A stretch of 44,325 nt of DNA from Armatimonadota bacterium (GCA_046292385.1 JBKBRF010000052.1:1-44325); one strand, 5' to 3'; shown: positions 1-44,325, numbered from the stretch's first letter. Numbers and translations: made by a program. Notes: generated from the letters alone by a model not told the origin.

Positions 1-19
1 GCGCATCCCCGGCCTCCTT
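1..19 (-). other. Probable RBS and start codon of a gene running off the left edge
   Basis: Minus strand reads AAGGAGG (13-19), 6-nt spacer, ATG CGC (6-1). Confidence 0.5.
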
Positions 20-288
20 CGCGCAAGCGAGCGATGCGGCAAAACCTTCCTGCGCCACCAGCGGCGTAACTTTACAGCGTGTGACACTTGCCACCGCTTC
101 CCCGCCAGGGGAATCTCGCCGGAGTGCTCGGCTGCCGGGAATCCTCCTGCCCTGCTGATTTCGCCAACAGTATCCGCAAGCGCGTCACTCCGGCAGTCGT
201 GTGAGGCTGTCCGCGCCTGGCGAGGGCACGCCGATCAAGCGTGGGTCGCCAGCGAGTAGGAGCAACAGCAGGAGCAGGACCTGCCGTG

Positions 289-1173
289 TTAGACGCGGGC
301 GAGGTGGCCGGGGGCGATCTCGACGAGCGGCAACGCCGCGCCGGTTTCCTGCTCCTCCGCTTCCGGCTCCGGGCGCGGGTGGTCGCGCTGGTGCGGATCG
401 GGGATCGGGATGGAGGCGAGGAGCCGCCGGGTGTAGGGGTGCGTGGGGCTGCGGAAGAGCGCTTCGGTGTCCGCGATCTCCACGATTCGCCCGCGGCTCA
501 TCACGGCGACCCGGTGGCAGACGTGGCGGACCAGGGTGAGGTCGTGGGCGATGAAGAGGTAGGCGAGACCGAGCTGGCGCTGGAGGTCCGCCATCAGGTT
601 GATCACCTGGGCGCGGATCGAGAGGTCGAGCGCGGAGACCGGCTCGTCGGCGATCACCAGCCGCGGCGAGAGCGCCAGGGCCCGGGCGATGCCGACCCGC
701 TGGCGCTGGCCGCCGCTGAACTCGTGGGGGTACTTCGCCAGCGCGCTCTCCGGCAGGCCGACCATTCCAATCAGCTCGCGGACCCGCGCCTCCCGCTCCG
801 CGCGGCTGCCGACGCGGTGGATCTCCAGCGGCTCCAGCAGGCTGGCGCGGATCGTCATGCGCGGATCGAGCGAGGAATACGGGTCCTGGAAGACCATCTG
901 CATCCGGCGGCGCAGCGGTCGCAGGCGGTTGGGGTTCAGCCGGACCAGCTCCTCGCCTTCGAACCAGACTTCGCCGCCGGTCGGCTCGATCAGGCGCATG
1001 ATGCAGCGGGCGACGGTCGACTTCCCGCAGCCGCTCTCCCCCACCAGTCCGAACGTCTCGCCGGGCAGCACGTGGAAGCTCACGTCGTCGGCCGCAGTGA
1101 CCAGGTGGCCGCGGCCGGCCTGGCTGGCGTAGACCTTGCGGAGGCCCCGTACGTCGAGGAGCGGCTCGCTCAT
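289..1173 (-). CDS. oppF: Oligopeptide/dipeptide ABC transporter ATP-binding protein (OppF/AppF-like)
   Basis: Walker A GESGCGKS, Q-loop FQDPYSSL, signature FSGGQRQR, Walker B IADEPVSALD, C-terminal HPYT motif. Start moved to MSEPLLDV (ATG 1173), overlapping the tyrA stop. Confidence 0.9.
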   Translation of the reverse strand: MSEPLLDVRGLRKVYASQAGRGHLVTAADDVSFHVLPGETFGLVGESGCGKSTVARCIMRLIEPTGGEVWFEGEELVRLNPNRLRPLRRRMQMVFQDPYSSLDPRMTIRASLLEPLEIHRVGSRAEREARVRELIGMVGLPESALAKYPHEFSGGQRQRVGIARALALSPRLVIADEPVSALDLSIRAQVINLMADLQRQLGLAYLFIAHDLTLVRHVCHRVAVMSRGRIVEIADTEALFRSPTHPYTRRLLASIPIPDPHQRDHPRPEPEAEEQETGAALPLVEIAPGHLARV

Positions 1174-2063
1174 GGGGAGCCCTCTTCGTCCCGGCGGGGA
1201 GGGACGAGCGAGTCGCGACCCTGCTTGCCGCGCTCGAACGCCTGGAGCAGCGCGTCGGCGTCGCCCTGGAGCAGCGCCGCGCGGAAGCGGCCCAGGCAGC
1301 TTTCGAAGTCGTCCAGCGCGCTTAGGATCGCGTCCCGGTTGGTGACGCAGATGTCGCGCCACATCTCCGGCGGGCTGGAGGCGATGCGGGTCGTGCTCTT
1401 GAAGCCGCCGGCCACCAGGAGGCGCAGGATCTCCGAGGTGACGCCGTCGGTGCGAGCCGCCTCCGCCAGCGCCGCCGCGACCACGTGCGGAAGGTGGCTG
1501 ATCCGCGCGACCGCCGCGTCGTGGAGCTCCGGGTCCATCTCCACCGGGGTGGCGCCCAGCCGCCGTGCCAGCTCCGCCAGTCGCGCCACGTTCTCCGGAC
1601 GGGTGCTCGGCGCCCGCGTCAGGACCCAGGTGGCGCCCTCGAAGAGGTCCGGCTCGCCCGCGGCGACGCCGCCCTGCTCCGAGCCGGCCATCGGGTGGCC
1701 TCCCACGAAATCGGCGTGCTCCGGCAGCAGCGACGGCAGGCAGCGCGTGAGCTCCGCCTTGGTGCTGCCGACGTCGGTCACCACCGCCCCCGGGCGCAGA
1801 TACGGCGCCAGGTCCCGGACGAGCGGCGGGATCGTGAGCACCGGGGGCGCCAGCACCACCAGCTCCGCGTCCGCGACTCCGCTCAGCTCGAGCGTCCCGG
1901 CGTCGATGGCGCCGAGGGCGAGCGCCTCGTCGATCGTCGCCTGCCGGCGGGGAATGCCGAGCACTCGCCGCGCCAGGCCGCGCGCCCGCAGCGCCATCCC
2001 GAGGGAGCCGCCGATCAGCCCGATCCCCACAATGGCGACGGTGCCGAACACCGGATCAGCCAA
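1170..2063 (-). CDS. tyrA: Prephenate/arogenate dehydrogenase
   Basis: Rossmann GIGLIGGS, TDVGSTK, GGHPMAGSE, HD...SHLPH, TRIASSPPEMWRDI. Confidence 0.93.
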   Translation of the reverse strand: MADPVFGTVAIVGIGLIGGSLGMALRARGLARRVLGIPRRQATIDEALALGAIDAGTLELSGVADAELVVLAPPVLTIPPLVRDLAPYLRPGAVVTDVGSTKAELTRCLPSLLPEHADFVGGHPMAGSEQGGVAAGEPDLFEGATWVLTRAPSTRPENVARLAELARRLGATPVEMDPELHDAAVARISHLPHVVAAALAEAARTDGVTSEILRLLVAGGFKSTTRIASSPPEMWRDICVTNRDAILSALDDFESCLGRFRAALLQGDADALLQAFERGKQGRDSLVPPRRDEEGSP

Positions 2064-3174
2064 CGCCTGCCGGCGCCGGGGAAGCGGCGAGCACCGCCTC
2101 CAGCTCTGCGATGAAGCGGGCGTTCTCCTGCGGCAGACCCACGCTCACCCGCAGGTGCTGCGGCATGCCGTACAGGTCCATGGTGCGGATGATCACGCCC
2201 CGCCGCAGCAGCGCCTCGAACACCTGCTTGCCGGGCCGGCCGACGTCGACCAGCACGAAGTTGGCCTGCGACGGCACGTAATCGAGCCCCAGGCGCCGGA
2301 ACTCTCCGTAGAGGTATTCCCGGCCTTCCGCGTTGAGCCGGCAGCTCCGGCTCACCTGCTCCGGATCGTGCAGGCTGGCGATCGCCGCGACCTGCGCGAG
2401 CGAGTTGACGTTGAACGGCTCCCGCACCTGGTGCAGCGCGCGGATGATCTCCGGGCGGGCGATGCCGTAGCCGACCCGCAGGCCCGCCAGGCCGTAGATC
2501 TTGGAGAAGGTGCGCAGCACCACCACGTTGCGCCCCTCGCGCACGTACTCCAGGCTGTCCGGGTAGGACCGGTCGTTCACGTACTCGTAGTACGCTTCGT
2601 CCAGCACCACGATCGTCTCTTCCGGGCAGCCGTTCAGGAGGCGCTCCACCTCCGCGCGGCCGACCATCGTGCCGGTCGGGTTGTTGGGGTTCGCGATGAA
2701 GATCATCCGCGCGCCCCGCGCCGCTTCGGCGAGGATGGCGTCGACGTCGAACGCGTGCTCCCGGAGCGGCGTCACCACGAACTCCGCCTGGTTCAGGAGC
2801 GCGGCCGATTCATAGCGGACGAACGAGGGGTCGCCGGTGATCATCCGCTCGCCCGGCTGGAGGTAGGCGAGGCCGAGGTAGTGGATGATCTCGTCCGAGC
2901 CGTTGCCGACGACGATCTGCTCCGGAGAGACCCGCCAGTGCTCCGCCAGGGCGTTGGTCAGGGCGAAGCAGCCGCCGTCCGGATACTGCGCGATGCCGGG
3001 GAGCGCGGTGCGCACCGCCTCCAGCGCGCGCGGCGAGGGGCCGAGCGGGTTCTCGTTGCTCGCCAGCTTCACCACGTCGGTGAGGCCGTACTCCCGCTCT
3101 ACCTCCTCGATCGGCTTGCCGGCGACGTACGGGCGGAGCTTTTCGACGTGGGACGGGACTGCGGGTGGCTGCAC
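2056..3174 (-). CDS. hisC: Histidinol-phosphate aminotransferase (PLP-dependent)
   Basis: KLASNENPLG, GNGSDE, NPNNPTG, DEAYYEY, RTFSKIYGLAGLRVGY (PLP lysine). Confidence 0.95.
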   Translation of the reverse strand: MQPPAVPSHVEKLRPYVAGKPIEEVEREYGLTDVVKLASNENPLGPSPRALEAVRTALPGIAQYPDGGCFALTNALAEHWRVSPEQIVVGNGSDEIIHYLGLAYLQPGERMITGDPSFVRYESAALLNQAEFVVTPLREHAFDVDAILAEAARGARMIFIANPNNPTGTMVGRAEVERLLNGCPEETIVVLDEAYYEYVNDRSYPDSLEYVREGRNVVVLRTFSKIYGLAGLRVGYGIARPEIIRALHQVREPFNVNSLAQVAAIASLHDPEQVSRSCRLNAEGREYLYGEFRRLGLDYVPSQANFVLVDVGRPGKQVFEALLRRGVIIRTMDLYGMPQHLRVSVGLPQENARFIAELEAVLAASPAPAGVG

Positions 3175-3262
3175 GGGCGTCTCCAGAGGGCACAGACGAG
3201 GGGCTAATCGACGCGCTATCTTAACTCAGGCGAGCCCGTGCCGTGGAGGCGGCCGGTGGGGA

Positions 3263-3643
3263 TCAGTCGGTCGCCGCCGGCTGCTCCGTGAACCGCTTCA
3301 CCAGGCGGAGGAGGTCGTCTACCTCGAACGGCTTCACCACGTAGCCGTCGGCGCCGTTCATCGTCGCGAGCGAGATCTGGGGAAGCCCGTCCAGCGCGGT
3401 CAGCATGATCACCGGGATGCCGCTGGTCGCCTGCGAAGCCTTGAGCATCCGCAGCGTGTCCATCCCGTCGACGTCCGGCATCATCCAGTCGAGCAGCACC
3501 AGGTGCGGCTGCTCCTTGCGGGCCAGGTTCACCCCGCCGGGCCCGGAGTCGGCCTCCACCACGTCGTATCCTTCGGTGGAGAGCACCATCCGGCACATCT
3601 CCCGCACGCCCTCGTCGTCGTCCACGATCAGGATCTTGCTCAC
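3263..3643 (-). CDS. Single-domain response regulator (receiver only)
   Basis: ILIVDDD, LLDWMMP (phospho-Asp), MLTA, KPF; 126 aa with no output domain. Confidence 0.92.
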   Translation of the reverse strand: MSKILIVDDDEGVREMCRMVLSTEGYDVVEADSGPGGVNLARKEQPHLVLLDWMMPDVDGMDTLRMLKASQATSGIPVIMLTALDGLPQISLATMNGADGYVVKPFEVDDLLRLVKRFTEQPAATD

Positions 3644-4029
3644 TACCGCTCCCCTTGCTTACGCTCCAGCGTCTCTTCGATCGTGTGGATCAGGTCCGCG
3701 GGCTCGAACGGCTTGGTCAGGTAGCCGTCCACGCCCATCTCCACCGCCCGCTCTACGTCGGTCCGCTGCGCCAGGGCGGTGAGCATCACCACCGGGATGC
3801 GCCCCCAGCGGGGATCCCGGTGGAGCTGCTCGAAGACCTGCCAGCCGTTGAGGCCGGGCATCATCACGTCGAGGAGAATCAGCTCCGGGACGTGACCCGC
3901 GTCCAGCAGCCGGAAGGCGGAGGGACCATCCTCCGCCTCCAACACGTCGTAACCTTCGGTGCGAAGCATCAAGCCGATGAACAGGCGGTTCTCCGGCTCA
4001 TCCTCCACCACCATCACTTTACAGGGCAT
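3643..4029 (-). CDS. Single-domain response regulator (receiver only)
   Basis: VMVVEDE, LLDVMMP, MLTA, KPF; 128 aa. Confidence 0.92.
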   Translation of the reverse strand: MPCKVMVVEDEPENRLFIGLMLRTEGYDVLEAEDGPSAFRLLDAGHVPELILLDVMMPGLNGWQVFEQLHRDPRWGRIPVVMLTALAQRTDVERAVEMGVDGYLTKPFEPADLIHTIEETLERKQGER

Positions 4030-4069
4030 GCGCGTTCCGTTCGGAGCCTACCGGGTAGGCTTTTCTGCG

Positions 4070-7000
4070 CTATTCGGCCGCCGGGAGCGTGAAGGAGACG
4101 GCGGTCCCCTTTCCTACTTCGCTCTCGATCCAGATGCTGCCGCCGTGCGCTTCGATAATATTCTTGACGATGGCCAGTCCCAGCCCGGTCCCGCCGGTCT
4201 TGCGAGTGACCACTTTCTCCACCTGATAGAATCGGTCGAAGACGCGGTCGACTTCATCCGCCGGGATTCCGCATCCCGTGTCTCGCACGGTGCAGACCAC
4301 CTTGCCGTTGTCTCGGAAGAGCCGCACGTCGATCCGGCCGTCGTTCTCGGTGAACTTGAGGGCGTTCCCCACCAGGTTGGTGAACACCTGCGCGATCCGC
4401 TGCTCGTCGGCCATGGCGACCACCGGCAGCGAGCTGTCCGGCACGTCGGTGCCGACGCGGACGCCCTTCTCCGAAGCCTGGGGCCGGAGATCCTCCAGCA
4501 CCCGCTCCGCGACCTGGCGCACGGAGACCGGCGACTGCTTCATCTCGATCTTGCCGCTCTCGATGCGGGAGATATCCAGGAAGTCCGAGATGATGGCGGA
4601 GAGCCGCTTCGCCTGGCGGTGGATCGATTCCAGGGCGGTCTTCTGGGTGTCCGCCACCTGTCCCAGCCGGCCCGTCAGCATGTAGCTGGAGAAGCCGAGG
4701 ATGGAGGTGAGCGGCGTCCGCAGCTCGTGCGAGACGAGGGAGATGAAGTCGCTCTTCATCTCGTCGATCACGCGCTCGCGGGTGATGTCGTGCAGGTGGA
4801 GCAGCCGGCCCAGCGGCTTGCCGCTGGACGCGATCAGGTCGACCTGCCGCAGCTGCAGCACCTGCCGCTCCGGCTCCGTCAGCTCGTACTCGTGGACGCC
4901 CGGCCCCTTCTCGCAGGTGGCGAGGCAGTCCTGGAGCGCCCGGGAGACTTCGCCGGGCAGCGCGGCGACCGCGAACGGCGCCTCCGGCAGCGGCAGCTTC
5001 AGCGGGTTGAGGTACTTGCGCGCGGCGGCGTTCAGGAAGGCGACCTGGCCGTTCGGCTCGAGCATCAGGAGGCCGTCCGGGCTCGATTCCACGATCGCCT
5101 GGATGCGCAGCTTTTCCTCGGCGAGCGTGTCGTGGCTCTCCTGCAGCTCCGCGCGGCCGATCTGGATCGCCGCGGCCATGTCGTTGAACGCCACGGCGAG
5201 GCGCGCCAGCTCGTCGTCGCCGGAGGCGCGGATGCGCAGGCTGTAGTCGCCCGCCGCCAGCGCCTGGGTCCCCTTCACGAGCTGGTTGATCGGCCGGACC
5301 AGCGACTTCGCGGTCAGCATCGCCAGGAAGAGCGCCAGTACCAGGAAGAGCGGGATCAGCCACGCGGAGTTGAGCAGCATCTTCCCCGCCGCGCGCGTCG
5401 CCACGGCGTTCGACTGCTTCTGAATATTGTCGCCGGCTCTGTTCGCGGTGGTGTTCGCGGCGGCATTTACGCTGTCGATGGTGTCTCCCATCATCGTGCG
5501 GATGCGCTCTTCCATCTCGACGCTGGCCTTGCCCTGCTGCGTGCCCACCTCCTGCGCCAGCTTGGCCCCCAGCGCCTGGAGAAGCTCCTTCTGATGCCGC
5601 TGGAACTCGTTCTTGACCCCTCCCACCTCAGCTTCTTCCACCAGGCGCAGGCGGTCGAGAGCCTGCTTCAGGATGTCGGCCTGGGCCTCCTCGGCGCGGG
5701 TGGTGCGCTGCTTGATAAAGCTCGTGTCGATCGTCTTCTCGACGTTTCCGAGGGAGGTGAGCCACGCGCCGGTCACCGCGGCGTTCAGCGCATCCGCGGG
5801 CTGGTAGACCTCTGCCTTCTCCTGGGCAACGACGACCCACGCGTCGTTTTCCTTCCAGTACCAGGCGCGCGCGAAGTGCTCGGTGGGATCCGCGCCGAGA
5901 GTGAAGCGGTAAGGGGACATCCGATATCGATCCGGCTCATTGCTGCGCTCCACGTCCGCTTCGTTGTGAGCCGGCAGCTCCGCGAGCAGCGACCTACCCA
6001 ATGCGGGAGGCTGGGTGGGGAACGAGCTGATCAGCTCTCCGGTGCTCGCCCTCACCACGACGATCATCATTCCCTTCGGGAGCGTGTCCCGCGTGGCTAT
6101 CTTCGCCAGGCCGTCTACCGGGTAATCCACCAGCACGAACGCCGTGTCCGGCTTGCCCTTCGGCATTTTCATCGAGTCCGAGGCGTCCGCAGACGGCTCT
6201 CCGATCGCGACCTGATGCACCACCCGCCGTATCCAGTGCTTACTCGTCTCGTCGTACCGGATCGGCTCCACCACGTACGGATCCGGAACGGCCAGGAACT
6301 GCTGCCGGGTTGAGGACTTCTCCCAATCTTCCTCGGCGGCGTGGGGGTTTCCGGGTTCATGGCGAAGGATCTCGGTTCCGGACGAATTCACCAGAATCGC
6401 GCGGACGATGCGCGGCTGAAAGCCCGCCAGGTGGTTGTTGAGCACGCGGGCGGCGAACGTCGTATCGGTATCCGGGTTGATGATCGCGTTGTGCCGGATC
6501 GGGAGCTGCAGTCGCAGCACGATCTCGTTCCGCAGCAGTACGTCCTGGTCCGGCACGGCAGACCAGCGTCGACTTGCGGAGACGTCCCACAGCGTCAGGA
6601 GCGAGCGCCGGATCTCGTCCAGCACTCCTTTGGACGACGAATTGATCTCAGCGCCCATTTTCTCGGCAAAGGTAGTCCGAAGGTCGGTGAGCGCCTGTTT
6701 CGTACCCTCCCGGACCCTCTCGTGGGAGTTCCGCACGGTCTCCCGACTCACCTGACCTACCTTCGACGCCGCGTTCTTGACCGCGTCCTGCCCGCGCTCC
6801 GACATCTGGTTAGCACTGCTCGCGAGCGCTCCCTTGCCCACCTCGACGGCCTGATCCGAGGTGTTCTTGAGGTGAGTCTTGCCCTGCTCTACGACATCCT
6901 TCTCGATATCGGTGAGCTTGGTGGTGGCGAGCTTCTCGAAGTCGGCGGCGGTGGTGCGAACGGCTTCTCGGCCGATGTCGGCGACGTCACCGCCGCTCTC

Positions 7001-7129
7001 GTAGACCGTCTGCCACCCCGCGAGACTGAGGACGATACCGCTGATGATGAGCGGCACCGTAACCAGGAGGCCGAAGAGCAGGCTCATCCTGGCAAAGAGC
7101 GAGGTTCGTGTTATCCACCCGCGCTTCAT
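4070..7129 (-). CDS. Membrane sensor histidine kinase (2 TM, large extracytoplasmic region, HAMP, PAS, HisKA, HATPase)
   Basis: H-box SHELRTPLT, N-box NLVGNALKF, DTGCGI, FDRFYQ, GTGLGL; HAMP (RPINQL...DDELARLAVAFNDM); PAS (IVESSPDGLLML...FLNAAA). Start MKRGW (7129) chosen for an upstream GGAGG. Confidence 0.92.
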   Translation of the reverse strand: MKRGWITRTSLFARMSLLFGLLVTVPLIISGIVLSLAGWQTVYESGGDVADIGREAVRTTAADFEKLATTKLTDIEKDVVEQGKTHLKNTSDQAVEVGKGALASSANQMSERGQDAVKNAASKVGQVSRETVRNSHERVREGTKQALTDLRTTFAEKMGAEINSSSKGVLDEIRRSLLTLWDVSASRRWSAVPDQDVLLRNEIVLRLQLPIRHNAIINPDTDTTFAARVLNNHLAGFQPRIVRAILVNSSGTEILRHEPGNPHAAEEDWEKSSTRQQFLAVPDPYVVEPIRYDETSKHWIRRVVHQVAIGEPSADASDSMKMPKGKPDTAFVLVDYPVDGLAKIATRDTLPKGMMIVVVRASTGELISSFPTQPPALGRSLLAELPAHNEADVERSNEPDRYRMSPYRFTLGADPTEHFARAWYWKENDAWVVVAQEKAEVYQPADALNAAVTGAWLTSLGNVEKTIDTSFIKQRTTRAEEAQADILKQALDRLRLVEEAEVGGVKNEFQRHQKELLQALGAKLAQEVGTQQGKASVEMEERIRTMMGDTIDSVNAAANTTANRAGDNIQKQSNAVATRAAGKMLLNSAWLIPLFLVLALFLAMLTAKSLVRPINQLVKGTQALAAGDYSLRIRASGDDELARLAVAFNDMAAAIQIGRAELQESHDTLAEEKLRIQAIVESSPDGLLMLEPNGQVAFLNAAARKYLNPLKLPLPEAPFAVAALPGEVSRALQDCLATCEKGPGVHEYELTEPERQVLQLRQVDLIASSGKPLGRLLHLHDITRERVIDEMKSDFISLVSHELRTPLTSILGFSSYMLTGRLGQVADTQKTALESIHRQAKRLSAIISDFLDISRIESGKIEMKQSPVSVRQVAERVLEDLRPQASEKGVRVGTDVPDSSLPVVAMADEQRIAQVFTNLVGNALKFTENDGRIDVRLFRDNGKVVCTVRDTGCGIPADEVDRVFDRFYQVEKVVTRKTGGTGLGLAIVKNIIEAHGGSIWIESEVGKGTAVSFTLPAAE

Positions 7130-7205
7130 CCTGCGCCTCCATCGAGCACGCCCCAGCGAGTACGCGGCTCGGTCCCCGTCCCGCACCGGGTCAGGGCTCA
7201 GGTGT

Positions 7206-8183
7206 TTAGTCCTTCGCGGCGCGGCCGAGGTTGCGGATCTCCAGCTTGAAGGGGCTTACGACCATGCGCGGCGGACGCCGGGTTTCCGTGATCTCCGCGA
7301 CCACGTGGTACTCGCCGTCCGCTACGTTTGACGTGCTCCACCGGAATTTGTTCGCTTTGTTGGGATTAGAGCTGATCCAGCGCGAGTCCCACGGGTCCAC
7401 GTAGACCTCTGCAAAGTCCGCCTTGGGATACAGCGCGATCGCTCCGGGCCCCAGAAGCTTTCCGTCCTGCGGCCGCTCCCACACCGGCGGGAAGCAGGCC
7501 AGTACCCGTCGCTCCTCATCGAGGATGCGGGCGCGGATCTCCACGTCCTTCCGCTTCCAGCTCCGCAGGCCAAGCTCGTAGTAGTACCAGCGCTTGCGGC
7601 GGATGTCGGTCAGCCGGATCTCCTTCAGCACCCGGCCGCCGCTCATCAGCTTGGCGCTGTTGCCGTCCTGCCGGATGAAGTAGCCGTTCAGATTCGGCTG
7701 GACGCGCATACCGATGGCGAACTGCGGGCTGACCGTCGTCGGCCGCACCATCACCGACAGCACGGAGTTCTGGTCCAGCTCCACCTGGGAGACCACCGGA
7801 CCCGCGTCCTTCTGGCTGGAGCGCAGGAAGTAGCGGTTCTCCGCCTCCTCGAAGTCGGCGTTCCAGTCGAAGCCGAACGGCGGGATGCGGTCCCACTCGA
7901 TGCCGAGCCCGCGGCTAAAGTCCTCGCGGAACTGGGTGGTGATCCGCTTCAGGCTCCGTGGATCCTCCGGGCGCGGGGTATAGAACCAAGTTACGGCCGC
8001 GCAGTCGGTGGAATCGGTCACCGCGGGGGTGTCGGCGCTCCACTGGAGCTGGACGGACCCCCCGATGATCAAGCGGCTCAGCGGCTCCTGCAGGTCGAAT
8101 CGGCTTACCTGCGAGAATACCGGCACAGCCAGTAGTCCCACGCATGCGGCCGTTGCCATACTCAGCAGTGCGCGCTTTACCAT
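7206..8183 (-). CDS. Secreted hypothetical protein, beta-rich
   Basis: Signal-peptide-like N-terminus (MVKRALLSMATAACVGLLAVPVFS), aromatic/beta-strand-rich body, upstream GGGAG, in line with flanking genes. Confidence 0.75.
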   Translation of the reverse strand: MVKRALLSMATAACVGLLAVPVFSQVSRFDLQEPLSRLIIGGSVQLQWSADTPAVTDSTDCAAVTWFYTPRPEDPRSLKRITTQFREDFSRGLGIEWDRIPPFGFDWNADFEEAENRYFLRSSQKDAGPVVSQVELDQNSVLSVMVRPTTVSPQFAIGMRVQPNLNGYFIRQDGNSAKLMSGGRVLKEIRLTDIRRKRWYYYELGLRSWKRKDVEIRARILDEERRVLACFPPVWERPQDGKLLGPGAIALYPKADFAEVYVDPWDSRWISSNPNKANKFRWSTSNVADGEYHVVAEITETRRPPRMVVSPFKLEIRNLGRAAKD

Positions 8184-8360
8184 CTCCCGCCAACCGTTAG
8201 CAATGTCAGCTACGCGACGGCGCGGACCTGAGGTTCCGCCGGCGCGATGAGTGAACGTGGGAATGGTACGATGTTAGCGCAGCTGGCGGCGCGGCCACGT
8301 TGTTGCCTGCTTGGTTTAATCTTGCGAAACTGAAGCGGTTCGATTCCGCGCCTGTTCCGG

Positions 8361-9056
8361 CTACGCAGGGGCCATCTTGTAGCCGACGCCGTGGACGGTG
8401 AGGATCCGCTTCGGGTCGTCCGCGTCGTCTTCCACCTTCGCGCGCAGGCGCCGGATGTGCGCGTCGATTCCGCGGAGATCGATCGCTTCGTTCTCGCCCC
8501 ACACCAGCCGCAGGATATCCTCGCGAGTCAGCACCTTCCCCGCGCGCTGCGCCAGGCAGTAGAGCAGGTTGAACTCCAGGCGGGTCAGGCTCACCTGTTC
8601 GCCGCGGAGCCAGACCTCGTGACTCGCCGGCTCCAGCCGCAGCTCGCCCACCTGCACCGGCTTGTCGCGCTGCAGGCCGTCCCCGATCATGCTGGCGCGG
8701 CGCAGCTGCGCCCGGATGCGCGCCAGCAGCTCCTCCGGCTCGAACGGCTTCGCCAGGTAGTCGTCCGCCCCCGTGTCGAGACCCGCCACGCGGTCCGTGG
8801 AGGAAGACTTGGCCGTCAGCATGACGATCGGCACCATGCTGAACTCGCGCGCCCGGCGGCAGACCTCGATCCCGTCCATCCCGGGCAGCATCCAGTCCAG
8901 GATCACCAGGTCCGGACCCATCTTGCGCAGGAGCTCCAGACCCAGCGGACCGTTGCCGGCGGAGAGGACGTCGTATCCCTCCGACCGCAGGATCATCGTG
9001 AGCATCTGCTCCGTATCCGGATCGTCTTCAATTACCAGAACGCGCTGTGCTGCCAT
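8361..9056 (-). CDS. OmpR/PhoB-family DNA-binding response regulator
   Basis: Receiver (VIEDD, ILDWMLP, GADDYLAKPF) plus winged-helix output (LTRLEFNLL...IDAHIRRLRAKVE...ILTVHGVGYK). Confidence 0.95.
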   Translation of the reverse strand: MAAQRVLVIEDDPDTEQMLTMILRSEGYDVLSAGNGPLGLELLRKMGPDLVILDWMLPGMDGIEVCRRAREFSMVPIVMLTAKSSSTDRVAGLDTGADDYLAKPFEPEELLARIRAQLRRASMIGDGLQRDKPVQVGELRLEPASHEVWLRGEQVSLTRLEFNLLYCLAQRAGKVLTREDILRLVWGENEAIDLRGIDAHIRRLRAKVEDDADDPKRILTVHGVGYKMAPA

Positions 9057-9253
9057 AGAAGCTATCCCTTCCCCCTCAGTTTACCACTACGGGCAGTTTG
9101 TCACGAAAGCGCTAACAGCGCCGTCACGTCAGCTTAGTATAGGAAGCACGCTTGACGAGTGACGGCAGCCGGCCAATTAACTGGCAACCCTCGCCGGAGT
9201 GAGCTCCGCGCTTGCGAGAAGCCGCGGCAGATTGGGGGGGTAAATGACTCGAC

Positions 9254-9269
9254 TGGCACGCTTCTTGCA
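9254..9269 (+). promoter_or_regulatory. Sigma-54 (-24/-12) promoter
   Basis: TGGCACGCTTCTTGCA matches TGGCACG-N4-TTGCW with exact GG-N10-GC spacing, in an intergenic region. Confidence 0.75.
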
Positions 9270-9279
9270 GCGAAGGCTA

Positions 9280-9339
9280 ACGGCTCATTGACTGTAGTGC
9301 GTTGGCCCGGACCCGACCTCGGGGACGGGCACTTTTTTT
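9280..9339 (+). ncRNA. Candidate sigma-54-dependent small RNA (~60 nt)
   Basis: Bounded by the sigma-54 motif (predicted +1 near 9280) and a hairpin + T7 terminator; no credible ORF inside; both flanking genes are on the opposite strand. Confidence 0.5.
9305..9339 (+). terminator. Intrinsic terminator
   Basis: GCCCG-GA-CCCGA-CC-TCGGG-GA-CGGGC stem-loop followed by AC and TTTTTTT (9333-9339). Confidence 0.7.
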
Positions 9340-9363
9340 GCCCTTTCCCGCGCAGAATCGACA

Positions 9364-10236
9364 TTAGATTGCGCGGCTGCGCGGATCGAGCCAGTCTCGC
9401 AGGCCGTCCCCCAGGAAGTTGAACGCCATGATGGTGGCGGCGAGGCAGCCGGCGGGCCAGAAGGTGAGCATCAGGTTGGAGCGCCGGAACTCCCAGCCCT
9501 CTTTGATCATGGAGCCCCAGGAGGGGAACGGCGGCTGAATCCCGAGCCCCAGGAAGCTCAGGGTACTCTCCGCCAGCACGATGGCGCCCATGCCGACCGT
9601 CGCGGCGACCACTACCGGCCCGAGCACGTTCGGCAGCAGGTGGCGCAGCATGATGCGGCCGTCGGTGGCCCCCGCGGCGCGCGCGGCCTGCACGAACTCC
9701 AGATCCCGCAGCGAGAGCACCTGGCTGCGCACCAGGCGAACCATCCCCGGCCAGCCGACGAGCGCCAGCGCCAGGAAGACCCACTGGATCTCCTTGCCGA
9801 GCGTGCCGGTGATCAGGATCGCCAGCAGGATGTCCGGAAACGCGAACATCAGGTCGGTCACCCGCATCACCAGGTCGTCCAGCCGTCCGCGCTTGAGCCC
9901 CGCGAGCATCCCCAGCGTAAGCCCGAAGAGCAGCTCCACCGCCTCCACCGCGAGCGCTACGGAGAGCGAGACCCGCGCGCCGTAGACCAGGCGGCTCAGC
10001 ACGTCCCGGCCGAGGTGGTCGGTCCCCAGCGGGTGCTGCTGGCTGGCGGGGCGGAGGCGCTGCGAGAGGTCCTGCTCCGAGTAGCCCTGCGGCGCCAGGA
10101 AGCCGGCGAAGAGCGCCACGAAGACGATGAGCGCCAGGTAGGTCGCCGAGAGCAGGGTGGCGGCCCGGCGGAGCGGCGGCGGCAGCCGGCTAAGACTGAG
10201 CTGCGGCGGCGCGAAGGCGCGGATCGAGGAGGCCAT
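9364..10236 (-). CDS. oppC: Oligopeptide/dipeptide ABC transporter permease (OppC/DppC-like)
   Basis: HPLGTDHLGRDVLSRLVYGARVSL, EAA-loop (EFVQAARAAGA), FLGLGIQPP..SWG, LGDGLRDWLDPR. Start codon uncertain. Confidence 0.92.
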   Translation of the reverse strand: MASSIRAFAPPQLSLSRLPPPLRRAATLLSATYLALIVFVALFAGFLAPQGYSEQDLSQRLRPASQQHPLGTDHLGRDVLSRLVYGARVSLSVALAVEAVELLFGLTLGMLAGLKRGRLDDLVMRVTDLMFAFPDILLAILITGTLGKEIQWVFLALALVGWPGMVRLVRSQVLSLRDLEFVQAARAAGATDGRIMLRHLLPNVLGPVVVAATVGMGAIVLAESTLSFLGLGIQPPFPSWGSMIKEGWEFRRSNLMLTFWPAGCLAATIMAFNFLGDGLRDWLDPRSRAI

Positions 10237-11131
10237 AGAGCAGGTCCACCACCAGGTTGACGACGAGGAAGAGCGCGGCGCCGAGCAGGACCACCGCCTG
10301 GATCATCGGGTAGTCGCGCTCGGAGATCGCCTTGACCGACATCCCGCCGATGCCGGGGATGCCGAAGATGTACTCCACCACGAACGACCCGCCGAGCATG
10401 TAGCCGACAGAGACCCCGAGCACCGTGAGCACCGGCAGCAGCGCGTTCTTGCCGGCGTGCCACGTGACGGTGCGGAACCAGTCGAGCCCCTTGGCGCGGG
10501 CGGTGCGAACGTAGTCTTGCGAGAGCGCTTCCAGGAACGAGGCGCGGGTCATGCGCGCCAGCAGCGCGGCAGGGCGGGTGCCGAGGGCGATCGCCGGCAG
10601 GATCAGGTGCCACCACTCCCCGTTGTAGAAGACCGGGAACCACTTGAGCCGCAGGGAGAAGAGCATCACCAGCAGCGGCAGCATCACGAAGGCCGGGACG
10701 GAGACTCCCGCCAGCGCGGCGGTGGTGGCCGCGCGGTCGACCCACGACCCCGGCCGCAGCGCCGCCGCCAGCCCCAGCGGGAATCCGACCAGCAGCGCGT
10801 AGAGCCCCGCCATGCCGGCCAGGGTGGCGGTGACCGGGTAGCGCACCGCCAGGGTCTGCGCCACCGGCTGCCGGTCCCGGTACGACTTTCCCAGGTCCCC
10901 GGTCAGGAATCCGGCCACCCACCGGCCGTACTGCACCGGGAGCGGCTGGTCCAGCCCGAACTCTTTCTTCAGGCTGCGCACCTGTTCCGGGTCGGCGTGC
11001 TGGCCCAGCATCACCTCCACGGGGCCGGCCGGCGCCAGCGCCGCGAGGCAGAAGGTGATCAGCGAGAGCGCGGCGAGAGTCGCCACTCCCTGGCCGAGCC
11101 GCCGGAGCATGAAGAGGAGGTAGCGGGACAC
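10190..11131 (-). CDS. oppB: Oligopeptide/dipeptide ABC transporter permease (OppB/DppB-like)
   Basis: GLDQPLPVQY, GDLGKSY, DYVRTARAKGL, RDYPMIQA, LYGLLDPR. Confidence 0.93.
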   Translation of the reverse strand: MSRYLLFMLRRLGQGVATLAALSLITFCLAALAPAGPVEVMLGQHADPEQVRSLKKEFGLDQPLPVQYGRWVAGFLTGDLGKSYRDRQPVAQTLAVRYPVTATLAGMAGLYALLVGFPLGLAAALRPGSWVDRAATTAALAGVSVPAFVMLPLLVMLFSLRLKWFPVFYNGEWWHLILPAIALGTRPAALLARMTRASFLEALSQDYVRTARAKGLDWFRTVTWHAGKNALLPVLTVLGVSVGYMLGGSFVVEYIFGIPGIGGMSVKAISERDYPMIQAVVLLGAALFLVVNLVVDLLYGLLDPRLRAAAAQS

Positions 11132-11140
11132 GCGGGCGTC

Positions 11141-12760
11141 CTAATCCGCGAAGTGGGTCCGCTTGTGCGGAAGGTGCCCCATCGCGCTGTCCTCCACGCC
11201 GCGGAGCCTCGGGTTCCAGAGCTCCACGTCCTTCTGGAAGTGGATCGGGATCCAGGGAGCGTCGCTCACCACGATCTCCTCCGCCCGGCGATAGGTGGCG
11301 AGGCGCTTCTCTGCGTCCTGCATCACGTCGGCCTGGTCGCAGAGCCGGTCGAACTCCGGGTTGGAGTAGCCGAGCGTGTTCTCTTTCGACCCGCTGTGCA
11401 GCATCAGCGAGAGGAAGTTCTGCGGGTCGAGGTAGTCGGCCGCCCAGCGGAGGAAGTAGACCGGCATCTCGCCACGGTTCCGCTTGGCAAGGAAGGTGGT
11501 CCACTCCTCTTCGGCCAGCTTCACTTCGAGGCCCAGGTTGTTCTTGAGCTGCTCCGCCACCACCTGCGCCGTGTTCCGGATGTCTTCCACCTGGGCGCGG
11601 AAATAGAGCGTCAGCGGCGGGAGCCCCCGTCCGTTCGGGTAGCCGGCTTCAGAGAGAAGCTGCTTCGCGCGGGCCGGGTCGTATTCCAGCCCCCTGAAAT
11701 CCGGATCGTGACCCGGCACCCCGGTCGGTACGATCCCGGCCGCCACCTGCGGTACCCCTTCGTGCACGGTCTGGACGATCGCGTTCCGGTCTACCGCGTG
11801 CGCGAACGCCTGCCGTACTCTCCGGTCTTTGAACGGGGCGTAGGCCTGCTGGTTGAGCGCGATGTAATAGATGGAGGGCCGCGGGAAGAGCTTCAGCTTG
11901 TCGGCCAGCTCCGGATTGTCCTTGTCGGCCCGGTACATCGCCATGCTCACGTCCGCGATGTCGAGGTCTCCCGCCTCGAACGCGTCGTGCCGGGTACCGG
12001 CGTCGAGCAGGATCCGCCGCTCGATCCGCGCCAGCTTCGGAGCGCCGTCCCAGTACTCCGGGAACGCCTCCAGGATCATCCGGTCGCCGCGGCGGTACTC
12101 GGCCAGCCGGAACGGTCCGGTGCCGATCGCCTCCTGCTCCGTCATCGTGGAGGTGTTCTCCACCGCCTCTTTGCAGACGGCGTAGGCGGTGGGATAGGTC
12201 AGCTTGGCGAGGAAGTAGCCCTTCGGCGCGTCGATCGTGATCTTCAGGGTCCGGGGGTCGACCACCTCCACGCCTTCCAGCTTCTGCGTCTTCCCCTCCC
12301 GGTAGGCCTTGGCGCCAAGAATGTCGTTCAGGTAGACCTCCGCCACCGACGAGGTCTTGTCGGCCAGCGTGCGGGAGATGCTGTACGCGAAGTCCTCCGC
12401 CGTTACCTCGCGGCCGTTATGGAACTTGGCGCCCTGGCGGATGGTGAAGGTGTAGGTGCGGCCGTCCGGGCTGATCTCCCACTTCTCCGCCAGCGCCGGG
12501 ACCAGCTTGTTCTCCGGGCTCCACTGAACCAGCCCTTCGAAGACGTGCATCATGAACTCGATCGTCGGACCGTCCTGCACCTGGGCCGGGTCGAGAGTCG
12601 TCGGCTCCGCCGTCTGCGCCAGGCGGAGCGTGCCGTCGTCCGCGCCGCCCCCTCCCCCGCCCCCAAGACAACCGGAGGCGCTGACCCCGGCAGCAAGCAG
12701 CGCGAGCAGCGCCATCGCGCCGCGGCGGGTGAGTGCCGAATGGAGGGGGTGGCGAGACAT
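11141..12760 (-). CDS. oppA: Peptide ABC transporter substrate-binding lipoprotein (family 5)
   Basis: Lipobox-like ASGC, EPTTLDP, LAEKWEISPDGRTYTFTIR..KFHNG, GTGPF, VRQAFAHAVDR, WAADY. Confidence 0.93.
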   Translation of the reverse strand: MSRHPLHSALTRRGAMALLALLAAGVSASGCLGGGGGGGADDGTLRLAQTAEPTTLDPAQVQDGPTIEFMMHVFEGLVQWSPENKLVPALAEKWEISPDGRTYTFTIRQGAKFHNGREVTAEDFAYSISRTLADKTSSVAEVYLNDILGAKAYREGKTQKLEGVEVVDPRTLKITIDAPKGYFLAKLTYPTAYAVCKEAVENTSTMTEQEAIGTGPFRLAEYRRGDRMILEAFPEYWDGAPKLARIERRILLDAGTRHDAFEAGDLDIADVSMAMYRADKDNPELADKLKLFPRPSIYYIALNQQAYAPFKDRRVRQAFAHAVDRNAIVQTVHEGVPQVAAGIVPTGVPGHDPDFRGLEYDPARAKQLLSEAGYPNGRGLPPLTLYFRAQVEDIRNTAQVVAEQLKNNLGLEVKLAEEEWTTFLAKRNRGEMPVYFLRWAADYLDPQNFLSLMLHSGSKENTLGYSNPEFDRLCDQADVMQDAEKRLATYRRAEEIVVSDAPWIPIHFQKDVELWNPRLRGVEDSAMGHLPHKRTHFAD

Positions 12761-12842
12761 GGGAGAGACCGTCCGTTCAAAAGGAGTGAAGGGGACTGCT
12801 TACTATAGCATTCGGGCCGGCGGGAGAAAGCAGCGCGCGCGG

Positions 12843-12858
12843 AGCAGACCGTGCGCCA
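12843..12858 (-). promoter_or_regulatory. Possible sigma-54 promoter upstream of oppA
   Basis: Minus strand TGGCGCACGGTCTGCT (GG-N10-GC) oriented toward oppA; an extended -10-like TGCTATAGT also lies at 12802-12810. Confidence 0.4.
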
Positions 12859-13164
12859 ACAGGGATTACGCACATTGGGCCGCGCATCCCTCCCGCGAAG
12901 CTGTGTGGCTGGGGAGTTGTTGGTCTCTTGGCGCGTGCGCTGGCCGCTCATCGGCGAACCAGCGTCGATACCGCCAGTCCGACCCCGCGCCCTTGTCGCC
13001 CGAGCTAGCCCTCCCGCGACGACGGCCCTACGCGGCCTTTTCACACTCCGCTGCGCTCCGTTAGCAGGCTGCTTCGGGAGCTCATTTCGTGAGGCTCTTC
13101 CCGCGCCAGGATGCCCTACCCCGCCAGCAGCCGAGTTCACGGGCTATCTCGGCCGCCTTCGAGC

Positions 13165-13213
13165 GACCGCCCCTGCGCCCAGGGGCGGTCACAAGTGGCG
13201 CCCTTCAGGCGCC
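13165..13213. repeat. Double hairpin (REP-like or terminator) downstream of the ROK gene
   Basis: GACCGCCCCTG-CGCC-CAGGGGCGGTC (perfect 11-bp stem), then GGCGCC-CTTCA-GGCGCC. Confidence 0.55.
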
Positions 13214-13240
13214 TCGGGTTTCTTTCCCACCTGCACCCGC

Positions 13241-14242
13241 TCAGATCGCGTCCGTGACGTTTCCGACGCGGTCGAGCACCAGCGCGGCGGCGCCCATCAC
13301 GCCGGCGTTGTCTCCCAGGAGGGCCGGGACGATCTCCGCGGTCCGCCGCTGGAGCGGGACGGCGCGGCTGTCGATGGTGCGGACGATCGGATCGAACAGC
13401 GGCGCGCCGGCCGCGGAGATGCCGCCACCGATAACGAACCGCTCCGGGTTGAGCATGTTGATCAGGTTCGTCGCCCCGATCCCGATGTAGCAGCCGATCT
13501 CCTCCAGCACCTCCAGCGCCACGGCGTCGCCCTCACTCGCGGCCCGGCTGACCAGCTCCGGCGTGATGCCGCCGCGTCCCCCCAGCTCTCGCAGCCGGGA
13601 AGGGCGCCCGCCCTGGAGCTTCCGCTCCGCGCGCTCGATGATGGCGTCCCGGGCGCACATCGCCTCCCAGCATCCAAAGTTGCCGCAGCCGCACCGGCGG
13701 CCGGCCGGGTCGATCGTGTGGTGGCCTACCTCCCCGATCGAGCCGTTCGGGCCCAGCAGCAGGCGGCCGTCAACCACGAACGCGCCGCCGATGCCGGTGC
13801 CGAGGGTGATCATCACCATGTTCCGGACGCCCCGGCCGGCGCCGTAGCAGAGCTCGCCCAGGGCGGCGCACTTCGCGTCGTTCAGGATATAGACCGGCAC
13901 GCCGAGCCGCTCCGACACCGCCGGCCCGATCGGGACGTCTTTCCAGTGCGGGAAATTGGGAGACCAGAAGCAGATGCCGGTCTCGCTGTCCATAATCCCC
14001 GGCAGGCCGATCCCGACGCCGAGGACCTCCGACCGCTCCACTCCCGCCTCCCGGATCGCCTCCTCGCAGGCATCCCCGATCTGGCGCAGCGTCGCCTCCG
14101 CGGGCTGGTCCTGCAGGGAGGGCCGCCGGGCCTGCGCGACGATCTTGCCGTCGGGGTCGATCAGCGCCGCGCGGGCGTTGGTGCCGCCGAGATCGACGCC
14201 GATCACGCAGCGGGGCGATGGGTTGCCTGCCGTCTCTGCCAC
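13241..14242 (-). CDS. ROK family sugar kinase (glucokinase-like)
   Basis: IGVDLGGT, NDAKCAALGE, TLGTGIGG, GEVGH, Zn motif CGCGNFGCWE, IGGGIS, LGDNAGVMGAA. No N-terminal HTH; GTG start 14242 after AAGGA. Confidence 0.92.
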   Translation of the reverse strand: MAETAGNPSPRCVIGVDLGGTNARAALIDPDGKIVAQARRPSLQDQPAEATLRQIGDACEEAIREAGVERSEVLGVGIGLPGIMDSETGICFWSPNFPHWKDVPIGPAVSERLGVPVYILNDAKCAALGELCYGAGRGVRNMVMITLGTGIGGAFVVDGRLLLGPNGSIGEVGHHTIDPAGRRCGCGNFGCWEAMCARDAIIERAERKLQGGRPSRLRELGGRGGITPELVSRAASEGDAVALEVLEEIGCYIGIGATNLINMLNPERFVIGGGISAAGAPLFDPIVRTIDSRAVPLQRRTAEIVPALLGDNAGVMGAAALVLDRVGNVTDAI

Positions 14243-14358
14243 TGGTCCGTTCCTTCCCTGGGGGGCGCCGGTGCGCCCACACGATCCCCGCGCGTCCGGG
14301 TATACTGAAACGGCTCCGGGAAGGCGCCGGCTCTCCACCCTGCGACCGAGGTGAATTG

Positions 14359-14811
14359 ATGTTCGAGAAGATTCTGCTACCAACCGACGGCTCTCGTCAC
14401 TCTCTGGAAGCGGCCCGCATCGCGGCCGACCTGGCAACCAGGCACAGAGGCACCGTGACGCCGCTGGTGACGGTGGAATACCAGTACGTGACCGGGGGAG
14501 ACCTGCCGGAAGAGATCGCCGCTGCGATTCGCGCGCGCATCGAAGGACGCGCCCGCCAGGCGCTCGACGCCGCCATCGCAGCCGCCCGCGAAGCCGGCGC
14601 GCAGGTGGATGAAGGACAAGTCGTCGAAGGCCCCGCGCCGGAGACGATCGTCGAGGTGGCGGAGGACGGCCAGTACGACCTGATCGTGATGGGCAGCCGC
14701 GGCGTGAGCGTGGACGACGGCCGCGACCGCCTGATCGGCAGCGTCACGGAGCGCGTCCTCCACAATGCGCCCTGCCCGGTCCTCGTGATCCGCGCCGAGC
14801 CCCGGCCGTAG
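14359..14811 (+). CDS. Universal stress protein (UspA family)
   Basis: KILLPTDGS, DLIVMGSRG, GSVTERVLHNAPCPVLVI; GAGGTG upstream of ATG 14359. Confidence 0.94.
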   Translation: MFEKILLPTDGSRHSLEAARIAADLATRHRGTVTPLVTVEYQYVTGGDLPEEIAAAIRARIEGRARQALDAAIAAAREAGAQVDEGQVVEGPAPETIVEVAEDGQYDLIVMGSRGVSVDDGRDRLIGSVTERVLHNAPCPVLVIRAEPRP

Positions 14812-14843
14812 CTGCCACTCGGACCCAATCAAGCGTCGTAAGC

Positions 14844-14890
14844 GGCGGGTGAGCAGGGACTGGCAATAAGTCACGTCCCGCTCACCCGTC
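14844..14890. terminator. Inverted repeat between convergent genes, possible bidirectional terminator
   Basis: GGCGGGTGAGC(A)GGGAC ... GTCCCGCTCACCCGTC arms. Confidence 0.5.
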
Positions 14891-14936
14891 TCTCGTTTCT
14901 GCAGGGGTCGACGAATTGCGGAGGCGCCTCTCGTCG

Positions 14937-15236
14937 CTAGCGTGAGGGCGCCGACATCTCCTGAATCAAATCCACCGTCGGCTGCAGGGCCCAGACGAGG
15001 AGCAGCGCTACGATCACTGCCACCACGGCCAGGACCGTACTGATGATCCCCAGGATCATCCCGGTCAGCGCCAGGCCGCGACCGGAGACGGACGCCTCCC
15101 CCGCAGCGATGCGTCGCAGCTCTGCGCGGCCGAGGATCCAGGCTGGAAGACCCGCGAACACGCTCAAGCCGACCAAGCTCAGCACCCCGAGCACGAGCGC
15201 GATCACCGCGGTGTTTGTCGCCGAGCGTTCATTCAT
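14937..15236 (-). CDS. DUF4190-like small membrane protein
   Basis: AVIALVLGVLS...PAWILG..ELRRI...SGRGLALTGMILGII pattern; 2-3 TM segments. Confidence 0.8.
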   Translation of the reverse strand: MNERSATNTAVIALVLGVLSLVGLSVFAGLPAWILGRAELRRIAAGEASVSGRGLALTGMILGIISTVLAVVAVIVALLLVWALQPTVDLIQEMSAPSR

Positions 15237-15308
15237 ACCGCATGCTGCGGCACGAGAGCGGGGAAATCCTTCCCTGCTTCAACGCGGACCGCAGCACGGT
15301 AGCCGCAA

Positions 15309-15653
15309 TCAGCTCCGGACGGATCGGCGATCACCGTTCCGCCGTAGCGCCTTACCCACGCCTTCGGCCAGCGCGGCAGCCGGCGGAAACAGCATCAGTA
15401 CCGCGAAGTACAGCAGCGGACGGAGGAGAAAGAAGTACAGTGCCCAACACTTGAGCAGCGTCCAGGTGTTGGCGAGGATGTACGCACGCAGCGGCTCGAA
15501 GAGCCCTACGATCTGCAGCGCCCAGACTGCCGCCGCGACCGCGGCGACCGACTCCAGCGCCCCGCGGATGAGCTTCTCTGCCGTGAGCTCTGCGCGAGCC
15601 GCCGCCCGCGCTTCCCGGAAGCCGCCTCGCGGTGTCCTGGACTCATCAGTCAT
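15309..15653 (-). CDS. Hypothetical membrane protein
   Basis: Two hydrophobic segments; GGAG-rich RBS; in line with neighbours. Confidence 0.65.
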   Translation of the reverse strand: MTDESRTPRGGFREARAAARAELTAEKLIRGALESVAAVAAAVWALQIVGLFEPLRAYILANTWTLLKCWALYFFLLRPLLYFAVLMLFPPAAALAEGVGKALRRNGDRRSVRS

Positions 15654-15689
15654 CGCTCTCTCCTCCGGGCTCCGCCCGTGCCGCGCAGG

Positions 15690-15995
15690 CTACCCCTCCG
15701 GCACTACCAGCTTCGCGGCTGACGGCGGCTCTTCCTCGGCGCGGGCGCGCAGGCCGACCAGCAGGTGCCCGTTCACGCTCAGCCGGGTCACCATCCACTC
15801 GCCGAGCGCGCGCACCCGCTCCCACGCTACCGGCTCCGGCCACGCCACCCGCTGCCGGATCGGAAACCGCGCGGGGGGGCCGGTGAAGCGCTCCAGCGTG
15901 CCTTCGTAGAGCCAGGCGTGCGTGCCGGGAGGCGGGGGCTCCGACTCGTTGAGGAGACGCGCCTCCGGGCACGGCCAGGGAGGCGGGCCGGTCAA
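15690..15995 (-). CDS. Hypothetical protein (~101 aa)
   Basis: TTG start overlapping the upstream stop (TTGA); fills the gap in a same-strand run. Confidence 0.45.
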   Translation of the reverse strand: MTGPPPWPCPEARLLNESEPPPPGTHAWLYEGTLERFTGPPARFPIRQRVAWPEPVAWERVRALGEWMVTRLSVNGHLLVGLRARAEEEPPSAAKLVVPEG

Positions 15996-16657
15996 TCGAG
16001 CTCCCGCATCCGCACGTTTCGGAACGCCACCGGGCCATGGTCGCCCTGCAGGCGCAGCGGGCCGGACGGAATGTCGCGCTCTTCCACCCAGGCGCCGCGG
16101 GTGGGGCCGGTGCACTCGAACTCTTCGTGGATCACGATCCCGTTCAGCACCACGCGCTCGAAGCGCGCCGGGGAGACCCGGTTGCCGTCTTCGTCGAAGC
16201 GCGGCGCGTGGAAGATGGCGCGGAGCTGCTGCCACTCGCCGGGCGCGCGGGAGGCGTTCACGCGCGGCGCGGCACCGTCGTAGGAGGTCTGCGTCTCCTC
16301 CACCCAGCGCGCGTAGATCCCGCCATTGGTGCCAAACTCGAGCTTCGTGTCAGGCGTGCCCCAGCTATCGAGGATCTGGATCTCGTACTGCCCCATGAAG
16401 TAGACGCCGGAGTTGGAGCCTTCCGGCACGCAGTACTCCAGCTCCAGCTCGCAGCTCCCGTGGTCGCGCTCCGTGCGGATGTCGGCGGTGATGCCGCGCT
16501 CTCCATTCACCAGCACGCCGCTCCCCGGCTCGTACTGGAAGCGCGAGGGATCTCCCTCCGCCAGGCGCACGCCGCCGACCACGCCCCACTCGTGGCTCTC
16601 TCCCGCCGACCACCCGGCCAGGCTCTGCCCGTCGAACAGCTCCACCCAGTTTCCCAT
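15992..16657 (-). CDS. DUF1080 (3-keto-disaccharide hydrolase-like) domain protein
   Basis: WVELFDGQSLAGW, LELEY..PEGSNSGVY, YEIQILDS, GEWQ, LNG, GPLRLQGDHGPVAFRNV; no signal peptide. Confidence 0.88.
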   Translation of the reverse strand: MGNWVELFDGQSLAGWSAGESHEWGVVGGVRLAEGDPSRFQYEPGSGVLVNGERGITADIRTERDHGSCELELEYCVPEGSNSGVYFMGQYEIQILDSWGTPDTKLEFGTNGGIYARWVEETQTSYDGAAPRVNASRAPGEWQQLRAIFHAPRFDEDGNRVSPARFERVVLNGIVIHEEFECTGPTRGAWVEERDIPSGPLRLQGDHGPVAFRNVRMRELD

Positions 16658-16692
16658 CTCGATCGATCCTTTCCAGGGAAGTAAACTCGAGC

Positions 16693-18183
16693 CTAACCCG
16701 TGCGGAGCACCGCCTCGGCGGCGAGGCGGCCGGAGACCATCGCGGGTGCCACGCCGCCGCCGGGAAAGGTCCAGTGCCCCGCCATAAAGAGGCCGCGGAA
16801 CGGCGTCTCCGGTCCGGGCCGCGCGGCGCCGCTCTGCTCCGGCACGTGCGCCCAGCCGAACGCGGCGCCGCCGGTGTTGAAGGTGTATCGCTCCAGCGTC
16901 AGCGGGGTGCCGACCTTCCGCGCGCGCACCCGCTGGGAGAGGCCGGGGAAGAGGTCTTCCGCCCGCGCCACGATCGCGTCGCCCAGCTCGTCCTTGAGAG
17001 CGCGGTACTCCTCGAGCGCCCGGTACTCCGGTCCGCGCCGGCTGTCGAACGGCGCGCTCCAGTTGTCCATCCGCCCGTACGGAGCCAGCGTGAAGAGCGA
17101 CAGGATGTGCGAGCCCTCCGGCGCCCGGCTCGGGTCGTTGTAGTCGAGCACGCTGCATACCAGGGCGGCGTAGTCCGGCTCGTCCCGCTGGAGGTCGAAG
17201 AACGCCTCGTTCAGGTCGTACGTGGTGTGGAGCAGGGTCGTCCGCGCCGCCGGCTGCAGCGGCCCGTCGACCAGCAGGTGGACCTGCATCGCGGAGATGG
17301 AGGTGGCGAAGGAGCGCAGCGCCGGGTAGCCGGCCGGCTTCTGCTCTTCGTCGAAGAGCAGCTCCTCGAACGTGTCGTGCGGGCTGGCAGTGGAGATGAT
17401 GGCGCCGGTCTCGAGCTCGCGGCCGTCCTCCAGCCGCGCTCCCGTCACCTTGCCGCCGCGGCGGCGAAGCTGCGCCACGCGGACCCGGGTCTCCACCACC
17501 CCGCCGTGCTCGGTAATGACATCCGCCAGCGCCTGGGTGAGCACCTTGACCCCGCCGCGGACGGCGCCGCTCCCCTGGACCTGGAACTGGTGCCAGAGCA
17601 TGGCGTAGTGGACCGCGGAGAGCCGCGCGGGGGGAAGCCCGCCGTAGATCCAGAGCGCCCCCAGCGCGGCGCGCACCTCCTGGTTCCGGGTGTACTCGTC
17701 CAGGTACGCGTCGAGCGTCTGCTCGTGGTGGACGCGCAGCAGCTCCGCGGGAGCGTCTCCCGCCAGGGTGAGGTAATCCCGTCCCATCGCCTCCACGTCG
17801 GCGAAGAACCGGCCGATCGCGGCCGCCTCCGAAGGCCAGAGGGTGCAGAGCTCCTGGCGGAACCGCTCCGGGTCGGCGGCGGCGCTATAGGAGTGGCGGG
17901 GGAAGACCGCGTGGTAGACCGGGTCGCACGGGATCAGCTCCACGCGGTCCGAAATGCCGACCTGGTCCACCAGCTCGGTCACCCAGCCGCGGGGTCCGCA
18001 GCCGCCGATCAGGTGGGTCGCCGCGTCGAAGGTGGGGTCCTGCCCGAAGTACTGCGCGTAGCCGCCCAGCTTGCCGTGCTTCTCGAAGACCGCAACCCGC
18101 TTCCCGGCGCGCGCCAGCAGCGCCCCCGCCGTGAGACCCGCCATTCCGGCACCCACTACCAGGCAATCGATCGTTTCCGCCAT
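16693..18183 (-). CDS. FAD-dependent oxidoreductase, phytoene desaturase (CrtI)-like superfamily
   Basis: VVGAGMAGL..EK..KLGG, TPLTLERYT..GGAAFG, GLFMAGHWTFPGGGV..AMVSG. Confidence 0.88.
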   Translation of the reverse strand: MAETIDCLVVGAGMAGLTAGALLARAGKRVAVFEKHGKLGGYAQYFGQDPTFDAATHLIGGCGPRGWVTELVDQVGISDRVELIPCDPVYHAVFPRHSYSAAADPERFRQELCTLWPSEAAAIGRFFADVEAMGRDYLTLAGDAPAELLRVHHEQTLDAYLDEYTRNQEVRAALGALWIYGGLPPARLSAVHYAMLWHQFQVQGSGAVRGGVKVLTQALADVITEHGGVVETRVRVAQLRRRGGKVTGARLEDGRELETGAIISTASPHDTFEELLFDEEQKPAGYPALRSFATSISAMQVHLLVDGPLQPAARTTLLHTTYDLNEAFFDLQRDEPDYAALVCSVLDYNDPSRAPEGSHILSLFTLAPYGRMDNWSAPFDSRRGPEYRALEEYRALKDELGDAIVARAEDLFPGLSQRVRARKVGTPLTLERYTFNTGGAAFGWAHVPEQSGAARPGPETPFRGLFMAGHWTFPGGGVAPAMVSGRLAAEAVLRTG

Positions 18184-18455
18184 CTCAATCCTTTTCGGAG
18201 AGCGCTCCCGGGCCGGCAAGCATTCGGAGTTTGGGCTCGCCGCCCCTCTGGGGACTACCCGGCTGCGCTTCGGGGGAGCCTCTGTCAGCTTCCTGTGGAC
18301 TAATTATGGAGCATTCGGGCGACCTACGGACGACAGGTTGCTATCCCGCCGCTGGGTATAACCTCGCCAACAGTCTTCTCGGTGGGCGGGTGGCGGAGCG
18401 TCCCCGGACCGGCGGGCTGACGGCGGTAAACGCGGAGTAAGACGGGTAGGTCGCG

Positions 18456-19760
18456 GTGCGGAAGACGCGAGGCGCAGGCGGGCAGCATCCGCCGTCCTGG
18501 AACAGCATATTCTCGCCGCGCCAGATGGCGGGGCGGCGTCCGCTGCTCATCGGCGCCTTCGCCGCGCTCTGCGCGCTGGTGCTGCCGCTGGAGATCGCCG
18601 GCGCAATCTATCCGGGCCCATGGATGCCGGTGCTGCGCCTCGCCTGGATCATGGTGCTCGCCGCGCTCGCGGTGGCCGGAGTCGACACCCTCCTCCAGCG
18701 CGGCCGGATCCGCCAGCGGGTGATCAGCGACCTGGTGCGCCGCCTGCGGCATCCGCTCGATATCCAATCGATCCTTGATATGGGGCTCACCCGGGCGGTG
18801 CTTCTGGCGAGCGCCGACGGCGGTTGCCTGCGCACGCTCGGCGAAGGCTCCCGGCTGGAGATCGCCACCTGCATCCACGCGAGCGCCAGTTACCTCCGCG
18901 GCTACCGCAGCCTGCCGGCGGATGACCCGGCGGTCGCAGCGCTCCTGGCGCAGCGAGATCCGGTCCTGCTGGAGCGCGCGGCCCTGACTCCGGAGCTGAC
19001 CGGATTCCTCTCGCAGGGAGAGGCGCGCGCGGTGATCGCCGTGCCGCTCCCGGGAGAGCGCGGTCCCGAAGGCTTGCTCGCGGTGGCGTACCGCCGGCGG
19101 CCCTGGCTCATCCGGGACCACATGGAGACCCTGCGGCTGATTGCGACCCTGCTCGCCTCCGCGATTGCCAGCGCGCGCACCTACGACGACATCGCCCACC
19201 AGGCCCGCACCGATCCTCTCACGGGAGTGGCGAGCCGGCGCTACTTCGAGGACCAGTATCGGCGGGAGGTCGCGCGGGCTCGCCGGAACGGCCGGCCGCT
19301 CACCCTGGTGATGATCGACGTCGACCGGATGAAGGAGATCAACGACCACTGGGGCCACACGCTGGGAGACCAGGCGCTGCAAACCATTGGTGAGTCGCTC
19401 CGCGAGGTGCGCGCCGGTGACGTGGCCGCCCGCTTTGGGGGGGACGAGTTCGTGATCCTAATGCCGGAGACCACCGAGCTGGAAGCGGAAGCAGTGATGA
19501 AGCGCGTCCGGGAAAGGCTGGTCGACGTGAACGCCTCCGGGACCCTGCCGTTCCGGATCCGCGTCAGCATCGGCGTGCGACAGCTCGATCCGGTGGAAGA
19601 CGACCTGCTCGCCGCCGCGGACGCCGCGATGTACGCGGAAAAGCGGCGCCGCTCGCAGCCCGCGCGGGCATCTCGCAGCGCCACGATTGACCCGGATGCA
19701 GACGACGAGCTCCACGACGACTCGGATCCGGCCCGAGAGCAGTGGAGCGGCAGGCGCTAA
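18456..19760 (+). CDS. Diguanylate cyclase (2 TM, GAF, GGDEF)
   Basis: TDPLTG, IDVDRMKEINDHWGH..GD, RxxD I-site (RAGD) and intact RFGGDEF. Start may be ATG 18525. Confidence 0.92.
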   Translation: MRKTRGAGGQHPPSWNSIFSPRQMAGRRPLLIGAFAALCALVLPLEIAGAIYPGPWMPVLRLAWIMVLAALAVAGVDTLLQRGRIRQRVISDLVRRLRHPLDIQSILDMGLTRAVLLASADGGCLRTLGEGSRLEIATCIHASASYLRGYRSLPADDPAVAALLAQRDPVLLERAALTPELTGFLSQGEARAVIAVPLPGERGPEGLLAVAYRRRPWLIRDHMETLRLIATLLASAIASARTYDDIAHQARTDPLTGVASRRYFEDQYRREVARARRNGRPLTLVMIDVDRMKEINDHWGHTLGDQALQTIGESLREVRAGDVAARFGGDEFVILMPETTELEAEAVMKRVRERLVDVNASGTLPFRIRVSIGVRQLDPVEDDLLAAADAAMYAEKRRRSQPARASRSATIDPDADDELHDDSDPAREQWSGRR

Positions 19761-19778
19761 CGGGCAGCCGGACGCCTT

Positions 19779-19925
19779 TTCGACACAGAGGGACACAGAT
19801 GGGGAACCGAGCGCAGGCTCGACCCTCGTCTAGGACGATCGGTTGGCGCTCCGCCGCGGCGGCGGCCCGGTTCCTATCCCTTCTGTGTTCCCTCTGTCGG
19901 TTCTTCTGTGTCCCTCTGTGTCGAA
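19779..19925. repeat. Inverted-repeat element with ~10-nt tandem units
   Basis: TTCGACACAGAGGGACACAGA (19779-19799) and its perfect 21-nt reverse complement (19905-19925), plus a degenerate copy near 19882-19898. Confidence 0.85.
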
Positions 19926-19938
19926 GAACCGAGTCGAC

Positions 19939-20763
19939 TCAGCCCCTCGCGCCGAGGCTCTGCATGATCCGGTCGGTCTCGCTATAGGCCTCCGTCACCC
20001 ACTCCACGATCTTCTCCGGCTCCGGCGAGTACTCCAGCTCGATGCTCACCACGCCGTCGTAGCCCGTCCGCTGCACCGCCGCCAGGTACTCCTGCACCGG
20101 GGTGATGCCGCGGCCGGGCGGGAGGTCGCCGTGCACCTGGCCGTCGCAGTCGGAGAGGTGGACGTGCCCGATGCGCCCCTTCAGCCGGGCGACTTCCTCG
20201 AACGGGGTGCGGACCAGGTGCAGGTGGCTGATGTCGCAGTTCGCCCGTACCGTCTCCGGCATGGCGACGTCGTCCAGGAAGCGGACCATCGTGTCGACGC
20301 TGTTGATGAGTGAGAGCTTGAACGGCTCCAGCTCCATCGCGATCTCCAGCCCCAGCTCCCGGGCGTGCTCCCCCAGCTTCCGCACGTTCTCCACGCCCCA
20401 CTGCCACTGCTCGGCCGGCGGGATCACCTGCTGCTCCCAGATGTACTCCCCCAGCACCAGCAGCAGGTTCCGGCAGCCGTACTCGTAGCAAAGGTCGAGA
20501 TAGGCGCGGGTGCGGTCGACGTGGAACCGCTGGACGCTCGGATTGAGGTCGATCAGGCCGACCGCCACGCAGCAGATGGAGACGATCGGCAGGCCGAGCT
20601 CATCGGCCGTCTCCTTGATCAACCGCCGCTCCCGCACGTCCATGTCGAGCGGATCGGCGAAGATGTCGATCGTGTCGAAGCCCAGCTCCTTCGTCTTGCG
20701 GATGCCGAACTCGGTGGGCTGTCCCGCCTGGGCCCAGGCGGAGTTGATCAGGCCAAGCTTCAT
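19939..20763 (-). CDS. Sugar phosphate isomerase/epimerase (xylose-isomerase-like TIM barrel, ketose 3-epimerase-like)
   Basis: Metal-ligand pattern MELEP, DISH, HVHLSD, PGRG, VSIELE; start MKLGLIN (20763). Confidence 0.88.
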   Translation of the reverse strand: MKLGLINSAWAQAGQPTEFGIRKTKELGFDTIDIFADPLDMDVRERRLIKETADELGLPIVSICCVAVGLIDLNPSVQRFHVDRTRAYLDLCYEYGCRNLLLVLGEYIWEQQVIPPAEQWQWGVENVRKLGEHARELGLEIAMELEPFKLSLINSVDTMVRFLDDVAMPETVRANCDISHLHLVRTPFEEVARLKGRIGHVHLSDCDGQVHGDLPPGRGITPVQEYLAAVQRTGYDGVVSIELEYSPEPEKIVEWVTEAYSETDRIMQSLGARG

Positions 20764-20909
20764 GAGTCTTCTTCTCCCGGACGCTCCCCGGCGTGCAGCG
20801 GCCGCGGCTCGCGGCGGGGAGGCGTCAGGAGAAGTATCGGCCAGCCGAGCGGAAACTGTCCGAGCGCTCCAGCGAACTACGCCGGCACCGCGCGTGAAAG
20901 AGTCCGCGG

Positions 20910-21221
20910 CTACTCCGCAATCAGCTCTTCCAGCGCCGCGCGGGTCTGCGGATTGATGGCGCGGCGCACCTCTTCGCCGTTCTTGAAGGCGATGACGGTG
21001 GGGATCTTCCGGACCATGTACCGCTCGGAGAGCGGCTCGTCCGCGTCGGAGTCGACCTTGTAGACCTTCACGTCCGGGTGCATCTCCGCGAAGCGGTCCA
21101 GGAGCGGCGCCATAGCGCGGCACGGACCGCACCAGATGGCGAAGAAGTCGACCAGCACCCAGCCGTCCTGCTTCAAGACCTGCGCTTCCCAGTCCGCCTC
21201 ACCAATCACCGGCACCGCCAT
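20910..21221 (-). CDS. trxA: Thioredoxin
   Basis: VLVDFFAIWCGPC active site, IPT cis-Pro, FKNG; GGAGG RBS. Confidence 0.9.
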   Translation of the reverse strand: MAVPVIGEADWEAQVLKQDGWVLVDFFAIWCGPCRAMAPLLDRFAEMHPDVKVYKVDSDADEPLSERYMVRKIPTVIAFKNGEEVRRAINPQTRAALEELIAE

Positions 21222-21345
21222 GCTGCACCTCCACCCCCGGGTCGAATGTCCCGACAATCACTCCGGAATAGTCTATCCCGCGGTGGGCGCATTCCAATCC
21301 CCTACCGGCCATTCGGCGCCTGCGCGGCGGAAGAGGAGCGTGTCC

Positions 21346-22959
21346 GTGAGCCTGGAATCCTGCCCCTGCCCCCGGTGCGAGCGCCAGCTCGATGCGGGCG
21401 ACCGCTACTGCCGCCACTGCGGCTACGCGGTAAGCGGCCGGCCGGACTTCGCGGACGAGCTGAACCGCACCATCGTGGAGACGGCGCCGATCGGCTTCTT
21501 CACGCTGGACGGCGACGGACGAGTGCTCTACTGGAGCCGGGCGATGGAGGAGCAGACGGGGCGCCGCCGGCGCGACGCGCTCGGCCGTCCGTTCCCGGAG
21601 CTGCTCCCCTACCTGCAGCCCTACAACCACCGGATCCTGCGGGTCCTCACCACGGCGATGCCGCTCCGGCTCGACCACGTCCAGCACCAGGGCGACCACG
21701 GCGGTGAGGTGGCGGAGACCTACTGGTTCGGCCCCATGCTGCGGGAAGACGGCGGCGCGGCGGTGCTCGGCGTGATGGAGGACATCACGCAGCGCGTGCA
21801 GGTAGACAACCAGCTGATCCGCTCCGAGCGGCTGGCGGCGATCGGGGAGCTGGCCGCGGGGATCGCCCACAACTTCAACAACATCATGGCGGCAATTGCC
21901 GGCGACGCGCAGCTCCTCCGGATGATCGCGGAAGAGGAAGACCTACCGGGGCACGTGGCGGAGGCCGCGCAGCAGATCTACGAGGAGACGATGCGGGGCG
22001 GCCGCGTGGCGCACGACCTCCTCTCCTTCGCGCGGGGGGCGGAGCCGCAGCTTCAGCGGCTCGACGTGCGGGAGGTAATCCAGGATGCGGTGCGCCTGCT
22101 CCGCAACCACCCCGCCTCGCGCGCCGCCAGTGTGGAGCTGCAGCTCAGCGAGGAGGTGCCGCTGGTGGAGGCGGATCCGAACCAGCTCCACCAGGTCTTC
22201 TTCAACCTGATCCTCAACGCGATGCAGGCGATGCCGCACGGGGGCATCCTGACGATCAGCGCCGGCATGCGGCAGGACGAGCGCGATCCGAAGATCGGGC
22301 TGCTCGACGTCAAGTTCCACGACACCGGCGTCGGCATTCCGCGCGAGAGCCTGAAGCGGATCTTCGATCCGTTCTTCAGCCGCCGGGCGGGCGGAGGCTC
22401 CGGCAGTGGACTGGGGCTGCCGGTGAGCCTGGCGATGGTGCGCGGAATCGGCGGCGACATCCGGATCAGCTCCGCGGAAGGGATCGGGACGACGGTGACC
22501 GTCAGCCTGCCGATCGTGGAGCGGCGCTCGCTCCCCCGGGGGGCCGGGCGCTCCCGACCCCGCGGCCGCGCGCTGCTGGTGGACGACGACGCGCAGGTGC
22601 GGCGCACGCTGACCTCGCTCCTCGCCCGCGAAGGCTTCGAAGTCTCCGCCGCGGAGGATGCCCACGAGGCCTGGAGGCTGGTGGGAGAGGCGAAGGACGA
22701 CCGGGCGTTCCAGCTCATCCTGATGGAGCTGCTGCTGCCCCGCGCGGACGGGGTGGAGCTGCTGACGCGGGTCCGCGAAACCGCGCCGGAAACGCCCGTG
22801 ATCGTACTGACGGGTGATACCGATCCGCAGCGTCTCCGCACCGCGCTGGACCACGGCGCCCGCTTTGCGTTCAGCAAGCCGCCGAGCTACACGGAGCTGC
22901 TGGCGGTGATCCAGAACCTGGCCCGCGGTCACGACGGCTCCGCCCCCACCGCGGAGTAG
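21346..22959 (+). CDS. Cytoplasmic hybrid histidine kinase (Zn ribbon, PAS, HisKA, HATPase, atypical receiver)
   Basis: CPRC...CRHCG; PAS (IVETAPIGFFTLD); H-box AHNFNN; NLILNA, DTGVGI, FDPFF, GSGLGL; C-terminal receiver. GTG start 7 nt after GAGGAG. Confidence 0.9.
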   Translation: MSLESCPCPRCERQLDAGDRYCRHCGYAVSGRPDFADELNRTIVETAPIGFFTLDGDGRVLYWSRAMEEQTGRRRRDALGRPFPELLPYLQPYNHRILRVLTTAMPLRLDHVQHQGDHGGEVAETYWFGPMLREDGGAAVLGVMEDITQRVQVDNQLIRSERLAAIGELAAGIAHNFNNIMAAIAGDAQLLRMIAEEEDLPGHVAEAAQQIYEETMRGGRVAHDLLSFARGAEPQLQRLDVREVIQDAVRLLRNHPASRAASVELQLSEEVPLVEADPNQLHQVFFNLILNAMQAMPHGGILTISAGMRQDERDPKIGLLDVKFHDTGVGIPRESLKRIFDPFFSRRAGGGSGSGLGLPVSLAMVRGIGGDIRISSAEGIGTTVTVSLPIVERRSLPRGAGRSRPRGRALLVDDDAQVRRTLTSLLAREGFEVSAAEDAHEAWRLVGEAKDDRAFQLILMELLLPRADGVELLTRVRETAPETPVIVLTGDTDPQRLRTALDHGARFAFSKPPSYTELLAVIQNLARGHDGSAPTAE

Positions 22960-22977
22960 CCTCGACTCCAATGCGCA

Positions 22978-22993
22978 TGCAAATTTTGTGCCA
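22978..22993 (-). promoter_or_regulatory. Sigma-54 binding motif, inverted relative to rpoN
   Basis: Minus strand TGGCACAAAATTTGCA (GG-N10-GC), ~200 bp upstream of the rpoN start. Confidence 0.7.
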
Positions 22994-23189
22994 GTTCCCT
23001 TGCGCCGTCTCCAGCGCAACGTTAACTGAGCCATAATAGGTGGGCGGCAGCTTGCTCGCATGCCGTGAACCGCCCTGGTTCCGCTCCCATCCCCCCGTGG
23101 GGGCCGTTGCCGGGCAACCGGGAGTCTTCGCGCCACCCACTCCGGCGCCGGCTCTACGGCTGTCGGGTCCGCAGAATCCGCTCACCCCC

Positions 23190-24622
23190 ATGGCGATCGT
23201 CCAGCGTCAGACCCAGGGTCAACGCCAGCAGCAGCGCGCCGAGCCGCAGTTGCTGCTCACCAATCGCCTGCTCCAGATGCCGGCCGTGGAGCTGCGCCAG
23301 CGAGTGGTGCAGGAGCTGGCGGAAAACCCCGCGCTGGAATCGCCGGATGAGCCGCTCAGCGCCGTCTCCCGCTGGGATGCTCCCCTGCTCGAGGGAGCAC
23401 CCGAGGGACGGGCCTTCGGCCGCGTGGAGAGCTCCGCGTCCGCCGCCGCGAGCGTCCGGCACTCCTGGATTCCCGGCGAGGACGACCTCGACCCGCTCGA
23501 CCTGGCGGAGTGCCCCTCTACCCTCGCGGACCACCTGCGGATGCAGCTCGCCGCCGCCGCCGAGGGCGACCTCCGGCGCATCGGCTCCTATTTGATCGAC
23601 AGCATCACCCCGGACGGCTACCTCCACTGCCCGCTGGAGGAAGCGGCCCGGGCGCTCTCTGTCTCCCACGAGAGAGTGGAGGCCGCCCTGCGTCTCCTGC
23701 AGAGCTTCGATCCGGCCGGGGTCGGCGCGCGCAGCCTGCAAGAATGTCTGCTGCTCCAGCTGCGCTCGCTGGCGGAAGACGGCGAGGTGCCGCCGCTCGC
23801 GGAGCCGATCGTCTGCCGCTGCTGGCGGGAGCTCGCCGCCTCGCGCTGGCGCGCCATCGCCCGCAGTCTCCACGCGGCGCCGGTGGAGGTGGAGAAGACC
23901 GCCGCCTGGATCCGTCACAATCTCTCCCCCTATCCGGGGAGCCGGTACGGGGCGCAGTGGAGCGAGCGGACCCCGGACGGCGCGCGCCCGGTGCGGCCGG
24001 ACGTGCGGATCTACCTGACCGACGAGCGCAAGGTGGCGTTCGAGCTGCACGAGCACGGCCTGCCGGAGCTGCACGTGAGTCCGGTCTATACCCGCCTGTT
24101 CCGCCGCCTGAAGGAGTCTCCGGAAAGCTTCTCGGAGCCGGAGCGGCGTCACGTAAGCGAGTACCTCCGCCGCGCGCAGCTCTTCCTGCGCAGCCTGAAC
24201 GACCGCAAGCGGATCCTGGACCGGGTAATGGAGTGCATCGTGGAGGAGCAGGAGATGTTTCTCCGCTCCGAGCAGGAAGAGGACCTCCGCCCGGTGACGC
24301 AGTCCCAGGTCGCGTCGTTTCTACAGGTCCACGAGAGCACCATCAGCCGGGCGGTTTCGGACAAGTTCGTCCAGCTCGTAAGCGGGCGCGTTGTGCCGGC
24401 CAGCTTCTTCTTCGACCGGGCGACCAGCGTCCGCGCCCTCGTGGCGGCGGTGGTCGCCTCGGAGGACCCGGCGAGCCCCTACAGCGACCAGCAGATCGCG
24501 GACCTCCTGCGGAGCCAGGGGGTGCGGATCGCGCGGCGCACGGTGCTGAAGTACCGCGAAGAGATGAACATCCTATCGTCACGCCAGCGCGCGCGAGCGC
24601 CGAGAGCGCGCGGGGACCGAGA

Positions 24623-24626
<4 letters not shown>
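23190..24626 (+). CDS. rpoN: RNA polymerase sigma-54 factor
   Basis: Gln-rich region I, ELAENPALE, DPAGVGARSLQECLLLQL, HESTISRAV HTH, SDQQI, RpoN box ARRTVLKYRE. Confidence 0.95.
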
Positions 24627-26047
<1,421 letters not shown>

Positions 26048-26269
26048 GGCGGCCGCCGCGGAATCCCGTGGACGGCTCGCTAATCATCCGATAATATGCG
26101 CTTATCAACCGCGTGATTCGTGGGCAGGCGGACCGCAATGCCTGTGTGCTCCCGGGTTGGCGGATTCTACGGCTGGCCTTCTCCCCAGCCCGCCATTCAA
26201 CCGGTCCTGAGCCAGCGTTGACCACCTGAGTGTTTCCAGCGAGGGGGCAGGAACGGAGGAGTGATCCCG

Positions 26270-26518
26270 ATGTCCGAAGTAATGACACCTGGAAGTCTTC
26301 CGGCTTCCAACGGCACCGAGTTCCCCCAAGACATCACCGCCGAGCTGCTGGAGTGGCTCGAGAACGGCAGCCTTACCCTGGTCGATGCGGCGCGCCAGCC
26401 CGTTACGACCGAACGCTGGGTGGAGCTGCCGCTGGCGGTGCAGCAGCGCGCCCTGGCGGACTTCCACCGGGTGGTCCGCGGAAGCACCAAGGCGGCGGTC
26501 ATTTTCCTGGAAGACTGA
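26270..26518 (+). CDS. Hypothetical protein (82 aa)
   Basis: GGAGG RBS and host-like codon usage; no family recognised. Confidence 0.65.
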   Translation: MSEVMTPGSLPASNGTEFPQDITAELLEWLENGSLTLVDAARQPVTTERWVELPLAVQQRALADFHRVVRGSTKAAVIFLED

Positions 26519-26528
26519 CGCCGCGGAA

Positions 26529-26615
26529 GAGTGGGAGCAAGGGAGAGTGGGCGAGTGGGAGACTTCCCCTCGTGACCGGCGACTCATGCTCCCCCGCTCT
26601 TCCACTCCCCCACTC
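26529..26615. repeat. Octamer tandem array with inverted counter-array
   Basis: GAGTGGGA GCAAGGGA GAGTGGGC GAGTGGGA (26529-26560) ... TCATGCTC CCCCGCTC TTCCACTC CCCCACTC (26584-26615). Confidence 0.75.
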
Positions 26616-26667
26616 GGTGCCGGGAGCGGCGGCTTATCTTCCGGTGCGGGTTCGAGGAGAGTAGACG

Positions 26668-27006
26668 ATGCGAGAAGAGCGCACCGATCCATGGGCCGGC
26701 GAGAGGATCTCCCGCAGCGAGGTCCAGCGCCGCTACAACAACCTGATCCAGTATCAGCTCCGCCCGATGATGGCCCAGCGGAACATGTCGGACGACGCGC
26801 GGATCAACGTGCTCAAGCGCATCGTGCGTGAGTGCAGCCGCTTCAAGTACGACAGCGGCGCGGTGGCGGGCGGCGGCTCCCGGGAAGAGGTCGTCGACCT
26901 GCTGACCCCGTGGCTGAAACCGGAGCATCCGAGCGGCGAGGAGCTGAAGGACTGGGTCAAGCGGACCATCCGGGCCTTCGGCGCCAGCATAGAGTCCAAC
27001 GATTAG
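26668..27006 (+). CDS. Hypothetical protein (112 aa, helical)
   Basis: GAGGAG RBS, strongly GC3-biased codons; no family recognised. Confidence 0.75.
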   Translation: MREERTDPWAGERISRSEVQRRYNNLIQYQLRPMMAQRNMSDDARINVLKRIVRECSRFKYDSGAVAGGGSREEVVDLLTPWLKPEHPSGEELKDWVKRTIRAFGASIESND

Positions 27007-27023
27007 CGGTCGCGGTCCCCGGG

Positions 27024-28268
27024 TCAGGCGCCCTGGCTGCGGCGGATGATCTGCGCCGCCCGGTTGAGCGCGGCGCGCGCGCCGTTCAGCCGCTCGATCG
27101 ATCCGGGAATGTCTCGCACCAGCCAGGGGTTCTGCAGGATCATGCCGCCGGCGACCGGCTCCGGCGCCTTCCTGGCCGTGGCGATGAAGTGGTCCGACGC
27201 CGCCCGGTAGCCCTGCAGCTCCCGCAGCGCCACCCGGAGCGACTCCTCGATCATGGCGAGCCCGGTGGTGGGCCAGATCCGCTCCCGGAAGCGGCGGCTC
27301 CGCGCCTCCCGCCCGATCTCCAGCCGCTTCCCGATCTCCAGTACCCCTTCGGCCGGACGGCACGCCGCGCGGGCGAAGTCATCCGTCTCGACCACCTTAC
27401 CGAGCCGGGAGAGCGCGGTCTCGGTCTCTTTTAGCGCCGCGGTGATGTGGTCCGGCAGCGTCTGCGCCGCCAGCGCCTTTCCGCCGAGGCGTCCCGCCAG
27501 CTCCCCCACGTACTGGCCGACCATCGACCCGATCGGCCCCAGCGCGGCGCCCAGGCCGCCCCCGATGCGGCGGCCGACATCCGAGCCGACCTGCGTAGAG
27601 AGGCCTTCCACCAGCGAGCCCTTGCTGCCGCGCTTCGGCGCCAGCGGGTGGAGGTAGCGCGGACGGCTGCGGCGGAGCGCCGCCAGCGCCAGGATCAGGT
27701 CCGGGCCGTCGGCCCCGGCATCCGCGGGAATCCGCACCGGACCGGGCAGCGGCGCGGCGGTGAGATCCTGCATCGGGAGCAGCGGAAGCTCCTTCTGCTT
27801 GCGGGGCATGGCGCTCTCCAGCAGCGCCAGCGGGCGCCGGTTCCAACCGCGCTCCGAGCCGCCCCACCACTCAGCCGCCACCTGCACCGCCTCCGCAAGC
27901 CGCTCGCGGGACCGGGCGCGCTCCGCCTCCGGCAGGCCCTGCCAGGCATCCTCCACCAGCGCCTCGAACGGCGTCTCCGGCCGGATCGGCTCCCGAAAGC
28001 GCCAGTGCGGCACCACTTCCGGGTCGGCCGCTCCCCATTCGAAGAAGATCACCGCGGGCGAGAGATACTCCGGCAGCGAGCCCGCCAGCTCCGGCTCCAG
28101 CCAGCCTCGCTCGACCCACCGCAGCAGCGTCGCCTCCTGCCACGGCCGAGGCTCGCGCAGCACGCGCCCGAGCTTGCGACGCGAGAGGAAGCGGTAGACG
28201 AAATAACCCAGAACGAACGGCAGCGCGGTGAGCGCCCCCACCAGTAACGGAACGGTGATCTCCTGCAT
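27024..28268 (-). CDS. Membrane-anchored hypothetical protein with glycine-zipper segment
   Basis: N-terminal TM (ITVPLLVGALTALPFVLGYFVY); GGGLGAALGPIGSMVGQYVGELAG; start MQEIT (28268). Confidence 0.75.
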   Translation of the reverse strand: MQEITVPLLVGALTALPFVLGYFVYRFLSRRKLGRVLREPRPWQEATLLRWVERGWLEPELAGSLPEYLSPAVIFFEWGAADPEVVPHWRFREPIRPETPFEALVEDAWQGLPEAERARSRERLAEAVQVAAEWWGGSERGWNRRPLALLESAMPRKQKELPLLPMQDLTAAPLPGPVRIPADAGADGPDLILALAALRRSRPRYLHPLAPKRGSKGSLVEGLSTQVGSDVGRRIGGGLGAALGPIGSMVGQYVGELAGRLGGKALAAQTLPDHITAALKETETALSRLGKVVETDDFARAACRPAEGVLEIGKRLEIGREARSRRFRERIWPTTGLAMIEESLRVALRELQGYRAASDHFIATARKAPEPVAGGMILQNPWLVRDIPGSIERLNGARAALNRAAQIIRRSQGA

Positions 28269-28337
28269 CTGTGGCTCCGCGCCGGGTCCGTCCGGCCGGC
28301 ACACTCTACTTCCTTCTGAACCCCCGCGCAACCTCCG

Positions 28338-28379
28338 TTGACACCCGACAGGTTTAGCGATAGATTTAACCCGGGTAAA
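28338..28379 (+). promoter_or_regulatory. Sigma-70 promoter with overlapping DtxR/MntR-type operator
   Basis: TTGACA (28338)-17 bp-TAGATT (28361); near-palindrome TTAACCCGGGTAAA (28366-28379) over the predicted start site. Confidence 0.7.
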
Positions 28380-28425
28380 GTATTCCGCTTTCCCTGGTGA
28401 AGTTGAAAGCGGGAACGCAGTTCAA

Positions 28426-29082
28426 ATGATCGGTGAAGCGGCCCAGGACTACCTGAAGGCGATCTACAAGCTCTCCACTTCGGACCGCAGATGCACCCCC
28501 ACGCTCGTCGCGGAGCGGATGTCGGTGTCGCCGGCCGCCGTGACGAAGATGCTGCGGCGCCTGCAAGAGCTGAAGCTGGTGGAGTACGAGCGCACCCAGG
28601 AGGTCCGGCTCACCCCCGCGGGGGAGAAGGTCGCGCTGGAGATCATCCGGCACCACCGGCTGATCGAGACCTACCTGAAAGAGGCGCTCGGCTACACGTG
28701 GGACCAGGTGGACAGCGAGGCGGAGAAGCTGGAGCACGTGATCTCCGAGGAGTTCGAGGAGAAGATCGCGGAGCTGCTGGGCCACCCGACGCACGACCCG
28801 CACGGGGACCCGATCCCGACCAAAGACGGTCGCATCTGCCAGAAGCGCCACGCGCCGCTGGCGGACATGGAAGCCGGCCAGGCCGCGGTGGTCCGCCGCG
28901 TGACAGACGGAGACCCGGCGATGCTGCGCTACCTGGGCGACCTGGGCCTCTATCCGGACGCCTCCGTGGAGATGCTGGCGAAGGAGCCGTACGGCGGCTC
29001 CCTGCGCATCCGGGTGGACGGCGCGAACCAAAGCGTGGGACGAGAGCTGGCCGAGAACGTGTTCGTGGAACTGGGGGAGTGA
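28426..29082 (+). CDS. mntR: DtxR/MntR-family metal-dependent repressor with FeoA-like C-terminal domain
   Basis: [33 protein letters not shown]. Asp and Glu at the DtxR M10 and C102 positions are the Mn-sensing pattern. Confidence 0.93.
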
Positions 29083-29087
29083 ACCCG

Positions 29088-30038
29088 ATGCTGACGCGTC
29101 GACTGATCTTGAAGCGAGGTGCCGCCCTGGCGCTGGGCGCGCTTCCGCTGGCGGGCGCCCTCGCCGGCTGCCAGAACGGCAGCGCCAGCCCCGTGGAGGG
29201 CCGGACGATCCAGGTGACCGCCACCGTCGGAATGGTCGCCGATACCGTGCGCCGCGTGGGCGGCGACCGGGTGGAGGTGCAGGCGCTGATGGGCCCGGGG
29301 GTGGATCCCCACCTCTACAGCCCGCGGCAGAGCGACGTGCAGCTCCTCTCCGGCGCGGACATCATCTTCTACAACGGTCTGCTGCTGGAAGGCAAGATGG
29401 TCGACCTCCTCGTCAACCTGGCACGGAAGAAGCCGGTGGTCGCGGTGGCGGAGTCGGTCGACAAGGGCCAGCTCCGCGAGCCGCCGGAGTTCCAGGGACA
29501 CTACGACCCGCACATCTGGTTCGACGTGAGTCTCTGGTCGCAGACGATCGACGCCGTCGTAGACGCGCTCTCGGAGCTCGATCCCTCCAGCCGCTCCAGC
29601 TACGAGGCGAACGGCGAGGCGTACCGCGGCGAGCTCCAGCAGCTCCACGAGCACTGCAAGACGGAGCTCGCGACGATCCCGAAGGAGCAGCGCGTGCTGG
29701 TGACGGCCCACGACGCCTTCGGCTACTTCGGCCGAGCCTACGACGTGGAGGTGGTGGGCCTGCAGGGGATGAGCACCGTCTCCGAGGCGAGCCTCGACAA
29801 GGTCAACGACCTGGTGAACCTGCTGGTCCAGCGGCGGATCCCGGCGGTCTTCGTAGAGTCGAGCGTGCCGCAGCAGGCAATCAAGGCGGTCGTCGAGGGC
29901 TGCCGCGCGCGGGGGCACACCGTCAAGATCGGCGGGACGCTCTACTCCGACGCGATGGGCGAGCCGGGCACGCCGGAAGGCACCTATCCCGGCATGGTCC
30001 GGCACAACGTGAAGACGATTGTCGCGGCGCTGAAGTGA
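29088..30038 (+). CDS. troA: Mn/Zn/Fe ABC transporter substrate-binding lipoprotein (TroA/MntA)
   Basis: Lipobox [40 protein letters not shown]. Confidence 0.93.
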
Positions 30039-30046
30039 GAAAGCCG

Positions 30047-30880
30047 ATGAGCGCAGCCACCGCCCATACGAAGAGCGATACCGCTGCCGGGCGCCACGGA
30101 GCCGGGGCCTCCGCGCCGCCGTTGGAGGTGCACGACCTGACGGTCGCGTACCACCGCCGGCCGGTGCTCTGGGACATCGACTTCAGCGTGCCGGAGGGCA
30201 AGCTGATCGGCATCGTCGGGCCGAACGGCGCCGGGAAGTCGACCCTCATCAAGGCGGCGCTGGGCCTGGTGCCGCTCGCCTCCGGCTGGGTGAAGATCTA
30301 CGGCCGCCCCTACGCCCAGCAGCGCCGCCTGATCGGCTACGTGCCGCAGCGGGAATCGGTCGACTGGGATTTCCCCACCCACGCCCTCGACGTGGTGCTG
30401 ATGGGCCGCTACGGCCACCTGGGCTGGTTCCGACGGCCCGGCAAGGCGGACCGCGACTTCGCGATGGAGTGCCTGCGGAAGGTCGGCATGGCGGACTACG
30501 CCACCCGCCAGATCAGCCAGCTCTCCGGCGGCCAGCAGCAGCGCGTCTTCCTGGCGCGGGCCCTGGCGCAGGAGGCCTCGCTCTACTTCATGGACGAGCC
30601 GTTCGCCGGGGTCGACGCCGCCACCGAGAAGGCAATCATCAGCCTCCTGCACGACCTCAAGCAGCAGAACAAGACGGTGCTGGTGGTGCACCACGACCTG
30701 CAGACAGTGCCGGAGTACTTCGACTGGGTGATCATGCTGAACATGCGGCAGATCGCCGTCGGTCCCACCGCGGAGGTCTTCACGCCGGAGAACCTGCAGA
30801 AGACCTACGGCGGGCGCCTGAACATCGTGAGCGCGGTCGCGGACGCCGTGGCGCGCGGCATCCCGGAGGAGCGCCGCTAA
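30047..30880 (+). CDS. troB: Metal ABC transporter ATP-binding protein (TroB/MntB)
   Basis: [37 protein letters not shown]. Confidence 0.94.
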
Positions 30881-32163
30881 TGGAGCAGTGGCTCTCCTCG
30901 CCGAACCTCCGCTGGGTGCTGGCGGGCTGCATGCTCCTCGGCGTCAGCAGCGGCGTGCTCGGGAGCTTCGCGCTCCTGCGGCGCCGGAGCCTCATCTCGG
31001 ACGCGCTCGCCCACGCGGCGCTGCCGGGCGTCTGCGTGGCGTTCCTCCTCACCGGCCAGCGCTCCCTGGCGCTCTTCCTGCTCGGGGCCCTCGCCGCCGG
31101 GCTCATCGGCGCCTTCTGCATCCAGGCGATCACGCGCTATTCCCGCATCAAGGAAGACACGGCGCTCGGCCTGGTGCTCTCCGTCTTCTTCGGCTTCGGG
31201 ATCGTGCTCCTGACACGGATCCAGCAGTCCGGTCAGAGTAGCCAGGCGGGGCTGGACAAGTTCATCTTCGGGCAGGCGGCCTCGATGGTCGGCGTCGACG
31301 TCCGCATCATGGCCGCCTGCGCGGCGGTGGTCTGCCTCCTCTCGCTCCTCTTCTTCAAAGAGCTCAAGCTGCTCTGCTTCGACCCCGGTTTCGCCCGCGG
31401 CCTCGGCTACTCCACGCTGGTGCTGGACGGCATCCTGCTCTTCCTGATCGTGCTGGCGGTGGTGATCGGCCTCCAGGCGGTCGGAGCGGTGCTGATGGCG
31501 GCGCTGCTGATCACGCCCGCGGCGGCGGCGCGGCTCTGGACCGATCGCCTCGGCGTCATGGTCGCGCTCTCCGGCGTCATCGGCGCGGTCTCCGGCGCGC
31601 TCGGGACGATCGGCAGCACCTTCCAGTCCGGCATGCCGACCGGTCCGGTCATCGTGCTCGCCGCCACCGCGGCCTTCGTCTTCTCGCTCATCTTCGCGCC
31701 GCGCCGGGGGCTCCTCTCGCGGCTCCTGCGGCTCGTCTCGCTGCGCGGACGCGTGGCGCGGGAGCACGCACTGCGCACCGCCTACGAGCTGACGGAAGCC
31801 GCGGGAGACTGGGAGCGGCGGTTCACGGCCGCGGAGTTCGCCGGTCACCGCGGCACCTCGCCGGTCGCCGCCGCCCGCGCCCTCCGCCGCCTGGAGCGAG
31901 AGGGGAGCCTGGTGCGCTTCGGCGACGGCTACGCCTTCAGTAAACAGGGGCGCGAGGCGGCCTACTCGGTAGTGCGCAACCACCGGCTCTGGGAGATGTT
32001 CCTGATGCACGAGGGACAGCTCGGGGCGGACCACGTGGACCGCGACGCCGACCTGATCGAGCACCTGCTGCCGCGCGACACGGTGGAAGAGCTGGAGCGG
32101 CTGCTGCGGGTGCACGGCCGCGCCCTGGAGCTGCCTCCCAGCGTGCACCCGGTCCGGAGCTGA
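30880..32163 (+). CDS. troC: Metal ABC permease (TroC-like) fused to a C-terminal DtxR-like domain
   Basis: ABC-3 motifs DALAHAALPG, FDP, ITPAAAA; C-terminal wHTH plus RNHRLWEMFL...DADLIEH. Confidence 0.9.
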   Translation: MEQWLSSPNLRWVLAGCMLLGVSSGVLGSFALLRRRSLISDALAHAALPGVCVAFLLTGQRSLALFLLGALAAGLIGAFCIQAITRYSRIKEDTALGLVLSVFFGFGIVLLTRIQQSGQSSQAGLDKFIFGQAASMVGVDVRIMAACAAVVCLLSLLFFKELKLLCFDPGFARGLGYSTLVLDGILLFLIVLAVVIGLQAVGAVLMAALLITPAAAARLWTDRLGVMVALSGVIGAVSGALGTIGSTFQSGMPTGPVIVLAATAAFVFSLIFAPRRGLLSRLLRLVSLRGRVAREHALRTAYELTEAAGDWERRFTAAEFAGHRGTSPVAAARALRRLEREGSLVRFGDGYAFSKQGREAAYSVVRNHRLWEMFLMHEGQLGADHVDRDADLIEHLLPRDTVEELERLLRVHGRALELPPSVHPVRS

Positions 32164-32172
32164 GGAACGACG

Positions 32173-33444
32173 ATGCAGATCGACACCGCGCTCTGGACGA
32201 TCCTGATCGGCTCTCTCGTCGCCGCCGCTTGCGGTCTGCTCGGCTGCTTCCTGGTGCTGCGCCGCCTGGCGATGCTCGGCGACGCCATCAGCCACTCGAT
32301 CCTCGCCGGTATCGTGGTGGCGTTCCTCCTCACCAGCAACCGCGGCGCGGCGCCGATGATGATCGGCGCGATCCTGGTGGGGCTCGCGACCACCTTCCTG
32401 GTGCAGGCGCTTTCCCGCGGCGGGGTGCAGGGGGATGCCGCGATCGGCGTCATCTTCACCTCCCTCTTCGCCCTCGGCGTGGTGCTGGTGACCCGGTACG
32501 CGGCGAACGTCGACCTCGACGTGGAGTGCGTGCTCTACGGCGACATCGAGCTGGCGCCGCTCGACACGCTCGGGACGGGCCCGATACCGCGGGCGGTAGC
32601 GATCAACGGCACGCTCCTGGCGGCCAACATCGCGCTGCTGGCACTCTTCTACAAGCAGTTCAAGATTTGCGCCTTCGACCCCGCGATGGCGGCGGCGGTC
32701 GGCATCCCGGTCGGCCTGATGCACTACCTGCTGATGGGGATGGTCTCCGTTACCACCGTCGGCGCCTTCGAGAGCGTGGGGGCGATCCTGGTGGTGGCGA
32801 TGCTGATCGTCCCCGCCGCCACCGCCTACCTGCTGACCGACCGCCTGAGCTGGATGCTGGGGTTGAGCGTGGTGGTCGGCGTCGCCTCGGCCGTCTCCGG
32901 CTACTTCCTCTCGGTGTGGCTCGACTGCTCCGTTGCCGGGGCGATGGCGAGCGCCGCCGGGGGGCTCTTCGCGCTGGCGTTCCTGTTCTCCCCCACGCAC
33001 GGGGTGATCTTCCGCCGGATCGCGCGGACGCGCTTGCGCCGGCAGATCGCGCAGGAAGACGTGCTGCTCTGGGCCGGCCGGCGCGAGGAAGCGGGAGAGG
33101 CCGCCGCCTTCACCGTGAAGGAGCTGAGCCGCGCGCAGGAGTGGCTGCCTTCCGAGGCCGCGAAGGCCGCGCGTCGCCTGCTGCGTGCAGGGCTTCTGCG
33201 GCGCCAGGGCGACTACCTGGAGCTTTCCGAGAGCGGCGCGGACCAGGCGCGGGAGCTGATCCGGCGCCACCGCCTCTACGAGAGCTACCTGGGAGAGCTG
33301 GGCTACGCGGCGGACCACCAGCACGGCCCGGCCGACCGCGTCGAGCACCACCTTTCCCCCTCGCTGACGGCGGAGATGGAAGCCGCCGTCGACTTTCCGG
33401 AGCGGGACCCGCAGGGGAAGCCAATCCCACCCGCCGCCCGCTGA
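32173..33444 (+). CDS. troD: Metal ABC permease (TroD-like) fused to a C-terminal DtxR-like domain
   Basis: GDAISHSILAG, LYGDI, FDP, AFESVGAILV, PAATAYLLT; C-terminal RRHRLYESYL...ADRVEHHL...DPQGKPIP. Confidence 0.9.
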   Translation: MQIDTALWTILIGSLVAAACGLLGCFLVLRRLAMLGDAISHSILAGIVVAFLLTSNRGAAPMMIGAILVGLATTFLVQALSRGGVQGDAAIGVIFTSLFALGVVLVTRYAANVDLDVECVLYGDIELAPLDTLGTGPIPRAVAINGTLLAANIALLALFYKQFKICAFDPAMAAAVGIPVGLMHYLLMGMVSVTTVGAFESVGAILVVAMLIVPAATAYLLTDRLSWMLGLSVVVGVASAVSGYFLSVWLDCSVAGAMASAAGGLFALAFLFSPTHGVIFRRIARTRLRRQIAQEDVLLWAGRREEAGEAAAFTVKELSRAQEWLPSEAAKAARRLLRAGLLRRQGDYLELSESGADQARELIRRHRLYESYLGELGYAADHQHGPADRVEHHLSPSLTAEMEAAVDFPERDPQGKPIPPAAR

Positions 33445-33461
33445 CGAGAATGGAGACCGCC

Positions 33462-34265
33462 ATGCTGACTCGCCCCGCCGCGCTCGCCGCCGCCCTGCTC
33501 GCCCTCACTGCCGCGCCCGCAGCCGCGCAGAAGAACATTCCCGAGACGATCGAGACCGACCGCCCCGACATCACGGAGGCGAGCAGCGTGGTCGGGAAAG
33601 GCGTTTTCCAGACCGAGAGCGGCTTCTACCAGGAGTATTTCAACCGCCGCCGGATCGACGAGCGCAACCTGTTCCGCCCCACGCTGCTCCGGTGGGGCTT
33701 CGATCCGCGCTGGGAAGCGCGCCTGGAGACCGACGCCTTCTCCCGCAGCCGGCTCTCCACCCCCCGCGGCGTGCGCCGGACCACCGGCTACTCCCCCATC
33801 GAGCTCGGCTTCAAGCACGCGCTTCAGTCGAGCCGGGAGGGCTCCCTCCGCCCCGAGCTGGCGGTACTGGCACACGTCGGTCTCCCCATCGGCTCCTCGG
33901 ACTTCTCCCAGGACCACGTTACCGGCACGGTGAAGGCGCTGATGGGCTGGGACCTGGGCGAGCGCTGGTCGCTCGGCTCCAACGCCGGGCTCTTCCTGGA
34001 AGAAGACGACTCCGGCAGCACCTTCGTCTCCACGTTGCTAACCGGCTCCCTCGGATACTCGATCACCGACCGGCTGAGCACCTTCGTGGAGCTGGCGCAC
34101 CAGCTCCACGAGCGCGCCGGCGGGGGCGACCTGCTGATCCTCGACGGCGGCTTCACCTACCTGCTGAGCGACGATACCCAGCTCGACCTCGCCGTCGGCA
34201 CCGGCCTCTCCGGCCGCACTGCCGCGGACTTCTTCTGGACCGTCGGTTTCAGCCGCCGATGGTAG
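33462..34265 (+). CDS. Putative outer-membrane beta-barrel channel (Phenol_MetA_deg-like)
   Basis: Signal peptide ending AAA-Q, TDRPD..EAS..V..G..Q.E.G motif, alternating beta-strand pattern, C-terminal aromatic (VGFSRRW); GGAG before ATG 33462. Confidence 0.8.
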   Translation: MLTRPAALAAALLALTAAPAAAQKNIPETIETDRPDITEASSVVGKGVFQTESGFYQEYFNRRRIDERNLFRPTLLRWGFDPRWEARLETDAFSRSRLSTPRGVRRTTGYSPIELGFKHALQSSREGSLRPELAVLAHVGLPIGSSDFSQDHVTGTVKALMGWDLGERWSLGSNAGLFLEEDDSGSTFVSTLLTGSLGYSITDRLSTFVELAHQLHERAGGGDLLILDGGFTYLLSDDTQLDLAVGTGLSGRTAADFFWTVGFSRRW

Positions 34266-34414
34266 CCGGCGGGTGTGGAGAGCGACGAGAGTAGCGGAAT
34301 TGGCCGGCTCTACCTAAATCAGCGCATCCCGCCGGGAGATTGACTCGTGGCTGCAGCGCCACTGACGCTAAGGGTAGGAAGGGAGAATGCCAGCCTTTCG
34401 GACCGGCAGGTCTG

Positions 34415-34465
34415 AGCCCGCGCAGGCGGGCTTTGTTCTCTGTAGCCTCGACCTTAGTCCGAGGC
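34415..34465 (+). repeat. REP-like double hairpin (GTAG type)
   Basis: AGCCCGC-GCAG-GCGGGCT hairpin, TTGTTCTCT linker, then GTAG-CCTCG...CGAGG; between convergent genes. Confidence 0.6.
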
Positions 34466-34495
34466 GCGAGTCCGGCAGTACTTACGTCGCACCCG

Positions 34496-35740
34496 CTAGG
34501 GCGCGCCGGTCTCCGCCTGGCAGCTCGGGGTTGATGGGGCCGGTGCTGCCTGGTTCCGTGGCAGTCTCACGATGAACTGGCTGCCCTTCCCCAGCCCCTC
34601 GCTGTATGCCCGGACCGATCCGCCGTGCATCTCCACCAGGGTCTTGACCAGGCTCAGCCCCAATCCAATCCCCTTTCGGGCGGTGGTAGGATCGGGTTCT
34701 ACCTGCTCGAAAAGACCAAAGATCTGCCGCAGCCGGTTTGGCTCGATCCCGATCCCGGTGTCTTGTACGGACAACTCTACGCAGTCGTCCGCAGGCGTCA
34801 CCGAAAGCTCGATCCGACCGCCGGCCGGGCAATACTTTGCGGCGTTGTCCAGCAGGTTGAGTAGGACCTGCTCGATCCGCATGCAATCAGCTTCCACCGG
34901 GAGTGGTTCTTTCGGCAGCCGGAGGACGAACTCGTGCTGCTCGTGCGCGACCCCGAGCCGAAACGTCTCTGCGGCACTTGCTGCGATCCCCTTGAGATCG
35001 CATCGCTCCACGTTCAGCGCCATCTGACCGCGGATCAGGCGCGAGATATCCAGCAGGTCCTCCAACATGCGGGAGATCTTACGCGTCTGGCGGGAGGCGC
35101 TCTCCAGAAGTCGCACCGACCGCTCGTCGGTGACGGAGCTGTGCTCCAGCACGTACAGGGCGTTGCTGATAGCCGAGAATGGGGTGCGGAGCTCGTGAGC
35201 GACGGTAGCGAGTAGCTGGTCCTTGCTCTCGGTCAGCCGCTGCGCCTCGCTGACGGCAGCTTCCGCCTTCGCGGCGCGTTCCGACTCTTGCTCTCGCTTG
35301 CTAAGAGCAAACCGCTCGCCGGCGATCAGCATTGCCGACTCCAGAGCACCGTAGATCAACTCCCGTGCGTCCGGCTGAACTTCAGCATGCTGCTCGAGAA
35401 CCTGGATGATCGTCTGGCGCAATAACTGAAACTCATGGAACACTTGCGCGAGACTGTAGTGCGTCTCTGTCGCCCGTCGCCCTCCGTGGTCCAGCGATTG
35501 ATCGACCGTGCGCTTCAGGCGAGCGTGCAATTCGGAGTCGGACTCCCACTCGGGATGCAGCGTGGTGACGATCGAGGCGATCAGTTGGGGGAAGGTGTTG
35601 CGAAGGATGATCGACTCCTCGCCCTGCGCTGCGGAGACCTCAGCTCGGGTCCTCGCTTCCCAGGTCGTAAGGATCTCCTCCGCGCAGTCCTGGAGGAGCT
35701 CTGCCAGGACCGCCCGTTCCTGGCGGTGTTGTGGTTTCAT
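34496..35740 (-). CDS. Soluble histidine kinase with N-terminal RsbRD_N-like helical domain
   Basis: EEILTTWE...HGGRR...YSLAQVFHEFQLLRQTI; AHELRTP; NLLDNAAKY, DTGIGI, FGLFEQ, GIGLGL. Confidence 0.9.
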   Translation of the reverse strand: MKPQHRQERAVLAELLQDCAEEILTTWEARTRAEVSAAQGEESIILRNTFPQLIASIVTTLHPEWESDSELHARLKRTVDQSLDHGGRRATETHYSLAQVFHEFQLLRQTIIQVLEQHAEVQPDARELIYGALESAMLIAGERFALSKREQESERAAKAEAAVSEAQRLTESKDQLLATVAHELRTPFSAISNALYVLEHSSVTDERSVRLLESASRQTRKISRMLEDLLDISRLIRGQMALNVERCDLKGIAASAAETFRLGVAHEQHEFVLRLPKEPLPVEADCMRIEQVLLNLLDNAAKYCPAGGRIELSVTPADDCVELSVQDTGIGIEPNRLRQIFGLFEQVEPDPTTARKGIGLGLSLVKTLVEMHGGSVRAYSEGLGKGSQFIVRLPRNQAAPAPSTPSCQAETGAP

Positions 35741-36377
35741 TTTCGAGGGTCCACATCCATTGTTGCTGTTCTCCCGGGCTGAGAATGCGCACCGTTGGTC
35801 TTGTCGGCAAGTGACTCATACCCACCTCCGGCGGTAAAGTCCACGCCAATCGCTCGTGCTGTCGCCCGCTAGCTCTCCGAAGCAACTCGCTTCACGGTCG
35901 GAAGGGTGCTCTCGGAGCCTACCGAGCCGCCGGTAGCCTGGGCGGTGAGGGGCGTGGTTCTCAAGACCGGCTCCCGCCGCACCGCCGTCTCACGTAAATG
36001 CGGGAGAATTGGAGAAAAGGGTGTAATCTCCCCTGACTTGGGTCAAGATCTGAGGTGGTGATCGATACCGGCCGGACACCGGTTTTCGTCAAGGGGCTTT
36101 CGGATTGCGAGCTTCCGAGAGGCTCGGAGCCGCCCTGCATCCTTCCGCCGGCTGGCTCCGACGGCGGCGGGATCCCACCACATGCGGGCTGACCTTTCCG
36201 GACCCGGCACCCTGGGACCACTGAATCGACCGGTCAGCCGGCGGGCTCGCGCCCGCTGCCAAACGCATTCATCGCCAGTGCGGTCCGCGCGGGCCCGACC
36301 CTCGCGGATGGCCGTATTCGGCTCAGCGGTCACCGCCCACGCCTGAACGATTTCGACCCTGCCCTGCGGACCCACCG

Positions 36378-36812
36378 ATGAGTCAGGCTCCACGCAACAC
36401 CTCCGGCGCCTCGTTTCGAATGCTCCTCCTGGAGCGGCTGGCAGCGTGTGCGCCGCACGAGAGTGTTGCCGCGGCCGCGGTGGCGAGGCTGGACACCCTG
36501 GGGCGGAGACTGACGCCGCTGGTGGGTGGCGAGGGCTATCGCGCGCTGCTGGCGCGCGCGATAGCCCTGGCGGCGCGAGAGCACCCGTGCCTGGCGCTGG
36601 TGGGCGTGGAGAGCTCCGGCTCTCTGAGCGGGCTGGAGGAAACACTGGCGGGGCGCGATGCTTCCGAAAGGGATGCGGCCTACGTGGAGCTCCTCGCGCA
36701 GCTACTCGAGCTACTAGTCACGTTTGTCGGGGAGCGCATCACGCGAAAGCTGGCGGGGGACATCTGGCCTGAGCCGGCAGAAGGCGTGGGAGCCGAGGAT
36801 CACGAAGGATGA
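36378..36812 (+). CDS. Small all-helical hypothetical protein, coupled to the KaiC-like gene
   Basis: 144 aa; ATGA overlap with the next gene; internal repeat LTPLVG..GYRALL / LVTFVG..ITRKL. Confidence 0.8.
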   Translation: MSQAPRNTSGASFRMLLLERLAACAPHESVAAAAVARLDTLGRRLTPLVGGEGYRALLARAIALAAREHPCLALVGVESSGSLSGLEETLAGRDASERDAAYVELLAQLLELLVTFVGERITRKLAGDIWPEPAEGVGAEDHEG

Positions 36813-38500
36813 CAGAGAGCGGCGGAGTGTCGATCAGCCAGTTGCCCACTGGCGTGCCGGGCCTGGACATGGTTATCAGTGGGGGGCTCCCGGAGTTTTC
36901 CTTCAATGTTATTGCGGGCTCCCCCGGCTCGGGCAAGACGACCCTGGCCCAGCAGATCGTGTTTGCCAACGCGACCCCGCAGCGGCCGGCGCTTTATTTC
37001 ACGGTGCTGGGCGAGCCTCCACTGAAGATGCTGCGCTACCAGCAGCAATTCGACTTCTTCGATACCAATAAGGTGGACGACTCCGTCCGCTTCATCAACC
37101 TCAGCGGAGAGGTGATGCAGGACGGGCTCGGCGCCGTGCTGGACCGTATTGTGACGGAGGTAAGGGCCGCCAATCCCGGCTTCGTGGTCGTCGATTCTTT
37201 TCGGACGGTAATCCGTAAGGTGGGCAGCTCCCCCACCGGGGAGATGGAGCTGCAGTCGTTCGTGCAGCGACTGGCGCTCCATCTTACCAGCTGGCAGGCG
37301 ACTACCTTTCTGGTCGGCGAGTACGAGATGGGCGAGCTCCGGGATAACCCGATCTTCACGGTGGCGGACGGGCTCTTCTGGCTCTCGCAGATCGTGGACG
37401 GAAACTCGGTAGTGCGTAAGCTCCAGGTGGTGAAGCTGCGCGGCCAGAGCTCGATTCCCGGGCTCCACACCTTTCGGATCTCCGAAGAGGGGGTCCGGGT
37501 CTTTCCGCGCACCTTCGGCTTGATGCCGAAGACTCCGGAGGAGCGGCCGGAGCGGCGGCTCTCCACCGGTATACGGGGGCTGGACGAGCTGCTGGGCGGC
37601 GGCATTCCCTCCGGAGACTCCGCCCTCATCGCGGGACCGGCGGGCTCCGGCAAGACCGCCGTCTGTACCCAGTTCATTGCCGAGGGGGCGCGGAACGGCG
37701 AGCTCGGCGTAATGGCGGTCTTCGAAGAGCACCCCACGGAATACATCTCCCGGGCCGAGACGATGGGACTCGAGTTCAAGGAGATGATCCGCGATGGGCG
37801 CGTCAAGGTGCTCTACCTGCGGCCGCTGGATCTCTCGGTAGACGAGACGCTCCAGGAGCTGTTGACGGCGGTAGAGCAGCTCGGCGCCACCCGGGTCGTC
37901 ATCGATTCGCTGGTCGGATTTGAGATGGCGCTCGCGCCGGCGTTTCGAGCCGACTTCCGCGAGTCGCTTTACCGCCTCCTCAGTGCCCTTACCGGCCGAG
38001 GCATTACGGTCCTGAGCTCCGTCGAGGTGACCGACTCGTTCCAGGAGCTGCGGCTGAGCCCCCACCATATCTCGTTTCTCACCGATGTCATCATCTTGCA
38101 GCGGTATGTAGAGCTGGAGGGGCAGCTTCGAAAGGTGATGATGGTCGTCAAGACGCGGCGCGGTGAGCACAGCCCGGATCTACGCATCTACGACGTCACG
38201 CGCGACGGCATTGTGGTGGGAGGGAGATTTTTTGGGTATCAACGAATACTCACCGGTACCGCAGAGCGCGCCGCACCCCGAACGCGGGAAGGCTTGACCC
38301 GAGTAGAAGAGCTGGTTCTGGAGGCGGTCCGCAGCGTCGGGGAAGCTCCGCTTGCTCAACTGGCCGCCCGGACCGGGTTGAGACGTGGCCCACTGCGTCA
38401 GGCGATAGGGCGCCTGTTCCAGTTGGGGTATGTGGAGGGTGTGGGGGGAAGTCGCGACGTGGTGCGCGCGCCGGCGCCTCCGGAGAGCCGCCCGGGATAA
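36809..38500 (+). CDS. Double-domain KaiC/RAD55-like ATPase with C-terminal winged HTH
   Basis: Two RecA-like domains: TGVPGLD/TGIRGLD, Walker A GSPGSGKT and GPAGSGKT, Walker B VVVDS/VVIDS, VVKLRG/VVKTRRG; tail LTRVEELVL...LAARTGL....RQAIGRLFQLGYVE. Confidence 0.92.
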   Translation: MTESGGVSISQLPTGVPGLDMVISGGLPEFSFNVIAGSPGSGKTTLAQQIVFANATPQRPALYFTVLGEPPLKMLRYQQQFDFFDTNKVDDSVRFINLSGEVMQDGLGAVLDRIVTEVRAANPGFVVVDSFRTVIRKVGSSPTGEMELQSFVQRLALHLTSWQATTFLVGEYEMGELRDNPIFTVADGLFWLSQIVDGNSVVRKLQVVKLRGQSSIPGLHTFRISEEGVRVFPRTFGLMPKTPEERPERRLSTGIRGLDELLGGGIPSGDSALIAGPAGSGKTAVCTQFIAEGARNGELGVMAVFEEHPTEYISRAETMGLEFKEMIRDGRVKVLYLRPLDLSVDETLQELLTAVEQLGATRVVIDSLVGFEMALAPAFRADFRESLYRLLSALTGRGITVLSSVEVTDSFQELRLSPHHISFLTDVIILQRYVELEGQLRKVMMVVKTRRGEHSPDLRIYDVTRDGIVVGGRFFGYQRILTGTAERAAPRTREGLTRVEELVLEAVRSVGEAPLAQLAARTGLRRGPLRQAIGRLFQLGYVEGVGGSRDVVRAPAPPESRPG

Positions 38501-38578
38501 GGAACGCGGGCCACAACAGGGGACGGATCGGCCCTTCTCGCTAATGTGGAGGGCACCGACGGGGAAGGATGCAGTTCC

Positions 38579-40060
38579 ATGAGTAATCCCGAGGGCGATC
38601 TTTGTTCCGTCCTGTACTGCGCGGTTGCCCACTCGCCCTCGGCTGTGGCCGTGAGCGAGGGGCCTGAACAGGTCCTGCGTCACCTGAACCCGGCCTTTCG
38701 CCGGCTCTACCCGGGAGCGGCAGAGCACCGCCTGGGGCAGCCCACCACGGTGAGCGACCTCCACCGCGCCATTCAGGAAAGCCTGGTAGAGCGAGGGCGA
38801 GCCGACTACACTCGGCACCCAGCCACGACGTTGAGGCCCAATCGTCCGCCGCCTGAGGACGCGCCAATCCGATTCTCCCTGATAAACACCGTCACTTACC
38901 CCGGAGCCGATGCAGGGACCGAGGCGGAGGAGACGGCCGATTCTGAAGTGATCGCCGACCTTACCGAGGCGAACCAGCAGCTCGTGATCACGGGACTGCG
39001 TGCGCAGGAGCTGGCCGAGCGCGCGCGGCGCGCCGAAGAACGGCTGGTACGGGCGCTGGTGGCCTCGCGCATGGTGGCATGGGAGTGGGAATGCGCTCCA
39101 GACCGAGTGTATCTATCGGAAACGGCCTCGGAGGTTTTCGGGCTGCCGCCGGAGCGGACTCTCTCGAGCTACGCGGAGCTGTTTGACCTCGTGCATCCGG
39201 AGGACCGGGAGCGATATCGAGACGCCATCGCCACCGCTCCGAGCCGTGGGGGCGGTTACGTCTGCCAGTTCCGAGTGGTGCGACCCGCCGACGGGGTGGA
39301 GATCTGGATGGAAGACCACGGCCGGGTGAGCCGTGATGTGAGTGGGAGGGTAGTCGCCGTCAACGGCGTGATCCTTGATATTACGAGCGTGAAGGGTGCA
39401 GAGAAGGAGTATGCGCAGCTCCTTGCGAGCGAGCAGCGCAAGTCGCGCCAGCTGATGGTGGCTACGCGAGAAGCACACCACCGGATCAAGAACAACCTGC
39501 AGTCCGTGACGGACCTCCTGTCGCTGGAATTAGACCAAGCGGATGCCGGCACGGCATCGGTCCTGCACAACTGCATGGATCGGATCCAGGCGATCGCGGC
39601 AATTCACGATCTCCTCTCGCACGAAAGCGAGATGGAGAGCATCGAGGTGGCCGAGGCGCTGCAAAGACTCGTGCCGATGGTGCTCACCGGCCAGAATCTA
39701 GCGGAGGAGTCCGTTACGGTGACGCTGCACTGTGACCCCGCGCGACTGCCCTCGCGCCACGCGACCCGCTTCGCGCTGATTCTCACAGAGCTGATCAGCA
39801 ATGCCGTCAAGCACGGCCTCGCACACAGGCAAAGAGGCCACCTGGACATCTCTTTCGCGACCGAGGAGGCGGGGTTTCGGCTCACCGTCCAGGATGACGG
39901 CCTGGGCCTCCCTCCCGGGTTCCTGCTCGAGCGGGATAGCAACGTGGGACTGCAGGTGGTGGAAGCGCTCGTCAGCGGTATGAACGGGCGGCTGCGCTTA
40001 ACGAATGAGCGTGGCGCCCGCGCCGAAGTCTTCCTCCCCCACGAAGGGATAGTCGGCTAG
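38579..40060 (+). CDS. Soluble PAS-domain histidine kinase, HisKA_2/HWE class
   Basis: H-box EAHHRIKNNLQ, ELISNAVKHG, DDGLG; PAS_3 (WEWE...VHPEDR...W...G..LDIT); degenerate N-terminal PAS. Start could be 38546. Confidence 0.9.
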   Translation: MSNPEGDLCSVLYCAVAHSPSAVAVSEGPEQVLRHLNPAFRRLYPGAAEHRLGQPTTVSDLHRAIQESLVERGRADYTRHPATTLRPNRPPPEDAPIRFSLINTVTYPGADAGTEAEETADSEVIADLTEANQQLVITGLRAQELAERARRAEERLVRALVASRMVAWEWECAPDRVYLSETASEVFGLPPERTLSSYAELFDLVHPEDRERYRDAIATAPSRGGGYVCQFRVVRPADGVEIWMEDHGRVSRDVSGRVVAVNGVILDITSVKGAEKEYAQLLASEQRKSRQLMVATREAHHRIKNNLQSVTDLLSLELDQADAGTASVLHNCMDRIQAIAAIHDLLSHESEMESIEVAEALQRLVPMVLTGQNLAEESVTVTLHCDPARLPSRHATRFALILTELISNAVKHGLAHRQRGHLDISFATEEAGFRLTVQDDGLGLPPGFLLERDSNVGLQVVEALVSGMNGRLRLTNERGARAEVFLPHEGIVG

Positions 40061-40164
40061 ACCCCGCCGCCCCTACCCTTTGCTGACGTGTGAGCGCCGT
40101 TCTTTGGGAACGTCTCCCGGACTCCAGACATGCGAGCGCCGAACCACCACTCCCGTGTGACTCG

Positions 40165-40815
40165 ATGAAACTGCTGGCGGTGAGCGATCTACACGGGGAC
40201 CTGCAATCGGTCTGGACCGCGCTGGAGGCGGCGGAGCCGGACGTGCTGCTCTGCTGCGGAGACTGGGGCGATCCCGGGGAGGTCGATCCGGAGGCGCTGC
40301 AGGCCTTTACGGAGCGCCTGCCGGTCTACACCGTCTTCGGAAACCACGACGACCTGCAGGTCCTGGAAGAGTGGGAGAATCGCGACGGCTCGCCGGTGCT
40401 GCTTCCCCAGGGCGGCACGCAGCAGGTCGGAGCGCTGGTGCTGGCCGGAATCAGCGGCATCTGGGCCAAGAGCCACCGGAAGCCCTATTACGTCACCGAC
40501 GAGGACGTCGACGAAGCCGCGCTGCGAGTGCAGGCTTCCGGGGCGAGAGTCGATATCCTGCTCTCCCACGGCTGCCCCAGCGGCGTAGCGGACCTCGCCT
40601 GGGGCAACCGCCACGCGGGCCAGCGCTGCTTCCTCCGTGCTTTCCAGCTCCTGCGCCCGCGGCTCTACCTGACCGGCCACCTCCACCGCGCGCAAGAGCA
40701 CCGCACCCATTCCGGCGAGATCGTGCGGAATGTCGGCGCCACCCCCACCGGCGACGCGGTCCTGATCACCGTCAACGGGCGTGAGCTGGAGGTGACGGCG
40801 CTGCGACTCGGATAG
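40165..40815 (+). CDS. Calcineurin-like metallophosphoesterase
   Basis: SDLHG, GDWG, GNHD, SH, GHLH motifs. Confidence 0.92.
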   Translation: MKLLAVSDLHGDLQSVWTALEAAEPDVLLCCGDWGDPGEVDPEALQAFTERLPVYTVFGNHDDLQVLEEWENRDGSPVLLPQGGTQQVGALVLAGISGIWAKSHRKPYYVTDEDVDEAALRVQASGARVDILLSHGCPSGVADLAWGNRHAGQRCFLRAFQLLRPRLYLTGHLHRAQEHRTHSGEIVRNVGATPTGDAVLITVNGRELEVTALRLG

Positions 40816-40872
40816 AAAACTTCTTCGGAGCGCCGGCGCAACCAACGCAGCGCGGCGCCGTTTAGAGATGGC

Positions 40873-41316
40873 ATGGACGAGCGGGTTTTCCTGGGTCTGG
40901 GCAGCAACCTCGGCGAGCGCGGTGAGAACCTGCGCCAGGCGCTGCGGCAGCTCGGCGAGCTGCCGGGGACGGAGGTGGTGCGGGTCTCCGCCTTCGTGGA
41001 GAGCGCGCCGTGGGGCGTGACGGACCAGCCCGGCTTCCTGAACGCGGTGGCGGAGATTCGCACGGCGCTGGAACCCGGGGCCCTGCTTCGCGCCGTCAAA
41101 GAGATAGAGCGGAAAGTCGGGCGCGCGCCGACCTATCGCTGGGGTCCGCGGCTGATCGACATCGACCTGCTGCTCTACGGCGCCCGCCGGGTGAGCACGC
41201 CGGAGCTGACCGTCCCCCATCCCCACCTGCTGGAGCGGGAGTTCGTCACCGGCCCGCTGGAGCAGATCGCGCCGGAAGTGCTGGAGGAGCTGCGTCGTGC
41301 CGCTGTTTCGCTATGA
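40873..41316 (+). CDS. folK: 6-hydroxymethyl-7,8-dihydropterin pyrophosphokinase
   Basis: LGLGSNLG, QPGFLNAV, RWGPRLIDIDLL, LTVPHP...REFV. Confidence 0.96.
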   Translation: MDERVFLGLGSNLGERGENLRQALRQLGELPGTEVVRVSAFVESAPWGVTDQPGFLNAVAEIRTALEPGALLRAVKEIERKVGRAPTYRWGPRLIDIDLLLYGARRVSTPELTVPHPHLLEREFVTGPLEQIAPEVLEELRRAAVSL

Positions 41317-42544
41317 GGCGCTGGACGGTACCGGCAACCCGGTGACCGCTTACATGCAGGAGCTGGACGAGCAAGCCGTCTCCCGCCGCCTCGCCGCCCA
41401 GGGATACCGGCCGGTCTCGATCGAGGTGGCGCAGCGGGGCCTGCGGGCGTCGGCCGCAGGCCTGGCCGCGGGCGCTCCCGCCGCGGCCACGCAGTCGGCC
41501 CCGGCGCCGGTCTCCCGCCTTAGCGCGCCGGAGCGGTCGATCGCGCGGATGCTCCACCAGCTCCACATCTCCTTCCGCGCCGGCATGCCGGCCTACCAGG
41601 CGGTCTCCACCGTCGCCGGCCAGGTGCACGACCGCTCCCTGCGCCAGGTACTGGTGGAGGTGGCGCAGGGCGTGCAGCGCGGCGAGCGGCTCTCGGACCA
41701 GATGGAGCGGTATCCCCGCATCTTCTCCCGCGGCGACGTCGGCACGGTGCGAGCGGCGGAGCTGGGCGGCTTCCTGCCGGAAGCGTTCCAGGCGCTGGCG
41801 GACCAGCACGAGCAGGACGACAACACCCGCCGCCGGCTGGCGATCTGGGTCTGGTTCGCTCACTCGAACGTCGTCACGCTCGCGGTGCTGATCGCCTTCT
41901 CGGCCTTCTTCGGCGCGGCGCTCCGGAACTTCGACGTGGGCGTGGGCATGCAGGCGATTGGCAGCACCTTCCTGCGGGTCTCACTGCCGATCCTGGTGCT
42001 CTACTTCGGCGGCCTCGCCTACTTCTCGCACGTGCGCCGCAGCGGCGGAGAGCTGACGCGGAAGTGGCACCGGTCGCTGCTGAAGCTGCCAGTGATCGGG
42101 CGGATCAACTTTCTCCGGGCCAGCGCGGTCTTCACCCGGATGCTGGAGCGGCTCTACCACGCCGGCGTGAGCGGGACTACCGCCTGGGACACCGCCGCCG
42201 CCGCGGTCCCGAACCTCTATCTCTCGGACCGCTTCCTCTCCGGCCGCGGTGCCGTGGAGACCACCGGCCGCCTGAGCGCCGGAATGGAGCAGACCGGCGT
42301 GCTGGAACCGGCGGACGTGGGGATGGTCGCGACCGGCGAGACCACCGGTGACATCCCCCAGGCGCTCCACTACCTGGCCAACCGGTACGAAGAAGACACC
42401 CGCGTGGCGCTCGGCGCCGGCGTGCTGCGAGGAGCGATCTCGTTCACCCTCTGGGCTTTCCTGCTCGGCGCCATCGGGTTCGCCATCCTGATGCAGGGCT
42501 ACTACGGACAGATCTTCAAAGCTTTCGAAGAATGGCAGCAGTAG
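41297..42544 (+). CDS. Type IV pilus / type II secretion platform protein (PilC/GspF family), divergent copy
   Basis: MPLFRYEALD..G, two T2SSF repeats (GERLSDQM..YP..F...AAELGG; MVATGETTGDI), LKLPVIG. Confidence 0.88.
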   Translation: MPLFRYEALDGTGNPVTAYMQELDEQAVSRRLAAQGYRPVSIEVAQRGLRASAAGLAAGAPAAATQSAPAPVSRLSAPERSIARMLHQLHISFRAGMPAYQAVSTVAGQVHDRSLRQVLVEVAQGVQRGERLSDQMERYPRIFSRGDVGTVRAAELGGFLPEAFQALADQHEQDDNTRRRLAIWVWFAHSNVVTLAVLIAFSAFFGAALRNFDVGVGMQAIGSTFLRVSLPILVLYFGGLAYFSHVRRSGGELTRKWHRSLLKLPVIGRINFLRASAVFTRMLERLYHAGVSGTTAWDTAAAAVPNLYLSDRFLSGRGAVETTGRLSAGMEQTGVLEPADVGMVATGETTGDIPQALHYLANRYEEDTRVALGAGVLRGAISFTLWAFLLGAIGFAILMQGYYGQIFKAFEEWQQ

Positions 42545-42672
42545 AAGGCAAAAGTTAGAAGGCAAAGGCTGAAGGCAAAAGGCTAAAGGCAAAAGTCCGA
42601 ACCCTGCGGACGAGAAGCTCTGCCGCCCGCCGGCAGCTCACTTTAGCCTTTAGCCTTTATACTTTTGCCTTT
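42543..42672. repeat. Heptamer tandem array with inverted counter-array
   Basis: About 8 AAAGGC(A/T)-like units (42543-42596), GC-rich spacer, then CTTTAGC CTTTAGC CTTTATA CTTTTGC CTTT (42641-42672). Confidence 0.85.
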
Positions 42673-42687
42673 AGGAGTGTTTTCCAA

Positions 42688-43887
42688 ATGCCGGTCTATA
42701 CCTATACAGCCAAGGACAGCCGCGGAAATGTTCAGCAGGGGGAGGTGGAAGCGGTCTCCGACTCCCAGGCGGTGGCGCAGCTCCGGGAGCAGGGGCTCTG
42801 GACCACCAACCTGAAGCGCCGCGGCGGCGGGGGGCGCGCGGAGGGCGAGCGGGGGGAAAAGCAGGAGACGAGCCTCTTTATGAAGCTCTTCCCACCGGTC
42901 TCCTCCAAAGACCTCTCTCTTTTCTACCGCCAGCTCTACACGATGCTGAACTCCGGCATGCCGCTCTACGGCTCTCTGGAGACGCTCGGCGGAACGCACC
43001 AGTCGCCGAACCAGCATCTCCGGCGGGTCGCCGCGACCATGGCGCAGATGGTGCTGGCGGGCCAGACGCTCTCCGCCGGGATGCGGCGCTTTCCGTGGCT
43101 CTTCGACAAGATGCAGCTCCGGATGGTCGAAGCCGGCGAGATGGGTGGACTGCTCGTCACGATCCTGGAGCGGCTCGCGGAGTACCTGGAGCGCGACTAC
43201 CAGCTCCGGCTGGAGATCAAGAAGAAAACCCTCTACCCCAAGCTGCTCCTGCTGGCCTTAATCCTGATCCCGCCGATCCCGATCCTGGTGCTGGGGGGGG
43301 TGGTCCCCTACCTGCTGGCGGTGTGGGGTACGGTTTCCACGGCCATCCTCTACGGCATCCCGACCTACGTTATGGTAAAGCTGCTGCTCACCACGCAGGC
43401 GGGTCGGGAGCTGTACGATCAGATCAAGCTCGGGCTGCCGGTGATCGGCCCGCTCGTCCGCAAGCTGGCGGTGGCGCGGTTCTCCCGCACCCTGGCGGCG
43501 CTCTACGGCGCGGGCGTTCCGATCGTGAGCGCGGTGACCATCTCCTCGGAGGCTACCGGCAACAGCGTGCTGGAGCGCGGCTGCCGCGTGGCGGCGCCCG
43601 CCATGGAGAAGGGCGGCTCGATCGGCCTGGCGCTCTCCGCGACCCGCTTCTTCCCGCCCATGTTTACCGGCATGGTGAGCACGGGTGAGACGACCGGCAG
43701 TCTGGATGATACGCTCAACAAGGCAGCGGACTTCTACGAGCAGGAAGCGCTCCATACCAGCGTCCAACTGGTCGTCATCCTCGGCGTGGTGCTGCTCCTC
43801 ATCATGGCGCTGATCATCGCGATCCAGGTCATCGGCGCCTGGGGCGGATATGCCGCGGGGGTTACCGGAGCAGGTGGCGGAGGCTAG
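42688..43887 (+). CDS. pilC: Type IV pilus / type II secretion platform protein (PilC/GspF family)
   Basis: MPVYTYTAKD..G, FYRQLYTMLNSG, AGEMGG, LYP, LPVIG, RFSRTLA, TGETTGSLD..L.KAADFYE. Confidence 0.93.
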   Translation: MPVYTYTAKDSRGNVQQGEVEAVSDSQAVAQLREQGLWTTNLKRRGGGGRAEGERGEKQETSLFMKLFPPVSSKDLSLFYRQLYTMLNSGMPLYGSLETLGGTHQSPNQHLRRVAATMAQMVLAGQTLSAGMRRFPWLFDKMQLRMVEAGEMGGLLVTILERLAEYLERDYQLRLEIKKKTLYPKLLLLALILIPPIPILVLGGVVPYLLAVWGTVSTAILYGIPTYVMVKLLLTTQAGRELYDQIKLGLPVIGPLVRKLAVARFSRTLAALYGAGVPIVSAVTISSEATGNSVLERGCRVAAPAMEKGGSIGLALSATRFFPPMFTGMVSTGETTGSLDDTLNKAADFYEQEALHTSVQLVVILGVVLLLIMALIIAIQVIGAWGGYAAGVTGAGGGG

Positions 43888-43890
43888 GCC

Positions 43891-44325
43891 GTGAGCGAGG
43901 GAAAGACCCACTACGAAGTCCTGGGTCTTTCCCCGGATGCTGATGCAGACCAGATCCGGAAGCGATTCCGGGAGCTGGCGCGCAAGTACCATCCGGACGT
44001 GAACCCCGGTCCCGGCGCCCACGAGATGTTCCTGCGCATCAACCAGGCCTACGACGTCCTGGGAGACGCCACCCGGCGCGCCTCGTACGACCTGACCCTG
44101 CGCGACCGCGCGCGCAAGCAGCAGCCGCCCCCGGGCGGACGACCCTCGCCCCCACCCGGAGCCGCCCGCGCCGGTGGCAGCCGCACCGGAGCGACCGCCG
44201 GTCGGCCGGGCGCGGGCGGCTCCGCGGCTTCAGGGCGGGGCACCGCTGGGGGGGGGAGGGGAAGTCGAGAGACCAAACTAATGGTCGGCTCCCCACCCCC
44301 AGACTACCTACACGGACCACTTCAT
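43891..44325 (+). CDS. J-domain (DnaJ-like) protein, incomplete at window end
   Basis: Not in the ORF track (no stop in window). GTG 43891 translates to VSEGKTHYEVLGL...RELARKYHPDVN...FLRINQAYDVLGD..RRASYD with the HPD motif, then a Pro/Gly-rich linker. Confidence 0.9.
   Translation, partial: MSEGKTHYEVLGLSPDADADQIRKRFRELARKYHPDVNPGPGAHEMFLRINQAYDVLGDATRRASYDLTLRDRARKQQPPPGGRPSPPPGAARAGGSRTGATAGRPGAGGSAASGRGTAGGGRGSRETKLMVGSPPPDYLHGPLH

Follow-up and report, generated by a model that had tools for sequence, protein, structure and literature searches.

The window analysed here (the whole stretch of 44,325 nucleotides, from an Armatimonadota bacterium) contains three co-directional open reading frames that encode, in order, a small helical protein, a double-domain KaiC-like ATPase and a soluble sensor histidine kinase, the last with a GTG start (Table 1). 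The stop codon of the first gene and the start codon of the second overlap by 4 nt (ATGA; the junction reads ...GAAGGATGACAGAG), and the gap between the ATPase and kinase genes is 45 nt, without a terminator-like site. A scan for promoters and terminators found no signal beyond that expected from shuffled sequence and no terminator within the row of three genes, and an Rfam scan of positions 34000-41000 matched no family. As a preliminary description of this DNA had stated, neither KaiA (PF07688) nor KaiB (PF07689) has a match in the window; the same is true of the entire 7.04-Mb host genome (98.45% complete), with a Synechococcus control being positive for both. A divergently transcribed histidine kinase gene lies nearby; in its catalytic core it is similar to the kinases encoded downstream at two related loci, but such a divergently oriented copy is not conserved among the loci examined.

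Table 1. Features of the candidate module and its neighbour (positions counted from the first letter of the window).
Feature	Position	Strand	Evidence
Divergent histidine kinase (RsbRD_N/globin-like N-terminal domain, HisKA, HATPase_c)	34496..35740	-	Pfam; neighbour of the candidate module
Small helical partner candidate, 144 aa, unnamed family	36378..36812	+	Open reading frame; ATGA overlap with KaiC start
Double-domain KaiC-like ATPase, 563 aa	36809..38500	+	PF06745 twice; CI ~36845-37510, CII ~37562-38221
Codons of S422-F423, equivalents of the S431-T432 phosphosites of Synechococcus KaiC	38072..38077	+	Alignment to PDB KaiC chains (hisfltd versus hISTITD)
Predicted C-terminal winged-helix tail of the KaiC-like protein	38273..38497	+	AF2, Foldseek, weak Pfam
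Soluble sensor histidine kinase, 504 aa	38546..40060	+	PAS_3, HisKA_2 and HATPase_c, all above cut-offs
N-terminal PAS-like domain (motif SEGPEQVLRHLNPAF) and coiled-coil motif ANQQLVITGLRAQELAE, candidate KaiC-docking module	38627..39040	+	Motifs, alignment

The first open reading frame is a real gene and not a chance frame, because relatives are found in 40 of 401 Armatimonadota genomes, the family comprises 5,261 cluster representatives (E ≤ 1e-3) and AlphaFold yields a confident model (AF2, pLDDT 84.8, pTM 0.76). The modelled helices (residues 9-23, 30-66, 95-117 and 119-129, plus a hairpin) and the 4-nt overlap agree with the helical protein coupled to kaiC that was first described. The host genome holds only this one member of the family. 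The protein belongs to no Pfam (E ≤ 0.01) or NCBIfam family; when 115 family members were compared with Pfam, the best E value was 0.0096, no Pfam family was matched by more than two members, and PF07688 and PF07689 were absent from the matches at E ≤ 0.1. No PDB relative was found with the family sequence profile, which gave only two chance-level matches (E 0.62 and 1.3). The model had no Foldseek match at E ≤ 1e-3, and in a wide VIA-align search its best Z score of 6.4 was inside the noise for helical models, with no Kai chain or ring-collar domain among the 50 matches listed. The ESM Atlas returned only clusters of "hypothetical protein"; one cluster of 371 aa had PatA_N (TM 0.68). These sequence and fold searches thus listed no likeness to a known KaiC partner, and the case for the role of the small protein is built on gene linkage alone. 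Prediction of a complex between KaiC residues 1-495 and the small protein, both supplied as alignments, reached scores of 0.28 and 0.25, where the mark was 0.32, which is evidence neither for nor against binding.

The second gene product contains two stretches of PF06745, "KaiC" (230.1 bits, cut-off 26.6), whose halves were also found separately in the genome search, and its best PDB relatives are KaiC structures; the double-domain architecture originally reported is therefore sound. Its scores are below the cut-offs of the NCBIfam KaiC equivalogs (NF006799, 244.5 versus 408 bits; TIGR02655, 163.4 versus 546.25 bits). The motifs that we take to be Walker A (GSPGSGKT at residue 37 and GPAGSGKT at residue 276), Walker B (VVVDS at 126 and VVIDS at 363) and the arginine fingers (KLRG at 209 and KTRR at 448) are invariant in both halves of 39 orthologues. 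At the catalytic glutamate position CII has FEE (residue 305) and CI has LGEP (residue 67), whose one Glu does not vary within the clade. Mean column conservation is higher in CI (0.734) than in CII (0.661), and LGEP..K..RYQQQF.FF is an invariant stretch of CI. The equivalent of the canonical phosphosite pair is S-F: the Phe is conserved in at least 90% of the 39 orthologues, and the position of S431 varies between Ser, Ala and Gly, with Ala in proteobacterial members, so that phosphorylation there cannot be a clade-wide mechanism. The host genome has three double-domain KaiC paralogues, two of them without the small gene, and other KaiC clades do without the small protein.

The C-terminal 75 residues of the ATPase were modelled with a pLDDT of 84 and the topology H-E-H-H-E-E, and all 50 of the 50 Foldseek matches listed are winged helices (TMq 0.58-0.77, best E 1.5e-3); the model thus confirms the predicted winged-helix fold. 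Pfam matches of the tail (MarR_2, HTH_IclR and HTH_27, E 6e-4 to 2e-3) are below the cut-offs, the best being MarR_2 with 20.3 bits versus 27. The tail is present in 10 of the 39 aligned orthologues.

The third gene product has PAS_3 (residues 188-276, 67.6 bits), HisKA_2 (309-378, 65.8 bits, cut-off 22.3) and HATPase_c (407-499, 44.8 bits, cut-off 26.4) and lacks any membrane-like segment (the highest Kyte-Doolittle mean over 19 residues is 1.44), as expected of the soluble PAS HisKA_2 kinase of the preliminary description. Each motif of its candidate docking module, written as a regular expression, matches once in the 7-Mb genome (six-frame stretches of at least 150 aa), in the kinase gene itself. 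Many downstream output proteins have this N-terminal module of PAS-like domain and coiled coil in common. A search of the phylum with it gave 27 strong matches followed by a gap; 20 of the 26 outside the host genome adjoin the small gene or KaiC, and four are not beside KaiC, three of these four being in genomes in which the phylum search found no small gene. Among the outputs, 6 of the 23 from Armatimonadota and 16 of the 27 others go undetected by the two strict motif patterns, and the docking module is therefore not universal as defined.

In 400 Armatimonadota genomes other than that of the host, the small family was matched at 40 places. At 37 of these the next gene downstream, on the same strand, encodes an orthologous KaiC (55-76% identity); two more precede a KaiC broken by runs of N, and at one (E 7e-4) membership of the family was left unconfirmed. 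All 39 confirmed loci, counting the two with N-interrupted KaiCs, are thus directly upstream of an orthologous KaiC. With the KaiC protein as the query against genome contigs, the small gene was found directly upstream in each of the best 80 KaiC loci (50-76% identity), which come from at least nine phyla and include Pseudomonas. The stop of the small gene and the start of KaiC overlap by 4 nt in 67 of the 80 loci, and by 1, 8 or 25 nt in seven more. Because the loci are related by descent and the two sets partly overlap, these counts do not represent independent events. A single in-frame fusion of the small protein to KaiC was identified, in a metagenome bin and 35 nt after a run of six A, which may be an assembly error; an alignment against longer proteins gave no fused forms and a search with residues 1-140 of the fusion gave no further copies (weak negatives both).

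The gene after KaiC encodes a SpoIIE/PP2C protein at 10 of 22 Armatimonadota loci, a HisKA kinase at six, a HisKA_2 kinase at three and a GGDEF protein at three, and one locus has no signalling gene in this position. At 40 loci of other lineages it encodes a kinase-type protein in 36 cases (10 fused to GGDEF), SpoIIE in three and a protein of no family in one. The third gene is a variable output, and the HisKA_2 kinase itself is not conserved. Co-occurrence of the three genes, proposed earlier as a check, thus holds strongly for the small gene with KaiC and also for a downstream signalling protein, but not for this kinase type. From the co-occurrence of small gene and KaiC with a downstream signalling protein, the small gene, KaiC and the kinase gene very probably constitute one module.

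It is reasonably probable that this is a three-gene signalling module centred on a hexameric KaiC-like ATPase, that it operates without KaiA and KaiB, and that its small partner is obligate whereas its outputs can be exchanged. The small helical protein would be made together with KaiC by translational coupling and would bind it as a dedicated regulator or adaptor of the ring, most likely acting on the highly conserved CI half and altering ATPase activity or phosphorylation. The nucleotide state of the ring, possibly including phosphorylation of Ser422 in this species, would be read by the next protein through its specialised N-terminal PAS-like domain and coiled-coil linker, and the signal would pass from the linker to the attached effector, a HisKA_2 kinase in this case and a HisKA kinase, PP2C phosphatase or diguanylate cyclase in relatives. 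Some KaiCs, the present one among them, have the winged-helix tail, which may provide a second, lineage-restricted output or anchoring function.

A different role for the small protein, in which it would help to build the KaiC ring as a separately encoded structural domain or assembly factor, seems unlikely; like an N-terminal collar, it would be required for formation or stability of the hexamer and would carry no signal of its own. The strict 1:1 gene linkage and translational coupling would fit stoichiometric assembly, and the apparent N-terminal fusion and the long helical hairpin of this all-helical family would suit such a role, but KaiCs of other clades, including two paralogues in the same genome, do without the small protein, the fusion was seen only once and is possibly artefactual, and the structural matches listed for the model, all in the range of helical noise, include no ring collar. 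Signals could also run in the reverse direction. The PAS proteins would then provide input by loading KaiC or acting on it, in the PP2C forms by dephosphorylation, and the real output would be DNA binding by the winged-helix tail. PP2C phosphatases act on phosphoserine, a candidate for which is present in KaiC, the tail has a winged-helix fold in the model, and within the window the kinase gene has no response regulator gene as a neighbour. This reading is nevertheless quite improbable, given that the tail occurs in only 10 of the 39 orthologues, that diguanylate cyclases and kinases make sense as outputs but not as enzymes acting on KaiC, and that the published work on Pseudomonas takes the kinase to be the partner downstream of KaiC (bioRxiv 10.1101/2022.01.26.477890).

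The preliminary description had also suggested a timer. The S-F found in place of the canonical phosphosite pair, and the lack of conservation of that pair across the clade, cast doubt on this. In the hourglass form of a timer, slow autophosphorylation of Ser422 or slow ATP hydrolysis would mark time, the small protein would reset or gate the process, and the kinase would report the time elapsed. The Ser431 equivalent, the CII catalytic residues and the arginine finger are kept here; an hourglass has been proposed for KaiC-kinase pairs without KaiA and KaiB (De Luca et al., PMC3164672), and phosphorylation of a Pseudomonas KaiC is described as shifting with culture age (bioRxiv 10.1101/2022.01.26.477890). 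The Phe in at least 90% of the 39 orthologues, the Ala of proteobacterial members and the absence of KaiB from the genome make an hourglass improbable. A chance neighbourhood is largely refuted, and it is hardly credible that the three genes are either chance neighbours or a cassette, mobile or anti-phage, that has nothing to do with signalling. In favour of such a reading, the distribution of the clade across many phyla is patchy, and G+C content drops to 0.64-0.66 at 34-40 kb, compared with 0.70-0.71 in the flanks. Against it, other parts of the window are equally low, the linkage holds in every confirmed locus, and PADLOC gave nothing for the small protein or the kinase and only weak P-loop-type matches for KaiC.

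The question addressed by this module is what KaiC relatives do outside the cyanobacteria, and how they are controlled without KaiA and KaiB. The clade supplies a strictly linked candidate partner together with a recognisable candidate docking module on the output proteins, and the exchange of kinase, phosphatase and cyclase outputs would reveal how a single ATPase core comes to be connected with different second-messenger and phosphorylation pathways. We tentatively suggest, as a proposal that may well prove wrong, that the small protein founds a third, so far unrecognised class of KaiC regulator beside KaiA and KaiB, which would bind the CI ring of a widespread bacterial clade and set its ATPase or conformational state, the ring in turn driving kinases, PP2C phosphatases or diguanylate cyclases via the PAS-like and coiled-coil docking module. 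If true, this would make KaiC a bacterial signalling hub with plug-in outputs, from Armatimonadota to Pseudomonas. Orthologous operons are present in culturable, genetically tractable Pseudomonas species, in which the small protein is testable as a candidate for the missing regulator of non-cyanobacterial KaiCs.

In the cyanobacterial KaiABC system, a double-domain KaiC ring has KaiA and KaiB as partners, and the output kinase SasA docks via a special N-terminal domain. The present module is similar in its double-domain KaiC, its small candidate partner protein and its kinase with a special N-terminal domain. Unlike KaiABC, it has no KaiA or KaiB, its KaiC does not reach the NCBIfam cut-offs for KaiC equivalogs, S-F replaces S-T as the phosphosite pair, CI has one catalytic Glu instead of two, and the small partner is helical with no sequence match to KaiA or KaiB; unlike that of SasA, the N-terminal domain of the kinase is PAS-like and not thioredoxin-like.

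The system is not undescribed in every part, as the preliminary description would have it. KaiB-less pairs of KaiC and kinase are already published in Pseudomonas (Terrettaz et al., bioRxiv 10.1101/2022.01.26.477890) and Ramlibacter (De Luca et al. 2011, PMC3164672), whereas the small partner family, the common docking module and the swappable outputs were not found in the literature searched, which contained no paper describing the small partner or a KaiC with PP2C or SpoIIE. These comparisons refer to the portions of the cited sources that were available. Environmental Pseudomonas strains have modules of KaiB-less KaiC-like protein and histidine kinase, some with a response regulator, in which KaiC binds its kinase and the N-terminal PAS domain of the kinase suffices (bioRxiv 10.1101/2022.01.26.477890). 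These modules resemble the present one in having a double-domain KaiC without KaiA or KaiB in an operon with a histidine kinase; here, too, a histidine kinase gene comes immediately after kaiC in the same direction, and kaiB is absent from the genome. The Pseudomonas orthologues of the clade (52-55% identity) probably correspond to "group II" of that study, judging from their sequences and neighbours, because they have no phosphorylatable residues at the S431 and T432 positions (GTAFLTD, with threonines nearby), their nearest relatives are in Xanthomonadales, and their only downstream neighbour is a kinase. Group II is tied in that study only to a kinase, whereas the small gene precedes KaiC in all loci found here, those of Pseudomonas included; the available text does not contain "hypothetical", "unknown function" or "small protein", and its supplement may list the small gene. 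The experiments reported there concerned groups I and III and not the present clade.

In Ramlibacter tataouinensis, the genes for KaiC (Rta_04330) and a kinase (Rta_04340) are co-transcribed without kaiA or kaiB, and the N-terminal domain of this kinase has been proposed as a KaiC-docking module (PMC3164672). The conserved "Nt_HK" group of that study has SY, TY or SF sites and a KaiB/SasA-like N-terminal domain, in contrast to the PAS-like and coiled-coil module of the present outputs. In a heterogeneous "black" group, the legend of its Fig. S6 lists KaiCs with SF or AF phosphosites and with "HP" (hypothetical protein) neighbours; the small partner, obligate here, is not analysed in the portion available.

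Control of the RsbT-RsbU type acts on PPM phosphatases, diguanylate cyclases and kinases via coiled-coil linkers (Baral et al. 2025, PMC12143880, available in part). The likeness lies in one conserved upstream part, a short coiled coil and interchangeable effectors of the same three classes; the upstream element here, however, is a KaiC-like ATPase with a small partner and not the stressosome kinase RsbT, and no sequence relation is claimed. Archaeal KaiC-like ATPases have been proposed as signal-transduction hubs (Makarova, Galperin and Koonin 2017, as cited in PMC5847659, through which that work is known here). They too are KaiC-family ATPases linked or fused to varied signalling domains, but they are mostly single-domain or inactivated forms, whereas the present clade is bacterial and double-domain, with one fixed small partner.

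The preliminary description placed three co-directional open reading frames in this region, and an ORF listing finds them at exactly its coordinates; the small gene and the KaiC gene overlap by 4 bases (ATGA), and the kinase is without a membrane-like segment. An intergenic region of 637 nt lies upstream of the three genes. Its statement that kaiA and kaiB are missing holds for the window and likewise for the whole 7.04-Mb genome (98.45% complete), in which neither KaiA nor KaiB was found by searches that were both positive in a Synechococcus control. Double-domain KaiC paralogues number three in the genome, one each on C10, C36 and C52 (the window contig); a profile search of its six-frame translation found a single small-family member, beside the window KaiC, and tblastn gave no paralogue of the small protein in this genome.

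Features of the KaiC locus, of its surroundings and of related loci (G, genome; C, contig; L, extracted locus)
Feature	Location	Strand	Description
Small protein ORF	36378-36812	+	144 aa
KaiC-like ORF	36809-38500	+	563 aa; matches PF06745 'KaiC' twice, 230 bits
Kinase ORF	38546-40060	+	504 aa, GTG start; PAS_3, HisKA_2 and HATPase_c, each exceeding its Pfam cut-off
Tandem ORFs	41297-42544; 42688-43887		415 and 399 aa; PilC/GspF-type pilus platform-like by eye
ORF after the tandem pair	43891		J-domain-like
Other KaiC paralogues of the genome, outside the window	C10:57537-59189; C36:64189-65745		about 30% identical to the window KaiC; each followed by a same-strand long ORF, kinase-like or receiver-like by eye; small-family gene upstream of neither
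L018 (G007:C65), second KaiC paralogue	4712-6268	-	518 aa, distant (30% identity); directly upstream of the small gene; order KaiC-small-KaiC-PAS/GAF/SpoIIE
L058 (G350:C11); L061 (G365:C214)	2788-5062; 4126-7023		two successive output genes downstream of KaiC: GGDEF or GGDEF-EAL protein, then ORF with SpoIIE phosphatase-like end; coiled-coil motif at the start of each
L154 (G393:C439)	1208-3148		second copy of N-module protein, beside a C-terminal KaiC fragment only (profile positions 388-490)

On sequence evidence the small ORF encodes a genuine protein that is widespread and as yet unnamed. Pfam and NCBIfam gave no family for it, and when 115 members were compared with Pfam the best E value was 0.0096 and no one family was hit by three or more members. 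Searched with the single sequence, 41 related genomes yielded relatives in 7. With an 8-row alignment as query, family members turned up in 40 genomes out of the 401 searched in the phylum, and of 1.84 billion cluster representatives 5,261 matched at E<=1e-3 and 3,502 at E<=1e-10. In an alignment of 115 rows one column is invariant and 12 more come close to it. The AlphaFold model is confident (pLDDT 84.8, pTM 0.76) and mostly helical; one helix spans 37 residues, and there is also a small hairpin. The family profile found no relative in the PDB, Foldseek with the model gave no PDB match at E<=1e-3, and exhaustive structural alignment reached a Z of at most 6.4, a value within the noise for helical models. 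Orthologues in Pseudomonas, Stutzerimonas, Luteimonas and Roseateles carry the NCBI name 'hypothetical protein', and the neighbours in the ESM Atlas are all unnamed; the fourth of these, a 371-aa cluster of 73 members from Acidobacteriota, combines a PatA_N (PATAN) domain with a region structurally superposable on the small protein (TM 0.68), possibly a fusion tying the family to another signalling domain.

The small gene and KaiC are linked in both directions. All 40 places outside the genome itself that the phylum search returned were examined: 37 have an orthologous KaiC (55-76% identity) immediately downstream on the same strand, two (in G087 and G187) have a KaiC broken by N runs, and the last (in G165, E 7e-4), which a deeper profile does not recognize, is probably spurious. 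Starting from KaiC, a small-family ORF lies immediately upstream on the same strand in 80/80 of the best loci (of 440 relatives, 50-76% identity), although these counts are not independent events, because several of the 80 loci are the same contigs as in the forward set and all are related by descent. By their record labels these loci belong to Armatimonadota, Acidobacteriota, Planctomycetota, Gemmatimonadota, Verrucomicrobiota, Bdellovibrionota, Nitrospirota, Chloroflexota and many Pseudomonadota, named Pseudomonas species included. Two records are probably mislabelled or contaminated: an 'Actinomycetes bacterium' contig (L088), which by the genome search belongs to the same family as the window, and a Gordonia contig (L137) bearing a Pseudomonas-like operon. 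With KaiC starts picked heuristically, the small-gene stop and KaiC start overlap by 4 nt in 67 of the 80 loci; another 7 have overlaps of 1, 8 or 25 nt, and 6 have a gap of 4-76 nt. The sole in-frame small-KaiC fusion (G016) is given little weight, since it comes from a metagenome bin, an A6 run lies 35 nt ahead of it, and it was not refound.

Judged by its domains, the third gene supplies an output that differs between loci, behind a front end that many of them share. Co-occurrence of the three genes, as the preliminary description envisaged it, is borne out in both directions for the small gene and KaiC, but the third gene is not fixed as a HisKA_2 kinase. Downstream proteins at 22 Armatimonadota loci comprise SpoIIE/PP2C proteins (10), HisKA kinases (6, of which 3 with receiver), HisKA_2 kinases (3) and GGDEF proteins (3, one with EAL). 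Other lineages, represented by 40 of 66 candidate ORFs (omitting five duplicates, L087, whose selected ORF did not adjoin KaiC, L105 and L148, where ORFs were cut by the locus end, and another 18, almost all of them from Pseudomonas loci), have 36 kinase-type proteins (GGDEF comes first in 10, and 9 have a receiver), three SpoIIE proteins and one protein of no family. In G013, ribosomal protein genes replace the signalling gene downstream of KaiC. The unusual order of GGDEF ahead of the HisKA/HATPase core in one protein occurs at L099, L101, L108-L110, L112, L115, L120, L142 and L145, loci of Betaproteobacteria and Xanthomonadales. One core may feed two effectors at L058 and L061.

Many outputs start with a PAS-like domain bearing SPL..A.TEGP.H.L..VNPAF, and many also, or instead, bear the coiled-coil motif (I/V/A)N(E/Q)xL(V/L)I(A/T)G.RQ.ELAE; strict patterns for one or both parts of this N-terminal module (N-module) were found in 17 of 23 Armatimonadota outputs and 11 of 27 others. 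Each pattern has a single match in the six-frame stretches (>=150 aa) of the 7-Mb genome, in the window kinase. A profile search of the 401 genomes with a 10-row alignment returned 27 strong matches (E<=1.5e-28), then, after a gap, generic PAS domains from 3e-14. Of the 26 strong matches outside the genome itself, 20 adjoin the small gene or KaiC, one adjoins a KaiC fragment, one lies at a contig start and four are not adjacent. The genome-unique patterns and this adjacency thus make the N-module a specific mark of the proteins associated with this KaiC. At L154 the N-module protein and the KaiC fragment may be what is left of a duplicated KaiC module.

The window KaiC falls below both circadian KaiC equivalogs of NCBIfam (244.5 versus a cut-off of 408, and 163.4 versus 546), and the PDB entries closest to it are KaiC structures (8zn5, E 7e-63; Synechococcus 1u9i/2gbl, E 1e-52; 8dba, 568 residues, E 7e-43). 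Both halves retain the Walker A, Walker B and Lys/Arg finger motifs; CII retains FEE, and CI has LGEP, with one glutamate, invariant in 39 orthologues. The Synechococcus phosphosites align with S422-F423. Across the 39 orthologues Phe at the T432-equivalent site is at least 90% conserved, and Ser at the S431-equivalent site is replaced by Ala in proteobacterial members (GTAFLTD) and by Gly in one; phosphorylation at the S422 position therefore cannot be a mechanism common to the clade, and is possible in the window KaiC. Mean column conservation in the same set is higher in CI than in CII (0.734 versus 0.661) and peaks in the invariant CI stretch LGEP..K..RYQQQF.FF, making CI the most plausible surface for the always-present partner.

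Published KaiC-kinase precedents, combined with the anatomy of the locus, favour a reading that we consider somewhat better than an even bet, and for which we infer binding, direction of flow and any influence of the small protein. In it, the small protein and KaiC would form a constant core; the output protein, through its PAS-like front end, would read the nucleotide state of the ring, and in this organism possibly the state of Ser422, and the coiled coil would relay the reading to whichever effector is attached. According to a preprint (bioRxiv 10.1101/2022.01.26.477890), a KaiB-less Pseudomonas KaiC shares an operon with a kinase to which it binds, the N-terminal PAS domain of the kinase being sufficient; De Luca et al. 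are the source of a proposal of the same arrangement in Ramlibacter (PMC3164672). Much less probably, the small protein would have a purely structural or assembly role, which would fit its constant place before KaiC, or the module would be a KaiB-less hourglass, against which stand the missing KaiB and the replacement of the phosphosite serine in proteobacterial orthologues.

A reversed signal flow, with the winged helix as output, is likewise much less probable. The KaiC-wHTH of the preliminary description stands at the level of fold: residues 489-563 have weak Pfam matches to several winged-helix families, all under cut-offs (best MarR_2, E 6e-4), the tail model from an 11-row alignment has a pLDDT of 84, and all 50 of the 50 Foldseek matches listed are winged-helix domains (MarR-family regulators, cullin WHB, AspA, IclR; probability 1.0, TMq 0.58-0.77). 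Of 39 aligned orthologues only 10 carry the tail (from some Armatimonadota, from Gemmatimonadota and from one Thermomicrobiales), which is thus an add-on, not the core of the system. That gene proximity reflects chance or a mobile cassette is very improbable, the gene pair recurring in every confirmed locus; the G+C content of 34000-40000 (0.64-0.66, versus 0.70-0.71 in the flanking 4 kb) is no clear evidence of transfer, because the window is equally low at 4-10 kb and 42-44 kb.

The Pseudomonas orthologues of this clade match the KaiC class called group II in the preprint (bioRxiv 10.1101/2022.01.26.477890) on three described features, and we infer that they are that class, which the preprint describes as associated only with a kinase. 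The words 'hypothetical', 'unknown function' and 'small protein' are absent from its main text, and no publication describing the small partner, or PP2C outputs of KaiC, turned up in the literature searched. The present analysis adds the range of outputs in Armatimonadota (PP2C, cyclase and kinases), the genome-unique candidate docking module and its linkage to KaiC, the fold test of the winged-helix tail, and the counts of small gene/KaiC linkage in both directions.
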